64,000 nucleotides of DNA from positions 826,162-890,161 of the forward strand of contig CAVVHT010000009.1 in assembly GCA_963748235.1 (NCBI GenBank), given 5' to 3'. Each line of letters starts with the position of its first letter. The first letter of the stretch is position 1. Position numbers and translations under genes: made by a program. The notes below the pieces were generated by a model that was not told the DNA's origin, did not search any database, and worked only from the letters and a program-made list of their open reading frames with translations. The DNA comes from an uncultured Chloroflexia bacterium (GTDB taxonomy: Bacteria > Chloroflexota > Limnocylindria > Limnocylindrales > CSP1-4). This document shows, one piece after another, positions 1 through 64,000 of the stretch.

Positions 1-351
1 CCACGACAGCAGGTTCGCCGAGGCGATCGAACCGAGCACACTGCCGAGGCCAACGACGATCGCCAGCAGCACGACGAGCAGCGGCCCGGTGATTAGACCG
101 GTTGCCGCGCCGATCGCAAGCAGCGCGAAGTAGAGGCCGCGTGGTTCGCCGAGCGCAGCCACGAAGATGGTCAGCCCGCGCAGGTTGCCCTCGGTCCGAT
201 CGAGCAGACGTGGAACGAGTAGCTGCGCCATGCCGCCGGCGAGTGGCAGAACGCCCAGCAGCACGGCGATGAAGGGCGGGGTGCCGACGGCAAGCGCGAA
301 TGGAATGATCACGTCGAAGCCGGCCAGAACGGCCACCACGCCCTGTGTCAT
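1..351 (-). CDS. MFS-type membrane transporter, N-terminal part (5' partial gene running off the window start)
   Basis: My own translation of the reverse complement from the ATG at 351-349 gives MTQGVVAVLAGFDVIIPFALAVGTPPFIAVLLGVLPLAGGMAQLLVPRLL...GLITGPLLVVLLAIVVGLGSVLG. It is strongly hydrophobic with the TM1-TM3 pattern of an MFS transporter. It is not in the ORF track because it is truncated at the window edge. Confidence 0.45.
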   Translation of the reverse strand, partial: MTQGVVAVLAGFDVIIPFALAVGTPPFIAVLLGVLPLAGGMAQLLVPRLLDRTEGNLRGLTIFVAALGEPRGLYFALLAIGAATGLITGPLLVVLLAIVVGLGSVLGSIASANLLSW

Positions 352-651
352 GGCGAGGTAGTGATAGGTGCGAAAGCGTGGCGCCGCGAAGCGTTGCCAT
401 TCATGGAGTGCGAGTGCGCCAGACACGAGAAAGAGCCTCGGGGTTTACGTCCCCAGAGCCGGCCGATCCGGTCACCGCCGTCGAGCCTTCTTCTCGCCTG
501 TCGCGTCCCGACATCGCTGGGTCGGCCGCCGCGTGGAGCGCAGGTTGACGACCGCGCTCGCGAGACTCCAGTGGAATCTGGTTCAAATTGTAGTCGCGTC
601 GCCCAAATTGAGCCTCGGGACCGACGTACCGGTCCGCCGTAGGATGCCGGG

Positions 652-1002
652 GTGAACTCTGAGCGCGAGGTCGAGCTGTCGACGCTCACTGCCGATGATC
701 TCGCGGCGTTGCGCCTGGCTGCGCAGGTCATGGGCCATCGCGCCCATCTGGCCGGCCGGCCGCACGTCGGCCTCTACTTCGACGGCCTCGAATCGGCGGT
801 GATGGCCGAACAGGCAGCTCGTGCCCAGATCGGCGACGTCAACGTCTCAACGACGGCCGCAATGGTCGCCGTGCCCGGGGCGGACGATCGCCGGCTGATC
901 GGCGAGTACCTCGAGCTGCTCGTCGACAACGTTGGCCTATCCGACAACGTCCGTCGGCTATGCGCCGGACTGCGCGCCCGTGACGCGATCGGGGCCGAGT
1001 GA
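652..1002 (+). CDS. hypothetical protein (GTG start)
   Basis: 116-aa ORF with high GC at third codon positions (typical of real genes here). No recognisable motif. Confidence 0.4.
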   Translation: MNSEREVELSTLTADDLAALRLAAQVMGHRAHLAGRPHVGLYFDGLESAVMAEQAARAQIGDVNVSTTAAMVAVPGADDRRLIGEYLELLVDNVGLSDNVRRLCAGLRARDAIGAE

Positions 1003-1015
1003 CTATCTTTTCGCC

Positions 1016-1246
1016 ATGTGCCGCAGCATCGTTCGCCTCAGAGATCACGACGACATAGCAACAGACGAGGAGATCCGCGCCGCCGCGCTCCAGTTCGTGC
1101 GCAAGATCAGCGGCTACCGGACGCCTTCCGTGCGCAACGAGGAGGCTTTCAACAGGGCCGTCGAGGAGATAGCCCATAGCTCGCAGCACCTGCTGGAGGC
1201 CGTCGTCGCGGGCCTTCCCGGGCATCGGCATACCGAGGTCGCCTGA
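1016..1246 (+). CDS. DUF2277-like small protein
   Basis: MCRSIVRLRDHDDIATDEEIRAAALQFVRKISGYRTPSVRNEEAFNRAVEEIA resembles the actinobacterial DUF2277 family (MCRNI...ATDEE.RAAALQYVRKISG) as I recall it. The ATG is at 1016, inside the longer track ORF 932..1246. Confidence 0.5.
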   Translation: MCRSIVRLRDHDDIATDEEIRAAALQFVRKISGYRTPSVRNEEAFNRAVEEIAHSSQHLLEAVVAGLPGHRHTEVA

Positions 1247-1724
1247 ACCCAGCAGCCTGTGATCCGCCGGCGCGCTGATCCGCCAGGGTGGTGCGCTTCG
1301 ACGACCATAAGTGCAGGCCAATTGCCATTTCAGCGCCTCAGCGCACCGGCGCGCCGTCGTGGCCGCCAACCCTCGTCGGCCTGTGCTGGCAGCGCTCATT
1401 CCCGACAAACATTGGTCGGTATGGCTCGTCGGGCGCACATCGGTCGGCCGCTTATGCCGCCGAAGCATGATCCAAGCGGAGTTTCGCGGTTGATGATGGC
1501 CCGATTTGTGCTCGGTTTGACAGGCCGGCCGACCGGCGCTTATGCTCCGCCACCGCGCTCACCCACAGCTCTTTAACGGAGTCGTTTGACAGATATGCAC
1601 AACGTCAACCTCGCTAGCCCCGCAGCCACCGAGCTGCGGATGCGCGCGCCCTTCGGCGCCGCAGCGCGCGGGAGATCTGTGCCCCGTTCCACCTGAAGCC
1701 GGCGAGCGATCGCCGCAGGTAGGA

Positions 1725-1758
1725 AGCCGGAGGGCCAGATCGGGCCCCCGGCTTTTTT
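1725..1758 (+). terminator. Rho-independent terminator hairpin plus T6 tract
   Basis: AGCCGG-A-GGGCC / loop agatcg / GGCCC-CCGGCT forms an 11-bp GC stem with a single bulged A, followed by TTTTTT at 1753-1758. It lies in the 600-bp gene-free gap upstream of the ABC transporter. Confidence 0.6.
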
Positions 1759-1859
1759 GATGCCCTGACATAGGCAGGCATCGCCAGAGCCGCCCCCCGC
1801 GTGTCAACCAACGGGGCCCTGTTGTTGGTAATCAATGCCACCACTTCAGGAGCAAAGCC

Positions 1860-2768
1860 ATGGCGATCCTGGCACCACCGGAACCGCGAGTCGACATCGA
1901 GCCGAAGCAGGAGCTCGTGATGGGGATCGAAACCGCTGACGCGATCGAGCCCAAGCCGCCCGCCGTGGCGGCGCTCAACATCGAGCACCTGACCAAGCAG
2001 TTCGTGGTCGGCGGCCGGCGCAAGAAGAAGACGGTCATCGCCGTCAACGACATCTCGTTGCGCATTGAGAAGGGCGAGATCTACGGCCTGCTCGGGGCCA
2101 ATGGAAGTGGCAAGTCCACCTTCATCCGGCTGGTGAGCACTCTGCTCACCGTCGAGCACGGATTGGTCGAGATCTTCGGTCACGACATCACGCGCGAAGA
2201 GATGGCCGTCAAGCGGCTGATCAATCGGGTAAGCGTTGATGCCGCCTTCTTCAAGAAGCTGTCGCCGACCGAGAACCTGATGTACGCCGCGCGGCTCTAT
2301 GGGCTCGATGCCGGTTATGCGCGACGAGAGATCGTCCGCATCCTGGGCAGGCTCGGTATCTCCGAGTCACGCCTCGGCCGGCCGCTCGAGCAGATGAGCC
2401 GCGGCATGCAGCAGAAAGTGGCCATCGCCAGGGCCTTCCTGACGAGCCCCGTGCTGTTGCTGCTGGACGAGCCCACGACAGGGCTCGACCCGCGTTCGAA
2501 GCTCGAGGTCCAGGGCTTCATCGAGGAGATCCGTGACGGTCATGACGCAACCATCGTCCTGACCACCCACGACCTCGACGAGGCTCAGCGACTCGCCTCG
2601 AGGATCGGGCTGCTCAATGAGGGCAGGCTGGTCGCCGAGGGGACCGTGGACGAGCTGACAGCCTCGGTCGCAGCGGCCGGGGACGGCCCGGCCACCCTCC
2701 ACGACGTATTCATGACCTACACCGGTCGTTCACTCGATGACGACGTAGAAGAGGAGGACGACGAATGA
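1860..2768 (+). CDS. ABC transporter ATP-binding protein (ABC-2/DrrA-like exporter ATPase)
   Basis: Walker A GLLGANGSGKST, signature MSRGMQQKVAIARAF, Walker B LLLLDEPTTGLDP, H-loop TTHDL. Acidic tail DDDVEEEDDE. The start could be the internal ATG near 1920. Confidence 0.9.
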   Translation: MAILAPPEPRVDIEPKQELVMGIETADAIEPKPPAVAALNIEHLTKQFVVGGRRKKKTVIAVNDISLRIEKGEIYGLLGANGSGKSTFIRLVSTLLTVEHGLVEIFGHDITREEMAVKRLINRVSVDAAFFKKLSPTENLMYAARLYGLDAGYARREIVRILGRLGISESRLGRPLEQMSRGMQQKVAIARAFLTSPVLLLLDEPTTGLDPRSKLEVQGFIEEIRDGHDATIVLTTHDLDEAQRLASRIGLLNEGRLVAEGTVDELTASVAAAGDGPATLHDVFMTYTGRSLDDDVEEEDDE

Positions 2769-2865
2769 CCAAGACAAACAAGCGAACGAACACCGTCGGC
2801 CACCAGCCGACCACCCAACTCCGACCAACGACACAACAGCTGACCAAATGAAAGAGGCAACTCGA

Positions 2866-3060
2866 ATGTTGATTCATCCCTACCAGGACGAGATAGACCG
2901 CCAGCGTCGGCGTGAGGCGCGCGAAGACATGCGTCGTCGCCGGCTGGCAGCCCACGGTCGTCCCCCGCGCCGCATCCGGCGGGCGGTCGGTCGATCGATC
3001 GTAAGGATCGGCAGCCGTATGGCTTCCGACCCAATACCTGAACTGGCTCGCTCCCGATAG
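2866..3060 (+). CDS. small Arg-rich basic ORF (64 aa) between the ABC ATPase and permease genes
   Basis: AAAGAGG Shine-Dalgarno 8 nt upstream of ATG 2866. The product is MLIHPYQDEIDRQRRREAREDMRRRRLAAHGRPPRRIRRAVGRS.... GC3 is only moderate, so coding status is uncertain. Confidence 0.3.
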   Translation: MLIHPYQDEIDRQRRREAREDMRRRRLAAHGRPPRRIRRAVGRSIVRIGSRMASDPIPELARSR

Positions 3061-3094
3061 GGGGCGAGCCAGCAACTCACTGGAGATCCAGACG

Positions 3095-3895
3095 ATGACT
3101 GTTCTGACACGAGAGCTGAGGGCGAGCTACGCCTTCGTCGAGCGCAACTTCAACCTGACCAAGCGATATTGGGGTTGGGAAGTCGCGTTCATGGTCTATT
3201 CGGTCGCGGGCGCGCTCGCCGTGGTCCTGATCGGCCAAGGGCTGGACAGCCCCGAGCTCATCCTGACGCTGATGATCGGCGCGACCTTCTGGAACTACCT
3301 GTCGGTGGTCTTCTCGGTCATCGCCGAGCAGATCAGCTGGGAGCGCTGGGAGGGCACTCTCGAATACACCATGATGGCTCCGGTTCGGCGCGCGTCGCAG
3401 CTTTTCGGCGCGACCATCTTTGCGGTCATCTGGGGCTTCATCCACACCGTTGTGGTGCTGACGGTGCTGATCCTCTTCTTTGGCATCGACCTCTCGCAGG
3501 CCAACATCGGTGCCGCGGTGGTGATCATGCTCATCGGCTCGCTGTCGATCATCGGCATCGGCATGATGGCCGCGACGCTGCCGCTGATCTGGGTCGAGCG
3601 TGGCGATCAGATGGTCTTCGTCATCCAGTCGCTGCTGCTGCTCGTCAGCGGCGTGTACTACAGCATCACCATCCTGCCCCAGTGGATGCAGGTGATCGCG
3701 GCGTTTTCGCCGGCCACCTACATCCTCGAGGGCGTTCGTCGAGCACTCATCGACGGCGTGCCAATCACCGAAATGGGCGGGCTGCTGCTGCCCCTGGCGG
3801 TGATGGCGGTCGTATTCATCCCGTTGGGCGTATACGTCTTCGGCCGGGCCGAGCGTTACGCCAAGCGGACCGGCAAGCTCAAGAGAGTGGGGTAA
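3095..3895 (+). CDS. ABC-2 family transporter permease
   Basis: 266 aa with six predicted TM helices and an ABC-2 permease-like topology. It sits directly downstream of the ABC ATPase. Confidence 0.8.
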   Translation: MTVLTRELRASYAFVERNFNLTKRYWGWEVAFMVYSVAGALAVVLIGQGLDSPELILTLMIGATFWNYLSVVFSVIAEQISWERWEGTLEYTMMAPVRRASQLFGATIFAVIWGFIHTVVVLTVLILFFGIDLSQANIGAAVVIMLIGSLSIIGIGMMAATLPLIWVERGDQMVFVIQSLLLLVSGVYYSITILPQWMQVIAAFSPATYILEGVRRALIDGVPITEMGGLLLPLAVMAVVFIPLGVYVFGRAERYAKRTGKLKRVG

Positions 3896-3901
3896 GAGGA
3901 G

Positions 3902-4936
3902 ATGTTCGAACTTCCCACGGTCGACTATCCGACCGACACCAAGGACGACCTTCCCGAGGGCTTCTCGATGCGGCCCTATGCCGGCGAGAGCGACGTTGCG
4001 ATCATCGTTGACATCGTCAATCGCGAGCTCGAGTACGAGCAGATGCCCTTCCGTGAAGGCCTGGAGGACGTCGCGGCTCGGTACCGGTATCCAAGCGAGA
4101 CGTTCGATCCAGCGCGTGACGTGACCATCGCCGAGGTCGACGGCAAGCCTGTCGCCTATGGCGACCGAAGCTGGGTCGACACCACCGACGGCACATATCG
4201 CGAATACCGCAGCGACGGGGCGGTACTTCCCGAGTGGCGGCGAAAGGGCATCGGCCGAGCTCTGCTGGCCGAGAACCAACGACTGGCACGTAAGCTCGCC
4301 GCGAGCCAGCAGACCGACCGCCAGATGGTCTTCGGAAGCTGGACGGGCGAGCGCATGGCCGGAGCCTCCGCTCTTCTGAATGGAGCCGGATACAAGCCGG
4401 TGCGCTGGTTCTTCGAGATGACACGCGATCTCCGTGAACCCATCCCAGAGGTCGAGCTTCCGGCCGGCCTGGAGGTTCGCCCGGTCACAACCGAAATGAT
4501 CAGCCAGATCTGGGAGGCCGATATTGAGGCCTTCCAGGATCACTGGGGCGGGTTCGACACGTCGCCTGAGAGTCTGCAGCGGTGGACGGAACGACCGGCC
4601 TTCGATCCAACGCTGTGGCTCATCGCCTGGGATGGCGACGAGGTCGCGGGCGGCGTGATCAACGCCATCGAGGCCGAGGAAAACGAGGCCCTCGGTCTAA
4701 AGCGTGGCTGGCTTCACAGCGTGTTCACGCGCCGGCCGTGGCGGAAGCGTGGTCTCGCGCGCGCGCTCATCGCCCGCTCGCTCGATGCCATCGGCGAGCG
4801 CGGTATGGATACCGGCATCCTCGGCGTAGATGCCGACAACCCGACCGGTGCGCTCGGGTTGTACGAGCGAATCGGCTTCGTTATTGCCGAGCGCTCGACC
4901 GCCTGGCGCAGGCCCTTCGACGAGGCGGAGGCTTGA
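3902..4936 (+). CDS. two-domain GNAT N-acetyltransferase (MshD-like architecture)
   Basis: Two GNAT acetyl-CoA motifs: RRKGIGRALLAE and RRPWRKRGLARALIARSLD. Tandem GNAT domains as in mycothiol synthase MshD. The stop overlaps the rsgA start (ATGA). Confidence 0.7.
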   Translation: MFELPTVDYPTDTKDDLPEGFSMRPYAGESDVAIIVDIVNRELEYEQMPFREGLEDVAARYRYPSETFDPARDVTIAEVDGKPVAYGDRSWVDTTDGTYREYRSDGAVLPEWRRKGIGRALLAENQRLARKLAASQQTDRQMVFGSWTGERMAGASALLNGAGYKPVRWFFEMTRDLREPIPEVELPAGLEVRPVTTEMISQIWEADIEAFQDHWGGFDTSPESLQRWTERPAFDPTLWLIAWDGDEVAGGVINAIEAEENEALGLKRGWLHSVFTRRPWRKRGLARALIARSLDAIGERGMDTGILGVDADNPTGALGLYERIGFVIAERSTAWRRPFDEAEA

Positions 4937-6006
4937 TGGCCGTCGACCGATACGGCTGGGACAGCCGGGTTGCGAAGCTGTTCGAGGCAAATGCCCCGGA
5001 CGGCACGCAACCCGGCCGAGTCCTGGTCGAGCATCGTGGCAGCTATGTCGTGGGCACGGCTGATGGCGACATCAATGCCAAAGTCACCGGCCGCTTCCGG
5101 CACGACGCGGCATTGGCCGAGGATTTCCCTGCGGTAGGTGACTGGGTCGCGCTGGGCGATCTCGCAGCCGAGAATGCCGTCATCCATGCAGTGCTGCCGC
5201 GCAGCAGCCAGTTCGTGCGGCCGGGCCGCGGCGACACAGCTGGTGCGCAGGTCGTGGCTGCGAACGTGGATCTCGTCCTGCTCGTCACCGGCCTCGACCA
5301 TGACTTCAACATGCGCCGCCTCGAGCGCTACGTCACGCTGGCGTGGTCGAGCGGCGCCGAGCCGGTGATCGTGCTCAACAAGGCCGACCTGTGCGAGGAC
5401 GTCGCCGAGCGCGTCGCCGAGGTGAACGCCGTTGCTCCGGGAGTGCCCGTTCGCGTCCTATCGGCGCGCGATGGCGTTGGGCTCGAGTCACTGAGTCCGC
5501 TTCTGGATCAGGGCAAGACGGTTGCCCTGATCGGGTCGTCGGGAGTCGGCAAGTCAACGATCGTCAACGCGCTCCTCGGCTGGGAGCGCCAGGCCACGGG
5601 CGAGGTGCGTGAGGGCGACCAGCGCGGCCGGCACACGACCACCGTGCGCGAGCTGCTGGTGACCGATTCGGGTGCCCTGTTGATCGACAGCCCGGGCATG
5701 CGCTCGGTTGGAATGTGGGACGCCGACGAAGGGCTGGCGGACGCGTTCGCCGACGTCGACGCTTTCGCCGCCGAATGCCGCTTCACCGACTGCGCACACG
5801 AAGGCGAGCCGGGCTGCGCCGTTCTGGCCGCGATAGCCGACGGACGCCTGCCACTGGCACGACTCGAGAGCCAGCGCAAGCTGGGTCGCGAGTCGGCGGC
5901 GCAGGCGCGTCGTCAGGATGCACTACTGCGGGCCAACGAGCGCAGGAAGCTGGAAGACCATTCACAAGTCGGTGCGCAACCACATGCGCATCAAATACGG
6001 ACCTGA
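4936..6006 (+). CDS. rsgA: ribosome small-subunit-dependent GTPase A
   Basis: Circularly permuted GTPase: G4 NKADL precedes the P-loop LIGSSGVGKSTIVNALLG. C-terminal zinc finger CRFTDCAHEGEPGCAV. The ATG at 4936 is internal to the longer track ORF 4582..6006. Confidence 0.85.
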   Translation: MAVDRYGWDSRVAKLFEANAPDGTQPGRVLVEHRGSYVVGTADGDINAKVTGRFRHDAALAEDFPAVGDWVALGDLAAENAVIHAVLPRSSQFVRPGRGDTAGAQVVAANVDLVLLVTGLDHDFNMRRLERYVTLAWSSGAEPVIVLNKADLCEDVAERVAEVNAVAPGVPVRVLSARDGVGLESLSPLLDQGKTVALIGSSGVGKSTIVNALLGWERQATGEVREGDQRGRHTTTVRELLVTDSGALLIDSPGMRSVGMWDADEGLADAFADVDAFAAECRFTDCAHEGEPGCAVLAAIADGRLPLARLESQRKLGRESAAQARRQDALLRANERRKLEDHSQVGAQPHAHQIRT

Positions 6007-6079
6007 CGCGGGCTGACCACGCGCAAAGTCGTGTGCGCAGGTGTGGCATTCGACTGCGCGCGCGCCTAGAGTGCCCGAC

Positions 6080-6631
6080 ATGAATGAGAGCTTTAGGTCC
6101 GTCACGCGGCTCGCCGCGCTCGCCCTTGCGGCGCTTGCCCTCGTCGGTTGCGGTGGTGGTGGGGCCGCCGTGACCGCTACACCCGCTGCGGCTACGGCCA
6201 CGCCGGTCGGTGGTGCGCCGACCGCGGCCCAGGACGTGTGCCTGGCGATGAGCGAGCCGCTCCTGCTGGCCGCGCTCGCCGATGGCGTCAGCGAGCCCGA
6301 GTACGGCGATGTCGCCGGCGGCGACGGCGTCTATTGCTACTACACGGTGGCCGGCGATGCCGACGTCAACGTCGAGGCACAGGTCGACAACCTGACCCAG
6401 CTCGAGTTCAACGACCTCGCCGAAACGCTCGGCGCGGACGCGCCTTATGCGGGTGTCGGCAAGTCGGCCTTCATCAAGGAAGGTTCGGTTGAGGGCGTCC
6501 CCGGGTCCACGGTGCTCGGCTGGGACGAAGGTCTGACGGTCGTCATCGACCTCGCCCGCGATGGCGATCAGGCAGAGATGGACGCGGCCGCCAAGGCGCT
6601 CGCCATCAAGCTGCTGACCGACCTCAAATAG
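6080..6631 (+). CDS. lipoprotein, unknown function
   Basis: Signal peptide and lipobox LAALALAALALVGC followed by a Gly/Ala/Thr-rich linker. Probable start at MNESF (6080). Confidence 0.55.
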   Translation: MNESFRSVTRLAALALAALALVGCGGGGAAVTATPAAATATPVGGAPTAAQDVCLAMSEPLLLAALADGVSEPEYGDVAGGDGVYCYYTVAGDADVNVEAQVDNLTQLEFNDLAETLGADAPYAGVGKSAFIKEGSVEGVPGSTVLGWDEGLTVVIDLARDGDQAEMDAAAKALAIKLLTDLK

Positions 6632-7259
6632 GCAGAGCTCCGACTCGCGCCACCTGGTCGAGCCAGCGCTTCTCGATCTCGATCGTGCTCTTGTTGCCGT
6701 GACCGGGCAGAACACGCAAATCTGGCTCCAGTCCGCCTAGTCGGGTGAGCGACTCGACCATCTGATCGGCGCTGCCTCCGGGCAGGTCGGTCCGTCCCCA
6801 GCTGCCGGCAAAGAGCGTGTCCCCGGTGAGCAACAGCCCCTCGCCCGCGACGCTCAGGCAGACCGATCCCGCTGTGTGGCCAGGCGTGTGCAGCACCTCG
6901 ATGTCGATCGCGCCGAATTGGATCCGCGATCCCTCGGCGAGGTCGATCGCGGCGACGCTCGGCGGGATCGGAAATGGCGCTGTGGGCGGCGGGTTCTCGA
7001 TCAGCGCGTGATCGAGCGTGTGCGCAGCAAGCTGGGCGCCGGTGGCCTCCATCGCTGCCGCGTTGTCACCGATGTGATCCCAGTGCCAATGCGTGCTGAC
7101 GATGAGCTTCAGCGTCCAGCCGCGTTCCGCCAAGGTCGTCGTCAGCCACTCTACGCACGGAGTGGCGGTATCGACCGCGATCGCCTCACCGCTCGCCTCG
7201 TCGCCGAGCACGTACAGGTTGGTCGCGATCGGGCCGACGACGCGCTGCAGCAGCTTCAT
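6624..7259 (-). CDS. MBL-fold metallo-hydrolase (glyoxalase II-like)
   Basis: HxHxDH motif STHWHWDHIGDN plus downstream His/Asp ligands. 211 aa. Confidence 0.85.
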   Translation of the reverse strand: MKLLQRVVGPIATNLYVLGDEASGEAIAVDTATPCVEWLTTTLAERGWTLKLIVSTHWHWDHIGDNAAAMEATGAQLAAHTLDHALIENPPPTAPFPIPPSVAAIDLAEGSRIQFGAIDIEVLHTPGHTAGSVCLSVAGEGLLLTGDTLFAGSWGRTDLPGGSADQMVESLTRLGGLEPDLRVLPGHGNKSTIEIEKRWLDQVARVGALPI

Positions 7260-7699
7260 TCAGGGTCCTCGAGGCGAAAGAACACACCCACCGCGCGGAT
7301 GTGGCGGCGGCCGAGACGGTACATTAGGTTGCCCGGGAACGGATGCTGGTTGGTGGCCCGGATCGCCCGGTCGCGTTCCGCGCCCGGTGAGAGTCGCCGG
7401 GCGTGGAACTGCCACTCCATGCCGTTGCGCCACCTGATCATTCCACCCCCGGCGGCGTCGAGGTCGCGCGACCAGCCGACGTCTCCGTTCGGATGCCCGA
7501 GGTAAGTCCGACCATCGGTCAATAGGATGCCCACCAGCCGGCTGCGCATGCTGCCCTTGCGGCTGCGCACCCGAAGCTCGACCACGTTGCCGATCCCGAA
7601 TGTGTGCCATGCGCGACGAATCAGCGGATCGAATAGGGCCAGCAACCGGTATTGCACGCGATAGGCTGAGCGCCAGAATTGAGACACTGCGCTGAGCAT
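7256..7699 (-). CDS. DUF385/PF04075-like deazaflavin (F420)-dependent nitroreductase family protein
   Basis: SRKGSMRSRLVGILLTDGRTYLGHPNGDVGWSRDLDAAGGGMIRWRNG fits the Ddn-family pattern GRKSG..R..PL.Y..DG....ASKGG...P.WY.NL.A.P.V. Start assumed at MLSAVSQ (7699). Its 4-bp overlap with the MBL gene suggests an operon. Confidence 0.5.
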   Translation of the reverse strand: MLSAVSQFWRSAYRVQYRLLALFDPLIRRAWHTFGIGNVVELRVRSRKGSMRSRLVGILLTDGRTYLGHPNGDVGWSRDLDAAGGGMIRWRNGMEWQFHARRLSPGAERDRAIRATNQHPFPGNLMYRLGRRHIRAVGVFFRLEDPE

Positions 7700-7726
7700 A
7701 GGTCGACCTTCCGGGAGGCGATGTAG

Positions 7727-8476
7727 ATGGCTGGTTCGTTCACCTGGTACGGGCACTCCTGCGTCCTGATGCGCACGCCGGGCGGCAAGGTCGTGCTGTT
7801 CGATCCTTGGTTCGGCAATCCAACGTCGCCGGTTGACGAAAGCGCCGTCAACGAATGCGACGTGATGCTCGTCTCACACGGCCACCACGATCACCTGGGC
7901 TCGGGCCCGCGCCTGGTTCTTGATGCCGACTCGATCCAGATCGCGCGCCGAACCCGGCCCGCATGGCCATGCGTACACGAGCTTTCGCTGTGGCTGGAGG
8001 ACCGACTCGACGGCGCCGGAGTCGAGATCATGGGCATGAACAAGGGCGGTACGGTCTCGGCCGCCGGCTTGAATGTGACCATGGTTCACGCCGACCACTC
8101 GGCGGGCGATTGGTCCGCCGCCGGCGACGGGCCGCTGTACCTCGGCGAGCCGGTCGGCTTCGTGATCGAGCTCGAGGACGGTCGACCCATCTACTTCGCC
8201 GGCGACACGGACGTCTTCGGCGACATGGCTCTGATCCGAGACATGCATCACCCCGACATGGCCTTCCTGCCGATCGGCGGGCACTACACGATGGGTCCGG
8301 CTGGGGCGGCGCGCGCGGCACAGTTGCTCGGCGTGCGCGCGCTCGTGCCGATCCATTACGGCACGTTCCCGGTTCTGGCCGGCACTCCCGATGCGCTTCG
8401 CTCGGAGCTGTCGAAGCTTGGCCTTGCAGTCGCTGTCATCGCCCCGGAGCGCGGCGTCGAAACGCCCCTCCCCTGA
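7727..8476 (+). CDS. UPF0173-family metal-dependent hydrolase (MBL fold)
   Basis: MAGSFTWYGHSCVLMRTPGGKVVLFDPWFGNP and LVSHGHHDHLG. Confidence 0.8.
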   Translation: MAGSFTWYGHSCVLMRTPGGKVVLFDPWFGNPTSPVDESAVNECDVMLVSHGHHDHLGSGPRLVLDADSIQIARRTRPAWPCVHELSLWLEDRLDGAGVEIMGMNKGGTVSAAGLNVTMVHADHSAGDWSAAGDGPLYLGEPVGFVIELEDGRPIYFAGDTDVFGDMALIRDMHHPDMAFLPIGGHYTMGPAGAARAAQLLGVRALVPIHYGTFPVLAGTPDALRSELSKLGLAVAVIAPERGVETPLP

Positions 8477-8489
8477 TGCGCGGCGCTCG

Positions 8490-9032
8490 TTGAGGATCCG
8501 CCTGGCCGACCCGGCGCGCGACGCCGCGCGGGTGGCCGAGATCTATCGTCCGGCGGTACAGGATTCGCACATGTCGTTCGAGATCGTCGCGCCCGATGCG
8601 GCCGAGATGGCGACGCGCATCGAGAAGGTGCTGGCTCGGACACCGTGGCTGGTTGCATACGAGGATGGGCGCGTCGTGGGCTATGCGTACGCATCCGCCC
8701 ATCGCGAGCGCGCCGGCTACCGCTGGTCGGTCGACATCTCCGTCTACGTCGACGGCGAGTGGCAGGGCCGCGGAGTCGGACGAGCGCTGTACGCCGAGCT
8801 GCTGGAACGAATCCGCGGGCAGGGTTTCGTCAACGCGTACGCCGGCATCTGCCTGCCCAACCTTGCGAGCGTGGGACTGCACGAGTCGATCGGCATGACA
8901 CTCGTCGGCGTCTACGAGCGCGTCGGCTTCAAGTTCGATCGTTGGTGGGACGTGGCGTGGTATGGGATGCGCCTCGCCGAACCTAACGGGATTCCACCTG
9001 AGCCGACGCCGATGCCGAACTCGGAGCCCTAG
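8490..9032 (+). CDS. GNAT N-acetyltransferase, phosphinothricin-acetyltransferase (PAT)-like
   Basis: IRLADPARDAARVAEIYRPAV ... WQGRGVGRALYAELLERIRGQGFVNAYAGI. No in-frame ATG is available, so a TTG start at 8490 is assumed. Confidence 0.7.
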   Translation: MRIRLADPARDAARVAEIYRPAVQDSHMSFEIVAPDAAEMATRIEKVLARTPWLVAYEDGRVVGYAYASAHRERAGYRWSVDISVYVDGEWQGRGVGRALYAELLERIRGQGFVNAYAGICLPNLASVGLHESIGMTLVGVYERVGFKFDRWWDVAWYGMRLAEPNGIPPEPTPMPNSEP

Positions 9033-9034
9033 CC

Positions 9035-9769
9035 GTGCGCATCGGGGTGAAGCCCGGCCAGATCGGCCTGTCGATTGCCGACCTCAGACGCACGTGGCGC
9101 GAGGCTGAGGACGCCGGTTTCGAAAGCGTCTGGACTTTCGATCACCTCACGTCCGTCAACGGCCACCCGTTTTACGAGGCAATTGCCCTGCTGGCGGCGA
9201 TGGCCGAGATCACGTCGCACGTCCGCATCGGCTGCCTGGTGCTGTCGAACGGAACGCGACAACCGGAGACGCTGGCGGCAACGCTGGCAACGATCGATGC
9301 ACTGTCCGGAGGCAGGCTCGAGGTTGGACTTGGCATGGCCAGCCGGTTTGCCGAGCGCGATTTCGATGCTCTCGGCCTCGACTACGCGGATTGGCCGACT
9401 CGTTCGGCCCGGTTCGTCGCCACGGTTGATCGCCTGATCGAGCTGACCGGTGCAGGCTCGCCGCTCGGCGCACGGCCGGTTCAATCACCGCTGCCGCTGA
9501 TCCTGGGTGGCACTTCACGTGTCGTGCGCGAGCTGGCCATCAGCCGGGGATTGGCGTGGAATTTGTCCGGCGAATCGGCCGAGAGGTTCGCCGAGCTGAA
9601 GGCCGGTCAGTCGAGCCCGCAGGCCCAGGTCTTCCTCAAGTCGACCCCGTCACTGGCTGACACGGTCGAGCAATTCCGATCAGCGGGCGCTACCCGCCTC
9701 GTGCTGGTGATGGAGCCGCCGATCGAGCCGGGTGATGTCACGCGGCTGGCTGCCGCCGCGGGTCTCTAG
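9035..9769 (+). CDS. LLM-class (luciferase-like) F420-dependent oxidoreductase
   Basis: MRIGVKPGQIGLSIADLRRTWREAEDAGFESVWTFDHL is the canonical LLM N-terminus. At 244 aa it is short and could be affected by the indel noise. Confidence 0.7.
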   Translation: MRIGVKPGQIGLSIADLRRTWREAEDAGFESVWTFDHLTSVNGHPFYEAIALLAAMAEITSHVRIGCLVLSNGTRQPETLAATLATIDALSGGRLEVGLGMASRFAERDFDALGLDYADWPTRSARFVATVDRLIELTGAGSPLGARPVQSPLPLILGGTSRVVRELAISRGLAWNLSGESAERFAELKAGQSSPQAQVFLKSTPSLADTVEQFRSAGATRLVLVMEPPIEPGDVTRLAAAAGL

Positions 9770-11160
9770 CGCTCCGCAGCCACAGCATCCTCGAGTGCCG
9801 TAACCAGGATCTCGATGTCTGACGAGGTCGTCCGGTGCGAAGTGACGCATGCTCGCAGTGCGACGGTGGACGAATTCAGGCGAACCTGGGAGATCCAAGC
9901 CTGACCGCTCGAGACAACACGGTCCACGACTTCGGCGGTGCTGATGTCATTCCTGTCGATACGCGGATGGGTGAAGCACACGATGGCGAGCGGCGAGTCG
10001 TTGACGATGCGCCAGCCTCGCTCCACGAGGCGCGTCCGCAATAGCTCGGCTGTGCGTGCCTGGCTGGCAATCTGCTCACCCAGACCAGCCCACCCAAGCT
10101 CCGCGAGAGTCATGAACAGCTTCAGGCCGATGAACCGACGCGACCATTGGATCGAGGTCACGTACGGATCGAGCGTGTCGGCCACGGCGAATGGAACGTA
10201 AGAGGACGCCTCGACCCGAAAAGCCTGAAGGACCGGTTCGCGGTGGCGACAGAAGAACATCCCTGCGCCGACCGGGACAGACAGCCACTTGTGAGCGTCA
10301 CACGTGATGGAGTCGGCCTGCTCGATGCCATCGAGGTGACCGCGCAAGTCCGGCGCCATGATCGCCGCGCCACCCCAGGCAGCGTCGACGTGGAGCCACA
10401 GTTTCCGTTCGCGCGCGACCGCAGCGAGTTCAGCCAGCGGGTCGATCGCTCCGGCGGCCGTGGTTCCCGCCGTTGCGACGATCAGGAACGGTATGTCGCC
10501 CCGCGCTCGGTCACTGTCAATTTGGCGCACAAGATCGTCGGGGTCCATACGCAATCGGACGTCGACACGCACGTTGCGGACCGAATCACGCCCTAGCCCG
10601 GATTGGTGGGCGATCTTGAGGAAGGAGTGGTGGGCCTCGCCGGACAGGTAGAGCACGGGCTGCCCGGGGAGCGCCCGGACGCCGCCGTCGCCGTATTCCG
10701 CGAACGCGTAAGTGAGTGCGGCAGTCACGGCCGTCTGGTTTGCCTCCTGGCCGCCGGTAGTGAAATTGGAGATGCCTTCCTCCGGGTCAAAGCCGAACGC
10801 GCGCATGAACGTGGCGAGCACGTGGCGTTCGATCTCGTTGGCGATCGGTGCGTGCGGCCATGCGGCGAGCTGTGGGTTGTACGCCGCGGTAAGTGCGTCA
10901 GCCAGCACTCCAGCTCGGCGGACGGTCGGATTGAAGAGGCCGAAATAGCGAGGGTGGTTGACGTGGAGCGACCATCGCAGCAGCAGCTCGGCGACCTGGT
11001 CAACCAACTCTGGCAGCGCTATTGGATCGACGAAGTCGTAGGTGGCCAGGTGGGAGCGGATCTCCGCCGGCGTCACGTCCGGAGCTACCGGCAGCCGATC
11101 TAGCTCGAGCTCGTACCTGTCGATAGCGTCTACCAGGCTGGCCAACTCCAGATCTTCCAT
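9766..11160 (-). CDS. pyridoxal-phosphate-dependent group II decarboxylase
   Basis: PLP-lysine motif SITCDAHKWLSVPVGAGMF. 464 aa with a fold-type I decarboxylase layout. Confidence 0.85.
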   Translation of the reverse strand: MEDLELASLVDAIDRYELELDRLPVAPDVTPAEIRSHLATYDFVDPIALPELVDQVAELLLRWSLHVNHPRYFGLFNPTVRRAGVLADALTAAYNPQLAAWPHAPIANEIERHVLATFMRAFGFDPEEGISNFTTGGQEANQTAVTAALTYAFAEYGDGGVRALPGQPVLYLSGEAHHSFLKIAHQSGLGRDSVRNVRVDVRLRMDPDDLVRQIDSDRARGDIPFLIVATAGTTAAGAIDPLAELAAVARERKLWLHVDAAWGGAAIMAPDLRGHLDGIEQADSITCDAHKWLSVPVGAGMFFCRHREPVLQAFRVEASSYVPFAVADTLDPYVTSIQWSRRFIGLKLFMTLAELGWAGLGEQIASQARTAELLRTRLVERGWRIVNDSPLAIVCFTHPRIDRNDISTAEVVDRVVSSGQAWISQVRLNSSTVALRACVTSHRTTSSDIEILVTALEDAVAAER

Positions 11161-11211
11161 ACCTGCCGCGGATCTTGCGTAGCGCTCATCTGAACCCGGT
11201 GGCGGTAACGA

Positions 11212-12052
11212 TCATCTATCCGGTTGCCAGCAGACAAGACCAATCTTCGTCGATTGAGACTCGAATGCATATCGACCATCGCGCTCGATAAGCGCGTCAC
11301 TCACTAACTCGCGCAGCTTTCGATCCTTCGCGCTCCCCTCGCGCAGCCAAAGTTGGCGGCGCGCCATCGACATCGCTTCGTCAACTGAGGCGAGGCTGTG
11401 CGGCGTCCGGTCGACGAGACGCACCTCGGGCAGCTTCCCGCGCGCGAGCAACAGCACGAGCAGCTCGGGCAGGGCCGGAAGTCGGACGCGCGGCTCGCCG
11501 TGGATCTCGTTCCAGAACATGGTCGCAACCGTGGTCATCGCCGACTCGGCGAGCACCGCGACGCACAACCTTCGCGCGGACGCCTCGGCGGCGTCCAGGA
11601 ACGGGCCGATCTCGGCGATGTCATAGCCGACGTGCGCCATCAGTGCCACGTCGACCGGTGGGAGGAGACGCGAGCGGCCAGCGCCCCTCGATCACGCGAG
11701 TGTTCTCAATCCCGTTCGCGGCAGCGTCCTCGGACAGCGCGCCCAGCATCGACGGCGAAGGGTCGATCGCCACGACTTCGCGCACGGCTAAGGCCAGAGG
11801 CAGCGCGTATCGCCCTCCCCCGGCGCCGATGTCGAGCCACACTTCGTCCGGTTCCGCAAGAGCCAGCAATGCATTGAGCGACGGGTCATCGGTCCGGCGC
11901 GGATCGACCCTGAATTGGTGGGTCACCGGAGCGTAGAAGTCGGCCGGGTCCTGGACCTCGCGGCTGCGCTCGACCTGCTCCTTGTCGGCCTCAACACGGG
12001 CGCGCCAAGCCGCGAGCAGCTCGTCGACAGGCGGTGAGAACAGGTCGGTCAC
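11212..12052 (-). CDS. class I SAM-dependent methyltransferase (apparent frameshift near 11650)
   Basis: The N-terminal ORF (12052->11621) carries motif I VWLDIGAGGGRYALPLA. The C-terminal ORF (11649->11212) continues MALMAHVGYDIAEIG, typical of the region after the post-I motif. The two ORFs overlap in different frames. Confidence 0.6.
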
Positions 12053-12091
12053 CGAGTCAGGCTACGACTTGGGCCTAAACTCAACTGCGAG

Positions 12092-15849
<3,758 letters not shown>

Positions 15850-15951
15850 GGGCGCTATACTCGGCCCCGGCCGGTCGCGCCGCGCTCAACGACCTCCGCG
15901 GCTGGCCAACCCGTTTCTGAGCGCGACCTTGCGGAGGCCGTAGCGACCACC

Positions 15952-16242
15952 TTGTCCTCGAACGTCGCCCAGAGCTATCCCTACACGACCGAAACCGAGT
16001 CCGAGCGCGCCCTGAAAATCGCGGCGCTGACGGAGCAGTTCGATGGCCTGCGCGACAAGATCGCGGCCGAGAGCGAGCCGGTTGCCTATGACGATCCAGA
16101 GGAGCCCGGCCGGCCGAATCGGATGTGGGTCTTCGTGTGTCCCAAACATGTCTCGGGCCGGCTGCACGTCGCAGGCTATGCCCGCGAGCGACACGCCCTG
16201 TTCGCGGTCTGCGACGAGGGCGGCGAAACCTACCTCCGCTGA
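15952..16242 (+). CDS. small hypothetical protein (Cys/His-containing)
   Basis: High GC3. Contains MWVFVCPKHVSGRLHVAGYARERHALFAVCDEGGETYL. Sits 15 bp upstream of the zinc-ribbon membrane protein gene. Confidence 0.45.
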   Translation: MSSNVAQSYPYTTETESERALKIAALTEQFDGLRDKIAAESEPVAYDDPEEPGRPNRMWVFVCPKHVSGRLHVAGYARERHALFAVCDEGGETYLR

Positions 16243-16257
16243 CCGCCTCGGCGCTCG

Positions 16258-17418
16258 ATGGCTGACGAGGAGACGCGCCCGAAATCGCCGGTCGTCACCT
16301 GTCACCAGTGCGGCAACGAGGTTCCGCGGCTCGCGTTCTGCATCCGCTGCGGCGACCCTCTCGACGACGAGTACAACGCGGAGTCCCAGCGCCAGCAGCG
16401 GCGCCGCTTCGCAGCAGCGCCGGATGAGCCGCTCGCGACCGTCGCGCTGAGCACCCTATTCCCGCAGCTGCCGCGGGCCGAGATGCGCTACTTCCGGATT
16501 GCGCTCGGCGTCGGAGTGGCGATCGTCGTCGCTCTTGGGCTGCTCGGCTTCTTCCCGATGGCGCTCGTTGCCGCGGCCGTGCTCGTGCCGACGCTGATGG
16601 TTCTCTACCTGTACGTGACCGACATCTACGAGGACGAGCCGCTGTGGGTCTATGCCGCCACGATGCTCTGGGGTGCGCTCGCAGGCGTCGTCTACGGGCT
16701 GGCCGTGCGCAACCTATCGACTGGGAGTGCCTTTGGCGGACCGGATGTGCCGGCGATTCTGCTCGCCGGCGTGGCATTGCCGCTTGTCGAGGGGGCGCTG
16801 ATGATCGCTGGCCCGCTGCTTCTGCTTCGACTGCCACGCTTCAACGACGTGCTCGACGGCGCTACCTTCGGTGCTGCCTCGGCAGTCACCTTCAGCGGCG
16901 CCCACCTGCTCGTTCAGTCGGCCGACCTGCTCGGCGCGGGACTGCGGCCGGCTGGTGATCCCTTGCCGTGGGTCATCCAGCTCGTCTCGCTCGGAGTCCT
17001 GCAGCCGGTCATCGCGGCCGGCGCCATCGGTGCCGCCGCAGCCGCCTTCTGGCTGCGTTATCGCGCTCCGATTACCGACCGCCACGCGCTCGGCATCGTC
17101 GGCCGTCCGTGGGCGGCGCTCCTGTTCGCTGCCGCTCTCCTGGTCGTTGCCGGACTGGCGAAATCAATGCTGACGCTTATTCCAGCCACGATCGTGCTCG
17201 CCGCCGTCGCGGCAGTGGCGCTGATCTGGCTGCGTCGCGCCATTCACCTCGGCCTGCTCCAGGAAGCACGCGAGATCGAGGTCGAGCGCTCGATTGCGTG
17301 CCCGAACTGCGGCCACACCACGCCAGAGCACACCTTCTGCGGCCACTGCGGCATCGCCCTGCGGGCGCTGCCGCGCGGCGCGTCAGCCAAGCGTGCCGCG
17401 AAGGAAGCTCACCAATGA
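16258..17418 (+). CDS. polytopic membrane protein with N- and C-terminal zinc-ribbon motifs; possibly a PrsW/CAAX-like intramembrane protease
   Basis: N-terminal CHQCG...CIRCG, C-terminal CPNCG...CGHCG, and at least six TM helices. Possible protease-like motifs YEDEP, LVEGA, SGAHLL. The stop overlaps the downstream ATG (ATGA). Confidence 0.65.
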   Translation: MADEETRPKSPVVTCHQCGNEVPRLAFCIRCGDPLDDEYNAESQRQQRRRFAAAPDEPLATVALSTLFPQLPRAEMRYFRIALGVGVAIVVALGLLGFFPMALVAAAVLVPTLMVLYLYVTDIYEDEPLWVYAATMLWGALAGVVYGLAVRNLSTGSAFGGPDVPAILLAGVALPLVEGALMIAGPLLLLRLPRFNDVLDGATFGAASAVTFSGAHLLVQSADLLGAGLRPAGDPLPWVIQLVSLGVLQPVIAAGAIGAAAAAFWLRYRAPITDRHALGIVGRPWAALLFAAALLVVAGLAKSMLTLIPATIVLAAVAAVALIWLRRAIHLGLLQEAREIEVERSIACPNCGHTTPEHTFCGHCGIALRALPRGASAKRAAKEAHQ

Positions 17419-18373
17419 GCGGCCCTCAGCAGCCGCTTCAGCCACCGCCCGGCTACGGCTACCCGCCTTCTCAGGGATACGGCACGCCACCGCCGGGATA
17501 TGGACCGCCGCCCGGCTACGGATATGGCGCGCCGCCACCACCGGGCGGTTCGCGCATGGGCGCCGGTGCCATCGTCGCCGTGTTCGTCGGAGTGCTGGTC
17601 GCCGTTGCGTTGATCGCCGGCCTGGTCGTGTTGCTCAATCAGCCGCCGCCGCCGGTCCCGGACTGCCAGCCTGGCACACCCTGTGCCCCTCGACCGACAC
17701 TGCCGCCGATCGCCGACCGCTCACCGCTTCCGACGGTGCAGCCGACCAGCGAGCCTTCGCCATCGGCGTTGCCCAGCCCGACGACACCCGGGCAGACGCA
17801 ACCGCACCCGCTACAGCCTGTCGCCGACGGGTGGACCGCTGCCGACCGCGACGCCCGGGCTCGGACTCGCCACCCGCCGTCACCGGCCAGACGTGGACCA
17901 GCTCGACGCTCGGCTACTCCTTCGAATACGACCCTGAGATCTTCGAGCTGGCCAGCGAGGACGACGACACGGCCGTATTCAGTGGCACTTTCTTCGACGC
18001 CCAGGTCGTGGTCGAGGCGACCGACGCGACGACTTCACCGGCCGAGATGCTCGCCCGCCAGCTGGCCAAGGTCGACGAGCGGATCATCGCCCGCGCGCCC
18101 GACTCCGACGAGTACGACGCGTTGCTCGGCCCGAGCATCGGCTACATCCGCGGCGAGGGCGCGGTGTTCGGTGGCACACTCCTCGGCCGCGACGGCACTC
18201 CCGTGGCACCTGCCGGCGTGGTCGTCATGTCTTCGACCGACGGGCGCATCACCGTCGCCGTGATCCTGCTGGTTGCCACGCCCGACGTTCGCCTCGGCTC
18301 CGACACGCACCTGCACGCCGTGCGCGACGCGGCCGACGACTTCCTCAAGACCTTCAACTGGGGTGGAACGTGA
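17415..18373 (+). CDS. PPGYG-repeat single-pass membrane protein with Pro-rich linker and C-terminal extracytoplasmic domain (frameshifted near 17820-17890)
   Basis: MSGPQQPLQPPPGYGYPPSQGYGTPPPGYGPPPGYGYGAPPPPGG, then TM helix AIVAVFVGVLVAVALIAGLVVLL, then a PT-rich linker. The domain TWTSSTLGYSFEYDPEIF...FLKTFNWGGT is in another frame. Confidence 0.55.
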
Positions 18374-20038
18374 GACGCGCGGGGCTGATCCTGGCTCTGC
18401 TCGCGCTGCTCGGGTTGTGGCGCGCCGGCGACCGATTTCGAGCGCTGAGCTCATGTCGACCTCGGACCGACGGCCGCCGATGAGCAGGTCCAGTTCACGG
18501 TCAGCCTGCGGCTGCCCGGCGCGGCCGCCCTCGACGAGTACCTTGCCGGCCTCACATCGCCCGGCTCGCGCTACTACCGCAAGTACCTGCGCCCGGCCGA
18601 GTTCGGCGCCCGCTTTGGCCTCGACGACGAGCAGCTCGGGCGCGTCGTCGCGTGGCTCGAGCAGGGTGGCCTGGAGGTCGCCGCGTCGCCGCAGCGCACC
18701 TCGCTGGCGGTCAGCGGCCGCGTCGCGGAGGTGAACCGGCTGCTCGACATCACCCTCGTCGACCGCCAGAACGCGAGCGGTGACCGCTTCCACCGCCCTG
18801 TTGGCCAGCCGAGCGTGCCGCGATGACGTCGAGCGCCGACGTGGCAGCGATCCTGGGCCTCGACACCGAGCCGCTGATCGAGCCCGCGCTCGGCGGCATC
18901 CTCGCCGCCGGCGTCGGCGCTGACGGCCTGCTGCCGGCGACCGTTGCGCGCGCGTACGAGATCGAGCCGCTTCACGCGGCCGGGCTGCACGGCCAGGATC
19001 AGGCGGTCGCGATCGTCTCGTTCGACACGTTCACGCCGAGCGACGTCGACCTGTTCGACGAGCGCCAGGCCATCGACTCGCCGCCGGTCGAGCTGGTCCG
19101 CCTCGATGGCGCTCGAACCGAGCCCGGCCCGGGCACGGGCGAGGTCGCGCTCGACATCCAGGTCATCCGCGGCATCGCGCCGCAGGCGCGGATCATCAAC
19201 TACGAGGGGCCGAACTCGGCCGACGGGTTCGCCGGCATCATCAATCGCATCGTGGCCGACGACCAGGTGCGCATCGTGAGCATCAGCTGGGGCTTGTGCG
19301 AGAACCACGCCGGCCGGAGCACGCTCGAGGCGATGCAGCGCGAGTTCGCGGCCGCCTTTGCGGCGGGCATCAGCGTCTTCGCCGCGAGCGGCGACGACGG
19401 CGCCTACGACTGCCGCCGCGTCGCAGATCTCGGCGGATCCGTTCGAGCGCGACCTGTCGCTTGCGGTCGACTGGCCAGCCTCGAGCCCGAGCGTCGTGGG
19501 CGTTGGCGGCACTTTCCTCTCTACCCGCCAGGACGGCACGTACATCGAGGAGGCCGGCTGGGAGGAGCCACTCGGCGGTGGCGGTGGCGGTGGCGGGCTG
19601 AGCCGCTTCCAGGAGCGGCCCGACTGGCAGCGCGGAGCCGGGGTCGAAAACGCGGCCAGCAACGGCATGCGCCAGGTGCCCGACGTGGCCGGCCCGGCCG
19701 ACCCGACGAGCGGCTTCTTCATCGTCTACACCGAGCCGAGCGAAGGAGTTGTCGCCGGCCGCGTCGGCGGCACCAGCGCCGCGGCACCGTTCTGGGCTGG
19801 CTCGATGCTGCTCACCCAGCAGCTCGCTCAGCAGCAGGGCGTCGAGGCGCTCGGCGCCATCGGGCCGACGCTGTACGAGATCGCCGGCGAGCAGCCGGCC
19901 GGCGCCGTGTTCCACGACATCATCCGCGGCGGAAACCTGCTGTTCAGCGCCGGCCCGGGCTGGGACTTCTCGACCGGTCTCGGCACTCCCCGCGTTGCGC
20001 CGCTCGCCCAGGCGATCGTCGACCACCTCTCCGAGTGA
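18370..20038 (+). CDS. peptidase S53 (sedolisin/kumamolisin-like) with propeptide; about three apparent frameshifts
   Basis: Signal peptide (GTG start, LILALLALLGL); pro-kumamolisin-type propeptide (QVQFTVSLRLPGAAALDEYL...WLEQGGLEV); catalytic SGDDG and GGTSAAAPFWAG. Frame switches near 18450, 18820 and 19440. Gly8 run at about 19570. Confidence 0.75.
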
Positions 20039-20062
20039 CGCGCCACATCCAAGGGTGAGGCG

Positions 20063-21436
20063 CTAGCCCTCCAGCTGGTGCGCAGCCTCGCTGAAGAGGC
20101 CGCCCATCGCGCGCGATGTCGTCGGGAAGGCGGTGATCGTCTGCGCCAGTACCTCGATCCTGGTGCGCGTCTTGATCGCCAGCACGGCCATGTGAATCGC
20201 CTCTGACGCACCCGGGCCGGCGATGAACGCGCCGACGAGCTCGCGCGCGTCGCGGTCGACGACGATCGAAACGTGGCCGGATGCCTCCACCGCCTGGCCC
20301 TTGGCCGTTTCGGCAAGGTCGACCGTCAGCTCGAAGGCATCGATGCCCTTGTCCTTCGCCTGGTCGACCAGCAGTCCGACACCGCCCGTCTCGGGGTCGG
20401 TGTAGACGCAGCGCGGGATTGCCCGGTAGTCGGGCGTGACGTCGTCGCCGAGAGCAATCGCGACTGCCGTCTCGCCCTGGTAGTGCGCGAGGTGGGTGTG
20501 CATCTCGGGACCGGCCGGATCGCCAACGACGTACGTGTCGGGGGCAATGCGCATCTTCTCGTCGGGCGAGACGCGGCCCTTGACGATCTCGACACCGATC
20601 GCATCGAGACCCAGGCCGTCGAGGGGCAGCGTCCGGCCGATCGACAGCATCAGCTCGTGACCCTCGACCGACGTGCCATCGGCGAGCTTGACGACGTGAG
20701 CGCCATCCTTCCCGGCACTGGGCTCGACGCTCTCGGCACGGACGCCGAGGCGCAGCTCGACTCCGTCCGCGCGCAGCCCTTCGGCGATCGCCTCCGAGCT
20801 GCGCGGATGGTCGCGGTCGTTAAGCCGTTTCGGCGACTGGACGAGCGTGACCGGCACGCCATAGCGGGCGAAGACCTGGGCCATCTCGAGCCCGGTCGGG
20901 CCGCCGCCCAGGATGGCCAGGCTGCGCGGCAGGGTCGCGCGTGCTGGTCGCCTCGCGATTGGTCCACGGCTTGACCTGGTCGAGGCCGGGCAGGTCCGGC
21001 ACGGTCGAGCGGCTGCCCACGGCGACGATCAGGTTGCGACCTGTGATCTCGCGCGTGCCGCCGCCCTTGGTCATCTTCACGCGTCACCGCGCCCGGCCCG
21101 ATGATCGTCGCCTCGCCGCGGATCACCTCGGCGCCGGCGTCCTCGAGCCGCTTGACGTGGCCGCTGTCGTCGGGCCAGTCGAGCTTGACGCGGTTGATCA
21201 TGTAGTCGCGGAAGTCGGACGCCCGCGGCCATGCCATAGCCACTGCCCTTGGCGTGCACGGCCGCCGCGTGGAGCAGCGCCTTGGATGGCACGCACGCCC
21301 AGAACGGGCACGAGCCACCGAACAGCTCGCGGTCGATGATCGCCACTGTTGCGCCACGCCGCCGCGCCTCGTGCGCGGCGGCCTCGCCGCCCGCGCCGGC
21401 ACCGACGATGACGAAGTCGAAGTCGGGGCCGCTCAC
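20063..21436 (-). CDS. class I pyridine nucleotide-disulfide oxidoreductase (dihydrolipoamide dehydrogenase / mycothione-reductase-like), about three apparent frameshifts
   Basis: FAD motif DFVIVGAGAGG; redox-active disulfide GGSCPFWACVPSK; NAD motif LAILGGGP (out of frame); C-terminal dimerisation domain with ITAFPTTSRAMGG. Confidence 0.8.
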
Positions 21437-22640
21437 CTCTCCGCGCCGAGCAGCAGCGCGGCAATCAGCGTCGTGCGCGGCACGATCGAGTCGATCTCGA
21501 GGTACTCGCCCGGCGCGTGATCGGCGCCGCCAACTGGGCCGAGGCCGTCGAGCGTCGGCACGCCCATGCCCGACGTCGTGTTCGCGTCGGACGCACCACC
21601 GGTCGCCGCGTCACGCAGCTCGAAGCCCAGCCGAGCGGCGATGTCGATCGCCTGCTCGGCGAGCGCGGCAGTCGCCGGCTTCTTCTCCATGGGCGGCCAG
21701 AAGTGACGCTGCGTCGCGGTTGCCGTCACGTCGGCGACCGTGTTCGTGGCCGCGATCTCCCTGATCGCCGCCTCCACCTCTGCCATCGCCTCGCTCGTCG
21801 TGGCGCGGACGTCGATCTCGAGCTCGGTGCGCTCGGCGACGACGTTCGGCCGCGTGCCGCCGCGCACGACGCCGACGTTGACCGTCACGCCCGGCCAGCG
21901 GCCGTTGAGCGCGTGGAGCGCCAGGATCTTGTGCGCGGCCTCGAGCGTCGAGCTGCTGCCCTTTTCCGGCTCCACTCCTGCATGCGCGGCGCGACCGTCG
22001 ATTCGGATCAGGAAATCGGCGATTCCCTTGCGCGCACTGACGATGTCGCCGTTCTCGCGCGCCGACTCGAGCACGAGCGCAATCGACGCGCCCTCGGCGC
22101 AGCGCCGGATGACGGCAGTGCTCGTCGGCGAGCCGATCTCCTCGTCGGGATTGGCGACGTACACCAGGCGACCGAACGGCAGCCATCGCTGACCGGTGTC
22201 CCGGCCGGGTGGAGAGCGCGCAGCGCCCGCAACGCGTACAGCCCGCCGAGCAGGCCGCCCTTCATGTCGTCGACGCCGGGCCCGTAGGCACGCCCATCGC
22301 GGACGGTGAAAGGACGCTCGGCAACCGTGCCGTCGGCGAAGACCGTGTCGAGGTGGCCGACCAGCAGCGCTCGTGAGCTCCCGGCCCCCTCGAGCTCGCC
22401 GATGACGATGTCGCCGAGCTCGGCGTTGGCCTCGACCGTCACCGCCGCGCCCAGATCGGCCAGCTGATCGGCCATCCAGCGGCCGACCTCGTCGACGCCG
22501 TCCTTGGTGTACGAGCCGCAGTCGATGTTGACCAGTCGCTCGAGATCGGCCATGTAGGCGGGCAGGCTGGCCTCGATGTGGTCGCGCAGCCTGCCGAGCT
22601 CTTCGTCGGTGACCTGCCCGACCGTTGTGTCGATTGCCAT
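21433..22640 (-). CDS. M20 family metallopeptidase (ArgE/DapE/CPG2/Sapep-like), one apparent frameshift near 22200
   Basis: LLVGHLDTVF, GPGVDDMKGG, NPDEEIGSP, EYLEIDSIVPRTTLIAALL. Overlaps the downstream oxidoreductase start by 4 bp. Confidence 0.8.
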
Positions 22641-22680
22641 GTCGGCAGGGTAATCGACCGCCCATATACTCCGCCCCACC

Positions 22681-24530
22681 GTGCGTCTAGTCGAAATCCG
22701 CCTGCTCGACGGCCCGAACATCTATCGGCTGGAGCCGACGGTGCGAATTGAGGTCGTCGTCGGGCGCCGCCGCACCTGGTATGGGCAGCGATCGCCGGGC
22801 AGGCACGCGATCGTCAGGCTCGGCGCGCGCGTGTCGCGGCTTCCGCGGCGCCGTCATCGGTTGCGGAGCTGGCTGGATGGGTGCGCAAGCTTCACCGTCG
22901 CGCGCTCAAGCGAACCGTGCCAGTGACCATCCACCAAACGAGCGAGCCCGGTCGGTGGGTAGTCGCCTATCCGTGGCGCGATGGCAGCCAGGCCGAACTC
23001 ATCGCCCAGGCGGCGTTGCGCCTGACCGATCAGGCGAGCGACCGCCTGCTGGAGCGTGCCGTGCGCCGCATCCGCGACGCGGAGGGCGCCGCACCGCTGT
23101 GGATCACCGATGAGCGACGCCGCGCCGCAAATCCACGTCTGCAGCTGATCTCGGTCAGTGGCACGAACGGCAAGAGCACCACGACCAGGATGATCACCCA
23201 CATTGCCCGCGCCGGCGGCCGTCGCGTGGGCACGACGACGACCGACGGAGTGCTGATCGACGAAGAGATGATCGAGCCAGGTGACTTCAGCGGGCCACAG
23301 GGGGCGCGAGCCGTTATGCGCCACACCGAGGTCGAGGTTGGCGTCCTCGAGACTGCCCGGGGCGGCATCCTGCTGCGCGGCCTGGCGTACGAGTCGAACG
23401 AAGCCAGCGTGCTGACCAACGTCAGCGCCGATCACCTCGACCTGCAGGGTCTGCATACGCTGCCCGAGCTGGCCGAGGTCAAATCGGTCATCTGCCGCGT
23501 CACGCGACCGGAGGGCACGGTCGTGCTCAACGCCGACGATCCGCTGCTGGTGCCGATCGCGCGGCGAGTGCGCGCACCGGTGACCTTCTTCAGCCTCAAT
23601 CCGCGCAGCTCGCGCGTCCGATCGCACGTCGCTCGCGGCGGCACCGCCTTCGTGCTCGACGATGGCTGGATCGTCGAGCTGGCCGGGTCCAAGCGGCGGC
23701 GGATCGTGGCCGCGGCCGAGCTGCCGGCCACTCTCGGCGGGCTGGCGCGGCACAACGTCGCCAACGCGCTCGCCGCCGCCGCTGGTGCGCGGGCGATCGG
23801 CATGTCCTACCGCGCGATCGCCGACGGGCTGCGCGGCTTCCGCAACACGGCCGACCTGATGCCAGGCCGGCTGAACCTGTACCGCAAGGGTGATCGCCTC
23901 GTCGTCGTCGACTATGCGCACAACGAGGCCGGCCTGGCCGCGCTGTTCGACACGATCGAGGGACTCGTCGGCCGGCGTGGCAAGCGGCGCGCCACCGTGA
24001 GCGTGATCATCGGCGCGGCCGGCGATCGCCCGGACGATGCCATGCGCGCCGTCGGCCAGCTGGCCGCGCGGCGCGCCGACGAGGTCGCGATCAAGGAGGA
24101 CCTGCCCTTCCTGCGCGGCCGGACGCGGGCAAGTGCCATCGGCGAGCTGCGCGAGGGCATTCGTGCCGGCGGCACGAACCCCTCCTCGGCGCCGGTGTAC
24201 GAGCTGGAGCTCGATGGCCTGGTCGGCGAGCTGACGACTCCCGGCCGCATGGCCGCCACGGAAGACGGCACGCCGCGCGTGGTGATGCTGATGTGCCACG
24301 CCGAGCGCGACGCGGTCGCGCGCTACCTCGCGGGCGAAGGGTTCGTCGAGGTGGAGGACGTCGGCATCGCTCGGAGCGTTTCGCCCGCAAGCCGGCCTAG
24401 GGACGCCGGCGGTGAACCAGGGCCAGGAAGCCGATCGGCTCACCCTTCGGATCATCGCGCGGCTGGAACTCATCGCCCAGCTCATGGATGCGCCGCCTCA
24501 GCTCGGCCAGGTCGTCGGGTGCGAGCCTGA
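22681..24530 (+). CDS. cyanophycin-synthetase paralogue with N-domain fused directly to the Mur-ligase-like M domain (no ATP-grasp G domain); frameshift near 22870
   Basis: The N-terminus MRLVEIRLLDGPNIYRLEPTVRIEVVV parallels CphA LRILETRVLRGPNIWFRGPAIVMLVDL. TVPVTIHQTSEPGRWVVAYPWRDGSQAELIAQAALRL parallels TVAHIGKTRSAGATGQYNVVYEYREEEVGREAGRIAVAL. The Mur-ligase P-loop ISVSGTNGKSTTTRMI then follows immediately, where cphA has about 330 aa of ATP-grasp. The 3' end overlaps the ArsR gene, so the true end is uncertain. Confidence 0.75.
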
Positions 24531-24918
24531 CCCCGAGTCGAACGGTCGTCAGTGGGGCATCGTCGCCCGCCTCGAGCAGCTCGTCGCGAACGGCGTCGAG
24601 GACAGTCGCGGTGTGATCAGCACTCGGCAGCATCCGGATCTGCCACGACTTGCCCGTGCTGCGGTACGGCCGCTCCACCGAACCGCGCTTGCCGCGACGC
24701 GGCTCATCAGCGACCAGGAACCCACCGCTCACGAGCGCCTTGACGTGATGCAGGATCGTGCCCGGATCGCGGTCCAGCCGCTCGGCGATCTCCTTGTTGG
24801 TCAGCGCCTTGTCGATCGTCAGGCGCAGGATGCGCAGTCGCAGCGGATGACCGAGCGTGCGCATCTCGTCGGCCGTGGCGTCGCGTATCGGTGGCGCTGA
24901 TCGAGCAGTGATGGACAA
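24397..24918 (-). CDS. ArsR/SmtB-family winged-helix transcriptional regulator
   Basis: HPLRLRILRLTIDKALTNKEIAERLDRDPGTILHHVKALVSGGFL. Confidence 0.7.
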   Translation of the reverse strand: MSITARSAPPIRDATADEMRTLGHPLRLRILRLTIDKALTNKEIAERLDRDPGTILHHVKALVSGGFLVADEPRRGKRGSVERPYRSTGKSWQIRMLPSADHTATVLDAVRDELLEAGDDAPLTTVRLGVRLAPDDLAELRRRIHELGDEFQPRDDPKGEPIGFLALVHRRRP

Positions 24919-24936
24919 TTCCCCACTAGTGGACTA

Positions 24937-26080
24937 TTGTCCATCATTATGACATCACGACGTCCGCTCGGTTGGCTTGCCATCACTTCCATCACCGCTC
25001 TGGCCATCGTCGGGTGCGCCGGTGGCGCCGCTCCGACGCCGCCCGACTGCCCCCGACACTCACCGCAACGCGCGAGCGCGACGACTGAGCCGACCGAGAC
25101 GGCCACTCCTACCGATCAGCCCTCCCCGACCGGCACTCCCGCTGCGACCGCCACGGCGGCCCCGACCGACACTCCCGCGCCATCCGATTCGCCGTCGGCA
25201 ACGGCCACGGCACGGGCCAACGCTACCGACACGCCGGCCGGCGCATCGCCTGCGATCCAGGTCGGCACCGGGCCGATCGGCATCGTCGCGACCGAGGACG
25301 CCATCTGGGTCGCGACCTTCTACGACGGTGAGCTGGTGCGGATCGACCCCGAGACGATGACGGTCACCGACAACGTGCCCGTCGGCGACGGAGCGATCGG
25401 CGTGGCGTACGCCGTCGGGTCATTGTGGGTGGCCACTCACCTCACCGGTGAGCTCGTGCGCGTCGATCCCGAGACGCGCGAGGTCACGGCGCGAATCGAG
25501 GTCGGCGCCGAGCCCGAAGGCGTCTGCGGCGACGACGGCCAGGTGTGGGTGACGAGCGAGGCGGCCGGAGGCGCTGTTCGCATCGATCCCGAAACGAACG
25601 AGGTCGTGACCAGCGTGGCGGTCGGCCGCGCGCCGCGTCACTGCGGAGTCGGCTTCGGTTCGGTGTGGGTGACCAACTGGGGCTCGGCGACCATGACGCG
25701 CATCGATTCGGAATCGAACGAGGTGATCGAGACGATCGGGCTCCATTTCGGTCCCGAGGGGCTGGCCTTCACCGACACCGGCGTGTGGGTGGCCAACCAG
25801 ACCGCCGGCTCGGTCTCGCTGGTCGATCCCGAGACCAACGAGGAAACGACCGAGATCCAGATCGGCATGCTGCCCGAGGGCATCGCGATCGGCGACGACG
25901 GACTCGTCTGGGCGGCCACGACCCAGCTCGATCACATCGAGGGCGATCGATCCGGAGTCGGGCGAGATCGTCGAGACCCTCGAGACCGGCAACGAGCCAC
26001 GCCGCATCGTCATCGTCGACGGTCAGGCGTGGGTCACCAACACCGGTGCCGGCACGGTCTCGGTAATCCCGCTCGACTGA
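24937..26080 (+). CDS. lipoprotein with YVTN-type beta-propeller repeats (YncE-like); frameshift near 25930
   Basis: Lipobox LAIVGCAG, a PT-rich linker, then seven or more repeats of the form G..P.G.A......VWV.N...G.V.RIDPET.EV. Confidence 0.65.
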
Positions 26081-26086
26081 GGCGGG

Positions 26087-28902
26087 TTAGCCCTCTTCGA
26101 CCTCGAACTCGCCCGGGTGGGCGATGGCGCTGCCGCCGCCCTTGCGCCGCACTTCTTCCATCACCTGGCGGTAGGCGCCGGTGATGTCGTCGCTGCAGAC
26201 CATGACGAGATCGCCCGGGGTCGCCTGGGCCATGCCCGTCGTGACCGCGGCCATCTCGTCGGTGACTATCGAAGCCGTGGCACAGCGGCCACCCTCGCGT
26301 TGCGCCTTGCTCACGCCGGCCAGGACCAGATCGGCCGACTCACCCGGCTTGCGGCCGCGTAGCTTCTTGTCCTCGCGCACGACGATCGTGTCGAAGGCAT
26401 GGCCGGCCAATCGGCCGTACTCGCGGTGGTCGTCGTCGCGTCGGTCGCCGGGAATGCCGATCACGCCGATCGCGGTGCCGCGCCTGCCGCCGGACCCACC
26501 GTCGACCGCAGGGCTGCCGCGCTGGGCGGCCGCATCATGAGCTCGACGAACTCGGTCAGCCTGCGCATGCCATCGACGTTGTGGCAGTAATCGAGGAAGA
26601 CCTTGTAGCCGTCGACCTGGATCTCGTTGAGCCGGCCGGGTGCCTGGAAGAACGACGTGGTGAAGGTGCGCAAGCCCTGGCGGATGTCGTGCAGGTGCGC
26701 ACCGGCGGCCCACGCTGCACCGGCCGCGGCGAGCGCGTTGGCCACGTTCATCCGCGCGCGGCCCTCGAAAGTGGCCGGGATCTGGTGCGTGTAGAGCAGC
26801 GGCATCGTGCGCTCGGCGTGGCGCAGCACGACCAGCTCGCCGTCGTCGGTCTGCTGCACGACCATCGCCGCGCCGCCGCGGCCGCAGTGGCCGTCGACCC
26901 GGTCGTAGCCCTCCTCGCCGCGTTCGCGGGCCATCGAGAAGTAGACGACGCTGCCGCGGCTCTGGCGGGCCATCCGCGCGACAAGCGGATCGTCGGCATT
27001 GAGCACGGCCATGCCCGCGCGCGGCACGGCATCGACGATGACCGACTTGACCTGCGCCAGCTGGCTCATCGTCTCGACGCCGTTCAGCCCGAGGTGGTCG
27101 CCGGTGACGTTGGTCACGACGGCGACGTCGTTGCGGTCGTAGCCGAGCCCCTCGCGCAGGATGCCGCCGCGCGCGACCTCGAACACCGCCGTGTCGACCG
27201 ATGGGTTCTGGAGCACCATCTGCGCCGAGCGCGGGCCGGACATGTCGCCCTTCCGGATGAGCCGGCCGTCGACGACGATGCCGTCGGTCGTGGTCATGCC
27301 CACCCGACGGCCCATCAGCTTCAGGATGTGGCCGATCATCCGCACCGTCGTCGTCTTGCCGTTGGTGCCGGTCACCCAGATGATCGGGATTCGCGCGTTC
27401 GAGCCCTGCGGGAAGAGCAGGTCGAGGACCGGCTTGGCGACGTACTGCGGCTCGCCCTCGGTCGGATTGGTGTGCATCCGGAAGCCCGGCGCGGCGTTGA
27501 CCTCGACGATCGCCCCGCCCTGCTCGCGAACGGGCACGGTGATGTCGGGCGCGATGAAGTCGATCCCGGCGATGTCCAGCCCGACCACCTGCGCGGCGGT
27601 CTCGGCAATCTCGACGTTGTCGGGATGCGCCTCGTGCGTCCGATCGATGGCCGTGCCGCCGGTCGACATGTTGCCCGTCGCGGCGAGCATCACCCGCTGG
27701 CCCTTCTTGGGCACGTCGTCGAGCCCCAGGCCCTGCTTGCGAACCAGCTCTTCCGCGCCGGCCGTGATGCGGATCCGCGTCAGCACGCGCTCGTGACCGA
27801 TGCCGCGCCGCGGGTCGCTGTTCTCCTTGTCGACCAGCGCGCGGACGCTGAGCTTGCCGTCGCCCACGACACTCGCCGGCACTCGTTCGGCGACCGCGGC
27901 CAGCTTGCCGCCGACGACGAGCACGCGATAGTCGTTGCCGCGCACGAAGGTCTCGACGACGACGTCGCCGCCGCGGCTCTCCTCGCGCGCCAGCGTGTAC
28001 GCGTCGCGGACGGCCTGCTCGTCGCGCAGGTCGAGGGCCACGCCGCGCCCGTGGTTGCCGTCGAGCGGCTTGACGACGACCGGGTAGCCGAGCTTCTCGG
28101 CCGCTTCGACGGCGCCGTCGGCCGAGCGCACGACCTGCGAGCGCGGCACGGGCATGCCGGCCGAGCTGAGCAGCGTGTTGGTCAGGCTCTTGTCGGAGGC
28201 GATGTCGACACCGATCGCCGACGTGCGCGAGGTCATCGTCGCCCGGATGCGCTGCTGGTGGACGCCCTGCCCGAGCTGAACAAGGCTGTGCCGGTCGAGC
28301 CGGATCCACGGGATGTCGCGCGAAACGGCCTCGTCGACGAGCGCCTGGGTCGACGGCCCGAACGCGTTCCGCTCGGCGAGCCGGATCAGCCCCTCGAGCT
28401 CATCGGCGAAGTCGAACGGCGCCGCCTCGGGGTTGACGAGGAAGTTGACGAGCGCGACCGCGATCCGGCCGGCCTCGCGGCCGACCTCCTCCTCGCGATA
28501 CTCGTAGACGACGTTGTACTGGCCCGTTGCGCCCGCCGAGCGCGTCTTGCCGATATGGGCGACGGTGCCGGCCAGGCTCTGCAGCTCGAGCGCGATGTGC
28601 TCGCTGACGTGGCCCAGCCACGTCCCATCATTGAGCCGGGTGACGAAGCCGCCGCGGCGGCCGAGCGAGCAGGCGTGGTCCTCGAGCGACGGGATGAGCT
28701 GCAGCAGCGCCTCGTTGAAGTGCGGGATCTTGTTGCTCGGCCACTCCTCGAGCTCGCCCAGGTCGACGAGCATCACGATTGCCGGGCCGCGGAACCAGAT
28801 GTTCGGACCGCGCAGCACGCGCGTCTCGAGGATGCGCAGTGTCGGCTGGGGCCCTTGGGACTGCCCTTGGGTCTTCCGTCGCGGTGCTGCGGCTTTCGCC
28901 AT
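26087..28902 (-). CDS. cphA: cyanophycin synthetase (N + ATP-grasp + Mur-ligase domains); frameshift near 26500
   Basis: N domain LRGPNIW; ATP-grasp PVVVKPLDGNHGRGV; M-domain P-loop IIWVTGTNGKTTT; C-terminal tail GVIGIPGDRRDDD...DLVMVCSDDITGAYRQVMEEV recovered in a second frame. The start is probably a little downstream of 28902. Confidence 0.9.
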
Positions 28903-28919
28903 CGGCCGCCTTGTCGTCG

Positions 28920-29756
28920 TCAGCTGGACGCGAGCGAGTCGGCGTCGAGCGCGCGCAGCATCGGCGCCGCTACCCGCTCTCGACTTTCCAGGTCGAAACG
29001 GTAGCCGCTCGGCAGCGAGTGGAGCCGGACGTTGCTGATCATCAGCGGACGATGCGCCTTGACCTCCCAGGCGTCGGTCTCGGAGTCGGCGCCGTCGACG
29101 ATCGTCACGCTGCGCCGGCCGATGACCTCGAGCACGCGGTCAGGTCCGACCACGCCCGCGGTGTCCTCGTCGATGCCGATCCCGAGCAGCGACGGGTTCT
29201 GGGCGATGATCGCCAGCAGCCGCCCGAGCCGATTTCGCTGCTCGAAGTGCTGGTCGATGATCACGCCGGGCAGGATGCCCAGGCCGGCCGCCATCTGGAC
29301 CATGCGCTGCTTCGGCGTCGCGCCACTTGCCCCGAATGCGACCATGTGCGTGCTCATCGCGGAGGCGCCCGCGCTCGTGCCAGCCACTACGGCGCCTTCG
29401 CGGTGGCGCCGAACAATGGCCTGGGCGAGCGGCGTGCCGCCGATCATGGACGACAGGCGCAGCTGATTGCCGCCGGTCAGGAAGATGCCCGTCGCATCGC
29501 TCACCGAGCGGACGGAGGTCGGCTCGGCACATTGCGCGCGAGTGGTGGTGTGGATCGGGTAGACATCGCTCGCGCCCAGCTCGGTGAAGATCCGCCGGTA
29601 CATCTCGCCGGCCAGCGGGCCGAGCGACGAAGCGGCGCTGATTACCGCGATGCGCGCGTCCGGGCCGCCGGCAAGCCGAATGAAGCGCGCCAGGATGACA
29701 CGCTCCCGGACCTTGTCTTCCGCGCCACCAATGATGATGACATGCCCCTCGGTCAT
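28920..29756 (-). CDS. cphB: cyanophycinase (peptidase S51)
   Basis: VIIIGGAEDK; catalytic-serine region VAGTSAGASAM; ILPGVIIDQHFEQRNRLGRLL. Immediately upstream of cphA on the same strand. Confidence 0.9.
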   Translation of the reverse strand: MTEGHVIIIGGAEDKVRERVILARFIRLAGGPDARIAVISAASSLGPLAGEMYRRIFTELGASDVYPIHTTTRAQCAEPTSVRSVSDATGIFLTGGNQLRLSSMIGGTPLAQAIVRRHREGAVVAGTSAGASAMSTHMVAFGASGATPKQRMVQMAAGLGILPGVIIDQHFEQRNRLGRLLAIIAQNPSLLGIGIDEDTAGVVGPDRVLEVIGRRSVTIVDGADSETDAWEVKAHRPLMISNVRLHSLPSGYRFDLESRERVAAPMLRALDADSLASS

Positions 29757-29897
29757 CCCGCGGAGTATGCCACGCTGATGGTGATGCAGGATTTCCGGTG
29801 TACTTGCGCTCGGTCGCTAGGATTGCGGCGGGCGGGGGCGCCCAACACGTTTGGTCGAGGAGGACGAACGGAGCCCCGCCCGCTAACGTCCCCAACC

Positions 29898-30710
29898 GTG
29901 ACTGACGTCGCCCAATCCGAATGGTCGCTTGCCCGCGCGCTGCCTGCGCGACTGCGCGATCCACGCCGCCTGCTGGCGATCCTTTTACTGGCCATCAGCG
30001 GTGGCCTGGTGCTTGCCTTCCTATGGGCGCGCGGCGAGCTCGCCGGATCGGACGCGTACGCCTACTGGACCGCCGTTCACCGCTGGCTCGGGGGCGAGGA
30101 CATCTACCAGGTCGTGCCCGGGCTGGACCTGCCGCCATCCGAGGGAGCGCTGCCCTACGCCTACGCGCCATGGTCGCTGTACTTGTTCCTGCCCTTCGCG
30201 CTGATTCCGTGGGACCTGGCCTGGATCGGCTGGCGGTTGGCGAACGTCGTCCTGTTTGCGGCGTCCGTCGCATGGGCCTACGACCGTCGACCGCTGGGCA
30301 CAGCCGCGCTCGTCGCGCTCCTGGCACCGTCGCTGGCGGCAAACCTCGATACAGGCAACATCAACGTCTTCATCGCTCTAACGCCGTGGCTCGCGTGGCT
30401 GTTCAGCGCGCGCGCTGGTGGCGTGGCGTGGGCTATCGGGACGGCGCTCAAATGGGTGCCCGCGCCACTGCTGCTGTTCATGCCGCGATCGTCGTGGCGT
30501 GTCGGTCTCGCAGTGCTCGGCGTGCTGATCGTGCTCACGCTCGCGACGTGGCCCCAATTCATGCGCCAGCTTGAGATAGTGCTCGACTACCCACGGCCGC
30601 TGCGCATCGATTACCTGATCTTGGTGTGGGGCCTCGTCCCGTGGCTATGGGCTCGTCCCTGGCCGCCGCGGTTGACGCGCGAGTGGGCATCGGGGAGTGT
30701 CACGAACTAG
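29898..30710 (+). CDS. polytopic membrane protein, DUF2029/GT87-like (putative glycosyltransferase)
   Basis: GTG start at 29898. Eight or more TM helices. Aromatic-rich loops (YAYWTAVHRWLGGEDIY, YAYAPWSLYLF). Function uncertain. Confidence 0.45.
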   Translation: MTDVAQSEWSLARALPARLRDPRRLLAILLLAISGGLVLAFLWARGELAGSDAYAYWTAVHRWLGGEDIYQVVPGLDLPPSEGALPYAYAPWSLYLFLPFALIPWDLAWIGWRLANVVLFAASVAWAYDRRPLGTAALVALLAPSLAANLDTGNINVFIALTPWLAWLFSARAGGVAWAIGTALKWVPAPLLLFMPRSSWRVGLAVLGVLIVLTLATWPQFMRQLEIVLDYPRPLRIDYLILVWGLVPWLWARPWPPRLTREWASGSVTN

Positions 30711-31517
30711 GAGTTGGCGGCTTGGCAGCGCGGACACCAGTAGGTGCGACGCGGGTTGCCACCTTCGCGCGCTCGGCTCGTTGCCGACTTGATCCTCGTG
30801 CCGCATCTCCGGCATGGCCGGCCGGTTCGGCCGTAGACATACAGGTCGCCGGGCGTGCCGGCCGGCGTAGTCACCCGCGCGCCACCGGCGCTGTTCGCCT
30901 TGACCAGCGTCGCGCCCCGATCGAGCATCCGGCGCAGCGTCTCGTTTGGCACGGCCGCCAGCGGCGTGAAGGGATCGAGATGCTCGATGAAGCACAGCTC
31001 ACTGCGATAGACGTTGCCCAAGCCGGCAACCGCGCGCTGGTCGAGCAGCGCGTCTCCGACAGCAATGTCCGCGCGCGCCGGCTCACGCAGCGCGGCCAGG
31101 GCGGCATCAAGATCGACGTCGTGGCGCGCGAGATCCGGCCCAAGGCGGCGCAGGCCCGGGTGAAGGTCAACCGCTCGGGTGTCCATCAGCTCGACCGTCG
31201 GCGCGTCGAAGCAGACCGCGACCCAATCTGACGTTTCGAGCACGGCAACCGCGCGACTCGGCGAGCGCCGCCATGGCTCGGCCGAGCGGTAGCGGTGCCA
31301 CGATCCGTGCAAGCCGAGATGGGTATGCAGCGTCATGCCGCCGTCAAACGCGATCAACAGGTGCTTGCCGCGCGACTCGACCGAATTCGACCGTCTGGCC
31401 GACCAACCGCTCGAGCTGCGCTCCGCCCGCGCGGCCCCTGGCCGATGTGATCGTCTTACGAGACAGGACCGGGGACAGCGCAGCCGCGATTCGGGCGAGG
31501 GTGTCACCCTCAGGCAC
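30707..31517 (-). CDS. nei: Fpg/Nei-family DNA glycosylase (endonuclease VIII-like); frameshift near 31390
   Basis: My translation from the GTG at 31517 gives MPEGDTLARIAAALSPVLSRK, the catalytic N-terminal Pro. It continues ESRGKHLLIAFDGGMTLHTHLGLHGSW, with a C-terminal zinc finger CRRCG...CPRCQ. Confidence 0.8.
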
Positions 31518-34500
31518 GCAACAGCCACCCTCGATATGAGCGCTGGAAGCCGGCCGTCGCTAGCGCGTCGGAATGCGGCGAGTCGGCGACCGGCAACCCG
31601 TCGACGCGCTCGACCTGGAGTGAGCGGAAGCGGCCGTCGGCGAGCAGCTGGCGGAGAGCGTTGAGGGCTACCGCGGCGGTCTCACGATCGGCGAACGCGG
31701 GCAGTGTCTGGAGCGTCTTGCCGCCACGCTCGAGGTAGACGACCGGCTCGCCGTCGACGATCACCACGTACGCGCCGGCGGCCCTTGCCAGCGGCCGGCG
31801 ATCGTCGTCCGACCAGCGCGGCCAGGCGAGCGCCGCGCCGTACGGGTTGGCCGGGTCCGACGCGGCGAGCAGCTGGACCTCGGTCGCACCTCGGCCGCCG
31901 CCGGCATCGGCACGTTCGGCGCGCAGCCGATCGAGTGCCGCCGGAATGCAGAACTGCGCGCCGCCAAGGCCCTCCACGAAATAGCCACGTCGAACCCGGC
32001 CGCGCTCCTCCATCTCGCGCAGAACCGGGTAGACGACCGAAAAGCCGCCCGTCAGGCCCTCACCCGCCACCGTGTCGCGCGTGACCACGCCGTACGCGTC
32101 CAGCAGACGCAGCGCGTGGGCGTGACGTCGCTCCGTCTGGGTCGGTTCCGTTCCGCCTCTCAGCGCGGTTGCCGTCGCGATGGTGTCGCTGACGAGCGAC
32201 CACCGGCCGGCCGCCTCGGGCGGGCCCATGCGCGCTGCGCTGGTGAAGCGTGGTCGGCGAGCGCCCGCGGCACCGGCACGACGCGCTGTGCCGGTGCGTG
32301 GCCAGCGCAGCGCGCGCAGCGGAGCGAACGTGTCGTTGGTCACCTCTGTCGCCCACACGAGGTCCCACAGCGCGTCGAGCAGGTCGCGCTCACGCACCGG
32401 GCGCTCGCCGCGCTCGGCAGCAGTGCGCAGCGCCGCCGCCAGGACGTCGCGGTAGAAGGACGCTCCCCGTTCGCGCAGCTGCGCTCCGGATCGCGTCGTG
32501 CAGCCACGAATCGGGTCTCTCCTGGCTGGCGTCCGCTGTCGGAAGCAGCAGTGACAGACGGTCGGGCCGGTAGAGCGCAACCCGACCGTCATCACGACCG
32601 AGCGAGCCAAGGCCGATCCAAACCACCTCGCCCGCCGCGCCCAGCTCGTCGAGCAGCCGTGGCGAGTAGCCGGCAACTCGGGCGGGCAGCACGTCGCGCT
32701 CGAGGACGCTAGCCGGTAGCGGCGTGCCCTCGAGCTGGGCGATCACCTCGGCCAGCCGATCGACGCCACTGCGCCGCTCGCCGATGCCCTGCCAGCGCGG
32801 CAGGAAGCGCGCCAAGTGCCTGCGGCTCGACCGGCTCGACCTCGCGCCGCAGCCTGGCCAGCGAGCGGCGCCGAAGAAGGCGGAGCACCTCGGGGTGGCA
32901 CCACTCGCGTTCGACACCGCCCGGCCGGAACTCGCCACGCAGCAGCGTGCCGGCGACGAGCATCCGTTCCAGCTCCGCCTCGACCTCCTTGACCGGCAGG
33001 CCCCAGCGCGTCGCCGGCTCGGTGGCCACGAATGGACCGTGATGCCGCGCCCACCTGGTCAACAGGCCCGCCAGCGCGTCCTGCGATTGTTCGAGGAATG
33101 CCTGTGGCACGCCGACCGGCGGTGAGATCCCGAGCGCGTCGCGGTATCGAGCGACGTCCTCGATCGCGATCCAGCGCTGCTCGGCGCGGATGCGGACGCG
33201 TACGGCGCGCCGGTCGGCGGCCAGCGCCTCGAGCCACTCCCCGGCGGCGGCGGCACGGGCGCGATCGTCCGGGCCACGCACGCGATCGGCGACCTCGCCG
33301 GCAGTCAGGTCGCCCAGTCGACGCAGGAGGTCGTGCACCGCATCGGCCGAGCCCGCCAATCGGTCGGGCGCCAGGAACGCCAGCTCTAATTCGAGCTCGG
33401 CCAGCGCGCCAGCATCGAGCAGCTCGCGCAACTCCTCGGCGCCGAGCAGCTCGCGCAGTAGGTCGCGATCGAGCGCCAGCGCCTGGGCTCGGCGATCGAC
33501 GAGCGGCGCGTCGCCCTCGTACATGTACGAGGCGATGTAGTCGAACATCAGCGAGCTCGCGAACGGCGATGCGCGCCGGGTCTCGACGCTCACAAGCCTG
33601 ATCTCGCGGCGCTCGATGGCGGACAGGATGCCCTTCAGCGCGGGCAGGTCGAAGACGTCCTGGAGCACCTCGCGGTACGTCTCGAGGATGATCGGGAATG
33701 AGCCATAACGACTGGCCACGCCGAGTAGCTGTGCCGAGCGCTGGCGCATCTGCCACAGCGGCGTCCGCTGGCCCGCCCGACGGCGCGGCAGCAGCAGCGC
33801 CCGCGCCGCGTTCTCCCTGAAATGGCTCGAGAAGAGAGCCGAACCACCGAGCGAGCCGATGATCAGCTCCTCGACATCCTCAGAGCCGATCCGCACTGCC
33901 TCCTCGGCCGCTGCGACTGCTCCCCCGCCGCCTGGGCCGTCGCCGTCGACGGCAAAACCGTCGCCGCCCAGGCCCTCGCCGCCCAGCTCGTCGGTCATAG
34001 GCAGGCGCACGACGATCCCGTCGTCGGACCAGATCGGCTGCACGTCGAGGCCGAGCCGCTCGCGAAGTCGTGCCTCTATCGCCAGCGCCCACGGGGCGTG
34101 GACCCGAGCGCCGAACGGCGTCAACAGGCAGATGCGCCAGTCGCCCAGCTCGTCGCGGAAGCGCTCCAGGACGATCGTCTTGTCCGTCGGCAGCACGCCC
34201 GTGACCGACTGCTCTTCGTTCAGGTACTCGATCAGGTTGCGCGCGGCGAGCTCGTCGAGCATGTGCTCCTCGCGCAGCTGCTTTTCCGCTCGCTTCCGGC
34301 CGCGGCTCCCGTCGGCGACCGTCTCGGAGATCGTGCGCGTGAACTCGCCCAGCGCTCGGCCGAGCTCGATCGGCCGGCCCGGCCCGTCGCCCTTCCAGAA
34401 GGGCACCTTGCCCTGCTCGCCCGGAGCTGGCGAGACGAGCACGCGATCGTGCGTGATCTGGTCGATCCGCCACGCACTGGCACCGAGCAGGATCACCTCC

Positions 34501-36263
34501 CCTTCGCGTGCCTCATAGACCATCTCCTCGTCCAACTCGCCCACGCGCCGGCCTCCGCCGCGGGCTGATCGAGCCTTCGTGGTGGCACGCCGACCATCGA
34601 CGTCCCCGTCCTCGGTCAGGAAGACGCCGAACAGGCCGCGGTCGGGAATGGTTCCCCCGCTGATCACCGCGACAGTGCGCGCATCGCGGCGGCTCTCCAC
34701 CGTGCCCGCGGTGCGATCCCAGACGATCCGCGGCCGCAGCTCAGCGAACTCGTCGCCCGGGTAGTGCCCGGCGAGCATGCCCAGCGTCGCCTCGAACGAA
34801 TCGCGTCCCAGGTCGGCGAAGTTCTCGGCTCGACGGACGAGGTCGTAAATCTCGTCCACCTTCCAGCGCCGGTCGGCGGCGGTGGCAACGATCTGCTGGG
34901 CAAGCACATCGAGCGGGTTGCGCGGGATGACCGTCGGCTCGATCCGGCCAGCGAGCATCTCCCTCGCAACGACCGCCGACTCGAGCAGGTCGCCGCGGTA
35001 CTTGGGGAAGATCACGCCCTGCGACGGCTCTCCCACCTGGTGACCGGCCCGACCGACCCGCTGGAGCCCGCGGGCGACGGATCCGGGCGATTCGACCTGG
35101 ATGACGAGATCGACGGCGCCCATGTCGATCCCCAGCTCGAGGCTGCTCGTGGCGACGAGGGCGGGCAGCCGGCCGTCCTTGAGCTGCTCCTCGATGAGCA
35201 GCCGCTCCTCGCGTGCCAGCGACCCATGGTGGGCTCGGACGATGTCCTCACCGGCCAGGTCGTTGAGTCGCAGCGCCAGCCGCTCGGCGAGACGGCGGCT
35301 GTTGACGAACACAATCGTCGAGCGGTGTGCCCGGATCAGCTCCAGGATGCGCGGGTGGATCTGGGGCCAGATCGAGCTGCGCTGATCGGCGCCCGCGGCT
35401 GAGCCGCCGGGCTGCTGGTCGAGCGGCAGGACCTCACCGATCGCGGCCATGTCCTCGACCGGAACGACGACCTCGAGATCGAGCGTCTTGCGTACGCCGG
35501 CGTCGACGATACGGACCGGTCGCAGCTCGCCTGATCGCTCCCCGTCCGGGCTCGCTGAACGGCCGCCAAGGAAGCCGGCCACGACACTCAGCGGACGCTG
35601 CGTCGCGGACAGGCCGATGCGCTGTGGCGGCTTCTCGGTGAGTGCCTCTAGTCGCTCGAGCGACAGCGCCATATGGGCGCCACGCTTCGTGCCCGCGAGG
35701 GCGTGGATCTCGTCGACGATCACCCACTCGATGCCGCGCAACGCCTCACGCGCCTGCGAGGTGAGCAGCAGGTAGAGCGATTCGGGCGTGGTGACCAGGA
35801 TGTCCGGTGGCCGCTTGCCGAACGCGCGGCGCTCTTCGGCGGGCGTGTCCCCGGTGCGCATCGCCACGTGTACTTCGCGCGTCAGGTCGTGCTCGCCGCG
35901 ATTGCGCGCCGCCAGCGCGATACCGGCCAGCGGCGAACGAAGGTTTCGATTCACGTCGTGGACGAGCGCCTTCAACGGCGACACGTAGAGCACGCGCAGG
36001 CGGCGCAGCGGATCGTCCGGGACCGGCTCGCTCATCAACCGATCGAGGCACCACAGGAACGCCGCCAGCGTCTTGCCCGAGCCGGTCGGAGCGCAGATCA
36101 GCGTGTGCTCGCCGGCGGCGATGGCCGGCCAACCGAGCGCCTGGGCGGCGGTCGGCGCATCGAACGAAGCAGCAAACCAGTCGCGCGTGGCGGGCGTGAA
36201 CGCGGCGAGCGGATCACCCGCCGGAGAGTCGGTCGGAAGCTTCGTGGAAGTTCGCCGGGACAC
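31510..36263 (-). CDS. lhr: Lhr-family ATP-dependent DNA helicase (about 1580 aa; two apparent frameshifts near the C-terminal third)
   Basis: Helicase motifs CAPTGSGKT, DEIH, SAT, QRVGRAGH. The Lhr C-terminal extension is recovered in ORFs 32938->32390 and 32676->31510. Confidence 0.85.
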
Positions 36264-36605
36264 GGGCGTCGAGTATAGGTCTGAGGGCTAAATCGAACAA
36301 GCGTGCGCTTTGTGGAAACACAAGGTGACGCACCCAGAGATCCTCGGGTTGCTATCCCCGAAATCGGCGTCGACTCGAATCAGGTACCCGTGCAGTGGTT
36401 GCTCGGCACCATTTCCACTCATCTGAGCGTACAAGGCGCCTGGTTGGAGATAGCAACCTGCACGTCGCTAAATGCGAGCCATGGTCCAGGCGGCCCCTAT
36501 CACGACGAGGATCGAAAAATGAGCCCTTGGCCGTAGGTCCTGGCGCGCAAGGGGTACTTCGCGCTCCTTATTCCAGAGGGGTCTGGTGCGTAGCGTCACG
36601 CACCG

Positions 36606-38738
36606 ATGGACAAAGAGGGAGGGTGGGTTCAGCCTGCTGCGCGCAGCCGGACCCGACGGTACACATTTCTGACCCTGCTGCTGCTCGCGGTTGCGGCTCC
36701 GGCAGGTTTCGTGATGGCCGGCGAGGCGCGCCAGCCGTACATCGTCGTGTTCGACGATGGGGCCGTTGGCGTCCCGGCAGGGGCACTCGAAGCCGTCGGC
36801 TCCGGCCGTACGGTTCCGTTCCGCGTCCAGGCGATGCCAGCATCGATGCGCGCCGCGACGATCCCAGATTCACGCGCCACGTCCGGCGGTGCCAGAGTCG
36901 ATGAGACCGACACGCGCGACCGCAGCGTCGATGCAAACCTCGTCAACAGCCAGGTACGCGAGATCGCCGCCCGCAACCGGGTCGCCGTCGACCACGTCTT
37001 CAGCAACGCCCTGGGTGGCTTCTCGGCGCGCCTGACACGGACGCAGCTCGGCGTACTCGGGCGAGACCCCGCAATCGCGACGATCATGCCCGACGAACAG
37101 GTCGATCTTGGCGACGTCATATCCGACATGGACGCTGGTGGCGTGCCCACCACCAGCAACCCGGGCCTACGCGTGCCCGCCGGTGTGCGCCGCGTCGGAG
37201 CCCGTCAGTCGGCCGTCATGGGCGTCCGCAGCGGAGGTCGCGTCAATGCCGACGTGGCAATCCTCGATACGGGCATCCAGCGCGACCACCCCGATCTCAA
37301 CGTCGTCGGCGGTTTCAACTGCACCAGTCGCGATCGCAACAAGTGGGATGACAACAACGGCCACGGCACGCACGTGGCGGGCATAGTCGGCGCACTCGAC
37401 AACAGCATTGGCGTAGTCGGAGTCGCCGCCGGCGCGCGGCTCTGGTCGGTCAAGGTCCTCGATCGCAGCGGCCACGGCTCGATGTCATCGATCGTGTGCG
37501 GCATCGACTGGGTCACCGCCCAGCGCCAGCCCGGTGCGCCGAGCCGGCCGCTGTTCGAGGTGGCCAACATGAGCATCAGCTTCACCTTGCCGGGTTCGAA
37601 CGATCGCGACTGCGGCCGGCGACTCCACGACGGCGTCCATATGGCCATCTGCCGCTCGGTCAAGCGCGGCACGACCTATGTCGTCGCAGCCGGCAACGAG
37701 TCGCGCAACGCACGCCGCAACCGTCCCGCCGCGTACGACGAAGTCATCACCGTGTCGGCGATGGCCGACTACGACGGACGGCCCGGCGGCCACGGCAAGG
37801 CCTCCGACTCCTGCCCCTACTGGAGCTCCGAGCCCGACGACGCGTTCGCCCGTTTCAGCAACTTCGGATCGGACATCGACCTGATCGCTCCCGGCAAATG
37901 CGTCCTTTCGACGTACACACGCGGCCGCTACGCATGGATGAGCGGCACGTCGATGGCGTCGCCGCACGTCGCCGGCGCGGCCGCAATCTACCGTTCGATG
38001 TATTCGCGGGCCACTCCATATCAGACCCGCCTCGCTCTACAGGCGGTTGGCACGCTCGACTGGCGGACCTCGTCCGACCCCGATCGAGGCGCGCACGAGC
38101 GAGCGGTCTGGGTCGGCAACTTCAGGGCCATGCCCGACTTCGGCATGAGCGCTCGAACGCCGGACGGTTCGGCAGGCGCCGGTCAGCGCTTCGCGATTGA
38201 CGTGACACTCAGCCGCGTCGGCGGTTTCGCCGATCCGGTTGCGGTCAGCCTGGTCGAGCCACCGGCTGGTTTCTTGGCCGGACAGACGCTGATCGGCGGG
38301 TCGACCGGCGAGCTCGAGGTGCGCGTCGGTGATGACGTCGATCCGGGCGAGCACACACTCACCGTCAAGGCCATAGCGGCCGACGTCGAACGGAACGTGA
38401 CACTTCTGATCACGGTCGCTGGCGATCCCCCGAGCGCATCATTCGTAGCGCCCGCGGCGGGTTTGACCAGTCAGTCGGCAACCACTGCCCGAGTCGGCTG
38501 GGTCGAAGCTGCCGGAGATGCCCCGATCGCCACACGACAGGTCGAGCGCCAGTCCGCGCCAATTGGTGACGCCGGCAGCTGTGATGAAGCCGCATTCGTG
38601 ACCGACTACTCGTACGGCCAAATCGAGGCACCCACCGAGCAGCTGCGCAGGGGCTACTGCTACCGCTGGGTGCTCACCCTGACCGACACTGCCGGAGAGC
38701 AGGTGACCGTCTCTTCAGGAACCGTCCGGGTCGACTAG
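36606..38738 (+). CDS. secreted subtilisin-like serine protease (S8) with I9 propeptide and C-terminal extension
   Basis: Signal peptide; catalytic triad in VAILDTGI, NGHGTHVAGIV, GTSMASPHVAGAAA. Confidence 0.9.
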   Translation: MDKEGGWVQPAARSRTRRYTFLTLLLLAVAAPAGFVMAGEARQPYIVVFDDGAVGVPAGALEAVGSGRTVPFRVQAMPASMRAATIPDSRATSGGARVDETDTRDRSVDANLVNSQVREIAARNRVAVDHVFSNALGGFSARLTRTQLGVLGRDPAIATIMPDEQVDLGDVISDMDAGGVPTTSNPGLRVPAGVRRVGARQSAVMGVRSGGRVNADVAILDTGIQRDHPDLNVVGGFNCTSRDRNKWDDNNGHGTHVAGIVGALDNSIGVVGVAAGARLWSVKVLDRSGHGSMSSIVCGIDWVTAQRQPGAPSRPLFEVANMSISFTLPGSNDRDCGRRLHDGVHMAICRSVKRGTTYVVAAGNESRNARRNRPAAYDEVITVSAMADYDGRPGGHGKASDSCPYWSSEPDDAFARFSNFGSDIDLIAPGKCVLSTYTRGRYAWMSGTSMASPHVAGAAAIYRSMYSRATPYQTRLALQAVGTLDWRTSSDPDRGAHERAVWVGNFRAMPDFGMSARTPDGSAGAGQRFAIDVTLSRVGGFADPVAVSLVEPPAGFLAGQTLIGGSTGELEVRVGDDVDPGEHTLTVKAIAADVERNVTLLITVAGDPPSASFVAPAAGLTSQSATTARVGWVEAAGDAPIATRQVERQSAPIGDAGSCDEAAFVTDYSYGQIEAPTEQLRRGYCYRWVLTLTDTAGEQVTVSSGTVRVD

Positions 38739-38762
38739 GCGCTTCGGCCAGTCGTTAGCCAC

Positions 38763-39590
38763 TAGCTCCCGGCCGCGTCGACCTCGGCCAGGAAGTCGCC
38801 CACCAGCCGGTTGAACTCCTGGGGTCGCTCGAGGTTGACCATGTGCGCCACGCCCTCGAAAACGTGGCTGCGCGCGCCATGCGACCTCCGCGGTCAGCTT
38901 CTCGCCCGCACGGAGCACGGGCTGCTCGTCGAACGTGCCCCAGATGAACAGCGCCGGGACCTTGATCCGGTCGATCAGCTGCGCCGCCGGCACCTCTGGC
39001 TGGATCGGCTGGTTGGCGGGCTGATCGGCGCGGTAGTTGTCCATGTTCCACTCGATCATCTGGCGGCGCAGCGCGGGATCGACACGGTTGGCCGGCTGAC
39101 CCGGGCCGTCGGTCCAGACCTGAGTCTCCAGCTCGACCAGCGGCTCCCAGTCCTTTGCTTCCTCGAGCCGCTCCATCTCCGGCCACATGGCCGTGAGTCG
39201 CGGGTCCTCGTCGGCCTCGAAGCCGCGCAGGCCGCCGGCAACCCACGTCAGCGAGCTGACGCGCTCCGGGTTCTCGACCAGGAAGTCGGTCGCGATCATC
39301 GAGCCGCGCGACAGTCCGAGAAGGTGCGTTTGCTCCACTCCGAGATGGTCGAGCACCGCGCCGAGGTCGGCGCGATTGGAGTACGGGACGTCCTCGACGA
39401 GCGTCCGGCCGAAGCCGCGCGTGTCGTAGCGGATGACCCGATGGCGATCGCGCCACGCCTCGACCTGCGCATCCCACATGCGCAGGTGCGCGACCCCGGC
39501 ATGGATCAGAGTGAGTGGCGATCCCTCCCCTTCCACCTCGTAGTACAGGCGCGCCCCGGGCGCGTCCACGAAACCCAATTCAGCGGTCAT
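38763..39590 (-). CDS. alpha/beta-fold hydrolase; frameshift near 38880
   Basis: MTAELGF start preceded by a GGAGGAG SD. Nucleophile elbow GLSRGS; C-terminal HVFEGVAHMVNLERPQEFNRLVGDFLAEVDAAGS recovered in an alternative frame. Confidence 0.7.
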
Positions 39591-40748
39591 GCGACTTCTC
39601 CTCCAAGGTGCCCCAGCGCCGCGGTCAGGGCACGCTCCACGGTCTTGGCATTTGACTCGGCGAGGTCGGGCGGCTGCGGCCTGACCATGTCCTCCGGGTC
39701 GAGGAACTGGTCCGGCGGCGGCGATTGATCGAAACGCGCCGAATTCGGCCGCCCATCGACCGCGCCACGCCTCGTCGGTGTGTGCAGGTGGCTCGCGATG
39801 CGCCTGCGCCAGCCAGACCAGCGACCACGACCGTGGCACGACCCGGTACCCGTCGTAACCGCCGCCGCCGGTGGCCAGCCAGCGACCGCCGGCGTGCTCG
39901 TGCGCGATCCGGTCGAGCAGGGTCGTGGCAGCGCGATAGGCACGCGTCGTCAGGCGCAGGTGCGCAAGCGGATCGTTCACGTGCGTGTCGCAGCCGTGCT
40001 GGGTGACGAGGAACGTCGGCTTGAACGCAGCGGCGAGCGCGGGCAGCATCCGCTCGACGGCCGCGAGCCACGAACCGTCGCCGGTCAGCGGCTGAAGCGG
40101 CACGTTGACCTTCGTGCCGAGCGCCGCGGGACCGCCACCCTCCTCGACGAAGCCGGTTCCGGGGAAAAGCGACATGCCCGTCTCGTGGATCGAGAACGTC
40201 AGCACCTGCGGATCGTCCCAAAAGAGCGCCTGGGTTCCGTCGCCGTGATGCACGTCGAGGTCGACGTAGAGCACTCGATGGCCGGCGTCGCGCGCACGGG
40301 CGACGGCGAGCGCGACATCGTTGTAGATGCAGAAGCCCGACGCGCGAGCGGCCATCGCGTGGTGCAGGCCGCCGCCCGGGTTGAATGCATGCTCGACCTC
40401 GCCGGCCAGGATCCGATCGACGGCGTCGATCGAGCCACCGGCGATTGCCGCCGACGACTCGTGCATGCCATCGAATGGCGGACAATCGCCAGGGCCAATC
40501 CCGTCGGCCGGCGAGCGCCGCGGATCGTTCGAGAACTCGCGGACTGTTTCGATGTAGTGCCGGCTGTGCAGTCGAGCCAGCTCGTCATCCGTCGCCATCC
40601 GCGGCTCGACGAAACGGTCAGCGCCTACGGTGCGCATCAGGTCGACCGATGGCGCGAAACGGCGTGGCGTCAGCGGATGCTCAGGGCCAAAGTCGTAGCT
40701 CAGGTTCACGTCTCCGAAGACGACCAGTGGCCGCAATGTGTCGGTCAC
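39587..40748 (-). CDS. histone-deacetylase-family enzyme (AcuC / acetylpolyamine amidohydrolase-like)
   Basis: GFCIYNDVALA, DLDVHHGDGTQ, FSIHETG. GTG start overlaps the upstream stop (GTGA). C-terminus probably in ORF 39943->39587 after a frameshift. The stop overlaps the hydrolase ATG. Confidence 0.8.
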
Positions 40749-41341
40749 GCCGGGGCGTTCTGCCAGCCTGTCTCGGAAACGGCGTCGTGCCACGCCTCGG
40801 CCGCACCACGGCCGTTGTCGAGCAGCGCTGCGTAGCGGCCGATGAGCTCGGCGAACGCGCCGCCGTCCGCGTCGGGCATCTCGAGCACCGTCGCCTCTTC
40901 GGGCTGCGGCGTCGCTGCCCCCGGCTCGGCAACGACGATCAGCGCAGCGCCGTGGTACCTGGCCGCGGACGCCGCGACCTCGAGCGCCGGCTCGTCGAGA
41001 GGCTCGGCCACGACCAGCACCTGGCACTCGGCCAGGTAGCGCAGCCCGAGATCGATGTCGGCCGCGTCCAAGCGCGGCAATGGATCACCGTGGGCATCGC
41101 CCTGCTCCCCTTCGCCGGCCGTGCGCGGCGTGACACCGGCCGGATCTCGCAACAGTGCGGCGTGGCCGATCCCGGCGCGACCCAGCTCGATCGCAACGAC
41201 GTCTCCATCGGCGTCATCGCCCACGCTGCCGACCAGTGCGACGTGACCTCCTGCGGCTGCCGCAGCGACGGCGACGCGTCCTGCCGACCGGTCGAGCCGG
41301 TCACGCGCATCGAGCCCCGGCCGGCCGAGGACGACGATCAC
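40745..41341 (-). CDS. hypothetical protein with weak PfkB/ribokinase N-terminal-like region
   Basis: MIVVLGRPGLDARDRL...AGGHVALVGSVGDDADG resembles a sugar-kinase N-terminus but lacks the GG and DTxGAGD motifs. 198 aa. Confidence 0.4.
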   Translation of the reverse strand: MIVVLGRPGLDARDRLDRSAGRVAVAAAAAGGHVALVGSVGDDADGDVVAIELGRAGIGHAALLRDPAGVTPRTAGEGEQGDAHGDPLPRLDAADIDLGLRYLAECQVLVVAEPLDEPALEVAASAARYHGAALIVVAEPGAATPQPEEATVLEMPDADGGAFAELIGRYAALLDNGRGAAEAWHDAVSETGWQNAPA

Positions 41342-42888
41342 TCGGGCGACGCGTCCGCCGGCACGATCATCAGCTCGCCCAATCCGGCGGCCCGTAGCGG
41401 AGACTCGACGTGCTTTGCGTCGCCGATGATCACGATTGACATATCGGCCGGCCGGATGTGACGCACGGCGGCCTGCTGGACGTCGAGCGCGCTGACCTCG
41501 GAGATCTGCGGGCGATATCGATCGAGCTCGTCGTCGGGCAGATCGAAGACGATCAGGCCACCCAACGCCGACGCCACCTGGGCGGCACTCTCGAAGCGGA
41601 GCGGGAAGACGCCGACGAGGTAGTCGCGCGCGACAACCAGCTCATCCGCCTCGACCTCGGCCTCGACGAACGCCCGGACGATGCGCAGCGTTTCGAGCAC
41701 GGCGGGCACGGTAACGGCCGATTCGACCGCGGTGCGGATCACGAACGGCCCCGGCCGGCGGCGCATGTCGAACGATGAGCTGATGCCGTAGGTGTAACCC
41801 AGCTCCTCGCGAATCACGCGGTTGAGGCGCGAGTTGAAGGTGCCGCCGAGGATCGCGTTGAGCACCGACAGGGCGTGGAAGTCGGGCGTGCTTCGCGCCA
41901 CGCCGACGTGCCCGATGCGCACCTCCGACTGAGGCGCGCCGGGTCGGTCGACGAGCACCAGCCTGGGTTCGGTAGTCGCGATCTCCTCGGGGCGTGACTT
42001 GCCGCTCGCGCCGCTACCGGCGAGGCTGCCCAGATGGCGCTCGGCAAGCTCCTCGAGTGACCTGCCGCCCAGGTCGCCGGCGACGACGAGCGTCGCCGAG
42101 CTCGGGTCGATCATCGCCCGGTGGCGCGCCACCACAGCGTCGTGATCGAGACTGCGGATCGTCGACTGCACGCCGGCCAGCGGCCGGCGGTAGGGGGTGG
42201 CCGCGTCGTAGATGGTCTCCGGGAAGACACGCTCCGAGCGCCGGCGCGGATCCGACCATGCCTGGAGCAGGTCGTTCATCCGCTCGTCGCGCAGTCGCTC
42301 CACCTCGGCCTCGGGAAAGGCCGGCTCGGCGACCATCTCGGCCAGCAGACCGAGCGCGTCGCCAAACTTGGAGCGCGGCACCTCGACGCTCGCGCTGAGC
42401 GTCTCCCACGTCGCGTCGGCGTGAATCTCGGCACCGAGGCGCTCGGCCGATTCGATGAAGTCGTTCGCGTCGCGGCGGCGGGTGCCCTCGGTCATCGCCC
42501 GGCCGGTGAGAACGGTGATACCTGCCTGGTCCGCCGGTTCGGTCCACCCGCCGCCGGGCAGCAGCAGCTGGGCCGCGACGAGCGCCCGGCCGGCCACGTG
42601 GGCATTGACGACGGTCAGGCCGTTCGACAGCGTGAAGCGCTCGAAACGCGGGAAGTGGTACTCACGCGGCCGGCCCGGACCGGGCCGGATGTCAAGCACC
42701 GACAGGTCGGTGGGGTGGGTCGGAGCCTCCTCGTCGGCCGGCGGCGGCGCGATGATCGCCGCGGAGGCGGGTTCGTCGGCCAGCACGTCTGGCAACAGGC
42801 CGGCGGCGGCATTCTCGTCCGTATTGGTCGGCTCGGGGAGTTCCTGATCGGTGGCGAAGCCCTTCTCGGCCGGATCGTCGAGCGTCAC
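41338..42888 (-). CDS. M16-family peptidase, non-catalytic (HxxEH-less) subunit
   Basis: 516 aa with the insulinase fold pattern. No HxxEH motif. 4-bp overlaps with both neighbours. Confidence 0.75.
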   Translation of the reverse strand: MTLDDPAEKGFATDQELPEPTNTDENAAAGLLPDVLADEPASAAIIAPPPADEEAPTHPTDLSVLDIRPGPGRPREYHFPRFERFTLSNGLTVVNAHVAGRALVAAQLLLPGGGWTEPADQAGITVLTGRAMTEGTRRRDANDFIESAERLGAEIHADATWETLSASVEVPRSKFGDALGLLAEMVAEPAFPEAEVERLRDERMNDLLQAWSDPRRRSERVFPETIYDAATPYRRPLAGVQSTIRSLDHDAVVARHRAMIDPSSATLVVAGDLGGRSLEELAERHLGSLAGSGASGKSRPEEIATTEPRLVLVDRPGAPQSEVRIGHVGVARSTPDFHALSVLNAILGGTFNSRLNRVIREELGYTYGISSSFDMRRRPGPFVIRTAVESAVTVPAVLETLRIVRAFVEAEVEADELVVARDYLVGVFPLRFESAAQVASALGGLIVFDLPDDELDRYRPQISEVSALDVQQAAVRHIRPADMSIVIIGDAKHVESPLRAAGLGELMIVPADASPE

Positions 42889-44276
42889 GCCGCCTGCTCC
42901 TCGGGCTCGGTCGGAACGTAGGTCAACACGACGCGGTTGTCGGCGCGGAAAACGTCGCGCGCAACTGACTGGACCTCCTCGGCAGTCACTGACAGGTAAC
43001 GCCCGAGCTGCTCGTTGATCAACCCGGGACGATCGAACAACGCCGCGTACATCGACAGGCGATCGGCGACCTCCTCGACGCGGCCAAGGGCGCCCAGCTC
43101 GCTCGCTTCGATGAGAGCCCGGGCACGGATCAACTCGTCTTCTGTCACCCCTTCGTCGGCCATGCGCTGCAGCTCGTCGAGGTAGCCCTGCTCGGCGGTC
43201 TCGGCGTCGCTGTCGGGCCGTACGGTGATCCAGCCGCCGAAGAAGCTCGCACCACCGATGAGCGGCAAACCGAAGGCGGTCACGTCCTGGGCGATCTTCT
43301 GTTCACGGACGAGGCTGCGATAGAGCCTGCTGCCGCGGCCGCCGGCGAGGATCTGGCTGGCGACCTCGAGCGCGTCGAACTCGCGCGTGCCATACGGCGG
43401 GCAGCGGAAGCCAAAATGGACGCGGGTCAGCGGAACGTTGTCGGGCACAACCTCGCGCGCTTCGTGGCCGATGAGTGGCTCGACCTCCGGCAGCACGGGC
43501 TGGCGGATCTCCGGATTGGCCGGGATCGGCCCGAAATAGCGCTCTGCGGCCGCGTGCGCCTCTTCCTCGTCGACATCGCCCACGATCGAGAGCACCGCGT
43601 TGTTCGGCGCGTACCACGTCTTGAAGAAGGTGACCACGTCATCGACCGAGGCCGCGTTGAGATCCTCCATCGAGCCGATCGGCGTGTGGTGGTACGGGTG
43701 ATCCGCGGGGAAGACAGCAGCCATCAGCTTCTCGTAGAACGAGCCGTAGGGCCGGTTGTCGTAGCTCTGGCGCTTCTCGTTCTTGACCACGTCGCGCTGG
43801 TTGTCGAGATTTTCCTGGTCGAGCGCGTCGAGCAGGGTGGCCATCCGATCGGCCTCCAGCCACAGTGCGAGCTCGAGCTGATGCGACGGCAGCGTCTCGA
43901 AATAGTTGGTCCGGTCGAAGTACGTGGTGGCGTTGTTCACGCCGCCCGCGCTCTGGATCAGGCTGAAGTGCTCGGCCTTCGTCACGTGGCGCGAACCCTG
44001 GAACATGAAATGCTCGAACAGGTGGGCGAAGCCGGTCCGTCCCGGCTGCTCGTGACGCGAGCCGACCACGTACCAGATGTTGATCGCGACGACGGGCGCC
44101 AGGTGGTCCGGCGCCACGATCACGCGCAGGCCGTTTTCGAGGCGCCGTTCGCTGAACGGAATGATGGGCACGTCGCCGCCGCTGGCAGCGACCCCTGACT
44201 GCTGGGGCATCTGGGTCACCGCCCGATTGTAGGCATCAGCGCGCGTTGGCGGCCGGGCTGCTCCGGGACGCCCCAT
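42885..44276 (-). CDS. M16-family zinc peptidase, catalytic subunit
   Basis: Inverted zinc-binding motif GFAHLFEHFMFQG (HxxEH) and the downstream Glu region. Confidence 0.85.
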   Translation of the reverse strand: MGRPGAARPPTRADAYNRAVTQMPQQSGVAASGGDVPIIPFSERRLENGLRVIVAPDHLAPVVAINIWYVVGSRHEQPGRTGFAHLFEHFMFQGSRHVTKAEHFSLIQSAGGVNNATTYFDRTNYFETLPSHQLELALWLEADRMATLLDALDQENLDNQRDVVKNEKRQSYDNRPYGSFYEKLMAAVFPADHPYHHTPIGSMEDLNAASVDDVVTFFKTWYAPNNAVLSIVGDVDEEEAHAAAERYFGPIPANPEIRQPVLPEVEPLIGHEAREVVPDNVPLTRVHFGFRCPPYGTREFDALEVASQILAGGRGSRLYRSLVREQKIAQDVTAFGLPLIGGASFFGGWITVRPDSDAETAEQGYLDELQRMADEGVTEDELIRARALIEASELGALGRVEEVADRLSMYAALFDRPGLINEQLGRYLSVTAEEVQSVARDVFRADNRVVLTYVPTEPEEQAA

Positions 44277-44298
44277 CCACCGATCCGACTAACTATCC
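44273..44298. promoter_or_regulatory. left copy of a perfect 26-bp inverted repeat, overlapping the M16 start codon
   Basis: CCATCCACCGATCCGACTAACTATCC is the exact reverse complement of 44481..44506. Confidence 0.7.
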
Positions 44299-44480
44299 GT
44301 GCCGGTGCATATCGGTGCCAATTCACGGGGAGCTGGGGTTCTCTGAGATTTGGCGGGTTCGTACGACCGCCAGCTCGCCGAGCAATTTGCTGGCGGCCTT
44401 GCCCTGACCGACGGGCTCGCATGCCCAGCGGTCTGTCGCTGCCTCCATGCCGCGCCCTCGCAACGGCTAGTCAGCGTGCT

Positions 44481-44506
44481 GGATAGTTAGTCGGATCGGT
44501 GGATGG
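44481..44506. promoter_or_regulatory. right copy of the 26-bp inverted repeat, ending in an ATGG upstream of MFS gene 1; a degenerate direct copy follows
   Basis: GGATAGTTAGTCGGATCGGTGGATGG. A related direct repeat GATAGTTGGGTCGCATGG lies at 44512..44529. Confidence 0.7.
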
Positions 44507-44566
44507 CTGCCGATAGTTGGGTCGCATGGGCAAGCCGCTGCCTCAACGAGCGCTTACGCTGGGCGC

Positions 44567-45850
44567 GTGCTGCCGCGCGGCCAGCTGCTGGCGATCTCCG
44601 TCTACTGGTTCGGGATCAACATGCTGTGGGGCGGCTACGAGATCTTCGGCCAACAAAAGGTCGAGTCGCTGGTCGGCATTCCAACCCGTGGCACGACGAT
44701 GGGCCTGCTCGAGCTGGGCGCCGCACTGGTCGCGATTCTGGTCCAGCCGACGGTTGGATCGATCAGCGACTACCTGACCTCGCGCTGGGGCCGACGCAAG
44801 CCGTTCATCTTCGTCGGTGGGCTGCTCGACCTGGTGTTCATCATCGGCATTGCGACGTCGCAGTCGCTCCTGTCGCTGGCGGCCTTCCTGCTCCTGCTGT
44901 CGTTCAGCTCCAACTTCGCCCAGGGTCCGTTCCAGGGCTACGTGCCAGACCTCGTGCCGGAGCGACAGGTGAATGTCGCCAGCGCGTTGATCGGCCTGAT
45001 GCGGCTGATGGGCGTGATCGTCGGCGCCGCCCTGATCTCGACCGGTGCCTCGACCGGCGACTACGCCGTCCCGCTGGTGCTTATCGGCGTCATCGAGGCC
45101 GTACTGGCGCTCGTAACCGTCGCGACCGTTCGTGAGGGGCCGCAGGGTAGGCCGCGTGAGGGACGCTCGTGGACACGCATCGCGCTCGAGACGTGGGGCC
45201 TCGACGCCCTACGCGAGCGAAGCTTCGTGTTCATGACGCTCACCCGGCTTCTTTTCCTGATGGGCCCGGCAGTGTTCGTCAACCTGAGCCTGTTCTATGT
45301 CCGAGACTCGCTCGGTCAGAGCGGCGCCGCCCTGACCACTTGGCTGACACTCGGGACGGTGGCCCTTGCCGTCGGCACCATCGGTGGCACGGTCCCGTCC
45401 GCGTGGGTGGCGAGTCGAATCGGCCGCAAGCGGGTCGTCCTGCTGTCGGCCCTCGCCGCCGCGATCGGCATCCTGCTCGTCGCACGCGCCCAGGCGCCGG
45501 TCGAGGCCATCCCCGGACTCGTGCTGCTGGGCATCGGCTCGGGTGGCTACATAGCAATCGACTGGGCGCTGATGACCTCGACCATCCCGCGCGTCGCATC
45601 CGGTCGCTACATGGGCCTCGCCAACATCGCCAACTCGATCAGTGGGCCGCTGGCGCTGATCATCGGCGGCCAGATTCTCGATCGCGTCACTGCCGGCGCC
45701 GGCCTCGAAGCGGCACCGCGCGCGGCGATTCTGACCGGGCTCGTCTTCCTCGGTGCGGCGTGCTTGATGCTGATTCCCGTGCGGCCGCGCGTTGAGCCGC
45801 CTGGCGACATCCAGCTCGGCATCGAGCCGGCCGCACCGGCGGCGCCGTAG
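44567..45850 (+). CDS. MFS transporter (paralogue 1)
   Basis: 12 TM helices. GTG start. The start may instead be the ATG at 44503, which would require one more frameshift. Confidence 0.8.
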   Translation: MLPRGQLLAISVYWFGINMLWGGYEIFGQQKVESLVGIPTRGTTMGLLELGAALVAILVQPTVGSISDYLTSRWGRRKPFIFVGGLLDLVFIIGIATSQSLLSLAAFLLLLSFSSNFAQGPFQGYVPDLVPERQVNVASALIGLMRLMGVIVGAALISTGASTGDYAVPLVLIGVIEAVLALVTVATVREGPQGRPREGRSWTRIALETWGLDALRERSFVFMTLTRLLFLMGPAVFVNLSLFYVRDSLGQSGAALTTWLTLGTVALAVGTIGGTVPSAWVASRIGRKRVVLLSALAAAIGILLVARAQAPVEAIPGLVLLGIGSGGYIAIDWALMTSTIPRVASGRYMGLANIANSISGPLALIIGGQILDRVTAGAGLEAAPRAAILTGLVFLGAACLMLIPVRPRVEPPGDIQLGIEPAAPAAP

Positions 45851-45917
45851 AGACACGGCCTACACTCGGCCGATCGACAGCTTGAGCAGAGAAACCACCA
45901 GCGCCGCCGGCGATGCG

Positions 45918-47306
45918 GTGCTCGAGCCGACACTCGACCCGGGTGTCGCCGGCGTTCGCGAGCCGGTCGTCCACGCACTCGGCCGGCCCACGCGCGAGCT
46001 GCCGCTCAGCCAGCTGCTGACGCTCTCGATCTACTGGCTGGGCATCAACGCGATGTGGACCGGGCTACACGTCATCGTGCTGCCCAAGCGCATGGAGGCG
46101 CTCTTCGGACCAGCGTCGGCCGGCCTGGCGCTCGGCCTGATCACCGTCGCCGGCGTGATCACGGCAGTGCTCGTCCAGCCGACGGTCGGCGCCATCTCCG
46201 ACTACACCGTGTCGCGCTGGGGCAGGCGCAAGCCCTACATCGTCATCGGCAGCCTGCTCGACGTGGTCTTCCTGTGGGCGGTCGCCTCGGCCGAGACATA
46301 CGTGGCGATCGTCGTCGCGCTCGTCCTGCTGCAGTTCTCATCCAACTTCGCCCAGGGCCCGTTCCAGGGCTACGTCCCCGATCTCGTCCCGGCCAGGCAG
46401 GTTGGCCGTGCCAGCGCCCTGATGGGCATGATGATCATCTTCGGCGGCATGGCCGGCGTGGGCATTGCCGCGATCGGCTACCTGCAGCTCGAGCCGGCCA
46501 TGTCCGAGCCTACCGTTCGGTCGATCCTGTTCTGGCCGACCGTGGCGCTCGGCTTCGTCGAGGTAGCCACGATGGTCGTGCTCGCGTTCACCGTTCACGA
46601 GGGTCGCGCGGCTTCGCCGCGCGAAGGGAGGTCGTGGTGGCGCATCGGCCTGTCCGCGTGGGGCACCGATATCCTGCGCGAGCGCTCGTACGTGTGGCTG
46701 CTCGTCTCGCGCCTGTGCTACCTGGCGATCCCGGGCGTCATCACCGCATATGCGGTGTTCGTGCTCGAGCGCTCGTTCAATCTGCCGCCGTCGGTTGCCG
46801 CGCCGTTCCTGCTCGTTAACGGCTTGATCGTGGCCATCTCGACGGCATTGGCGACCATTCCCGCCGCGCGGCTGTCGGATCGCATCGGCCGCAAGAAGGT
46901 CATCTACGTCGCGTTCGCGCTGGCCGCCGTCGGAGTGGCAGGGCTCGCCCTGGCCCCGACGCTCGAGCTCGCGCTCCTGTCATTGATGCCGATCGGCTTT
47001 TCTGCGGGGGCGTTCCTGGTCGTCGACTGGGCGCTGCTGACGGACATCATCCCCAAGGCCAGCTCGGGCCGCTACATGGGCATCTCGAACGTGGCCACGG
47101 CATCGTCGGGCCCGGTCGGCTTGGCCCTCGCCGGCGTTGTGCTTTTCGTGGTTACGCGTGCAGGGCTGCCGACCCCGGACTCGCCCGATCTCGAGTCGAC
47201 CCTGCTCGGCGCGGCGCCTCGAGCGGCAATCGCGTCGATGTTGATCTTCGTTGCCATTGCGGCGTGGGCGTTGCGCAAGGTCGACGAGACGCGCCGCGAG
47301 GACTGA
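45918..47306 (+). CDS. MFS transporter (paralogue 2, tandem duplicate)
   Basis: Shares VGxISDYxxSRWGRRKPxIxxGxLLD and SSNFAQGPFQGYVPDLVPxRQV with paralogue 1. GTG start assumed at 45918. Confidence 0.75.
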   Translation: MLEPTLDPGVAGVREPVVHALGRPTRELPLSQLLTLSIYWLGINAMWTGLHVIVLPKRMEALFGPASAGLALGLITVAGVITAVLVQPTVGAISDYTVSRWGRRKPYIVIGSLLDVVFLWAVASAETYVAIVVALVLLQFSSNFAQGPFQGYVPDLVPARQVGRASALMGMMIIFGGMAGVGIAAIGYLQLEPAMSEPTVRSILFWPTVALGFVEVATMVVLAFTVHEGRAASPREGRSWWRIGLSAWGTDILRERSYVWLLVSRLCYLAIPGVITAYAVFVLERSFNLPPSVAAPFLLVNGLIVAISTALATIPAARLSDRIGRKKVIYVAFALAAVGVAGLALAPTLELALLSLMPIGFSAGAFLVVDWALLTDIIPKASSGRYMGISNVATASSGPVGLALAGVVLFVVTRAGLPTPDSPDLESTLLGAAPRAAIASMLIFVAIAAWALRKVDETRRED

Positions 47307-47309
47307 GCC

Positions 47310-47840
47310 CTAGCCGGCACGCGACGCGGAAGGGACGCGTTCGATGACTACCTCGCCGAGCGTATCGCGCTCGGTCAGCATGACGACCGAATGGAAGCCC
47401 TCGGCGGCCATGTCGACCAGCGCCGTGGCCATGCGCTCTGCCTGGTCGGCCACCACGCTTTCTGCCACGACGCGGTCCGGTCGGGAGGCGTTGCGTTCGC
47501 GATAGATGCGTTCCGGGAAGTCGAACGCGATGGCCACTGACGGAATCCCGTAGCGCGCTGCCAGACGTCTGTAGGCGGTCCGGTTGCGGGCACCGAGGTT
47601 GGTCGCGTCGACAACCGTCAACAGCCGTCGCTTGAGGCGCCCATTGACGATCGTCGTCAGCACGCGGAAGGCTTCGGCCGAGGCGCCCTGGTCGGCTGGA
47701 TCGTCCGTCAGCATGGCGCGCATGGCATCAGACGAGACGATCTCCGTCGGCCGAAAATGAGCCAGGGCGAAGGTCGACTTGCCCGCGCCCGACGGCCCGA
47801 CGAGGAGCACCAGCGACGGATCAGGAATGACAACGTTCAC
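47310..47840 (-). CDS. P-loop kinase-like AAA domain protein (polynucleotide-kinase/zeta-toxin-like fold)
   Basis: LVLLVGPSGAGKSTFA, LTVVDATN, FDFPERIYRERN. Confidence 0.6.
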   Translation of the reverse strand: MNVVIPDPSLVLLVGPSGAGKSTFALAHFRPTEIVSSDAMRAMLTDDPADQGASAEAFRVLTTIVNGRLKRRLLTVVDATNLGARNRTAYRRLAARYGIPSVAIAFDFPERIYRERNASRPDRVVAESVVADQAERMATALVDMAAEGFHSVVMLTERDTLGEVVIERVPSASRAG

Positions 47841-47920
47841 TGCTCGTAATTGTCGCGCTGCGCCCCAAAGAAAGCGCCCGGCAGCAGTTTGTCTCTGCTA
47901 CCGGGCGCCGTTCACGGACC

Positions 47921-48226
47921 TCATCGCCGTGCGAACTCCCGGTCAATCGGGTAACCCCGCAACCGCGGCATCCACGACTGGTTCTCGGGGAGGCCCAGCC
48001 TTGGCCATCGGTCTGACTTCTTGGACTCATTCCGCTGCGGATCATTTGCCATCGCGCGAGCCTCGCGGGCCAGTCGGGCCTGCTGCGCTTCACGGAGGCG
48101 ATCCGCCAGGTAATACGGAACGAGAGACTCGTGAACGAGGATCACTCTCAATCCTTTGCTATCCGCGACGGTTTTGTTGACGAGATGAACATTAGGTGCG
48201 ATGAAGCGCGTCGCCATCGTCGGCAC
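47921..48226 (-). CDS. small hypothetical protein (101 aa) in a lower-GC intergenic island
   Basis: MPTMATRFIAPNVHLVNKTVADSKGLRVILVHESLVPYYLADRLREAQQARLAREARA.... GC3 only about 65%. Downstream of a terminator. Confidence 0.3.
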   Translation of the reverse strand: MPTMATRFIAPNVHLVNKTVADSKGLRVILVHESLVPYYLADRLREAQQARLAREARAMANDPQRNESKKSDRWPRLGLPENQSWMPRLRGYPIDREFARR

Positions 48227-48253
48227 GTCTCGATTTTGGCTACGTCAATTGGC

Positions 48254-48292
48254 GCACAAACAAAAGAGCCGGCCGCCCCAGCAGCCGGCTCT
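48254..48292 (-). terminator. Rho-independent terminator (for the minus-strand RR-HK-REC operon)
   Basis: AGAGCCGGC / loop cgccccagca / GCCGGCTCT forms a perfect 9-bp stem. On the minus strand it is followed by CTTTTGTTTGTG. Confidence 0.65.
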
Positions 48293-48424
48293 TGCACGCG
48301 TTTGTTCGTGTGTCGCTCAACGTGAAAGTTACGAGCCGCGCGTCTGTCGGTCATCGGCGTTTGGTCGCGTGTTGCGTACGTCATTTGACGCAAACCGTGG
48401 GCCCGGTGCTGGGCTACGGGCAGC

Positions 48425-48817
48425 TCAGCAGCCGCATGCTGCCAGGGTCGCGGCGACGAACTCCTCGGGCTTGGCCGATTTGGCCACGAACGCCGTCGCC
48501 GCAAGGCTGAGCCGCGATTCGCCGGTATCGCCCCAGCCGGTAATGACGACGCGAACCGAAGGCCACGACCCGATGACCTGCGTCACGAGTGCCTCGCCGC
48601 CGGCGAGATCGGGCAGCCGTGGATCGACAATCATTACGTCCGCTCCCCCGGCAACGAGGCTCAATGCGGTCTCGACGTCACCGGCCGTGCCGACGACGTC
48701 GATGCCTGCCACGCGCAGCACCTCGGCCAGGGCGACGCGAACGCGCCGGTCAGAGTCGACCACGGCGACGCGCGGCGGCGATGCTGGGGCGACCGCCAAA
48801 TAGGGCTCCTGGGGCAT
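48425..48817 (-). CDS. stand-alone response-regulator receiver domain protein (CheY-like)
   Basis: VAVVDSD...VMIVDPRLPD.... 130 aa with no output domain. Confidence 0.7.
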   Translation of the reverse strand: MPQEPYLAVAPASPPRVAVVDSDRRVRVALAEVLRVAGIDVVGTAGDVETALSLVAGGADVMIVDPRLPDLAGGEALVTQVIGSWPSVRVVITGWGDTGESRLSLAATAFVAKSAKPEEFVAATLAACGC

Positions 48818-48879
48818 GCCCCAACGTTACGGCGACGACCTTTTGCCGCGCATCGTCCGAAGTTACGAACCGGCCTAAG

Positions 48880-51078
48880 TCATTCGGCCGATGTTGCCTC
48901 GCTGACAATCACAAATTCGGGGCGTTTCGGCGGCAGCACGACCTCGACTCTCGTTCCACCACCGGTGCGGCGACCGATGACCGCCCGGCCGCCGAGCTGC
49001 TCGGCGCGCTGGCGCATGCCTATAACGCCCAGAGTGGCCCCGGTCAACCGATTGAGGTCGAAGCCAGCGCCGTCGTCGTCGACGACGAGATGCACCTCGT
49101 CACCCGACCTGGCCAGGCTGACCTGCGCCGACGTCGCGTTGGCATGCTTGACGACGTTATGCATCGCTTCCTGTGCGATTCGGTAGAGCGCCTGTTCGAC
49201 ATCGAGGTCGAGGCGCTCCTCGAGACGCACGTCGACGGTGATGTCGAGACCCGTTCGACTGGACACTGCCGCGGCATGGTTGCGCAAGGCCTGGGCGAGG
49301 CCATCGGTCTCGAGGCCACGCGGTCGGAGCTCGAAGATGAGCGTGCGCATCTCCGCCAACGCGTCATTCTGGAGCTCGCGCAACTCGACAAGCTTGCCAC
49401 GTGCAGCGTCAGAGTCACGGTCAAGCAGCAGCTCGGCGGTGCGCAGCGTGAGGCCCATGCTGAACAGTGCCTGGGTCACGGAGTCGTGCAGCTCGCGCGC
49501 AAGGCGGGCACGTTCCTCGTTCGCGGCCAGCTCAGCTGAGCCGCGGCGCAGGTCGGCCTCGAGCCGCTCTCGCTCGCTGATGTCGCGCAGCGATCCGTGC
49601 GCGCCGGCGAACGTGCCGTCGATGACCGTGCCGATCATGCTGATCTCGGCCGAGATCGAATCACCGTTGGCGCGCGCCGCGTGGACGCGGATCTGCTGTT
49701 CCTCGTCGGGTCTTTCGGCGATCCGGCTCCAGCAGGCCTCGGCAATCTCGAACGATCGCGGCAGGAGCAGCGCCGTCCAGGGCCGGCCAAGCATGGTTTC
49801 GGGCATCGAGCCGGTCAACCGCGCAACCGACTCGCCGACGTAGGTCAGCCGACCGTCGCCGTCGGCCGACCAGACCAGGTCGGGCGAATGGTCGACCAGG
49901 TGGCGGTAGCGCCGTTCGGATATCTCGAGATCGTTCGTGCGCTGGCGCAGGTCCGAATAGAGCCGCGCGTTGCGTGCCGCGATCGACGCCTGCCGGGCCA
50001 GGTCATCGAGCAGCGATACGTCGCGCTCGTCGATGCGGCGCGGCTGCCGATAGGTAAGCGCCAGCGTGCCGACGACGTCGCCGCCGGGGCCGCGCAAGGG
50101 TGCCACGGCGACGGCGCCGAGCTCGAGCCGCGATGGGGACTCGTCCTCGGGGTCGTGCGGAATTCGCGGGTCGTTCGCATAGTCGTCGGTCCACGTTGGC
50201 TGGCCGATGCTCGCCGCAAGACCGTTGATGCCGCCGCCGAGCGGGAAGCGCTGGCTGTGCAGCCAGGCACGCACCTGCGGGTCGGTCTTACCAGCCATGA
50301 CCATTGGGATCAGGTAGGTCCCGTCTTCGTTCATCAGCGTCAGGTGCGCGCCATCCGAGCCGAGCAGGCTTGAGGCGAGGTCGACGATCTGTTGGAGCAC
50401 CTCGGAGGAGTCGTCGACGTCGACGATGCGCCGACTGATCTCGTCCAGTGCGCGTTGCGCGACGAGGGCACGTTCGAGCTCGGCCGCCTGGATGCGCAGC
50501 CGCTCCTCGGAGTCGCGCAACTCGGCCAGCAGCCGGCGGTTGCCTATGGCGGCCGCGGCATGCCCGGCGAGGGAGCGGAGCAGGCTCAGCTGCTGCTCGT
50601 TGAAGGCGTTGGAGCGGGAAGAGAACGCGCCGAGGACGCCGAGTGGGACTTCGTTGGCCAGCATCGGGGCAGCGGCCATCGAGCGCAGGCCGACCCTCTC
50701 GACCACCTGATCGGCGACCTGGTGGTGAGCGAAACGGGCATCTGCCGGGTAGTCATCGGTATGGACGAGCTCACGCTTGGCGATAGCGGTCCCGAAGAGC
50801 CCGGATCCGAAGGGAAGGCGCAACCCGCGCAAAAGCTCTCTCGCTCCGGGATCGGTCACCCCGGCGTCGAAGCCGAAATGCAGATCGCCGCCGGCGGGGT
50901 CGACCAGGTAGACCATGGCGCCGTCGCAGTCGAGCAGACGCGCTGCTTCGCCGACTGCCTCGATCAGCAGCTCGGCGTCCTGGTCGAGCGAGTCGTGTTC
51001 GGCGGTGCTCGAAGCTGCCCCGCCGGACTCGGTAGTGCGGGTTGCCCCGCTCAGAGCATCTTGTGCTCGACCGCCCAC
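48880..51078 (-). CDS. sensor histidine kinase, GAF-GAF-PAS-HisKA_3-HATPase
   Basis: Two GAF-like segments, then a PAS domain, the HisKA_3 box ERARLARELHDSVTQ, and a HATPase_c domain (DDDGAGFD ... GMRQRAEQLGG). Confidence 0.85.
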   Translation of the reverse strand: MGGRAQDALSGATRTTESGGAASSTAEHDSLDQDAELLIEAVGEAARLLDCDGAMVYLVDPAGGDLHFGFDAGVTDPGARELLRGLRLPFGSGLFGTAIAKRELVHTDDYPADARFAHHQVADQVVERVGLRSMAAAPMLANEVPLGVLGAFSSRSNAFNEQQLSLLRSLAGHAAAAIGNRRLLAELRDSEERLRIQAAELERALVAQRALDEISRRIVDVDDSSEVLQQIVDLASSLLGSDGAHLTLMNEDGTYLIPMVMAGKTDPQVRAWLHSQRFPLGGGINGLAASIGQPTWTDDYANDPRIPHDPEDESPSRLELGAVAVAPLRGPGGDVVGTLALTYRQPRRIDERDVSLLDDLARQASIAARNARLYSDLRQRTNDLEISERRYRHLVDHSPDLVWSADGDGRLTYVGESVARLTGSMPETMLGRPWTALLLPRSFEIAEACWSRIAERPDEEQQIRVHAARANGDSISAEISMIGTVIDGTFAGAHGSLRDISERERLEADLRRGSAELAANEERARLARELHDSVTQALFSMGLTLRTAELLLDRDSDAARGKLVELRELQNDALAEMRTLIFELRPRGLETDGLAQALRNHAAAVSSRTGLDITVDVRLEERLDLDVEQALYRIAQEAMHNVVKHANATSAQVSLARSGDEVHLVVDDDGAGFDLNRLTGATLGVIGMRQRAEQLGGRAVIGRRTGGGTRVEVVLPPKRPEFVIVSEATSAE

Positions 51079-51698
51079 AGTGCCGCCTGTGTTCGCGAAG
51101 CGAGCCCGAGCTTGCCGAGGATGTTGCTAACGTGGGTGCGCGCCGTCCGCTCGGTGATCGACAGCTCGGCGGCGATCTCCTTGTTGGCAGCGCCGCGGCC
51201 GATCAGCCGCAGGACCTCCTGCTCCCGCGCCGTGAGTGGCTCGACCTGTGGTTGGTCGCGCCGCGCACGCATGCGCTCCGCGAGCATCTTGGCCACTGCT
51301 GGATCCAGGTGCACCTCACCCGCGCGCGCGGCGCGAATTGCCGCAGCGACCTCGTCCGCGGCGGCGTCCTTGAGCAGGTAGCCGGACGCGCCTGCCTCGA
51401 GCGCGGCGGTGACCTTCTCTTCCTCGATGAACGAGGTCACGGCGACGATGTCAGTGTCCGGATGACTCTTCTTGATTGCCGCGATCGCGGTCAGGCCGTC
51501 GACGTTGGCCATCAACAGGTCCATCAGCACCACGTCCGGGTTGAGCTCATCGGCGCGAGCGATGGCGATCGCGCCATCGGATGCCTCGCCGACGACCTCC
51601 ATGTCGTCCTGAAGATCGAGAAAGCCCCTCAGCCCGCGGCGAACCACCTCGTGGTCGTCGACGAGGAGCACCCTGATCCGCGCTGGTTCATCACTCAA
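51051..51698 (-). CDS. NarL/LuxR-family response regulator
   Basis: Receiver RVLLVDDHEVVR...DLLM. HTH region LTAREQEVLRLIGRGAANKEIAAELSITERTARTHVSNILGKL. Confidence 0.85.
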   Translation of the reverse strand: MSDEPARIRVLLVDDHEVVRRGLRGFLDLQDDMEVVGEASDGAIAIARADELNPDVVLMDLLMANVDGLTAIAAIKKSHPDTDIVAVTSFIEEEKVTAALEAGASGYLLKDAAADEVAAAIRAARAGEVHLDPAVAKMLAERMRARRDQPQVEPLTAREQEVLRLIGRGAANKEIAAELSITERTARTHVSNILGKLGLASRTQAALWAVEHKML

Positions 51699-51752
51699 AC
51701 TTCGACCGACCCCTCTACCCGTGATGCGCCCTTCTTCACCTGCGCTGCAATC

Positions 51753-54700
51753 TTACGGTGCGGTGCGCTCGTTCACGACTTGACGATGGTGTTCGGCCTC
51801 CATCCACGAGCCGAGCGGCCGGACGTCGGCCATCAGGTCGGCGATGGCGGGATCGAGCGCGGCAGCCGCTGCGAGTGCGGTATCGATCGAGGTCAGGCAC
51901 ACGATCCCCTCGGCGAGCGCGGCGCGGCGAATGGCACCTGCGTCGCGTACCGGGCGCGACTCGGGCGAGGGCGTGTTGACGACGAGCAACACGTCGCCCG
52001 AGGCGATCGCGTCGAGCACCGTTCGGCCGCCGTCGGTGGCTTCGCCCAGGCGTTCGACCTGCTCGACCTCGTGCCCCAGCACACGCAGGGCGACGGCCGT
52101 GCCGCGAGTTGCGGCCAACCGGTAGCCGGCCGTCGTGAGCCGCGCCGCGAGCTCACCCAGAGACTCCTTGTCGCGATTGGCGATCGACAGCAGCGCGACC
52201 GGCGTCGGTCCGCCGGCCGGAGGCACCGGCGGGCGCAACGAGGCTGCGACGAGTGCCTTGGCCACCGCCACGCGCGCGTCGGCGTGGATGCCAATCACCT
52301 CGCCGGTTGACTGCATCGCCGGACCGAGGGTCGGGTCTACTCCACGCAGCTTGGCGGTTGAGAACACAGGCGCCTTGACAGCTACGAAGTCACGCGCCGG
52401 TATCAGTCCGCCTTGCCAGCCCATATCGGCCAGGCGTTCGCCGAGCGCGACGCGCGTCGCCAGCTCGATCATCGGCACCCCGGTCACCTTGGACATGAAC
52501 GGCACGGTCCGCGACGCGCGCGGGTTGACCTCGAGCAGGTAGACGCCGTCGTCGCGGACGATGAACTGGCCATTGATCAGGCCGCGCACGCCGACGGCCA
52601 GCGCGATGCGCGTGATGGCATCGACGACGAGCTGCTGGTCTGCGGCCGAGATGCGCTGCGGCGGGTAGACGCCGATCGAGTCTCCGGAATGGACGCCGGC
52701 ACGCTCGACGTGCTCGATCAGGCCCGGGATCAGCACGTCGACGCCATCGGTGACCGCGTCGACGTCGAGCTCCATGCCCTCGAGGTAAGCATCGAGTCTC
52801 ACGGGCCGCTCGTCGTCGACGGCCACAGCGCGCGCGATGATCGCGGCCAGATCCTCCGGCCCGTACGCGAAGTCAACGGCGAGTCCACCGATCACGAACG
52901 ATGGCCGAACGATGACCGGGTAGCCCACCTCATCGGCGACTGCGAGCGCCTCCTCGAGCGACGACGCCTGCCCGCCGTTTGGTTGCGGAATGCCCAGCCG
53001 CTCGACGAGCCCGGCGAAGCGCATCCGCTCCTCGGTCTGGTCGATCGCCTCGAGATCGAGGCCGCGCAGCGTCACGCCGGCGGCGTCGAGCGGCGAAGCG
53101 AGACCGAGCGGCGTCTGGCCGCCGAACTGGACGAACGCGTCGGGCATATCGCCGTCGACCGCCTCGGCGCGCAGCACCTCGAGCACGCTCTCCGCGTCGA
53201 GCGACTCGAAATAGAGCCGCGACGACGCGTCGAAGTCGGTCGACACCGTCTCGGGATTCGAGTTGACCATGATTGCCTGGCGACCGAGACGGCGAAGCGA
53301 GTCGGCGGCCTGGACCGCGCAGTAGTCGAACTCGATGCCCTGGCCGATTCGGACCGGGCCCGACCCGATCACCAGCGACGCCGGACGCTCGACGGGCGGA
53401 GCCTCGGGCGGAGATCCCGCCGCGGCGTAGGTCGAGTAGAAGTACGGCGTCTCGGCGGCAAACTCGGCGGCCGAGGTGTCGACCATCGCGAACCCCGGAT
53501 GCAGCCCAATGCGGTCGCGCCGTGCGGCGATCTCGGCTTGGGCGATCCCGGTCAGCGTGGCGATGTCGCGATCGCCGAAGCAGGCGCGCTTGGCACCGAC
53601 GAGCAGCTCGTCGTCCAGCGAAGCGCCGGCGGCGCGCATGCGACGCTCGAGCTCGATCAGTCGCTCCAGCTCGGCCACGAACCACGGCGCGATGCCGGTC
53701 GCGCGTTGGATCTTCTCGCCCTCGACGCCTCGCCGGAGTAGCGCAATCAGCCGCCACAGCCGCGAGTCGGACGGCGCGAGAAATGTGCGCAACCGCTCGT
53801 CCAGCTGTGTGTGAGTCGCCAGATGACTGAATGGTCCGCTGGACTGCCACTTGGACCCGTCGATTACCCGATTTGAGGACGTTTGCCGGTCGTTCGAGTC
53901 GCCTGGTGAATGAAACATCCGCTGGGATGGCATGTCGCCGCCTTCGGCGGACCATTCAGTCGCTCCATGACTCAATGGCGCCGTAAGGGCCTCCAGGTCG
54001 GGCGTCCAGTCGGGGTTCTCGGACAGCCAGCCCGCACCGCTCTGTTCGAGGCCGCGGAGTGCCTTGTTGAGCGCCGCGCCGAAGTTGCGCTCGATCGCCA
54101 TCACCTCGCCGGTCGCCTTCATCTGCGAGCCAAGGCCGCGCTCGGCGCCGGGAAACTTGTCGAACGGGAAGCGCGGCAGCTTGACGACCACATAGTCGAG
54201 CGCCGGCTCGAACGCGGCGACGGTCTTGCCGGTCACCGCGTTGGGGATCTCGGCCAGCTCGCGGCCGACTGCGATCTGGGCGGCGACGCGAGCGATCGGA
54301 TAGCCGGTCGCCTTGGATGCCAGCGCAGAGGATCGCGAGACGCGCGGGTTGACCTCGATCACGGCGTGCTCGGAGTGGTCGGCCGACAACGCGAACTGGA
54401 CGTTGCAGCCGCCCTCGACGCCCAGCGCGCGGATGATCGAAAGAGATGCGCTGCGCAACCGCTGATGGGTCTGGTCGGAGAGCGTCTGGACCGGCGCAAC
54501 GACGATCGAGTCGCCGGTGTGAGTGCCGAGCGGGTCAAGGTTCTCCATCGAGCAGACTGCGATGCACGTGTCCGCCCCGTCGCGCATCACCTCGTATTCG
54601 ACCTCCTGCCAGCCGTCGAGGTAGCGCTCGACGATGACCTGGCCAATTGGGCTGGCGCGCAGCCCACCGCGCACGCGGTCGATGTAGTCGGCCTCCGTGG

Positions 54701-55261
54701 CGACAATGCCGCCGCCCGAGCCACCGAGCGTGAACGCGGGCCGAATGACGGCCGGCAGGCCGATCTCGGCCAATGCCCGGCGGGTTCGTTCCTGGCGTTC
54801 CTTCGGCGTCGCTCCCTCGACGATGACGGACGGCGGATATGGCTGGCCGATTTGTCGAGCAGCTCGCGGAAGCGCTGTCTGTCCTCGGCCATCTCGATCG
54901 CCTCGAGCGGCGTGCCCAGCAGTCTCGTTCCATGCCGCTCGAGGACGCCTTCGCGGGCGAGCTGGACACACAGGTTGAGCGCCGTCTGACCGCCGAGTCC
55001 GGACAGGATGCCGTCCGGCTTCTCGCGCTCGAGGATGCGCTCGACGGATTGAACCGTTAACGGTTCGAGGTAGACGACGTCGGCCACGCCCGGGTCGGTC
55101 ATGATGGTCGCCGGGTTGCTGTTGAGCAGGATGGTGCGCACGCCCTCGTCGCGCAGTGCGCGGCACGCCTGCGTGCCGGCGTAGTCGAACTCGGCCGCCT
55201 GGCCGATGATCACCGGGCCTGAGCCGATGATCAGCACCGATGCCGGCTTGGGATGCTTCAC
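51753..55261 (-). CDS. carB: carbamoyl-phosphate synthase large subunit; frameshift near 54850
   Basis: N-terminus [40 protein letters not shown] in ORF 55261->54587. The remainder (two ATP-grasp halves, oligomerisation and MGS domains) is in the 1190-aa ORF. Confidence 0.9.
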
Positions 55262-56380
55262 CGGGCGCTCGTACCGGCCAGCGCGACGCGAGCAATGAAG
55301 CGATCGAACACGTCGACCGCGTCAAGCGGCCCCGGCGATCCCTCGGGGTGGTACTGGACGGTCTCGATCGGCTTCGTCGCGTGGCGCAGGCCCTCGACCG
55401 AGCCGTCGTTCAGGTTGCGCTGACTGACGATGAAGCCACTCTCCGCAGGAAGCGTTTCACCGACCACCTCGACCTCGTGGTTCTGCGCCGTGACCTGGAC
55501 CCTGCCGCGTCTCGATGTCGCGCACCGGATGGTTGGCGCCGTGATGGCCGAAGCGCAGGCGGCGCGTGCTCGCCCCGGCGGCGCGGCCCACGATCTGGTG
55601 ACCGAGACAGATGCCGAGCAGTGGCCGCCCGTCATCGATCGCCGCCTGCGCGAGGCGGACCGGCTGGTCGAGGCGTGCCGGATCGCCCGGCCCCGGCGAG
55701 AGGACGAGACCGGCGACGTCCGGCGCGAGCGCCTCGCGCGCGTCGGTGGTGTGCGGCAGCACGCGGACGCGTGCCCCGCGCGCGACGAGCTGGCGGACGA
55801 TGTTGGTCTTGAGGCCGTAGTCGACGAGCGCCACCAGCGGCCCGCCCGCCGGTCCGATCTCGTGCGCGTCGTTCGCCGATACCTGGCCGACGAAGTCCTC
55901 GTCCTCCCAATGGACGATCGAGCGGGCCGCGTCGACGGCCGCCATCGCGTCCATCTCGCCGGGCGCGCCGATCAGGATTCGTTGCGAGCCCGTTTCGCGC
56001 AGCCGGCGCGCCAGGGCACGCGTGTCGAGGCCGGCGATGGCAGGCACGCCCGAGGCGCGCAACAGATCGACCAGCTGGCGCGCCGGCTCGAGCACGGCGG
56101 CCGTGGCGTGTCCGACGATCAGGCCGCGCAGCCACGGCCGGCCACTCTGATCGTCGTACGCGATGCGGCCGTAGTTGCCGATCAGCGGATAGGTCATCAG
56201 CACGACCTGACCCGCGTACGACGGATCGGTGCAGATCTCCTGGTAGCCGGTCGAGCTGGTGTTCGCCACGAGGTCGCCGCCGCCTGAGATCGGTGCCCCA
56301 AACGCAACGCCGCGGAAGACGGTGCCGTCCTCGAGCGCGAGCAGGGCGGGGCCGGACGCGCCGAGTCGGGGGTCGACGAC
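55258..56380 (-). CDS. carA: carbamoyl-phosphate synthase small subunit (glutamine amidotransferase); frameshift near 55500
   Basis: [21 protein letters not shown], catalytic GICLGHQ. The C-terminal segment QNHEVEV...VQYHPE is in ORF 55635->55258. Confidence 0.85.
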
Positions 56381-56588
56381 TGAGTCGGACGGTATCGGGA
56401 GCGCGGTCGCCCGCGACAAAAAGAAACCACCGCTCGCGGATGAGCGGTGGTCCAAATTGTCGCGCAAAGTCAATCGGTACTCCTTCCCGGTCCTCTCGGG
56501 ACCGCCTTCGCCGGCCTCTCGGGACCGGAGTGAAGGGACCGTCTCAGGTTAGCACGGCCGCCTGTCCCCAGGCGGCCGCACAGACCGG

Positions 56589-57329
56589 TTAGCCGACGCG
56601 AATCGGCGACTCCTGCTCGTTGGTCGACTCGCCGCCGGTCAGGCCGTTTCCGTAAGAGTTGTCCCACGGCGCCTGGTAGCTCGGCGGCTCGCCCTCGAGC
56701 GAGTCGACTGCATCATTCGCGTCAGATGCTGCGCCGCTGACGGCCTTGCGTGTTTCGGCCATCACGCCAACGGTTCGATTGCGCAGATCCTGGGCCGTGC
56801 CGGATGCCTTCTCGCGGCTAATACGCGTCAGCTTCGTGAACTGATCGCGCAGCAGCGCGCGGCGACGGCGGCCTCGGTCGGGATCAAAGAAGTACATCAA
56901 CGCGAGGCCGGCGGTGAACCCGCCGAGCAGGGCGATGCCTGCCATCGGGTTGGCGCCCGACCGCTTGGGCTCGGTCGTAATGCGCACGTGCCGCAGATCC
57001 TCGCCGAGCGCCTGGGCGTCCTTGCTCAGATCCTTGACGGTGCTCCGGCTGCTGGCCGCGATCGATGCGCCGAGTGCCGTCGCACCCTTGATCACCTGCT
57101 CGGCCAGATTGCTGGCCGCTGACGATGCGTCGCGGGCGATATCGGCAGTCTTGCTGCCGGCGTCCTCGCCAAGGTCAGACGCCTTGCTGCCGATGTCCTT
57201 GGTTCGATCGGATGCGACGGCCGACAGCTGGCCGGCCTCGTTACTGAGCGCTTGCCGAACCTCATCGAGCTTACTGCTGATGCCATTTGCATCAACCTCG
57301 GTTGCGGTCCAGGGCAGGGTTAGTTTCAC
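56589..57329 (-). CDS. hypothetical single-pass membrane protein with amphipathic Ala/Ser/Asp-rich repeats
   Basis: Repeats of the form D.G.KASDLGEDAGSKTADIARDASSAASNLAE. TM helix MAGIALLGGFTAGLALMYFF. Confidence 0.55.
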   Translation of the reverse strand: MKLTLPWTATEVDANGISSKLDEVRQALSNEAGQLSAVASDRTKDIGSKASDLGEDAGSKTADIARDASSAASNLAEQVIKGATALGASIAASSRSTVKDLSKDAQALGEDLRHVRITTEPKRSGANPMAGIALLGGFTAGLALMYFFDPDRGRRRRALLRDQFTKLTRISREKASGTAQDLRNRTVGVMAETRKAVSGAASDANDAVDSLEGEPPSYQAPWDNSYGNGLTGGESTNEQESPIRVG

Positions 57330-57469
57330 GTCAGGCCCTCCTTGTGGTCATGCCCATCATGGCCGCCGGGCCATGCCACGGTCCAGAGCCGAACGGCACG
57401 ATGGCTTGCAGCGTGGTTGCATCCTCGCTGTTGCTGATCGGCGACGCGGCGCCCGACTAGCATCACGCC

Positions 57470-58048
57470 GTGCGCCTGACCGAGTGGGAGCGTGACCGGC
57501 TGACCATCTTCACCGCGGCCGAGCTTGCCCGACGCCACAGAGCCGCGGGGCTGAAGCTGAACGCCCCCGAAACGATCGCGATCATCTGCGACGAGATGCT
57601 CGAGGCAGCGCGCGCCGATGCGTCGTACGACGAGGTCGAGGCGGCCGGTCGACAAGCCGTCGCGCCGGCCGACGTGATGGTCGGCGTCCCTGTCCTCGTC
57701 GACGAGATCCGGCTCGAGGTGCTGATGGGCGACGGCACGCGCCTGGTCGTCCTGCGCTACCCGCTCGGTGAGCCGGAGACGCCCGACTCATCCGATTCGC
57801 CTGAGCCGCCCTCCCCTCGCGGCCGCGAGACCCGCACCTTGTCGGTAACCAACTCGGGCCGCCGCGTCATTCGGGTCTCGTCGCACTACCCGTTCGAGCA
57901 GGTCAACCAGCGTTTGGAGTTCGACCGCGATGGCGCGCGCGGCTTTCGCCTCGACCTTCCAGCCGGCGCAACGCTCCGCTGGGCACCCGGCGAAACGCGC
58001 GAGGTAACCCTTGTCCGTTACGGCGGCACGAGCGGGTCAGATCGATGA
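57470..58048 (+). CDS. ureAB: urease gamma/beta subunit fusion
   Basis: Gamma-like N-terminus MRLTEWERDRLTIFTAAELARRHRAAGLKLN. Beta-like C-terminus VTNSGRRVIRVSSHYPFEQVNQRLEFDR. Confidence 0.9.
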   Translation: MRLTEWERDRLTIFTAAELARRHRAAGLKLNAPETIAIICDEMLEAARADASYDEVEAAGRQAVAPADVMVGVPVLVDEIRLEVLMGDGTRLVVLRYPLGEPETPDSSDSPEPPSPRGRETRTLSVTNSGRRVIRVSSHYPFEQVNQRLEFDRDGARGFRLDLPAGATLRWAPGETREVTLVRYGGTSGSDR

Positions 58049-58452
58049 TCAGCCGTTTACGCGTGACGATCATGTTCGCCCTGATCGCGACGGCATTGAT
58101 TGGCTGTGACAGCACGCTGCCGCAGGACATCCTGCAGCTCGGATCCGTGCGGACGGCTTCAGCAGACGAATCCGAAGCAGCAATCTCGGAGGCGGCAGCC
58201 ATGCGAGCAGCTTCCGATGCTGGCTACGACTTCGCCAATCGAACCGCGTATCTCGTCGTGATGACGCCGACCGGCTTGGCATCTGGCGCGCCGCCGATCA
58301 GCGAACGCCTCGTGTGGCTCGTCCGTGCCTCGGACATCGAGGTGCAAGGGCCGGTCCCGACCGGCGGAGGGGAACCCGCGCCCTTCCACTATTCCTACGT
58401 GCTGGTCGACGCCGTGACGGGCGAGGTGCTGATGGCGACCTACCGTGTCTAG
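58045..58452 (+). CDS. lipoprotein encoded between ureAB and ureC
   Basis: Signal peptide plus lipobox FALIATALIGC. 135 aa. Overlaps ureAB (ATGA) and ureC (8 bp). Confidence 0.5.
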   Translation: MISRLRVTIMFALIATALIGCDSTLPQDILQLGSVRTASADESEAAISEAAAMRAASDAGYDFANRTAYLVVMTPTGLASGAPPISERLVWLVRASDIEVQGPVPTGGGEPAPFHYSYVLVDAVTGEVLMATYRV

Positions 58453-60094
58453 CGCGCGCTACGGGCCAACGACCGGCGATCGGATCCGCGTCGCCGACTC
58501 CGACCTGTGGCTGAGGGTCGAGGATGACCGGCAGGCTTACGGGGACGAGCCGCTGTGGGGCTACGGCAAGACGATCCGGTTGCGCCAGGCGCAGACCAAT
58601 CGGACGGCGGAGAGCGAACTCGACACCGTAATCGTCGGTGCCGTGATCGTCGACCCGGTCGTGGGCGTGGTGAAGGCGGACATCGGCATCAAGGACGGCC
58701 GGATCGTCGGCATCGGCGCTGCCGGCAACCCGGAGATCAGTGATGGGATCGGTCTGCCGATCGGTCCGCACACCGAGCCGATCCTCGCCTACGGCCTGGT
58801 CGCGACGCCCGGCGTGGTCGACAGCCACGTCCACCTGATCACGCCCGAGCTGATCCCGGCAGCGCTGAGCGCGGGCGTGACGACGCTCATCACCGCCGGC
58901 TTCGAGGAGCCGCCGTGGGCGATGGAACGCAGCCTCCGCTCGTTCGAGGAGTGGCCCATCAACATCGGGCTGCAAGCCAACGCGCGCGCCGGCGACGACG
59001 CGTCCCTGGATGGCCTGATCGCGGCCGGAGCCGTCGGCTTCAAGATCCACGAGGACTACGGCGCGTACCCGGAGCTGATCGATCGCGTGCTCTCGTACGC
59101 AGACGCGCACGACGTCAGCGTCGCGCTGCACACCGACGGCCTCAACGAGTCGGCCGAGCTTGAGGACACGGTCGCGGCGATCGCCGGCCGCACGGTCCAC
59201 GCCTACCACGTCGAGGGTGCCGGGGGCGGCCACGTCCCAGACGTGATCGGCCTCGTCCGTGAGTCGAACGTCATCTGCTCGTCGACGACGCCGACGCTCC
59301 CCTTCGGAGTCAACGCGGTCGCCGAGCACATGCCGATGGCGATCCTCAACCACGGTGGCTCCCCCGACGACCCCGATGATATGGAGCTCTACCGCGAGCG
59401 CGTTCGCGCCACGACCATGGCCGCCGAAGGGCCGCTCCTCGAGCTCGGTGCGATCGCGATCATCAATAGCGACTCGCAGGGCATGGGCCGCATAGGCGAG
59501 ACGCTGCGCCGAACGATTCAGCTTGCCCACGTCATGAAGGCGTGGGCGGCCGATTCCACCGACCAGTCGACCGACGACAACGCCCGATTCCTGCGCTATC
59601 TCGCCAAGTGCACCATCGAGCCGGCGATCACCCACGGCATCGCCGAACATGTCGGCTCGATCCAGCCCGGCCGGCTGGCCGACATCGTCCTGTGGAAGCC
59701 GGGCTGGCTGGGCGTCAAGCCCGAGGTCGTGTTCAAGTCGGGCTACCCGGCCTGGGGCGCCTACGGCGACGGCAACGCGACTGTCGAATGGGCCGAGCCG
59801 CGCCGCTACACCGCCGGCTGGGGCGGTCGAGGGCTGGCTCCAGCGTCCGTGTCGGCCACCTTCGTCTCATCGGCCATCGATGCAGAAGCGTTCGCCCGGC
59901 GACTCGGCAGCAGCCGAACGTTCCTGGCGGTTTCGCGCACACGCGGGCTCACGCGCGCGCACCTGTTGCTCAATCGGGAGACCGCCGCGATCGAAGTCAA
60001 CCCGACCGATGGGACGGTCAGCCTCAACGGCCGCGTTCTGGCCGTCGAGCCGGCACGCGAGCTACCTCTGAACCGGCACTACTTCCTTCGCTAG
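58445..60094 (+). CDS. ureC: urease alpha subunit
   Basis: GPTTGDRIRVADSDLWLRVEDD; metal-centre region GVVDSHVHLITPE; GFKIHEDYGA; MAILNHG. Confidence 0.9.
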   Translation: MSSARYGPTTGDRIRVADSDLWLRVEDDRQAYGDEPLWGYGKTIRLRQAQTNRTAESELDTVIVGAVIVDPVVGVVKADIGIKDGRIVGIGAAGNPEISDGIGLPIGPHTEPILAYGLVATPGVVDSHVHLITPELIPAALSAGVTTLITAGFEEPPWAMERSLRSFEEWPINIGLQANARAGDDASLDGLIAAGAVGFKIHEDYGAYPELIDRVLSYADAHDVSVALHTDGLNESAELEDTVAAIAGRTVHAYHVEGAGGGHVPDVIGLVRESNVICSSTTPTLPFGVNAVAEHMPMAILNHGGSPDDPDDMELYRERVRATTMAAEGPLLELGAIAIINSDSQGMGRIGETLRRTIQLAHVMKAWAADSTDQSTDDNARFLRYLAKCTIEPAITHGIAEHVGSIQPGRLADIVLWKPGWLGVKPEVVFKSGYPAWGAYGDGNATVEWAEPRRYTAGWGGRGLAPASVSATFVSSAIDAEAFARRLGSSRTFLAVSRTRGLTRAHLLLNRETAAIEVNPTDGTVSLNGRVLAVEPARELPLNRHYFLR

Positions 60095-61461
60095 TCGCGT
60101 CCGCGCAGTCCGCGGCCCAGAGAGCGCCGAATTCGGCGGAAGCGGTCGACGGCACGCACGTTCTCCAGCCGGGTGATCGGTCGCGCGCCGTACCGAGCGA
60201 GCTGATAGTCGGCCGCCAATCGAGCTAGATCCACGCCGCGCAACACCGGATTGCCGCGCAACCTGGCGGCGTGTTTGGCGGGCGTTTCGGCCGGCTGTCG
60301 CGCGAGTTCGGCGCGCACCTCGAGCGCGGCGATCGTCGAGAGATATGCGCCAACGGCGTCACGCGGACTGCCCAGTCGCCTGATGCGCGTCTTGGGAGTG
60401 GGAGTCGGAGTCACGGGAAGAACTATGTCGCGCTCGATGTCGGCATAGCCCGATTCCGGTTCCTCGGGCGGGCCCTGGCGCCGGATCATCAGCCAGCGAG
60501 CGGTCAGGAACAGCGCGAGGCCGATGACGATGATCGTCGCGAGGGTGATGAGGGCGGCAACGAACGTGGCGATCTCGGGTGTCTCGGTCGTCTGATCCGG
60601 CACCGCGATGACGTTGTTGCCGATCTGGTCCATCAGCTCGCTGAGCGGCCCTGCAACCGGCCGCAGCACGATGCTCAGCAGCCAGATAATGGCCGCCAAC
60701 GGGTAGGCGATCAGGCTGAGCAGCCACTGGATCGGCCCGACGATGGGCGACACCATTGCCGTCAGCGGAATGCCGGCCAGGACGGCAATCGGGACGCTGA
60801 GCGGCACGACCGCCAGGCCGACGCCCAACACCAGCCAGCGCCACGCACGCCGCTGCTGCTCGTCCTTTACCTCGGCATGAAGGACGTCGAGCCGGGCCAT
60901 GCCGATCGCAACGAGTGATCCGGACAGGTACATCGCCGTGCCCCACATCGCCGCGACGGCGAACGAGATCCACAGCTCAGGTCGGCCGGCATATGTTGTG
61001 TACGCCCACATGACGCCGATCGCGATGGGTACCCATTTGAGCATCTGTTCGAGCTGCTCTGATGCCTTGTCTCCGACCGACACGATGGCGCCTCGGAGGA
61101 CGGCCAGGCCGACGAGCCAGCCCGCGAAGTGGCGACCGATGACCAGGTCGTCGAACGCCAGCAGGTTCTGCCCGGCGAGCGACCCGATGAGACCGCCCAC
61201 GAAGACCCCCACGATCACCAAGACGGCACCGAGGGCGGGCCATCGTCGGCCTACCGCGCCGATGAGCACTCCTGCGCCGACGAAAAGACTCATCTCGACC
61301 GGGCCGAGGATCGGCGGCCGCTTGTCGGCGATGACGGAGACCATCGAGTAGAGCACGAGCAGCCAACCAGCCTCGGCGACGATGCGCAGGAACGCCGGCA
61401 CCAGTGGACGGAGTCTGTTCGACACGAAGGCGCCGAGTCGGGTCCGGAGCCGTCTCAACAT
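60091..61461 (-). CDS. DUF4129-domain membrane protein (MoxR-system partner)
   Basis: Multiple TM helices, then a C-terminal region with ...PAKHAARLRGNPVLRGVDLARLAADYQLARYGARPITRLE. Confidence 0.65.
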   Translation of the reverse strand: MLRRLRTRLGAFVSNRLRPLVPAFLRIVAEAGWLLVLYSMVSVIADKRPPILGPVEMSLFVGAGVLIGAVGRRWPALGAVLVIVGVFVGGLIGSLAGQNLLAFDDLVIGRHFAGWLVGLAVLRGAIVSVGDKASEQLEQMLKWVPIAIGVMWAYTTYAGRPELWISFAVAAMWGTAMYLSGSLVAIGMARLDVLHAEVKDEQQRRAWRWLVLGVGLAVVPLSVPIAVLAGIPLTAMVSPIVGPIQWLLSLIAYPLAAIIWLLSIVLRPVAGPLSELMDQIGNNVIAVPDQTTETPEIATFVAALITLATIIVIGLALFLTARWLMIRRQGPPEEPESGYADIERDIVLPVTPTPTPKTRIRRLGSPRDAVGAYLSTIAALEVRAELARQPAETPAKHAARLRGNPVLRGVDLARLAADYQLARYGARPITRLENVRAVDRFRRIRRSLGRGLRGRD

Positions 61462-61474
61462 CTATGCGGCCTCA

Positions 61475-62707
61475 CTACGCCGCCTCGACGTTCATCACCA
61501 CCGCCCGCGGGCGTCGACCCTCGGTTTCGACCTTCGCCGGCAGGCACGAGAGCCCTGCCTGGCGGCTGTCGCGGAGCATCTGCGCCGTGGCGCGGAACAG
61601 CACGAAGTGGACGGGGAAGCCTGATGCCTCAAGGCGCTTGGCGATTCCGGCGCTCGAGATCGGGTTGCGGCCGGACAGGATGACAATCGTCGTCCCGCGT
61701 GCCACCCGTCGCGGCAGCCACGCAAGCAGCTCGCCGAGCGGCGCCGAGCTCTCGGTCGTGATCCGTGCCAGCAGGTCGCCGATGCGCTCGATCTGCTCGC
61801 GATCGGCACGCGGCGGCAGGTACGCGATGCGCTGGGTCGTTCGGGTGAAGCCGGCCGCCGCAAATCCCGTCGCGGCGTCGGCGACGATGTTGGCACGCGC
61901 CAGCGACAACGCCGCGATGCACAGATCCTCGAACAGGTCTTCGTCGTAGTTGAGCATCCAAAAAGCGCCTTCGACGGTCTGGACGTCGAGCACCAGGATC
62001 TGCTGGCGCGACAATGCCGGCTCGAAGCGCTTTGATTGGAGCTTGCCCTCGCGCGCCGAGGCGCGCCAGTGGATCGTGCGCAACGAGTCGCCCGCCTGGT
62101 ATGGCCGCACGCCGGCGAAGAGGGTCGGATCGACATACAGGCTGCGCCGCGCGCGCACCTGCGCGAGCGGCGCGCTCTGCGGGCTCGAGCCGATGATCGG
62201 CACCATCAGGGGGCGCGCCAGGATGATCGCCGGCTGATCGGGCACGTCGACGTACGGCGAGTGTGTCCCAAAATGTTCGGCCACGCGCACTCGGACGGGT
62301 CCAACCTCATGGACGCCGCGCCGCATGGGCACGACCGTCACCCGTCGCGTGACGCGCTCGAACGGCCGCATGGGGCCGGCGGTCGACAGCTCCGCCGCCG
62401 CCGGCCGCGCCTGGAGATGCTGAGAGATGGCGTCGTCCGATCCGGCCCAGGCAATCGGCAGCCGGCTCTTGTTCCAGAGCGAGAGGCGGACGTTCACCGC
62501 GTCACCGACGACCGTGCTGCTCGGCGAGATTGACCGTTCATAGACGAGGGCGTCCAGAACGCGCTTCGGCCAGCGATCGGCCAGCAGCCGGATGACCAGC
62601 AGCGCACCGCCAATGAACACGATCGGCGGCGAGGTCGTGCCGACGCCGAAGATCATGATCAGCACCGCCGTGCTGGTCCAACCGCTCATCTGGGGCATCT
62701 GGGGCAT
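61475..62707 (-). CDS. DUF58-family protein (vWA-like, MoxR-associated)
   Basis: Signature RPYQAGDSLRTIHWRASAREGKL. Start at MPQMPQMSGW (62707). Confidence 0.75.
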   Translation of the reverse strand: MPQMPQMSGWTSTAVLIMIFGVGTTSPPIVFIGGALLVIRLLADRWPKRVLDALVYERSISPSSTVVGDAVNVRLSLWNKSRLPIAWAGSDDAISQHLQARPAAAELSTAGPMRPFERVTRRVTVVPMRRGVHEVGPVRVRVAEHFGTHSPYVDVPDQPAIILARPLMVPIIGSSPQSAPLAQVRARRSLYVDPTLFAGVRPYQAGDSLRTIHWRASAREGKLQSKRFEPALSRQQILVLDVQTVEGAFWMLNYDEDLFEDLCIAALSLARANIVADAATGFAAAGFTRTTQRIAYLPPRADREQIERIGDLLARITTESSAPLGELLAWLPRRVARGTTIVILSGRNPISSAGIAKRLEASGFPVHFVLFRATAQMLRDSRQAGLSCLPAKVETEGRRPRAVVMNVEAA

Positions 62708-62723
62708 CAGGCGCGAACCTGCT

Positions 62724-63686
62724 TCAGGCGGTTTCTGCCAGCGGAACGCGGGTCTGGGCGAGCACGTCCTCGAGCACCGCCTGGCGCGTCGCCCCGCGCA
62801 GCTCGCGGTCGAGGTCGAGCACCAGCCGGTGACCGAGCACCGGCTTGACGAGGTGCTGCACGTCGTCGGGGATGACGAAGTCGCGGCCGGCGAGCGCGGC
62901 CCATGCCTGCGCCGTGCGGTACAGCGCCACCGCGCTGCGCGGACTCGCGCCCAGGTGAACGTCAGCATGTTCGCGCGTGGCGCGGATGATCGACAGCAAG
63001 TAAGCCTCGACTTCGTCTTCGAGTCGCACCTGTCGCACCGCCGCCTGGACGCCGGCCAGTTCGTCGGCGCTGACGACAGGCTCGATCGCATCGAGCTGAT
63101 CGTCTGCGTCACGCAGGCGGCGGAGCATCTGGCGCTCCTCCGAATCGTTGAGATAGCCCAGCTCGACACGGACGAGGAAGCGGTCGAGCTGGGCTTCGGG
63201 CAGCGCGAAGGTGCCTTCCAGCTCGATAGGGTTTTGCGTGGCAAGCACGACAAACGGCCGCGGCAACGGCCGAGTCTCGCCGTCGACCGAGACCTGCCGC
63301 TCCTGCATCGCCTCGAGCAGCGCGGATTGGGTTCGTGGCGTCGCCCGGTTGATCTCGTCGAAGAGCACAACGTTGTTGAACAGCGGCCCGGGAATGAAGT
63401 GGAACTCGGTGCCATCGAGAACGCTGCTGCCGGTGACGTCCGAAGGCAGCAGGTCGGGCGTGCCCTGGACTCGCGCAAAGCCGAGCCCGAGCGATCGAGC
63501 AAACGCCTTGGCCAGCAGCGTCTTGCCGACGCCCGGGACGTCCTCAACCAGGACATGGCCACCGACCATCAACGCGGCCGACAGCAGCCGAAGCGGCTCC
63601 TCCAGCCCGACCACCGCGACGGCCACCGATTCGCGCAGCCGCGACCACATCTTTGCCGGCGTAACGATGCCCAATTCAGCAGACAT
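62724..63686 (-). CDS. MoxR-family AAA+ ATPase
   Basis: Walker A GVGKTLLAK. Walker B/sensor VLFDEINRATPRTQSALLEAM...VLATQNP. Confidence 0.85.
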   Translation of the reverse strand: MSAELGIVTPAKMWSRLRESVAVAVVGLEEPLRLLSAALMVGGHVLVEDVPGVGKTLLAKAFARSLGLGFARVQGTPDLLPSDVTGSSVLDGTEFHFIPGPLFNNVVLFDEINRATPRTQSALLEAMQERQVSVDGETRPLPRPFVVLATQNPIELEGTFALPEAQLDRFLVRVELGYLNDSEERQMLRRLRDADDQLDAIEPVVSADELAGVQAAVRQVRLEDEVEAYLLSIIRATREHADVHLGASPRSAVALYRTAQAWAALAGRDFVIPDDVQHLVKPVLGHRLVLDLDRELRGATRQAVLEDVLAQTRVPLAETA

Positions 63687-63695
63687 TCGCGAAGA

Positions 63696-64000
63696 CTACT
63701 GGTCCGCCAGCAGGTCGACGGCAACCGGCTCGATCAGATCGACCCAGCGGCCGTATTGCACGCCGCTCGGATGGAGCAGGTCGCTTGCCACCAGCGATGG
63801 ATCCGCGCCTGCCTCATTGGCCACGCTGCTGATGTCGACGAACGCGATGCCGCGCGCGCGGGCCTCCTCGGCCATGATCGAGTTGACGGTCGCAATGCCC
63901 GCGCGCTGCAGCTCGGGATTGCCGAAATCGGCCCCGCGGGGAGTGCGCGTGTAGTCCGGCGTCGAGACGACCACGATCCGCTCGCGCTCGAGCCGGCTCA
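63696..64000 (-). CDS. SGNH/GDSL-type hydrolase, C-terminal fragment (gene continues past the window end)
   Basis: The C-terminal block DLLHPSG matches the block-V DxxH motif of GDSL esterases. Confidence 0.45.
   Translation of the reverse strand, partial: SRLERERIVVVSTPDYTRTPRGADFGNPELQRAGIATVNSIMAEEARARGIAFVDISSVANEAGADPSLVASDLLHPSGVQYGRWVDLIEPVAVDLLADQ

Follow-up and report, generated by a model that had tools for sequence, protein, structure and literature searches.

What is the work of four closely packed genes whose products are a small Cys/His protein, a multi-pass membrane protein with zinc ribbons, a single-pass membrane protein and an exported protease? The genes, here called g1 to g4, lie on a stretch of 64,000 nucleotides (the window) from a host that belongs to Candidatus Limnocylindria (Chloroflexota). 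The initial annotation, made from the sequence alone, had looked to Actinobacteria for the taxonomic setting, wrongly for this window, and had suggested regulated proteolysis, possibly of an anti-sigma-like substrate by site-1 and site-2 proteases. It did not recognise a described system, and the combination of g2, g3 and g4 is indeed undescribed in the searchable literature. We propose that these three products form a surface protease complex that is scaffolded in the membrane and coupled to the cytoplasm, a reading to which we assign a probability of roughly 0.55.

The locus and its reading frames

The genes are real and their spacing is as first described (Table 1). A gap of 15 bp separates g1 from g2, the ATG of g3 at 17415 overlaps the stop of g2 (ATGA) and the GTG of g4 at 18370 overlaps the stop of g3 (GTGA). 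The initial annotation joined the frames of g3 and g4 unremarked, but both are interrupted in the window. One correction is needed in g3, between ~17816 and ~17861. The frame of g4 changes at least three times (near 18415-18453, 18820-18835 and 19423), with an in-frame stop near 18446 and 1-bp insertions relative to a relative with an uninterrupted g4 (L002).

Table 1. Genes and features of the locus, in nucleotide positions of the window
Feature	Position	Strand	Basis or remark
g1	15952-16242	+	intact ORF, 96 aa, TTG start
g2	16258-17418	+	intact ORF, 386 aa, polytopic membrane protein
g2 N-terminal Cys4 zinc ribbon (CHQCG...CIRCG)	16300-16353	+	Pfam DUF7575/Zn_ribbon_6
g2 TM core	16483-17250	+	hhalign, PF13367 matches, residue counts, hydropathy
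g2 PrsW-shared motif DIYEDEP	16621-16641	+	
g2 PrsW-shared motif FNDVLDGATFG	16840-16872	+	
g2 juxtamembrane motif R-x3-H-LGL-x-QE-xx-E, then C-terminal Cys4 ribbon	17245-17352	+	
g2 C-terminal Cys4 ribbon (CPNCG...CGHCG)	17299-17352	+	Pfam DZR/Zn_ribbon_3
g3	17415-18373	+	single-pass type II membrane protein; frame-interrupted
g3 (PPGYG)n tail	17442-17543	+	
g3 TM	17553-17639	+	
g3 conserved PxC-x5-C	17658-17684	+	
g3 PsbP/Mog1-like ectodomain (predicted)	17861-18370	+	AF2, Foldseek
g4	18370-20038	+	probable lipoprotein pro-sedolisin (S53); at least 3 frameshifts in window
g4 signal peptide and lipobox	~18370-18427	+	
g4 pro-kumamolisin domain	18449-18835	+	Pfam Pro-kuma_activ
g4 catalytic domain	18835-20035	+	
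g4 GEVALDI	19138-19164	+	
g4 SGDDG	19387-19404	+	
g4 GGTSAAAP	19766-19789	+	

If the frame changes and the stop were real pseudogenising mutations, the locus would be decaying and non-functional, but this is very improbable. Frameshifts occur at ~1 per kb in all genes of the region, and an equal density of indels is found within the same 12 kb in metH (at least five corrections), an M20 peptidase gene and a Mur-ligase-like gene (one correction each), all three of which are intact in short-read relatives. The relatives carry every interrupted gene intact: g4 is uninterrupted in L001, L002, L082 and many others, and the g3 ortholog of L001 is a complete 336 aa. Apart from the interruptions, g3 and g4 in the window have lost nothing of their coding signal or conserved residues, and similarly split matches occur in related long-read MAGs (L014, L050 and L079). 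As the frameshifts are region-wide, metH included, and the genes are intact in relatives, the interruptions are most likely indels of long-read assembly rather than signs of operon decay.

The protease, its tethered partner and the small protein

Fragments of g4 in the window match the Pfam family Pro-kuma_activ (E 5.3e-21) and, weakly, Peptidase_S8. The intact L001 ortholog aligns with pro-kumamolisin (1t1e; see also kumamolisin, 1gt9) over its full length, prodomain and catalytic domain together, from residue 21 to 544 with E 1e-49. The catalytic Glu, Asp, Asp and Ser all have counterparts in 1t1e, giving the Glu-Asp-Ser triad and oxyanion Asp; the three g4 motifs in Table 1 align with GEVELDI, AGDSG and GGT(S278A)AVAP of kumamolisin, and the C-terminal Ca-site motif is also shared. 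On these alignments g4 is a pro-kumamolisin-type S53 sedolisin with its catalytic residues intact, as the initial annotation held. It differs from kumamolisin in belonging to a three-gene module, in lacking the prodomain in some fused relatives, and in having a lipoprotein signal or membrane tether where kumamolisin is freely secreted. A lipobox, sought as [LVI][ASTVI][GAS]C at the end of the signal peptide, is found within residues 12-28 of most of the listed near-clade orthologs (LTGC, LLGC, LVGC, LAAC, GLGC, VAAC and similar), and the window sequence reads LLALLG followed by CGAP once the indel at ~18415 is corrected. In more distant clades g4 has a plain signal peptide or is fused to g3. 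The earlier description of g4 as a secreted enzyme thus holds for export, but in the window's clade the protein is probably a lipid-anchored lipoprotein rather than freely released.

The g3 product was correctly described as a (PPGYG)n region, one TM segment, a Pro/Thr linker and an outer domain, here of ~165 aa. The cytoplasmic part, as aligned across orthologs, is a variable, Pro/Gly/Tyr-rich stretch of low complexity, 0-50 aa long and missing in many of them. The outer domain had been called one of unknown fold. That it belongs to no named family stands, as searches of g3 against Pfam and NCBIfam gave nothing at E<=0.01 and none of 57 listed homologs has a Pfam domain; the fold itself, by AF2 and Foldseek, is no longer obscure. 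The ectodomain models confidently (pLDDT 90.7, pTM 0.86) as a PsbP/Mog1-like alpha-beta-alpha sandwich (Foldseek probability 1.0), with Foldseek TM-scores of only ~0.5. The top PDB matches are PsbP (2xb3, E 7e-5; 1v2b), Mog1 (5yfg), Apa of Mycobacterium tuberculosis (5zx9, TM 0.55), MTC28, DcrB and the immunity and chaperone proteins Tsi3 and SciW/EagT6; overall the matches span E 7e-5 to 1e-2 and TM 0.4-0.55 at a probability of at least 0.95. Set against cyanobacterial PsbP, Apa, MTC28, Tsi3, EagT6/SciW and DcrB, g3 has no family-level sequence match (~10-14% identity, TM ~0.5). As in Apa and MTC28, the proline-rich antigens of M. tuberculosis, the domain follows a Pro-rich segment outside the cytoplasm. 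Unlike the proteins compared, g3 is anchored by an N-terminal TM segment, carries a pair of conserved Cys residues and belongs exclusively to the g2/g4 module. Folds of the PsbP/Mog1 type are known to serve as protein-binding adaptors.

The g1 product is a cytoplasmic Cys/His protein with the pattern FVCPxH ... H ... H ... VCDEGGETYLR, in which C63, H66, H72 and C87 are invariant. Nearly all of its 306 homologs are 96 aa long, with at least 67% identity among those listed, and it matches neither Pfam nor NCBIfam. The best AF2 model (pLDDT 75) has no match in the PDB by Foldseek. The gene directly precedes g2 in 22 of 74 loci, in each of which g2 identity is at least ~58%, and it is restricted to the window's clade, being absent from most of the family.

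The polytopic membrane protein and PrsW

PrsW (YpdC) of Bacillus subtilis (Pfam PF13367, MEROPS M82) is the site-1 protease of the anti-sigma-W factor RsiW. The g2 product consists of a zinc ribbon, an eight-TM core of the PrsW superfamily (~8 hydrophobic segments by hydropathy) and a second zinc ribbon, in keeping with the initial annotation of ribbon pairs at both termini (CxxC...CxxC) around six or more TM segments. It has 635 homologs, mostly from Limnocylindria MAGs, and 1165 cluster representatives at E<=1e-3. Among the representatives, the residues best conserved are the eight ribbon cysteines (C15, C18, C28 and C31; C348, C351, C361 and C364; at least 99% each), D200, R326 (100%), H330 (90%) and E336 (87%), of which the last four are predicted to face the cytoplasm. 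There are two further conserved clusters of acidic character, D122/E125/D126 and N196/D197/D200.

The window's g2 has no PF13367 match at E<=0.1. Among its close homologs, 17 of 39 do match (best E 2.4e-8; scores of 24-34 bits, the cut-off being 23.5), most of these matches being confined to positions 1 to ~95 of the 196 in the profile. With hhalign, residues 112-217 of the g2 family align to residues 13-115 of a PrsW sequence (probability 72%, E 3e-5), which we take to be that of B. subtilis and which Pfam confirms as a PrsW family member; no alignment was obtained for the C-terminal half of g2. Two motifs are common to both proteins: D-x-Y-x-x-E-P, which follows the first helix, and F-[DN]-[DE]-x-x-D-G-x-x-[FY]-G-A. 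The kinship to PrsW proposed at the outset is therefore upheld, with a multi-pass core and apparent homology to PrsW over the latter's N-terminal half. What sets g2 apart is one more TM helix at the N-terminus and the flanking pair of ribbons.

The acidic and His motifs that had been called PrsW-like are a different matter, as they are not the catalytic ones. Those of PrsW are EExxK in TMH3, with the catalytic Glu pair, a His in TMH5 and HxxxD in TMH6 (PMC4602095). At position 178, the g2 equivalent of EExxK, the window and 34 of 39 close homologs have Glu, but this holds for only 16 of 54 species loci and for 17 of 136 cluster representatives (Gly in 51, Ala in 35, Ser in 17); no second Glu and no Lys accompany it. 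Where PrsW has the TMH5 His, g2 has Ala, Gly or Met (84, 19 and 14 representatives). Residues 277-322 (TM7/TM8) contain no column with a polar majority and hence no HxxxD; as these unalignable C-terminal helices have no conserved polar residue, the His motifs are called absent. The one conserved His, H330, is on the cytoplasmic side after the last TM helix. The g2 parts of natural fusion proteins also lack the PrsW catalytic motifs. As these motifs are not conserved, g2 is probably a pseudoprotease, although their loss does not prove inactivity, since the acidic clusters are conserved and E178 is kept in the window's protein and most of its close homologs.

Gene order, natural fusions and a proposed working

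Comparison of gene neighbourhoods, as recommended with the initial annotation, bore out a translationally coupled module. Of 62 GTDB species-level loci whose downstream DNA extends for 3 kb or more, 56 keep the order g2-g3-g4, co-oriented, and they reach down to ~42% g2 identity; 4-bp start/stop overlaps are common, and the genes upstream vary. The contrary outcome, a non-protease fold for the membrane protein together with no synteny elsewhere, was examined and is not what is seen. Among the best 150 cluster representatives (50%-identity clusters), 30 are g2+g3 fusions and six carry g2, g3 and g4 as one polypeptide, and three loci (L039, L043 and L055) encode g3+g4 fusions. In the fused forms the g3 TM segment directly follows the C-terminal ribbon of g2, the g2 C-terminus takes the place of the g3 cytoplasmic part, and no TM segment separates the PsbP-like domain from the sedolisin. 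This layout, with the signal peptide or lipobox that g4 has when separate, places both g2 ribbons in the cytoplasm and the g3 C-terminal domain and g4 outside. As other organisms encode all three as a single fused protein, g2, g3 and g4 appear to work as one unit, and the fusions favour a stable complex over a cascade of protease and substrate.

In such a cascade g3 would be a membrane-anchored substrate or sensor; g4 would clip or trim its ectodomain or Pro-rich linker, and g2, an active but atypical PrsW-type protease, would then cleave g3, with the zinc ribbons and g1 carrying the signal into the cell. The homology of g2 to PrsW, which acts at site 1 in the sigma-W pathway, the retention of E178 in the window's clade and the acidic clusters, which could make a variant active site, all fit this scheme, as does the long Pro-rich linker of g3, a type of sequence cut by kumamolisin-type enzymes. 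Furthermore, zinc-ribbon-fused PrsW proteins were already noted, and predicted to be signalling peptidases, by Zhang et al. 2012 (PMC3482391). A cascade is nevertheless rather unlikely. The family as a whole has not kept the catalytic motifs of PrsW, and the cytoplasmic tail of g3 is variable and often missing, with neither an anti-sigma domain nor any other output domain found in g3. Pfam searches found no Sigma70 family gene within +/-8 kb in the annotated relatives L001, L082 and L083, tblastn of the 64-kb window with queries that we take to be RpoE and SigW gave nothing credible, and no linked site-2 protease was found at the relatives' loci or in the window. Frequent covalent fusion of a ‘protease’, its ‘substrate’ and a ‘second protease’ is also more easily explained by a stable assembly. 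The anti-sigma-like substrate of the initial annotation thus finds no counterpart here, and the best reading is that the module is not a classical site-1/site-2 cascade.

Another alternative is an export-and-release device after the PrsW-toxin fusion model of Zhang and Aravind, in which the g2 TM bundle would help to translocate cargo that is C-terminal or adjacent to it, namely the PsbP-like domain and sedolisin. Proteolysis would then set this cargo free in the medium, where the enzyme would serve degradation or antagonism. The fusions do have the architecture of the PrsW-toxin proteins, in which a PrsW-like domain at the N-terminus precedes cargo outside the cytoplasm (PMC3482391), and in some triple fusions the sedolisin has no separate signal peptide. 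Yet the ninth TM helix of the fusions, that of g3, carries the cargo across with no need of a conduit, the sedolisin of the window's clade has its own lipoprotein signal, and the catalytic motifs needed for release are missing. Neither an immunity-like gene nor polymorphic C-termini were seen, and Zhang et al. set zinc-ribbon-fused PrsW proteins clearly apart from the toxin-associated versions (PMC3482391). Such a device is improbable.

In the surface protease complex that we favour, g2, g3 and g4 would form one membrane-embedded unit, to which the window's clade adds g1. The sedolisin would be its sole catalytically competent component, held at the outside of the cytoplasmic membrane and lipid-anchored in the window's clade, with envelope or extracellular Pro-rich proteins and peptides as putative substrates. 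The tether would be g3, its ectodomain partnering the sedolisin by docking, chaperoning or restraining it. As a scaffold, g2 would bind the g3 TM segment and link the assembly outside to the two zinc ribbons and the conserved face in the cytoplasm, where g1 would act, or else a cue from the cytoplasm such as a metal, the redox state or a partner protein. Signals could pass in either direction, as inside-out control of the protease or as outside-in reporting.

Other membrane systems have a similar composition. The iRhom proteins are non-catalytic scaffold partners of ADAM17. APH-1, which acts with nicastrin in gamma-secretase, is a member of the CPBP/PrsW superfamily (PMC4602095, PMC3482391). 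Like the module, both systems combine a non-catalytic polytopic member of an intramembrane-protease superfamily, a single-pass protein with a large ectodomain and an active protease. The likeness is one of analogy only, with no sequence evidence tying g2 specifically to APH-1, and where those systems use an intramembrane aspartyl protease or a metalloprotease, the module has as its active partner an S53 serine-carboxyl peptidase of soluble type that lies outside the membrane. Those systems are complexes, whereas we only infer that g2, g3 and g4 form one. The module also differs from PrsW itself in having no sigma/anti-sigma partner and in the obligatory linkage of g2, often by fusion, with g3, which is single-pass and PsbP-like, and with the sedolisin. 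It is a tentative further suggestion, less likely than the complex as such, that the module is a bacterial counterpart of iRhom-ADAM17 and APH-1/nicastrin, with a dead PrsW-fold switch gating the maturation or activity of a surface sedolisin held by the PsbP-like adaptor. Gating would operate through the two cytoplasmic zinc ribbons of g2, plus g1 in the window's clade and, if true, would make extracellular proteolysis subject to inside-out control.

Both among uncultured soil Chloroflexota and among MAGs labelled Actinomycetota, the module is widespread.

Gene layout and reading frames

The four genes are packed on the plus strand in a region of ~70% GC and encode, in order, a small Cys/His protein (g1), a zinc-ribbon membrane protein (g2), a single-pass membrane protein (g3) and a sedolisin (g4). 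A gap of 15 bp separates g1 from g2, and the next two genes overlap the stop codons before them (ATGA at g2/g3, GTGA at g3/g4). The initial annotation listed the four genes correctly, but g3 and g4 are not continuous ORFs in the window. The N-terminal part of g3, in which a (PPGYG)n tail is followed by a single TM helix, two conserved Cys residues and a Pro/Thr linker, lies in a different frame from the conserved C-terminal domain, and g4 can be read only by switching frames.

Genes of the operon and its surroundings, with their reading frames in the window
Gene	Position	Strand	Reading frame
metH	12165-15828		at least five frame changes needed
g1	15952-16242	+	intact ORF, 96 aa
g2	16258-17418	+	intact ORF, 386 aa
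g3	17415-18373	+	ATG start, TGA end; frame break at about 17816-17861
g4	18370-20038	+	GTG start; frame switches near 18415-18453, 18820-18835 and 19423
M20 peptidase	21436-22613	-	one frame change needed
Mur-ligase-like gene	22681-24401		one frame change needed

A pseudogene reading of g3 and g4 was rejected on account of the like density of indels in metH and other nearby genes: every long gene between 12165 and 24401 contains ~1 frameshift per kb. All of the broken genes (metH, the M20 peptidase gene, the Mur-ligase-like gene, g3 and g4) are intact in the relatives L001, L082 and L083, with metH encoding 1261 aa in L082 and 1259 aa in L083, both short-read assemblies. Intact genes for comparison were taken from L001, which is 73% identical to the window in g2. 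Against a further relative, L002, the frame breaks are single-base insertions. From the equal density in neighbouring genes, the intact relatives and these insertions we conclude that the breaks are assembly indels of a long-read MAG and that the operon is not decaying. ORF-based readings of the window need frame correction, because its sequence resembles that of an unpolished long-read assembly. Between 15600 and 20400, scans detected no promoter-like site, and terminators were at chance level in number; both results are uninformative at 70% GC.

Linkage, fusions and spread of the module

A scan with a g2 profile of one genome per GTDB species gave 80 loci, 62 of which extend at least 3 kb past the downstream end of g2. 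In 56 of these 62 a g3-type domain and a sedolisin follow directly and in the same orientation, bearing out the expectation of a conserved syntenic module. The g2-g3-g4 linkage is kept down to about 42% g2 identity, the genes upstream vary, and four-bp overlaps of g3 and g4 are common. In three loci (L039, L043 and L055) g3 and g4 form a single ORF. An exhaustive search of 50%-identity cluster representatives with g2 returned 1165 matches at E<=1e-3 (232 at E<=1e-30), and among the best 150 of the 1165 are 30 g2+g3 fusions and six g2+g3+g4 fusions. Such natural fusions are decisive for the linkage of the three genes, and they yield a clear, testable prediction: the three protein types should work as a single machine.

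Nearly all homologs of g1, g2 and g3 are from MAGs that bear the names Candidatus Limnocylindria/Limnocylindrales or Chloroflexota, and the window g2 is 100% identical to one MAG protein; the earlier guess of Actinobacteria is therefore wrong for the window. The module also has more distant copies, in MAGs with Gaiellales, Solirubrobacterales, Acidimicrobiales or Actinomycetota labels. It represents a large and functionally unstudied protein family, and the uncultured soil and freshwater lineages that carry it are abundant. In some genomes the module is present twice, on separate contigs (L043/L044 in MAG JBBRYP01, L027/L076 and L063/L081), so paralogous modules exist.

The sedolisin and its putative partner proteins

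Fragments of the window g4 match the pro-kumamolisin activation domain (Pro-kuma_activ, E 5e-21), and the full length of an intact ortholog can be aligned with pro-kumamolisin (pdb:1t1e, E 1e-49). The window g4 has the Glu, Asp and Ser of the S53 catalytic site together with the oxyanion Asp. The proposal of an exported pro-kumamolisin-type S53 peptidase therefore holds for family and catalytic residues. It had been called secreted, but a lipobox in near-clade orthologs, which reads LLALLG-CGAP in the window after correction of the indel at about 18415, suggests that g4, unlike pro-kumamolisin, is probably a membrane-anchored lipoprotein. The module is a lead on how bacterial membrane-tethered sedolisins are controlled.

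The C-terminal domain of g3 belongs to no Pfam family and has 57 detectable homologs at word-index level. An AF2 model built from their alignment has a pLDDT of 90.7 and a pTM of 0.86. The Foldseek comparison that had been suggested for this extracytoplasmic domain was run against the PDB and gives a PsbP/Mog1/DUF1795-like sandwich (E 7e-5 to 1e-2, TM-scores 0.4-0.55), with matches to cyanobacterial and plant PsbP, Mog1, Apa and MTC28 of M. tuberculosis, Tsi3, EagT6/SciW and DcrB. The sandwich is known as an adaptor fold for protein binding. Among homologs the PPGYG tail varies and is often missing; the TM helix and a P-P-x-P-x-x-P-C-x-P-G-x-P-C segment following it are conserved. Matches of g3 fragments to GldM, GltJ, DUF2613 and CtaJ were rejected as compositional or sub-threshold.

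The fusions also establish the topology. As a separate protein the sedolisin carries a signal peptide of its own and so lies outside the cytoplasm, no TM segment separates it from the PsbP-like domain in fusions of the two, and in g2+g3 fusions the g3 TM helix directly follows the C-terminal ribbon of g2. Together these features place both g2 ribbons in the cytoplasm. Two of the triple fusions, P0303 and P0350, have a PsbP-like domain in place of the pro-kumamolisin activation domain, which hints that it might replace the prodomain as a chaperone or inhibitor. Other arrangements also occur. In L055, from a Gaiellales-labelled MAG, a 758-aa g3+g4 fusion (394-2670) immediately precedes g2 and another sedolisin is encoded downstream, and an ORF 5' of g2 in L046 (3376-4314) and L064 (6745-7980) matches only the prodomain part of the g4 profile.

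The g1 family is strongly conserved, with a length of 96 aa in nearly all members and with Cys63, His66, His72 and Cys87 invariant. It has no match in Pfam or NCBIfam; one of five AF2 models was moderately confident, and its Foldseek search of the PDB gave nothing below E=1.9. The gene directly precedes g2 in 22 of 74 loci, every one of them in the clade of the window, and is a clade-specific accessory. In L082 (7063-7950) a DoxX-family gene lies between g1 and g2, and the putative metal ligands of this g1 are shifted (CPRD...H...K...CDTCGE versus the usual CPxH...H...H...CDEGGE).

The PrsW-related protein and the proposed assembly

Pfam finds zinc-ribbon domains at both termini of g2, whose eight ribbon cysteines are kept in at least 99% of the cluster representatives. 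The TM core of the window g2 has no Pfam match, and PF13367 (PrsW-protease) is matched by 17 of 39 close homologs (best E 2.4e-8), mostly by the first half of the profile alone. For profile comparison we used a sequence taken to be PrsW, which Pfam scores as a strong member of that family (E 1.2e-34). Residues 112-217 of g2 align to its residues 13-115 (72% probability, E 3e-5), and the motifs DxYxxEP and F[DN][DE]xxDGxx[FY]GA are common to both. By these sequence criteria g2 belongs to the PrsW superfamily, and the PrsW-like core of the initial annotation stands as a relationship but probably not as a catalytic one. The predicted PrsW active site combines the EExxK of TMH3, a TMH5 His and the HxxxD of TMH6 (PMC4602095), and none of the three parts is conserved in the g2 family. 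At position 178, equivalent to the EExxK Glu, a Glu is found in the window and 34 of 39 close homologs, falling to 16 of 54 species loci and 17 of 136 representatives, which otherwise mostly have Gly (51), Ala (35) or Ser (17). The TMH5 His is replaced by Ala, Gly or Met, and the last two helices contain no conserved polar residue. What is conserved, besides the ribbons, is D122/E125/D126, N196/D197/D200, an Arg-rich loop and the motif R326-x3-H330-LGL-x-Q-E336-xx-E339, all of it predicted from the topology to lie on the cytoplasmic face. Given the loss of the active-site parts and the location of the kept residues, g2 most likely has a PrsW fold without catalytic activity, with its important surface toward the cytoplasm.

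Zinc-ribbon-fused PrsW proteins have been described as putative signalling peptidases [Zhang et al. 2012; PMC3482391]; g2 is likewise zinc-ribbon-fused, but its PrsW catalytic motifs are not conserved. The fused forms of g2 also lack these residues, so the fusion polypeptides are not obviously self-releasing, and the PrsW-dependent export-and-release model of these authors is less likely here. The initial annotation raised the possibility of a site-1/site-2 protease cascade acting on g3 as an anti-sigma-like substrate. Glu178 in the window's clade and the conserved acidic clusters of g2 would fit such a cascade, but it is weakened by the loss of the g2 motifs, the lack of an anti-sigma domain in g3, the frequent fusion of g2, g3 and g4, and the failure to find a linked sigma factor in the annotated neighbourhoods (L001, L082 and L083) or by tblastn across the window.

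The best-supported interpretation is a single membrane assembly of g2, g3 and g4. In it, g2 would be a PrsW-fold pseudoprotease scaffold bearing cytoplasmic zinc-ribbon modules, g3 a single-pass PsbP-like adaptor across the membrane, g4 a surface-tethered, predicted catalytically competent sedolisin outside, and g1 a clade-specific cytoplasmic partner. The direction of signalling (inward or outward) and the substrate of the sedolisin are matters that we infer.

Literature searches turned up neither a paper that connects PrsW-like proteins to sedolisins nor a description of a PrsW pseudoprotease, and a search for Limnocylindria with S53 or kumamolisin gave only unrelated papers. The combination, which the initial annotation did not recognise as a described system, thus seems undescribed in the literature searched, but zinc-ribbon-fused PrsW proteins had been mentioned before and every part of the module falls in a known superfamily. 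Intramembrane-protease folds serving as scaffolds or regulators of other proteases are so far mainly eukaryotic, and we know of no earlier prokaryotic case. If g2 is non-catalytic, it may be a bacterial pseudoprotease scaffold or regulator of another protease. Database names of g2 homologs include 'PrsW family glutamic-type intramembrane protease', 'ribosomal protein L32' and 'uncharacterized OB-fold protein'; the first two are likely misleading, and the last two, given to several homologs by source pipelines, are misannotations that apparently come from zinc-ribbon matches.

The single tblastn sigma match in the window, a weak one at 1076-1150, is outside any credible ORF. Between metH and g1, L001 has a minus-strand gene (6878-7498) for a Cys-containing protein of 206 aa whose N-terminus is hydrophobic, and in L083 the gene there (5187-7622) encodes an S8 peptidase of 811 aa that includes an fn3 domain; both are absent from the window. 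The Limnocylindria otherwise keep the order metH, variable stretch, g1-g4, M20 peptidase, Mur-ligase-like protein and cyanophycin synthetase, with the M20 peptidase and cyanophycin synthetase genes on the opposite strand to g1-g4 (downstream of g4, about 20063-27400 in the window; also in L001, L082 and L083).

Follow-up and report, generated by a model that had tools for sequence, protein, structure and literature searches.

Cyanophycin synthetase 1 (CphA1) carries three domains, N, G and M, in one protein. The M-core of the enzyme touches the N domain and three G-cores, by which the tetramer is built, and the substrate of the M site is held between the N domain and the M-core (PMC9427784). 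The D585A/H586A substitution inactivates the M domain of CphA (PMC9262961). In cyanobacteria, a paralogue known as CphA2 re-polymerises beta-Asp-Arg dipeptides (PMC10273328). Such dipeptides are made from the polymer by the cyanophycinase CphB and are cleaved by IadA, IaaA or CphZ, and 27% of the genomes possessing cphA carry no iadA/iaaA (PMC9974463). CphA paralogues that lack the G domain (hereafter G-less) were found nowhere in the literature searched. In this study we describe a locus of a soil Chloroflexota (Limnocylindria) genome in which the genes for cyanophycin synthesis and breakdown (cphA and cphB) lie beside two conserved and unstudied partners, a G-less copy of the synthetase and a zinc hydrolase. 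The locus is part of a 64,000-nt stretch of DNA, analysed here as a whole and called the window, from an uncultured Chloroflexia bacterium (GCA_963748235.1 CAVVHT010000009.1:826162-890161).

Gene content of the locus

The first-pass annotation had named six genes in this region, and their profile matches in Pfam and NCBIfam, together with sequence motifs, confirm that all six identities are real. The minus-strand operon that it had described is correct for cphB-cphA; the paralogue does not belong to a minus-strand array, being located on the plus strand in divergent orientation to the hydrolase gene and convergent with cphBA. The locus had further been called complete; this is true of its gene content, and the reading frames as read are broken in the oxidoreductase, hydrolase, paralogue, propeller and cphA genes. 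The oxidoreductase gene falls just outside the extent originally assigned to the locus (21433-29756).

The cphB-cphA operon

The apparently intact cphB gene (28920-29756, minus strand) encodes a protein of 278 aa that belongs to the S51 serine peptidases. It scores 276.9 bits against the cyanophycinase model TIGR02069, for which the cutoff is 126.6, and also matches PF03575; the active-site serine motif GTSAGAS is readable in its sequence, and the protein is 70-97% identical across 46 related loci. Only 18 nt separate the end of cphB from the start of cphA (26087-28902, minus strand), a gap that suggests an operon. The cphA gene encodes a synthetase of ~940 aa, whose reading frame is interrupted by a 1-nt deletion at ~26509-26512, corresponding to model position ~756, where the M-lid carries a variable insert of low complexity. 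Frame A (26461-28902) matches positions 1-755 of TIGR02068 with 1066.6 bits, so that the larger piece alone exceeds the cutoff of 850, and frame B (from 26087) matches positions 757-860. All domains were recognized by Pfam, namely PF18921 for N, ATP-grasp families for G and PF08245 (Mur_ligase_M). The best match in the PDB is 7LG5 (E = 7e-231), and the alignment to this structure recovers Cx19HxxEH, DGNHG (H267 equivalent), GTNGKT and DH (D585/H586 equivalent), all of which are present in 38 of 38 full-length CphA proteins from related loci, where CphA identity is 65-96%. By these results the synthetase is a complete N-G-M enzyme in which the Zn site for primer generation, the ATP-grasp site and the M site are all intact, CphB is an intracellular cyanophycinase, and the two genes make up a canonical operon.

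A synthetase paralogue without the ATP-grasp domain

The paralogue, here designated N'-M (22681-24400, plus strand), starts with a GTG codon at 22681, with homologues of ~570 aa aligned. Its raw ORF breaks at ~22833 (a 2-nt insertion) and at 24366-24396 and then runs on to 24530; the true stop is probably the TAG at 24398-24400. The protein comprises a probable N domain that is reduced and lacks Cx19HxxEH, a short leftover from the beginning of the G-core, and a complete Mur-ligase-like M domain. Its match to TIGR02068 is confined to positions 476-819, with 369 bits for the window and 387 bits for an intact homologue (P0007) against the cutoff of 850, and the earlier label of a G-less cphA paralogue is thus correct. 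No ATP-grasp domain was matched in N'-M by Pfam, the Foldseek alignment to 7LG5 skips G, and neither HxxEH nor Cx19HxxEH occurs in any of the 71 N'-M sequences. Since both the ATP-grasp core and the Zn site are missing, N'-M can neither lengthen the Asp backbone nor make primers.

The M domain, on the other hand, is maintained. The P-loop GTNGKS and the motif N[VI]S.DHL, aligned to D585/H586 of SuCphA1, are found in 68 of 71 orthologues, and these two elements as well as the lid motifs LRGR/GDRPDD vary little or not at all among 48-71 sequences. The AF2 model (pLDDT 91, pTM 0.91) superimposes on CphA1 (7LG5) across both N and M with a Foldseek TMq of 0.80, and the identity to 7LGJ is 37% over 417 columns. 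By sequence, N'-M matches CphA1 with E = 1.9e-81 versus 1e-16 for Mur ligases. The N' region aligns to the CphA N domain in hhalign (E = 1.6e-5, probability 79%) and gives no match to PF18921. N'-M appears to keep the arrangement of N domain and M-core by which the groove for the polymer is formed in CphA1, and the placement of the CphA1 substrate between these two parts would account for the retention of N. Across the Limnocylindria loci N'-M is 49-89% identical, i.e. it evolves faster than the co-resident CphA.

The M20 hydrolase and the divergent promoter region

The gene facing N'-M (21433-22640, minus strand) encodes a CPG2-like dinuclear metallohydrolase of the M20 family, ~402 aa in length. 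Its membership in this family is evident from the catalytic (PF01546) and dimerisation (PF07687) domains, which are split over two frames in the window; the orthologue in the closest relative (L001) is intact and 94% identical. The best PDB match is 1CG2 (E = 4e-38) with the H/D/EE/E/H ligands aligned, and the motifs with the five metal ligands and the catalytic Glu are retained in 51-55 of 56 orthologues. Lacking a signal peptide, the protein is read as cytoplasmic. For the glutamate carboxypeptidase subfamily PRK06133, whose cutoff is 349, the intact L001 orthologue falls short with 297.5 bits, and it passes no other NCBIfam model. Searches of Pfam and NCBIfam matched the M20 protein to none of the IadA, IaaA and CphZ families, and no IadA-like gene was matched in the retrieved N'-M loci. 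As a CPG2-like N-acyl-amino-acid hydrolase with conserved metal ligands, it is a chemically plausible candidate for an alternative beta-Asp-Arg hydrolase.

M20 and N'-M are separated in the window by a 40-bp control region (22641-22680) with back-to-back -10-like boxes, and by a divergent region of ~40-90 bp overall. A promoter scan identified TCGGCA-17-TATACT at 22642-22670, one of only 2 matches in 9.6 kb, and in 70 of 75 loci TA[TC][AC]CT precedes the start codon of N'-M by 7-11 nt. The -10 hexamers lie ~8-10 nt from the start codons of both genes and a Shine-Dalgarno sequence is absent; by these features M20 and N'-M both appear to be leaderless and divergently transcribed.

Conserved partners and clade-specific neighbors

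Between N'-M and cphA lie two further genes. One (24397-24918, minus strand) encodes an ArsR-like winged-helix regulator of 173 aa that matches HTH_20 (PF12840, 1.1e-11) and HTH_5 (2.6e-5), scores 28.1 against the ArsR/SmtB model NF033788, below its cutoff of 55, and contains zero cysteines. The other (24952-26080, plus strand, frame broken) encodes a YVTN beta-propeller that scores 100.8 bits against TIGR02276 (cutoff 27.85) and is probably a lipoprotein: its N-terminus, MTSRRPLGWLAITSITALAIVGC, was read directly and looks like a signal peptide with an IVGC lipobox, and a Pro/Thr/Ala-rich linker is also present. An intact propeller orthologue is found in a related locus (L015). A promoter-like site at 24912-24940 lies beside the propeller start. 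The regulator gene is head-to-head with the propeller gene and 3' of cphA, not upstream of cphBA, and for this reason the propeller gene and the regulator gene itself are the more likely targets of regulation. On the far side of M20, the minus-strand gene at 20063-~21400 encodes a pyridine-nucleotide disulfide oxidoreductase (lipoamide dehydrogenase/MerA-like) with three frameshifts; its matches to Pyr_redox_2 and Pyr_redox_dim are limited to the C-terminal half, in one frame.

Conservation was assessed by tblastn gene maps of 80 related Limnocylindria loci, which were retrieved with the N'-M alignment and hence were all chosen by N'-M. M20 is divergent from N'-M at a distance of 700 bp or less in 62 of 64 loci, and convergent cphA-cphB is located within 10 kb in 38 of 40. 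The regulator was found in 6 of 60 loci, the propeller in 7 of 60 and the oxidoreductase in 3 of 53. In L001 a clean 1.44-kb deletion has removed the regulator, of which the last 24 codons remain, together with the propeller gene, and the four cyanophycin-linked genes are intact. The spacer between the paralogue and cphA, ranging from 12 bp to 8.4 kb, holds different cargo in different clades. The first-pass annotation had grouped all of these genes into one functional unit, to be judged by the conservation of the flanking genes in relatives; the proposed unit splits in two, M20 and the paralogue staying with cphA-cphB and the regulator, propeller and oxidoreductase genes being clade-specific. 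Neither the propeller lipoprotein as a partner nor the ArsR-like protein as the regulator of cphBA is supported by this comparison, given their rarity, their joint loss in L001 and, for the regulator, the head-to-head arrangement with the propeller gene. The two form a self-contained module inserted into a variable spacer and are unrelated passengers, i.e. clade-specific cargo, and the oxidoreductase is just a local neighbor.

Proposed function and alternative explanations

We lean, by a modest degree of confidence, towards a four-gene cyanophycin unit consisting of cphB, cphA, N'-M and M20, with N'-M as a side-chain ligase acting in trans and M20 as a candidate beta-Asp-Xaa hydrolase. The unit would be conserved across the class Limnocylindria, and in this lineage two unrelated genes would have been inserted into it. 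N'-M would perform the M-type reaction only, that is the ATP-dependent ligation of Arg or another amino acid to the beta-carboxyl of undecorated Asp on cyanophycin, and working in trans to CphA it could complete or re-decorate the polymer or change its side-chain composition. A constraint on any such activity in trans is that the M site of CphA1 accepts a chain only when its C-terminal Asp is undecorated. M20 would cleave the amide bonds of N-(beta-aspartyl)-amino acids, the bond type made by M domains, and might either free Arg/Lys and Asp from dipeptides made by CphB, thereby doing what IadA, IaaA or CphZ do in other systems, or strip side chains. Judging from homology and neighborhood, from which the substrates of both proteins are deduced, N'-M and M20 probably edit cyanophycin or finish its breakdown.

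The broken frames raise the question of whether these genes are decaying pseudogenes in an organism that no longer makes cyanophycin. Frameshifts are indeed read in cphA, N'-M, M20, the propeller and the oxidoreductase gene, the window-specific 1-2 nt indels including those at 20936, 21084 and 21233 in the oxidoreductase, a 1-nt deletion at ~22186 in M20 and a 1-nt insertion at ~25941 in the propeller, and they are not confined to homopolymers. Against decay, the same kind of break also splits housekeeping genes elsewhere in the window (MetH, Lhr and a sedolisin), the indel sites are in frame in the relatives L001 and L015, and outside the indels the proteins are 89-97% identical to intact L001 orthologues with neither in-frame stops nor larger deletions. 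Moreover, split genes among the related loci are found almost only in long-read 'MFD' MAG contigs and not in short-read ones. We thus regard decay as very improbable; because the indels occur window-wide and the relatives are intact, they are most likely assembly errors of the window rather than a property of this locus. We give hardly any credence to a single unit of all seven genes in which the ArsR-like protein controls cphBA: the genes do adjoin one another in the window, as they do in some ten related loci, but the low counts of regulator, propeller and oxidoreductase, the L001 deletion that spared the cyanophycin genes, the different cargo at the same spot in other clades, and a regulator gene that faces the propeller gene instead of sitting at the cphB promoter all speak against it.

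N'-M could also be a non-catalytic or regulatory partner of CphA, either a subunit of a hetero-oligomer or a factor that binds the polymer and governs chain length, the formation of granules or the supply of primer. The contacts within the CphA1 tetramer (PMC9427784) indicate that an N-M fragment could dock onto CphA, and the faster evolution of N'-M (49-89% versus 65-96% identity) and the loss of its N-domain Zn site would fit such a role, but the near-invariance of the P-loop, the Asp-His pair and LRGR/GDRPDD would be unexpected in a purely structural protein, and we consider this explanation unlikely. Similarly doubtful is the idea that the M20/N'-M pair acts on some other beta- or gamma-linked amide, such as a small peptide, a cofactor tail or a cell-wall-related compound, and that its proximity to cphBA reflects ancestry and not function. 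For some N'-M or other G-less genes, cphA is missing from the neighboring 8-10 kb (L057, L083, L084 and L085), two G-less genes are paired with a methyltransferase in L083, the distance from N'-M to cphA varies widely with changing cargo between them, and the nearest characterised relative of M20 cleaves N-acyl-glutamates such as folate. However, cphA-cphB stays within 10 kb in nearly all of the Limnocylindria loci scored where ordinary neighbors are not retained, G-less genes adjoin cphA again in three other lineages, N'-M finds its best match in CphA1 and not in Mur ligases by both sequence and fold, and the N domain that it probably keeps is of a kind specific to cyanophycin synthetases.

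G-less paralogues in other lineages

Relatives lacking G adjoin cphA/cphB in Thermoanaerobaculia (Acidobacteriota), in Myxococcota and in Thermomicrobiales, and the M domains of the G-less proteins form clades separate from those of all full-length CphA. The M20 partner is confined to Limnocylindria, and in other phyla the paralogue is accompanied by a Rce1-like protease, an ADP-ribosylglycohydrolase or a methyltransferase; the linkage of M20 could therefore be partly inherited synteny. As a tentative extension, to which we assign clearly less than an even chance, the G-less paralogues (N'-M and the ~565-aa proteins of Myxococcota, Acidobacteriota and Thermomicrobiales) may represent an old, widespread and so far unrecognised group of stand-alone side-chain ligases acting in trans, with M20 removing the same bond in Limnocylindria. 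If so, these ligases would install a side chain unlike that of CphA or re-load Arg on a persistent poly-Asp scaffold, the overlapping leaderless divergent promoters would pair N'-M with M20 in a reversible cycle of side-chain charge and discharge, and M20 would become a fourth family of hydrolases for cyanophycin-derived dipeptides.

Comparison with known systems

Carboxypeptidase G2 of Pseudomonas sp. RS-16 (1CG2) is the best solved relative of M20, which has the equivalents of H112, D141, E175-E176, E200 and H385 as well as the dimerisation domain. CPG2 is periplasmic. M20, in contrast, has no signal peptide, its identity to CPG2 is only about 30%, and its context is cyanophycin and not folate. 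IadA (an amidohydrolase), IaaA (of the Ntn-asparaginase type) and CphZ (M14) are, like M20, clustered with cphA/cphB (PMC10206079, PMC9974463). M20 resembles CphZ in being a zinc hydrolase related to N-acyl-amino-acid deacylases, with a proposed substrate, beta-Asp-Arg, that is itself an N-acyl-arginine, but it differs from all three in fold and family (CPG2-like with a dimerisation domain), and its activity on beta-Asp-Arg is putative.

Compared with CphA1 of Synechocystis sp. UTEX2470 (7LG5/7LGJ), the window cphA is an ordinary representative that has N, G, M and the three active-site motifs. N'-M shares with CphA1 the M domain, in which the P-loop and Asp-His are kept, and probably also an N domain, oriented alike relative to M, but the Cx19HxxEH Zn site and the entire ATP-grasp core (about 320 residues) are missing. 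The folds of the central ATPase and C-terminal domains (PF08245 and PF02875) are common to N'-M and to MurE, other Mur ligases and pseudomurein peptide ligases (Foldseek E ~1e-18 to 1e-21), whereas the UDP-MurNAc-binding N-terminal domain is replaced in N'-M by a CphA-N-like N-terminus. An assignment to MurC-F/Mpl was rejected, as only PF08245 and PF02875 match and all Mur models of NCBIfam score far below their cutoffs. Both N'-M and CphA2 are reduced CphA paralogues that possess, in the case of N'-M by prediction, one of the two ligase activities and have no peptidase motif in the N domain (PMC10273328). N'-M was nevertheless rejected as a CphA2, its architecture being the opposite: CphA2 has N and G beside an M that is truncated and inactive, and N'-M, as its mirror image, keeps a full M and drops G. 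Their ranges differ as well, CphA2 being cyanobacterial and N'-M and the other G-less forms being found in Chloroflexota, Myxococcota and Acidobacteriota.

Gene Content and Sequence Quality

The gene map was built from codon-position GC and ORF analysis together with Pfam and NCBIfam scans, and G+C across the window is 66–72%. The minus strand carries a pyridine-nucleotide disulfide oxidoreductase (20063–~21400; Pyr_redox_2/Pyr_redox_dim), an M20 metallohydrolase (21433–22640; PF01546, PF07687), an ArsR-like wHTH protein (24397–24918; HTH_20), cphA (26087–28902; TIGR02068, 1066.6 bits against a cutoff of 850) and cphB (28920–29756; TIGR02069, 276.9 bits against a cutoff of 126.6). On the plus strand lie a YVTN beta-propeller gene (24952–26080; TIGR02276) and the gene of a CphA-related Mur-ligase-domain protein, which starts at 22681 and matches positions 476–819 only of TIGR02068. 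We call the latter N'-M, for its reduced N domain and its M domain. All gene identities named in the first-pass annotation were recovered by these scans, and its layout had to be corrected in strand and extent: the paralogue lies on the plus strand, where it diverges from M20 across 40 bp and converges with cphB-cphA, and the oxidoreductase falls outside the interval 21433–29756 in which it had been placed. Rfam and tRNA scans of the whole window gave no matches. Further along, tandem M16 (insulinase-type) peptidase genes and tandem MFS transporter genes are found at 41338–44288 and 44471–47306, near a large subtilase (36594–38738); the M16 pair, the subtilase and a sedolisin/kumamolisin-type peptidase make the neighborhood rich in peptidases.

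The locus had been described as complete, but its genes are not intact as read. The cphA frame is broken near TIGR02068 position 756 (frame A covering 1–755 and frame B 757–860), the break in M20 separates the catalytic N-terminal part from the remainder, and the oxidoreductase gene has three breaks. The first 45 codons of N'-M are in a different frame, with two further shifts at its 3' end, and the final 45 codons of the propeller gene are out of frame. Alignment with L001 (a long-read MAG, the closest relative) and L015 (a short-read MAG), each of ~90% nucleotide identity to the window, located window-specific indels of 1–2 nt at 20936, 21084, 21233, 22186, 22833, 24366–24396, 25941, and ~26509, and both references are in frame at all of these sites. 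B12-dependent methionine synthase (MetH, 12126–15247), the Lhr helicase (31510–36287) and the sedolisin (18449–20058) are likewise split over two to four frames, so the problem is window-wide and not peculiar to the cyanophycin locus. Indels aside, the window proteins are 89–97% identical to intact L001 orthologues, and among related loci split genes occur almost solely in long-read "MFD" contigs. On this evidence, assembly indel errors are the most likely cause of the breaks; genuine pseudogenization is kept as a minor and very improbable alternative because the indels are not confined to homopolymers.

The long C-terminal tail that an ORF reaching 24530 would give to N'-M proved to be an indel product when three reading frames were compared with L001 and L015, and the gene probably ends with the TAG at 24398–24400; a similar tail is carried by some N'-M homologues. 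With the indels corrected, the N'-M and ArsR genes, which converge, would have stop codons that overlap in the palindrome CTAG (24397–24400). In three relatives (L002, L003, and L012) the tail is the antisense of the ArsR C-terminus, in a convergent 3' overlap of ~75 nt that may be real. Limnocylindria CphA is ~930–950 aa long vs. ~870–880 aa for cyanobacterial CphA1, partly owing to a variable Ala/Pro/Gly-rich insert ahead of the GDRRDDD motif (M-lid, window 26461–26540), and the cphA frameshift of the window falls within this insert.

A Conserved Four-Gene Neighborhood

The best matches of N'-M are proteins of ~570 aa from Chloroflexota MAGs labeled Candidatus Limnocylindria or Limnocylindrales. 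An alignment of these proteins was scanned against one genome per species, which retrieved 80 loci, essentially all of Limnocylindria, and the window proteins were mapped to them by tblastn, counting only loci with enough flank. The first-pass annotation had proposed the regulator, the propeller, M20 with the oxidoreductase, the paralogue and cphB-cphA as one functional unit, with conservation beside cphA in relatives set beforehand as the test. M20 and the paralogue are conserved there; the other neighbors are not. M20 is divergent from N'-M and within 700 bp of it in 62 of 64 loci (3.9 and 6.6 kb away in the other two), and cphA is convergent with N'-M within 10 kb in 38/40, with one further locus at 9.4 kb, accompanied by cphB in every case. 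ArsR is near N'-M in 6/60 loci, the propeller in 7/60 and the oxidoreductase in 3/53. The four-gene arrangement outlasts ordinary synteny, since N'-M identity drops to 49% across the related loci. N'-M and cphA are 12 bp to 8.4 kb apart, and the cargo of this spacer varies by clade: ArsR and propeller, a DUF2071-like gene, a TrkA-like channel gene, or a luciferase-like monooxygenase. We consider it highly probable that cphB-cphA, N'-M and M20 form a conserved four-gene neighborhood. The cphB-cphA pair is itself ordinary; what is new is the unit with N'-M and M20 beside it throughout Limnocylindria.

Two attractive ideas were dropped as unsupported, namely ArsR control of the cphB-cphA operon and an extracytoplasmic propeller as a cyanophycin partner. 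In L001 a clean 1.44-kb deletion (window 24471–25907 corresponding to L001:11572–11830) takes out both genes except for the final 24 ArsR codons and the propeller gene's 3' end, and the four cyanophycin-linked genes are intact. The regulator is an HTH_20/ArsR-type wHTH protein that lacks cysteine and scores below the ArsR/SmtB cutoff; its gene is head-to-head with that of the propeller, which combines a signal peptide containing an IVGC lipobox with a linker rich in Pro, Thr and Ala. Their placement 3' of cphA, the sporadic distribution and the L001 deletion point to an independent two-gene module. One related locus (L014, about 10,550–12,400) encodes a propeller of 616 aa with an extra N-terminal region before the YVTN repeats, which is alpha/beta-hydrolase-like by eye only.

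In 9.6 kb only two sigma-70-like matches were found: TCGGCA-17-TATACT at 22642–22670, ending 10 nt before the GTG start of N'-M, and TGGACA-17-TATTGT at 24912–24940, just ahead of the propeller start. In 70 of 75 loci the N'-M start is preceded at 7–11 nt by a TA[TC][AC]CT hexamer, and in most loci a TAGACT-like hexamer is about as far from the M20 start. Across the window spacer (22641–22680) and those of the 80 related loci (L001–L080), the two -10-like boxes are mostly ~17–18 bp apart, and each sits roughly at the -35 position of the other gene. Because the boxes are so close to both starts, N'-M and M20 appear leaderless with overlapping divergent promoters, and these predicted promoters in turn support the start-codon assignments. 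The arrangement suggests that regulation of the two genes may be coupled, co-ordinate and mutually exclusive expression being alike possible.

The N'-M Protein and Its Relatives

Homologues of N'-M begin MRLVEIRLLDGPN..., similar to the CphA N-terminus, and residues 1–115 align with CphA N-domain residues 3–133 (hhalign profile-profile, E = 1.6e-5). The segment bearing Cx19HxxEH is replaced, HxxEH being present in 0/71 orthologues; next comes a brief segment (…P.WI.D…) that looks like the very beginning of the G-core, and immediately after it the M domain, whose P-loop GTNGKS and Asp-His motif are found in 68/71 sequences. An AlphaFold2 model of the intact homologue P0007 (48-sequence alignment; pLDDT 91.2, pTM 0.91) has CphA1 structures as its best PDB matches, and aligns with Synechocystis CphA1 (7LG5) over N and M with G skipped (TM-score 0.80 normalized to the query). 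In CphA1 the M-site substrate sits between the N domain and the M-core, and M needs a chain ending in undecorated Asp (PMC9427784). Retention of N and M is thus what would be expected of an enzyme that binds cyanophycin and only ligates side chains. We regard it as evenly balanced whether N'-M acts in trans on cyanophycin as an M-type side-chain ligase.

Several other readings of N'-M were considered. A frameshifted fragment of a second full-length cphA is rejected because M20 starts 40 bp upstream on the opposite strand, which leaves no space for a G domain, and homologues of ~570 aa are the rule in >100 clusters. Compensation for a defective M domain of the resident CphA is rejected as well. 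The window CphA aligns end to end with 7LG5 (E = 7e-231) and has Cx19HxxEH, DGNHG (G domain, H267 equivalent), the P-loop GTNGKT and the M-site Asp-His (D585/H586 equivalents); the residue roles, including Cx19HxxEH as primer-generating motif, are those described for CphA1 (PMC9262961). All four motifs are intact in 38/38 full-length Limnocylindria CphA sequences extracted, so there is no defective enzyme for N'-M to compensate. A recent lineage-specific truncation of the resident cphA does not fit a crude NJ tree of M domains (no bootstrap), where full-length CphA from Limnocylindria, Myxococcota, Acidobacteriota and cyanobacteria group together and the G-less proteins form separate clades. 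This topology argues against recent truncation and in favor of an old paralogous lineage of G-less proteins.

When 50%-identity cluster representatives were searched exhaustively, many clusters of 520–620 aa came up, some matching N'-M over the full length and others in the M domain only, behind a different N-terminus of ~170 aa. Related G-less paralogues stand beside cphA in at least three lineages other than Limnocylindria. In a Thermoanaerobaculia MAG (L082) the gene is convergent with cphA-cphB in a window-like arrangement, in a Myxococcota MAG (L081) it directly follows cphA, and cphB and an amidohydrolase are close by, and in one Thermomicrobiales locus (L086, 6898–9638) it is again convergent with cphA-cphB. 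Two further Thermomicrobiales loci (L084, 7013–9635; L085, 7028–9632) have no cphA within 8 kb, so that cphA-cphB is adjacent in only 1/3; genes for an Rce1-like (CPBP) intramembrane protease and a ParB-like protein are co-directional with and ahead of the N'-M homologue in 3/3. In an unplaced locus (L083, 8001–12029) two different G-less genes, encoding 567 aa and 570 aa, the latter with a recognizable PF18921 N domain, flank a SAM-methyltransferase gene. Neither full-length cphA nor cphB was found there within 8 kb, and the locus may represent a cyanophycin-independent use of the family. The M20 partner was found in none of these lineages (L081–L086).

The M20 Hydrolase

The closest solved relative of M20 is carboxypeptidase G2 (CPG2; 1CG2, E = 4e-38). 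The equivalents of H112, D141, E175/E176, E200, and H385 align with 1CG2 and are kept in 51–55 of 56 orthologues, and a signal peptide is absent. An intact orthologue stays below the cutoff of every NCBIfam model, its best match being the glutamate carboxypeptidase subfamily (297.5 vs. 349 bits). CPG2-type enzymes hydrolyze N-acyl-amino acids, and beta-Asp-Arg, like every cyanophycin side branch, is chemically an N-acyl-arginine with a free alpha-carboxylate, which makes beta-Asp-Xaa hydrolysis by M20 a reasonable inference. By this analogy M20 would be a beta-Asp-Xaa hydrolase, an assignment we hold tentatively, at somewhat less than an even chance. The enzymes known for the beta-Asp-Arg step are IadA, IaaA and the M14 enzyme CphZ (PMC9974463, PMC10206079), and iadA and iaaA are missing from 27% of cphA genomes (PMC9974463). 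A tblastn search with a partial L081 neighbor as query found no IadA-like homologue in the window or within ±10 kb in the 80 loci, which is a weak negative. No M20 enzyme in cyanophycin clusters or in a dipeptidase role was found in the literature searched, where subscription papers are incompletely covered.

Significance and Comparison with Known Systems

Limnocylindria is an abundant class of soil and freshwater. Cyanophycin metabolism is now described in terms of one or two synthetases (CphA1, CphA2), cyanophycinase and three dipeptidase families (IadA, IaaA, CphZ). An M-only synthetase paralogue, if true, would be a new enzymatic actor, with side-chain attachment set apart from backbone growth. 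Such uncoupling could account for natural variation in polymer composition, and N'-M could serve as a biotechnology tool for tailored cyanophycins. The CPG2-like M20 fixed beside it in Limnocylindria is a concrete candidate, open to testing, for the final breakdown step that is missing in these organisms. N'-M and M20 are both small and look soluble, and intact homologues exist (P0007 and the L001 orthologues), so these hypotheses are directly testable. A G-less CphA was not found described in the literature searched, with its incomplete coverage of subscription papers. Compared with the CphA equivalog (TIGR02068), N'-M scores 369–387 bits, below the cutoff of 850, and unlike Mur ligases it does not have their N-terminal domain; thus it belongs strictly to neither family.

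Follow-up and report, generated by a model that had tools for sequence, protein, structure and literature searches.

The window, i.e. the whole stretch of 64,000 nucleotides from an uncultured Chloroflexia bacterium analysed here, harbours at 22681..24400 (+) a cyanophycin-synthetase paralogue that is composed of N and M domains and devoid of the ATP-grasp (G) domain (about 570 aa after indel correction). Our results supported its status as a true G-less paralogue and showed that the gene is not a one-off but a member of a large and old family extending across several phyla. Cyanophycin is a nitrogen-storage polymer, and the current account of its synthesis comprises a single three-domain enzyme, CphA1, and a cyanobacterial recycler, CphA2. 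The N+M protein is probably an active G-less member of the CphA family that would assist CphA1 in trans as an isopeptide ligase on cyanophycin-type substrates; two lines of evidence, the conservation of its motifs and its genomic setting, point to this ligase activity. No characterisation or description of an N+M CphA architecture was found in the searchable literature, in agreement with the sequence-only reading, whose author was not aware of any. A remark on a "shorter copy of cphA" in Tetrasphaera MAGs (PMC10687191) is possibly its sole trace.

Table 1. Coordinates of the N+M gene parts, their motifs and the neighbouring genes within the window.
Feature	Position	Strand	Basis
M20 metallopeptidase, glutamate-carboxypeptidase-like	21433..22640	-	Pfam Peptidase_M20 and M20_dimer
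ORF 1 of the assembled N+M gene	22681-22926	+	ORF list, frames
ORF 2 of the assembled N+M gene	22881-24530	+	ORF list, frames
Diverged CphA-type N domain (residues 1 to ~145)	22681..23120	+	Profile and fold comparison
Frameshift site, 2-nt insertion relative to L001 in the GCGCGCGTGT run	~22829-22836	+	Frame change, L001 alignment
Mcore, ATP-binding Mur-ligase middle domain	23121..23850	+	Pfam Mur_ligase_M (E 7.5e-22); PDB profile match
P-loop GTNGKST	23160-23180	+	Mcore motif
TTTDG	23235-23249	+	Mcore motif
LETARGG	23346-23366	+	Mcore motif
SADHLDL, containing the DH motif	23424-23444	+	Mcore motif
LNADD	23526-23540	+	Mcore motif
Mlid, Mur-ligase C-terminal domain	23851..24400	+	Pfam Mur_ligase_C
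PGRLN	23862-23876	+	Mlid motif
DYAHN	23910-23924	+	Mlid motif
GAAGDRPDD	24012-24038	+	Mlid motif
KEDLPFLRGR	24093-24122	+	Mlid motif
Four-indel cluster relative to L001, native stop lost	~24350-24400	+	Three-frame translation, pairwise DNA alignment
Variable insert between the N+M gene and cphA1	24397..26070		Pfam, NCBIfam
ArsR-type regulator	24397-24918	-	Within the variable insert
Beta-propeller protein, frameshifted	24937 to ~26070	+	Within the variable insert
Full-length cphA1 (N+G+M)	26087..28902	-	Pfam PF18921, ATP-grasp families and Mur_ligase_M
cphB cyanophycinase (peptidase S51)	28920..29756	-	Pfam Peptidase_S51

The gene starts with a GTG at 22681 and its product opens with 'VRLVEIRLLDGPNIYRLEP...'. 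The P-loop ISVSGTNGKSTTTRMI follows about 160 residues after the start (its first residue is 161), so that the N domain does run straight into the P-loop of the M domain, as had been claimed from the sequence. Pfam recognised only Mur_ligase_M (residues 158-367) and Mur_ligase_C (395-475) in this protein; no ATP-grasp family matched at E<=0.01, versus nine for the neighbouring cphA1, which confirmed the announced absence of this domain. More than 100 homologues of 556-606 aa (59-72% identity, 91-99% of the length covered) align with it end to end. This collinearity indicates that no domain is hidden or collapsed in the gene and upheld the earlier statement that there is no room for an ATP-grasp domain. 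The 3' boundary required revision: the gene had been taken to end at 24530, and the corrected stop is a TAG at 24398-24400. The orthologue in L001, the closest relative and the reference for indel calls in the window gene, is 571 aa long and ends with ...GFRPKPG followed by its stop.

As assembled, the gene is distributed over two ORFs (Table 1), and its four 3' indels lie within 60 nt (~24350-24398). Frameshifts were encountered in 5 of the 7 local genes tested, at about eight per 10 kb, and for this reason the indels of the N+M gene are probably assembly errors. More generally, the frameshifts of the window probably reflect assembly errors rather than gene decay, and no in-frame stop was left in the N+M gene after indel correction. 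The window copy is itself frameshifted, and decay in this single genome is a less likely possibility. At the family level, dN/dS values of 0.13-0.36 were obtained for both the N and the M part, and both domains are under purifying selection.

The M domain is the best conserved with respect to known enzymes. In the PDB, the family profile had CphA1 as its best match (residues 486-844, E 2e-100), followed by MurE-like chains (8e-23); together with the intact motifs of Mcore and Mlid, this substantiated the full M domain that had been claimed. The TIGR02068 model gave 387 bits against an equivalog cutoff of 850 bits, over profile positions 477-834 only, and the MurE model of NCBIfam gave 114 bits against a cutoff of 373 bits. 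Identity with the M domain of the neighbouring CphA1 amounts to 40-45%. When 65 N+M and 36 CphA1 M domains were compared, 45 columns displayed the same residue with a conservation of at least 90%, including GTNGK, E224, ARGG, D251-H252, R397, DxxHN, GDR and RGR. Residues K165, T187, E224, D251, H252, R397 and H414 were invariant or nearly so in the N+M family. The K, T and E of Mcore match K499/T522/E558 of TeCphA1, and R397 and H414 match its R731 and H748, all of them ATP/Mg ligands (PMC9427784). The DH pair corresponds to D585/H586 of SuCphA1, where the D585A/H586A mutations are inactivating (PMC9262961). Whether the substrate residues of the M domain are conserved had been left as a question by the sequence-only reading; all catalytic motifs proved to be conserved across 65 divergent representatives of the family. 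Five positions conserved in CphA1 were variable in the N+M group, namely T537, R583, Y772, E835 and D836 (numbering of the window CphA1), the last two forming an acidic pair in Mlid, which suggests that amino-acid or acceptor specificity may differ. No column was conserved with differing residues between the 65 N+M and 36 CphA1 M domains.

The N domain is far more diverged. Pfam reported neither PF18921 nor any other meaningful N-terminal match, whether with the whole protein or with 25 isolated N regions. Profile comparison by hhalign linked the N region to the CphA N domain (96.6%, E 5.6e-10), and the only good fold matches in the PDB were CphA1 and CphA2. Pairwise similarity to the cphA of the window was limited to 33% identity over 39 residues (E 3e-4). 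The "strong positional matches" initially noticed between both N domains are thus borne out as homology, by profile and structure, but not in pairwise strength. The N region retains the TSEPGxW strand and the invariant LDGPNxY loop; GPNxY is equivalent to a loop of CphA1 that reportedly touches the M domain (PMC9262961). The basic loop GRRRTWYGQR, also conserved, is specific to the family and disordered in the structure model. The Cx19HxxEH peptidase segment was missing from the profile alignment with the CphA N domain. This motif occurs in 83% of CphA1s and hence is not strictly defining. Rather than a peptidase, the N domain is probably a module that packs against Mcore and serves as a scaffold or holds the substrate; polymer tethering of the CphA1 type by such a diverged domain is not assured.

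Genomic context supported a genetic tie between the N+M gene and cyanophycin metabolism. The cphA1 gene of the window is convergent with the N+M gene and frameshifted near 26500; its orthologue in a related locus, L002, scored 1145 bits on TIGR02068 (cutoff 850 bits), and the cphB orthologue of the same locus matched TIGR02069 (1e-81). In 41 of 43 loci with sufficient flank, cphA1 lies at most 10 kb from the N+M gene, with spacings between both genes ranging from 454 to 8793 nt across loci. Five further cphA1/cphB contexts were recorded in other lineages, some of them operon-like arrays (iadA-like, cphB, cphA1, N+M). In Actinomycetota the N+M gene is convergent with cphA1-cphB, and some N+M genes are translationally coupled to cphA1. 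Upstream, the M20 metallopeptidase gene is divergent from the N+M gene at a distance of 40 bp and is frameshifted at ~22200 in the window; its product obtained 297 bits against the 349-bit cutoff of NCBIfam PRK06133. In 64 of 66 N+M loci, and likewise in an Antricoccus MAG, the same gene occupied this divergent position directly upstream; clusters of other lineages have an Amidohydro_1 (IadA-like) gene in its stead. The M20 enzyme is a candidate for the dipeptidase of the cluster. The insert with the ArsR and beta-propeller genes is outside the conserved core: it did not align with L001 in blastn, where matches pick up again beyond it, and tblastn detected there a 24-residue ArsR fragment only. 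Scans of the window for tRNAs and Rfam families gave no matches.

The family is large and broadly distributed. Searches uncovered 518 related genomic stretches, of which 80 were retrieved and DNA synteny was confirmed in the five closest; altogether, more than 500 homologous loci encode an N+M protein of about 560-600 aa. The survey for N+M-only homologues proposed at the outset thus yielded hundreds of loci in several phyla, beside cphA1-cphB. They span at least four phyla, namely Chloroflexota, Actinomycetota, Myxococcota and Acidobacteriota, the last two according to the annotation of relatives of metagenomic lineages carrying N+M arrays. Two of the hosts are cultured and have complete genomes: Nakamurella antarctica (CP034170.1, gene within 628319-648022) and Nocardioides dongkuii (CP059903.1, gene within 2278327-2298018). 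Among the top 150 representatives of clusters at 50% identity, 73 displayed the N+M layout (about 520-610 aa). Seven close homologues and the window protein were added to these layout representatives, which gave 81 N+M sequences for analysis. A neighbour-joining tree of M domains grouped 65 of these 81 to the exclusion of all 36 CphA1. Bootstrap support for this exact split was 21%, and the largest pure N+M group with the window protein had a median of 64 members. As no Mur-ligase outgroup was found in the 1.6 Mb of retrieved loci, this tree is unrooted and based on neighbour-joining only. In databases, N+M proteins appear as "cyanophycin synthetase", "Mur ligase" (family protein) or "UDP-N-acetylmuramyl tripeptide synthase", labels that inflate counts of cphA and murE-like genes.

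Like the M domain of CphA1, the N+M enzyme would use ATP to phosphorylate a carboxylate; arginine, or an amino acid resembling it, would then be attached there by its alpha-amine, in an isopeptide bond. The likeliest carboxylate would be the beta-carboxylate of an aspartate ending a cyanophycin-type chain. The missing G domain means no extension of the poly-Asp backbone, so that the enzyme would have to work in trans beside CphA1, to which it would be accessory. It could finish Asp-terminated chains or short primers let go by CphA1 or, alternatively, alter the polymer's side-chain layer in some other way. The N, G and M motifs of the partner CphA1 proteins are intact (HxxEH, KPLDGNHGRG and all M-domain motifs in the orthologues). 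The paralogue is thus not replacing a dead M domain, and compensation for a defective one was ruled out. A duplicated arginine-adding activity would seem redundant beside such partners, and this speaks for a substrate or step of its own. The "regulatory remnant" contemplated by the sequence-only reading is disfavoured by the catalytic motifs kept in 65 representatives and by purifying selection. More tentatively, the protein might represent a third functional class beside CphA1 and CphA2, in which an M-type isopeptide ligase, kept with cphA1-cphB in at least four phyla, exists as a separate enzyme for a step that CphA1 performs inefficiently; we consider this possible, with considerable doubt. 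That step could be the de novo formation of primers, or the addition of a residue, as a cap or otherwise, that alters composition, length or degradability.

Several other explanations were weighed. That the G domain was collapsed in the assembly, or that the gene is a decaying cphA1 duplicate, is hardly credible: the frameshift at ~22830 and the four indels toward the 3' end of the window copy could be read in this way, but hundreds of assemblies made independently of one another show the G-less layout too, finished genomes from cultured strains among them. The low dN/dS and the absence of in-frame stops after correction likewise argue against decay, and similar frameshifts in neighbouring housekeeping-type genes point to assembly error. 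A generic Mur ligase of peptidoglycan, folate or another pathway, fortuitously extended at its N-terminus, deserves equally little credence, since CphA1 is far closer by both the E-values and the bit scores given above, the N region folds like a CphA N domain and not like that of MurE, and cphA1-cphB synteny is kept across phyla. By profile and structure, the N-domain homology is real rather than spurious. It is very unlikely that the protein is a non-catalytic subunit with a structural or regulatory role, which would attach to CphA1 or to cyanophycin granules and ligate nothing. CphA2 offers a precedent for CphA-family domains turned structural (PMC10273328), and the translational coupling of some members to cphA1 would suit such a subunit. 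Yet the M domain is full length, and a conservation of at least 90% at ATP-, Mg- and catalysis-related residues in 65 representatives would not be expected from an inactive scaffold.

Two further proposals assume an active ligase and seem unlikely to a lesser degree. According to one, the N+M protein is an initiator that supplies primers to CphA1. The loss of HxxEH and of much CphA1 N-domain sequence would fit an enzyme that does not need to handle long polymers, and its gene is co-located, at times translationally coupled, with cphA1. Its partners, however, retain the primer-generating Cx19HxxEH site and would be independent of primers once a first chain exists, and no sequence feature specific to small substrates was seen. 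According to the other, which we hold to be similarly improbable, the enzyme decorates or caps the polymer with a non-Arg amino acid or by using another carboxylate, e.g. the free alpha-carboxylates of Arg side chains, and its product would be a modified or capped cyanophycin-like polymer. A fully competent CphA1 is always present; that a further M-type ligase is nonetheless under selection in different phyla suggests non-redundant chemistry. The variability of E835/D836 and R583 and the family-specific, invariant basic loop of the N domain are also consistent with this proposal. On the other hand, the lack of any column with a switched conserved residue leaves no clear specificity switch, and the window family retains K-E-D...RGR like CphA1.

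A selected paralogue in cphA1-cphB clusters, apparently catalytically intact as judged from its residues, would imply an unrecognised step of cyanophycin metabolism, with initiation, repair, side-chain diversification or capping as candidates. If the third-class reading were true, "cyanophycin" would be made by two enzymes in many soil bacteria, and the polymer might be chemically unlike the textbook one. The family is thus relevant to nitrogen storage in abundant soil bacteria and to the long-standing primer problem of CphA1, and it could help to engineer cyanophycin variants and yields. As Nakamurella and Nocardioides are cultured, its function is directly testable.

With CphA1 (e.g. PDB 7LG5, 7WAC and 7LGM), the N+M protein has in common the fold of the N domain, the gene cluster and a complete Mcore and Mlid, in which the P-loop, the Mg ligands and the DH, PGR, DxxHN, GDR and RGR motifs coincide. 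It differs by the total absence of the G domain of about 330 aa, through which CphA1 largely forms its tetramers, by an N domain with neither the Cx19HxxEH site nor a PF18921 match, and by variable residues at the conserved R583, E835 and D836 of CphA1. CphA2 (PDB 7TA5 and 8FXH), a specialised cyanobacterial enzyme (PMC9262961), is its mirror image, with an active G domain, a truncated and inactive M domain and an N domain without activity (PMC10273328), whereas the N+M protein lacks G altogether and carries a complete, apparently active M domain. MurE, MurC/D/F, FolC, MurT and the pseudomurein pMur ligases are far less similar to it than CphA1. By its Mur_ligase_M and Mur_ligase_C domains it does belong to the Mur ligase superfamily, but it carries a CphA N domain where Mur ligases have a UDP-MurNAc-binding one, and its context consists of cyanophycin genes instead of the cell-wall (dcw) cluster. 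A distinct set is formed by solitary "canonical-N" G-less CphA proteins (e.g. P0188, P0206 and P0253; 599-616 aa), which are also N+M without an ATP-grasp core. Their N domain, unlike that of the window family, is of the canonical PF18921 type, and some 40 residues from the start of the G domain persist; P0206 additionally retains C...HxxEH. They group with CphA1 in the M-domain tree, are not located beside cphA1 on the contigs examined, and probably originated from separate and more recent deletions.

The N+M gene, encoding a CphA-type N domain followed by a Mur-ligase-like M domain, was interrupted by a change of frame (see table below). Once the frames were joined near 22830, the product could be aligned end to end to over 100 proteins in the databases (556-606 aa, 59-72% identity). 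L001, the closest relative fetched (about 90% DNA identity), served as reference for indel calls: the break was a 2-nt insertion within a GCGCGCGTGT run, and four further indels occurred in the final 60 nt. After their removal no in-frame stops were present and the protein ended in '...FRPQAG*', resembling the '...GFRPKPG*' of the L001 orthologue, with its TAG stop at 24398-24400 instead of 24530. The sequence-only reading of a CphA paralogue with N and M domains, devoid of the ATP-grasp (G) domain, was thus confirmed with corrected coordinates and with its frameshifts placed. Relative to intact orthologues, five of seven consecutive genes at 20066-26540 of the window were frameshifted, with about eight lesions in 10 kb. 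Tblastn searches with intact proteins of the related locus L002 located frame changes in the M20 peptidase, beta-propeller, cphA1 and MerA-like oxidoreductase genes (three or four in the latter). Since neighbouring genes carry like lesions and related contigs are long-read-style soil MAGs, the indels of the N+M gene are probably assembly errors and not decay. The contig appears to derive from an error-prone (long-read) assembly, and ORF-based annotation of the window is therefore unreliable. dN/dS values against three orthologues were 0.13-0.36, in the N as well as the M part.

Features of the N+M locus (window coordinates) and of three further G-less proteins
Feature	Position	Strand	Remarks
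N+M gene, ORF 1	22681 (GTG start)	+	81 codons, opens 'VRLVEIRLLDGPNIYRLEPTVRIEVVVGRRRTWYGQRSPGRHAIVRLGARV...'
N+M gene, ORF 2	22881-24530	+	different frame; remainder, including ISVSGTNGKSTTTRMI
Basic N-domain loop	22762-22797		residues 28-39
Promoter match	22642-22670	+	TCGGCA-17-TATACT
M20 peptidase	21433-22640	-	40 bp from N+M gene, divergent; ATG 22640-22638
Spacer, N+M to cphA1	24397-26070		ArsR-type regulator and YVTN-type beta-propeller gene; also in L002
Frameshift, M20	~22200		vs intact orthologues
Frameshifts, MerA-like	20930-21450		vs intact orthologues
Frameshift, beta-propeller	~25940		vs intact orthologues
Frameshift, cphA1	~26500		vs intact orthologues
P0188	L086:8001-9851		second G-less CphA kind
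P0206	L084:1431-3230		second G-less CphA kind
P0253	L087:972-2795		second G-less CphA kind

Domain searches bore out the absence of an ATP-grasp domain. Pfam recognized Mur_ligase_M (158-367) and Mur_ligase_C (395-475) and nothing else in the protein, no ATP-grasp model being matched, while CphA1 encoded 2 kb away displayed PF18921 and nine ATP-grasp families. The protein scored 387 bits against NCBIfam TIGR02068 (cyanophycin synthetase, cutoff 850), covering profile positions 477-834 only. A profile built from 40 family members matched CphA1 structures in their M domain (7TXV/7LG5, residues 486-844) with E 2e-100, the next-best families being MurE-like chains (E 8e-23).

The match of the N region to the neighbouring CphA1, initially described as strong, proved weak in pairwise comparison (39 residues, 33% identity, E 3e-4), and Pfam missed PF18921 in all 25 N+M members tested. 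Despite this, the homology to the CphA N domain is real: hhalign gave 77.7% (E 1.9e-5) when the N regions of the family were compared with N domains of local CphA1s, and 96.6% (E 5.6e-10, colinear across 119 columns) with diverse profiles of 64 N+M and 26 CphA1 sequences. For the modelled N region, the top 13 Foldseek matches were all CphA1 or CphA2. The Cx19HxxEH helix, the inverzincin site of most CphA1s (PMC9262961), was not present in the profile-aligned N+M N domain and was retained by the partner CphA1. LDGPNxY, the most conserved N-terminal element of the family, is the counterpart of a CphA1 loop (Y14/I17) that reportedly packs onto the M domain (PMC9262961), which suggests a preserved N-M interface. 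An invariant, strongly basic loop, GRRRTWYGQRxP, was confined to the Limnocylindria branch and disordered in the structure model (pLDDT <50); it could be a candidate binder of an acidic ligand, e.g. un-arginylated poly-Asp. DUF4938 (PF16292) matched residues 4-273 of P0166, a 573-aa N+M member of the representative library (E 5e-29), and this model seems to cover, for some of the family, the N domain and the beginning of Mcore.

Comparison of 65 divergent N+M representatives with 36 M domains of CphA1 gave 45 columns in which one shared residue was at least 90% conserved, and none in which the two groups conserved different residues. The shared columns include the P-loop G-T-N-G-K, E224 (Mg), A-R-G-G, N247, K268, N284/D287, G-D-R and R-G-R, as well as D251-H252, which match SuCphA1 D585/H586, a pair whose mutation inactivates the M domain (PMC9262961), and R397 (PGR) and H414 (DxxHN), the counterparts of the ATP-phosphate contacts R731/H748 in TeCphA1 (PMC9427784). 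The Mg-ligand T187 was invariant inside the window protein's own family. Judged from these motif columns, the catalytic machinery is retained. T537, R583, Y772, E835 and D836 (window CphA1 numbering) were conserved in CphA1 and variable in N+M, and some of the positions that face the substrate may have been relaxed or retuned.

Gene context was highly recurrent. Among the best 80 loci, all Limnocylindria / Chloroflexota, a glutamate-carboxypeptidase-like M20 gene lay divergently, directly upstream of N+M, in 64 of 66 with enough flank. Downstream, a full cphA1 and then cphB followed in 41 of 43, at a distance of no more than 10 kb, and N+M and cphA1 were 0.45-8.8 kb apart. In the window, the spacer did not align to L001 and is therefore variable; its ArsR and beta-propeller genes are probably outside the cyanophycin system. 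Divergent members occurred in the orders N+M, thioesterase, cphB, cphA1, or Amidohydro_1 (IadA-like), cphB, cphA1, N+M (where N+M begins within the stop of cphA1), and with M20 divergent and cphA1 convergent in an Antricoccus MAG. The finished Nakamurella antarctica and Nocardioides dongkuii genomes have N+M and cphA1-cphB in convergent orientation. Because M20 takes the position of IadA-like genes in other clusters, it may be a candidate beta-Asp-Arg dipeptidase, previously unrecognised in a cyanophycin role; CphZ, the known dedicated one, is an M14 peptidase (PMC9974463). The single sigma-70-like promoter match (0.1 expected by chance) lies immediately before the GTG start and reaches into the opening codons of the M20 gene.

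The N+M protein is a selected, catalytically equipped CphA-family member recurrent in cphA1-cphB clusters, and the earlier interpretation is partly supported. Its predicted reaction is of the M type: a carboxylate of a presumably cyanophycin-related substrate would be activated by ATP to an acyl-phosphate and then coupled to an amino acid through an amide bond. Since the protein has no G domain, it would have to do this in trans. In the simplest version, it would arginylate Asp-terminated chains or short primers. CphA1s adjoining N+M genes retained HxxEH, the G-domain KPLDGNHGRG and most or all searched M-domain motifs, with the catalytic P-loop, ExARGG, DH and DxxHN in 10 of 10; replacement of a broken CphA1 domain was thus ruled out. 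This intact M domain argues that the N+M step is non-redundant. Alternatively, N+M could act in initiation, either by producing beta-Asp-Arg or by adding Arg to the earliest Asp-ended oligomers, reactions corresponding to the slow steps noted in PMC9262961, or in decoration or capping with an altered donor or acceptor. Conservation of the motifs makes a purely structural role unlikely.

N+M-only homologues, whose survey had been suggested together with their neighbours, were many and recurred in cphA1-cphB clusters. A scan of one genome per species yielded 518 stretches encoding relatives, the best 80 all from Candidatus Limnocylindria / Chloroflexota MAGs. When 1.84 billion cluster representatives were searched exhaustively with a profile, 24,527 matched; among the best 150, 73 displayed the N+M layout (a length of 500-680 aa with the P-loop at residue 120-260), and 25 resembled CphA1. 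Additional members were annotated from Myxococcota and Thermoanaerobaculia MAGs. In an unrooted neighbour-joining M-domain tree, 65 N+M sequences grouped apart from all CphA1, with a bootstrap of only 21% for the exact split and a median of 64 of 81 members in the largest pure N+M group including the window protein. Sixteen other G-less sequences were placed among CphA1s and look like separate, more recent deletions: nine matched the CphA1 N-domain profile colinearly into the first ~40 G-domain residues (45-220 bits), and at least three reached PF18921. Such sequences can be solitary. P0188, P0206 and P0253 (599-616 aa) displayed a canonical PF18921 N domain, the ~40 first G-domain residues, then M, P0206 additionally retaining C...HxxEH. 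They grouped with CphA1, cphA1 was not adjacent on the contigs seen, and they seem to have lost the ATP-grasp core independently.

No description of the N+M architecture was found in the searchable literature. The family appears uncharacterised, although it is already present in databases under the labels 'cyanophycin synthetase', 'Mur ligase family protein' or 'UDP-N-acetylmuramyl tripeptide synthase'. In a metagenomic and metatranscriptomic study, the Tetrasphaera MAGs TET1/TET2 were reported to have two cphA copies in series beside cphB; the less expressed of these was mentioned, without analysis, as a 'shorter copy of cphA' (PMC10687191). This copy may belong to the N+M family, and would then be evidence for its expression. 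The Nocardioides dongkuii cluster (L089) is similar to the Tetrasphaera one, with a serB-like gene. The family suggests that cyanophycin metabolism has a component so far unrecognised, and its cultured hosts make direct tests feasible. With respect to known systems, N+M falls outside CphA1, having no G domain and scoring under the TIGR02068 cutoff, and outside CphA2, having no G domain and a full M domain; it is a Mur-ligase superfamily member in the broad sense only. The most fitting description is that of a mirror image of CphA2.

Follow-up and report, generated by a model that had tools for sequence, protein, structure and literature searches.

Transcriptional repressors of the XRE/Cro-C1 type, among them SinR, ClgR, HipB, P22 c2 and C.AhdI (the controller C protein of a restriction-modification system), act as dimers on palindromic operators, which in the case of HipB have the form TATCC-N8-GGATA. 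In phage lambda, the OL and OR operators of the CI repressor bracket the cI region and interact by DNA looping. Chloroflexota of the class Limnocylindria abound in soil and freshwater; very few of them have been cultured, and no Limnocylindria regulons were described in the literature searched. The inverted repeat analyzed here probably belongs among the systems of the XRE type: judging from comparative sequence data, its arms are likely to be operator modules of a Limnocylindria-specific XRE-family HTH regulator of about 160 aa. As regulatory sites go, the repeat is an ordinary one, and no description exists of the family to which it belongs.

The repeat lies in a 64-kb window (64,000 nucleotides, the whole stretch of DNA analyzed), between a minus-strand pair of M16 peptidase genes and tandem MFS genes on the plus strand. 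Its arms (44273-44298, reading CCATCCACCGATCCGACTAACTATCC, and 44481-44506, reading GGATAGTTAGTCGGATCGGTGGATGG) measure 26 nt each, are complementary at 26 of 26 positions and are separated by 182 nt. The 26-mer, module M, is GGATAGTTAGTCGGATCGGTGGATRG; the left arm carries it on the minus strand (GGATAGTTAGTCGGATCGGTGGATGG on that strand), facing the M16 operon, and the right arm on the plus strand, facing the MFS genes. A search for the 26-mer allowing up to three mismatches returned two matches in the 64 kb, namely the two arms, and none in 100 shuffles, in agreement with the original prediction that a perfect repeat of this length would not arise by chance. The two arms were likewise the only sites in a weight-matrix scan of the window, the left arm scoring 45.7 against a shuffle maximum of 16.7. 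Relative to the neighboring genes, the left arm occupies approximately -54 to -79 from the inferred M16 start site at 44219, and the right arm approximately -86 to -61 from GTG 44567.

The two arms differ in their immediate context. Seven nucleotides upstream of the right arm, a CTAGTCA half-site (44467-44473, plus strand) defines the "class I" context and corresponds to the first half of an ancestral palindrome, AGTCA-N7-TGACT, described below. The left arm has a "class II" context, with an ATGCACC element (44304-44310, minus strand) 5 nt upstream on its inner side; this is a one-mismatch variant of ATCCACC, which occurs 5-6 nt upstream of gene-distal arms in other genomes. A HipB-like reading of the class II arms as TATCC-N8/9-GGATA was considered and rejected, the pattern being absent from class I arms. 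The inner spacer (44299-44480, 182 nt) is poorly conserved relative to the closest relative, whose M16 protein is 98% identical and whose spacer measures 128 nt with large indels; a local spacer hairpin (44367-44374/44389-44396) is not kept there. Folding of the region, as had been proposed, gave z = -6, a value that the 26-bp stem between the two arms fully explains. A permissive Rfam scan of 43500-45500 produced a chance miRNA match and no known RNA family. The degenerate third copy reported at 44512-44529 (plus strand) exists as the sequence GATAGTTGGGTCGCATGG, a weak partial copy, but it received no full-site score in the weight-matrix scan and is not conserved in the closest relative.

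Both divergent units have starts that lie outside the repeat. The first M16 (pitrilysin-family) peptidase gene (42885-44219, minus strand) begins at GTG 44219 or ATG 44210, not at ATG 44276, and overlaps by 4 nt with a second M16 gene (41338-42888, minus strand). An open reading frame does open at ATG 44276, in frame with M16; M16 homologues, mostly of 441 aa, begin at the equivalent of ATG 44210, 57-66 nt downstream of the repeat's ATG and behind a conserved -10 element. In the window, this element would be the -10-like box TACAAT (44226-44231, minus strand), 6 nt upstream of GTG 44219, and relatives show TCACAAT-N6-GTGCCCCAG at the same place. The conservation of the box and its apparent geometry suggest that it is the core promoter of the M16 operon, outside the repeat pair. 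On the other side, MFS transporter gene 1 (44567-45850, plus strand) starts at GTG 44567 and is followed by its paralogue MFS transporter gene 2 (45792-47306, plus strand; 41% identical). A -10-like TACGCT (44555-44560, plus strand) 6 nt upstream of GTG 44567 may be the corresponding promoter element, the closest relative having TAGGCT, 6 nt and GTG. As the original prediction had noted, ATG 44503 does not share the reading frame of the MFS gene. A further claim of that prediction, that the repeat supplies the ribosome-binding site and start codon of the M16 gene, was not confirmed: homologues start at the equivalent of ATG 44210, the TACAAT box stands between arm and start, and the M16-side arm of the closest relative reads GGATAG instead of GGATGG. 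Genes within about 10 kb encode an HDAC/hydrolase, the two M16 peptidases, the two MFS transporters, an AAA_33 kinase, a GAF-PAS histidine kinase and carB.

When genomes of Limnocylindria were compared, module M was found at low copy number (2-6 per MAG) and in strict association with one HTH gene. An exact 20-mer from M occurred nine times in four Chloroflexota/Limnocylindrales MAGs, six of the nine occurrences being placed beside this HTH gene. Throughout the genomes examined, at more than 20 loci and without exception, an outward-facing inverted pair of M, or of an older form of the module, AGTCA-N7-TGACT followed by TAATCGGAT-N4-GTGGATG, surrounds this syntenic XRE HTH gene. With mismatches allowed, the pair was recognized at L003, L004, L005 together with L002, L008, L011-13, L014, L016-20 and L028, while L006, L015 and L030 showed a single arm, the contig ending beside the HTH gene. 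The more distant homologues L021-L026 and L028, with HTH proteins 45-53% identical, have one AGTCA-N7-TGACT palindrome to the left and one to the right of the gene at each locus, and no others; both bear the same outward extension, GGCTAATCGGATTgCGTGGATGA. Among 33 distinct instances, the major-allele frequency was 0.90 within M versus 0.45-0.48 in the 40 nt on either side. At L008, all three copies of M share the same three substitutions (GGATGGCTAGTCGGATCGGCGGAT). Pairs that enclose no gene (60-182 bp inside) are restricted to a few intergenic regions, namely M16/MFS in the window and its closest relative and, in two further MAGs, argS/MBL; the original prediction had opposed a unique, conserved site to a repeat at many unrelated loci, and the outcome lies in between, with few loci, each of them conserved. 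A metagenome DNA scan with the 20-mer of M gave no matches.

The candidate regulator is a 160-aa XRE-family HTH protein (Pfam HTH_31, E = 2.5e-9) composed of a long N-terminal helix, the HTH_31 domain and a C-terminal GRLFPxGVCPHDHxCxWQP motif. Its gene lies in the syntenic order creatininase, HTH, amidohydrolase/acetyltransferase across loci and is therefore chromosomal, not mobile. The HTH domain matches the dimeric operator-binding proteins C.AhdI, SinR, ClgR, HipB and P22 c2, and all matches of the regulator to curated NCBIfam families fell far below the cut-off. No copy of the gene was detected by tblastn in the 64-kb window, and its presence elsewhere in the same genome is to be expected from the close relative, the DASQLS MAG, in which exact copies of M flank the HTH gene (L004). 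The link between this protein and its putative sites is drawn from co-location and co-conservation.

As an operator system, the arrangement might work as follows. The ancestral module would be a 17-bp palindrome, AGTCA-N7-TGACT, the usual kind of target for an HTH dimer, with an asymmetric extension, TA(A/G)TCGGAT-N3/4-GTGGAT(G/A), on one side; in the clade of the window, the second half-site TGACT would have become GGATA, yielding the 26-mer M. The XRE protein would bind M, with repression or activation as the consequence, and the outward pair of modules around its own gene would serve autoregulation, possibly by looping, while the few additional pairs would mark target regions. In the window, the pair stands about 55-85 bp upstream of the inferred starts of both the M16 operon and the tandem MFS genes, so one protein would co-control both divergent units. 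The proposal of a shared operator for the two operons gains support from comparative evidence, along with a named candidate for the regulator.

The resemblance to XRE/Cro-C1 repressors includes the HTH_31/HTH_3 domain, whose best structural matches are these proteins, the dimer-type ancestral palindrome, and sites next to the gene of the regulator itself, an arrangement known from autoregulated XRE proteins. In contrast to them, the regulator falls in no curated family by sequence and possesses an additional helix at the N terminus and a Cys/His motif at the C terminus; its predicted site is prolonged asymmetrically by about 20 nt that are deeply conserved, the sites form outward-facing pairs that flank the gene on both sides, and no partner toxin or restriction-modification gene lies near the HTH gene at loci with visible neighbors. 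As with lambda CI, the regulator gene sits between two inverted clusters of putative operators a few hundred bp to kb apart, an analogy that invites the idea of cooperative looped binding; unlike CI, the regulator is chromosomal and syntenic rather than prophage-borne, and the gene-less pairs, 86-208 bp from center to center, show no consistent helical phasing. Phasing was accordingly discarded as evidence, since the 208 bp of the window correspond to about 20 turns but the 154, 153 and 86 bp of other pairs are non-integral. Some features do not follow from a simple dimer operator, which needs neither an asymmetric extension nor strict outward orientation. M in the window's clade is not itself palindromic, and modules that face gene 3′ ends have no obvious operator job; one module of each HTH-gene pair, and one at argS/MBL, is placed in this way.

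The closest relative (the DASQLS MAG, L038; M16 98% identical at the amino acid level) has the M pair in the orthologous intergenic region, with two and four mismatches in the arms, which is about the divergence of the neutral flanks. Because of this, constraint at the M16/MFS target may be weak, or the perfect arm identity in the window may come partly from gene conversion. In a more distant M16/MFS intergenic region (L039), two AGTC-N8-GACT palindromes are the only ones in 9.3 kb, and the corresponding region of L040 contains an inverted pair of TGAGTCGGTTnnGTGGATC; these are lineage-specific site pairs in the same intergenic region. No recognizable site was found at the M16 loci L041/42, L043 and L044, so this region is not a target everywhere.

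Among the alternatives to operators, it is unlikely, though worth weighing, that each module is itself a regulated, outward-firing promoter with an operator overlapping the -35 element and the spacer. The -35 would be TAGTCA, the first half-site; the second half-site would fall in a spacer of 17-18 nt, and TCGGAT would serve as the -10. After a further 6-7 nt, transcription would begin at the A of the terminal ATG/ATA, position 23 of M (plus-strand 44503 and minus-strand 44276). The conserved asymmetry would then consist of promoter elements, and the window arms would be the promoters, or second promoters, of the M16 and MFS genes. The spacing fits: TAGTCA/AGTCAC stands a constant 17-18 nt from TCGGAT, and TCGGAT 6-7 nt from the invariant A, in M-type and ancestral modules alike, and a geometry of -10, 6-7 nt and start recurs at the M16, MFS and HTH genes. 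Outward orientation also suits the window, with genes on both sides, and a sigma70-like match, TTGGCA-18-GATAGT, overlaps the left arm, but its TTGGCA -35 is not kept in L001, L007 or L038. Moreover, the A that is critical at the second position of a -10 is missing from TCGGAT, class II arms (the left arm among them) have no TAGTCA -35, and outward firing around the HTH gene and at argS/MBL would run into the 3′ ends of convergent genes.

A mobile origin has to be considered in two versions. In the first, which we regard as improbable, the pairs are relic terminal inverted repeats (TIRs) of an ancient IS-like element of which the small HTH protein survived, and the gene-less pairs are MITE-like derivatives, now immobile and possibly functionless. 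The form is appropriate, since 26-bp terminal-looking repeats occur in a TIR-gene-TIR version of about 700 bp and in short gene-less versions at other loci; the repeat is most conserved at its outer end, and the arms in the closest relative drift at a roughly neutral rate. Nevertheless, the 160-aa protein has no transposase domain, the HTH locus is deeply syntenic, and M stays about 90% conserved between species that share only about 65% identity in the HTH protein, which argues for present function. The same sites are occupied in different species (the argS site in L001 and L007; the M16/MFS site in the window and L038). The window pair has no target-site duplication, its left flank ending in GACGCC and its right flank beginning with CTGCCG, and, apart from about 12 nt adjoining the arms, the inner segments are dissimilar among the window, L001, L007 and the HTH loci. 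Viral scans with the 20-mer gave no matches, and no viral association was found; a 17-mer viral match (L045), in which the rest of the motif is absent, was taken as chance. With its 2-6 copies per MAG, the repeat does not behave as the roughly 235-bp MITE-like element that had been offered as one explanation. Deletion of an HTH cassette as the origin of the 182-nt spacer was also rejected, the spacer having no similarity to HTH cassettes beyond the arms.

In the second version, to which we give a somewhat slimmer chance, the pairs are domesticated TIRs of an ancient insertion sequence, its HTH end-binding repressor having been kept as a host transcription factor, with gene-less MITE-like pairs seeding new regulon members (M16/MFS, argS). 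This would account for the outward orientation, the asymmetric, highly conserved outer end and the pairing of arms; if true, it would represent a bacterial transposon-derived regulator together with a transposon-derived network of binding sites.

It is very doubtful that the locus is an inverton, in which a site-specific recombinase would flip the 182-bp segment and toggle M16 versus MFS expression. A short intergenic segment enclosed by perfect 26-bp inverted repeats is the classic signature, shared with invertible promoters such as fimS, hix sites and Bacteroides invertons, and recombination would keep the arms identical, yet those of the closest relative contain mismatches. The inner segment does not differ in orientation between the window and L038, its class I end facing the MFS genes each time (a weak test, these being assembled sequences), and wherever neighbors of the HTH gene are visible, the gene is oriented to them in one and the same way. 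The inferred core promoters appear to lie outside the pair, and the adjacent genes checked (within about 10 kb) contain no recombinase or invertase domain. Least credible of all is a duplicated leader or translation-initiation module supplying a ribosome-binding site and ATG, another option of the original prediction: both window arms do terminate with GGTGG-ATG-G, and the ATG of the left arm shares the M16 reading frame, but ATA replaces the terminal ATG in 12 of 33 distinct copies, including the M16-side arm of the relative, no conserved ORF follows (those opening at the repeat's ATG are short, non-homologous or out of frame, with unrelated frames or a stop within 5-14 codons), and M16 homologues initiate at a downstream Met/Val.

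Returning to the operator modules, they provide a concrete, predicted regulator-operator pairing with a small candidate regulon in Limnocylindria. It would comprise the regulator's own gene, the M16 peptidase pair with the two MFS transporters, and argS, as well as, in some lineages, the adjacent CoA-transferase/creatininase catabolic operon. Between lineages, the predicted operator changed from TGACT to GGATA with its architecture unchanged. The value of the pairing would lie mainly in annotation, DAP-seq and synthetic biology within the class, and general principles are unaffected. As regards looser forms of the palindrome, the window contains four AGTC-N5-9-GACT matches versus an estimated three or so predicted from base composition. 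No canonical half-site stands beside the left arm, the one in the window being the CTAGTCA beside the right arm, and the two loose matches that were checked (53814 and 53958) both fall inside the carB ORF.

The perfect 26-bp inverted repeat of the original prediction was confirmed: the left arm, CCATCCACCGATCCGACTAACTATCC (44273-44298), points to a minus-strand pair of M16 (pitrilysin-type) peptidase genes, while the right arm (44481-44506), its exact reverse complement, points to two MFS transporter genes, paralogues of each other, on the plus strand. The inner spacer measures 182 nt in the window. With three mismatches permitted, the arms were the only matches to this sequence in the 64 kb, and 100 dinucleotide-preserving shuffles of the window yielded none. 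More widely, the locus has the gene order of an ordinary chromosomal region, carB, AAA_33 kinase, MFS, MFS, then divergent M16, M16, and HDAC-hydrolase, which recurs in relatives. As listed, the first MFS ORF runs to a stop at 45850 and the second opens at TTG 45792, an overlap of 59 nt (45792-45850); the second gene probably starts further downstream than TTG 45792, as its homology to MFS1 is seen only from about residue 68. The inner spacer also contains a GC-rich hairpin (44367-44396) with an 8-bp stem (CCGCCAGC / GCTGGCGG) and a loop of 14, which is probably not functional because it has no T-run and is missing from the closest relative.

Scanning one-genome-per-species contigs for the exact 20-mer GATAGTTAGTCGGATCGGTG returned nine copies in four Chloroflexota/Limnocylindrales MAGs, with flanks diverging directly outside gGATAGTTAGTCGGATCGGTGGAT(G/A)N. 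In locus L004, from a sister MAG, two inverted copies of the 26-mer module (M) lie about 645 bp apart around one ORF encoding an XRE-family HTH protein; L005 and L002, neighbouring pieces of one contig, show the same arrangement, and in L003 and L006 the HTH gene adjoins their motif copy. Additional family members were obtained by exact-protein look-up and a metagenome scan, and an outward-pointing pair of M-like sites surrounded the HTH gene wherever both flanks were on the contig. All three copies in L008 (HTH protein 63% identical) share one variant, GGATGGCTAGTCGGATCGGCGGAT. Positions inside M had a major-allele frequency of 0.90 across 33 distinct instances, against 0.45-0.48 for those outside.

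At the loci of the most divergent members (45-53% identity; L021-L026, L028, and L030), the site reads AGTCA-N7-TGACT and then GGCTAATCGGATTgCGTGGATGA. Exactly two such palindromes occur per locus in L021-L026 and L028, one on each side of the HTH gene with the extensions outward; in L030 the downstream palindrome alone lies on the contig, and L009 has two upstream of the gene and none downstream. Alignment of the forms matches M to the second half-site together with the extension; the first half-site is the CTAGTCA that precedes many M copies by 7-9 nt, as at 44467-44473 in the window. Extra AGTCA-N-GACT palindromes were located at L008 3343-3376 and L009 4210-4226, upstream of the operon ending next to the HTH gene (CoA-transferase/enoyl-CoA hydratase/luciferase-like/shikimate-DH/FAA-hydrolase/creatininase), which may be the regulator's primary target.

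The HTH family comprises 44 clusters of proteins of about 160 aa, with sources named 'Candidatus Limnocylindria', and is small and restricted to this class. Its members share the C-terminal motif GRLFPxGVCPHDHxCxWQP and a conserved neighbourhood, in which FAA-hydrolase and creatininase genes precede the HTH gene and an amidohydrolase or acetyltransferase gene follows on the opposite strand. The Cro/C1-type HTH domain is structurally closest to C.AhdI, SinR, ClgR, HipB, and P22 c2, all dimeric operator binders. The predicted structure also has a helix at each end, the N-terminal one long; a role for these in higher-order assembly is only suggestive, given a pLDDT of 72. No curated family model reached threshold for the protein, no solved structural relative matched beyond the HTH domain, and nothing on the family emerged from a search of the literature on Limnocylindria regulators. 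The family is undescribed and would be, in kind, an autoregulated XRE-family regulator with its operators. The site architecture is unusual: the roughly 20-nt asymmetric extension is kept more deeply than the half-site, and a dimer operator needs neither this extension nor sites that always face outward on both flanks of the gene.

Pairs without the HTH gene were also found. In L001 and L007, from two species, a pair occupies the argS/MBL-hydrolase intergenic region, with arms 127 and 60 nt apart; one arm carries five mismatches, identical in both species. This degenerate arm and about 35 nt up to the argS start are identical (L001 6139-6201 versus L007 7629-7690), in spite of a 10% difference between the HTH proteins of the two species; constraint on the argS leader is strong over its entire length. 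The closest relative (MAG DASQLS01, GCA_035629915.1) has a pair at the same positions between its orthologous M16 and MFS genes, with two and four mismatches in the arms and a poorly aligning 128-nt inner spacer; there and in the window the arm preceded by the CTAGTCA half-site (class I) faces the MFS side. Among more distant M16/MFS loci, L039 contains two AGTC-N8-GACT palindromes, both in this intergenic region and with no others in its 9.3 kb; L040 has an inverted pair of TGAGTCGGTTnnGTGGATC, and no recognisable site was seen in L041/42, L043, or L044. This distribution resembles a small, evolving regulon rather than a repeat family.

The original prediction also held that the element supplies the M16 start codon, which the homologues contradict. 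ATG 44276, inside the left arm, can open an ORF, but M16 homologues, mostly of 441 aa, align from Met 44210, and the 98% identical protein of the closest relative (P0045) is annotated from the equivalent Met; its M16-side arm reads ...GGATAG, without an ATG. As had been claimed, ATG 44503 lacks an MFS frame, opening only an Arg/Ala-rich out-of-frame ORF; the first possible start in frame is GTG 44567. The motif's 'ATG' reads ATA in 12 of the 33 distinct copies and is followed by unrelated sequence from copy to copy, which argues against a duplicated leader or translation-initiation module; the ATGs in the arms are incidental. Between the arm and the M16 start, a box GATGCGTCACAATC-N5/6-GTGCCCCAG is kept in every Limnocylindria M16 locus fetched (in the window, on the minus strand, CTACAAT at 44231-44226, CGGGCG, and GTG 44219), and we infer that it is the -10 element of a leaderless or near-leaderless start. 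Similar hexamers lie 6-7 nt ahead of the start codons of M16 (TACAAT/CACAAT, 6 nt, GTG; window 44217-44231, minus, and just upstream of the M16 starts in L039-L044), MFS (TACGCT in the window at 44555-44569, plus, and TAGGCT in the relative, each with 6 nt and GTG), and the HTH genes (T[TC]NA[AC]T, 6-7 nt, ATG). Together with the absence of an apparent Shine-Dalgarno sequence at these starts, they suggest that mRNAs in Limnocylindria are often leaderless.

The modules are most simply explained as sites to which the bracketed XRE regulator binds; it would occupy module pairs, including those around its own gene. Of the options first raised, the comparative motif and HTH-gene evidence favours a shared operator for both divergent operons. 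Relative to the putative start sites, the arms span about -54/-79 (M16) and -61/-86 (MFS), outside the putative core promoters, both of which lack a recognisable -35; such positions are compatible with upstream activation or with repression by bridging the two arms. Recent duplication is not needed to explain the identical arms, because both equal the clade consensus, which also flanks the HTH gene in L004. At the M16/MFS locus of the sister MAG, the arms have diverged roughly as fast as neutral sequence would, which points either to modest constraint on this target or to conversion having refreshed the window's arms.

Two sub-models, both improbable, would account for the extension and the fixed orientation. 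In one, the pairs would be relics of the terminal inverted repeats of an ancient IS, and its HTH repressor would have been domesticated; their form fits this. Anything currently mobile, including the MITE once suggested, is opposed by the low copy number, the synteny, the lack of a target-site duplication, inner sequences that are unrelated, and the strong conservation that the module shows today. In the other, the module would be an outward sigma70-like promoter with an operator over the -35 and spacer (TAGTCA /17-18/ TCGGAT /6-7/ A): the spacing between elements is constant, but the key A is missing from the -10, a -35 is absent from class II arms, those with an ATCCACC-like element in place of CTAGTCA, and several modules would fire into gene 3' ends. 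An invertible segment between the arms is unlikely because a single orientation was seen everywhere examined (HTH loci; window versus the DASQLS MAG).

In L004 (2610-2690), the HTH ORF passes the family's usual stop, with TGG where relatives appear to stop after ...AGET, and ends 24 codons later at a TAG inside the downstream M copy. Additionally, units of 10-20 nt repeated three times in tandem adjoin module copies in several genomes (L004 1935-2000; L001 ~6040-6075; L002 ~170-230; L003 downstream of 3887), with sequences, such as GGGACAGCTAACC-like, CGCACGACCG, and CCCCCAAGTC..., that differ between genomes.
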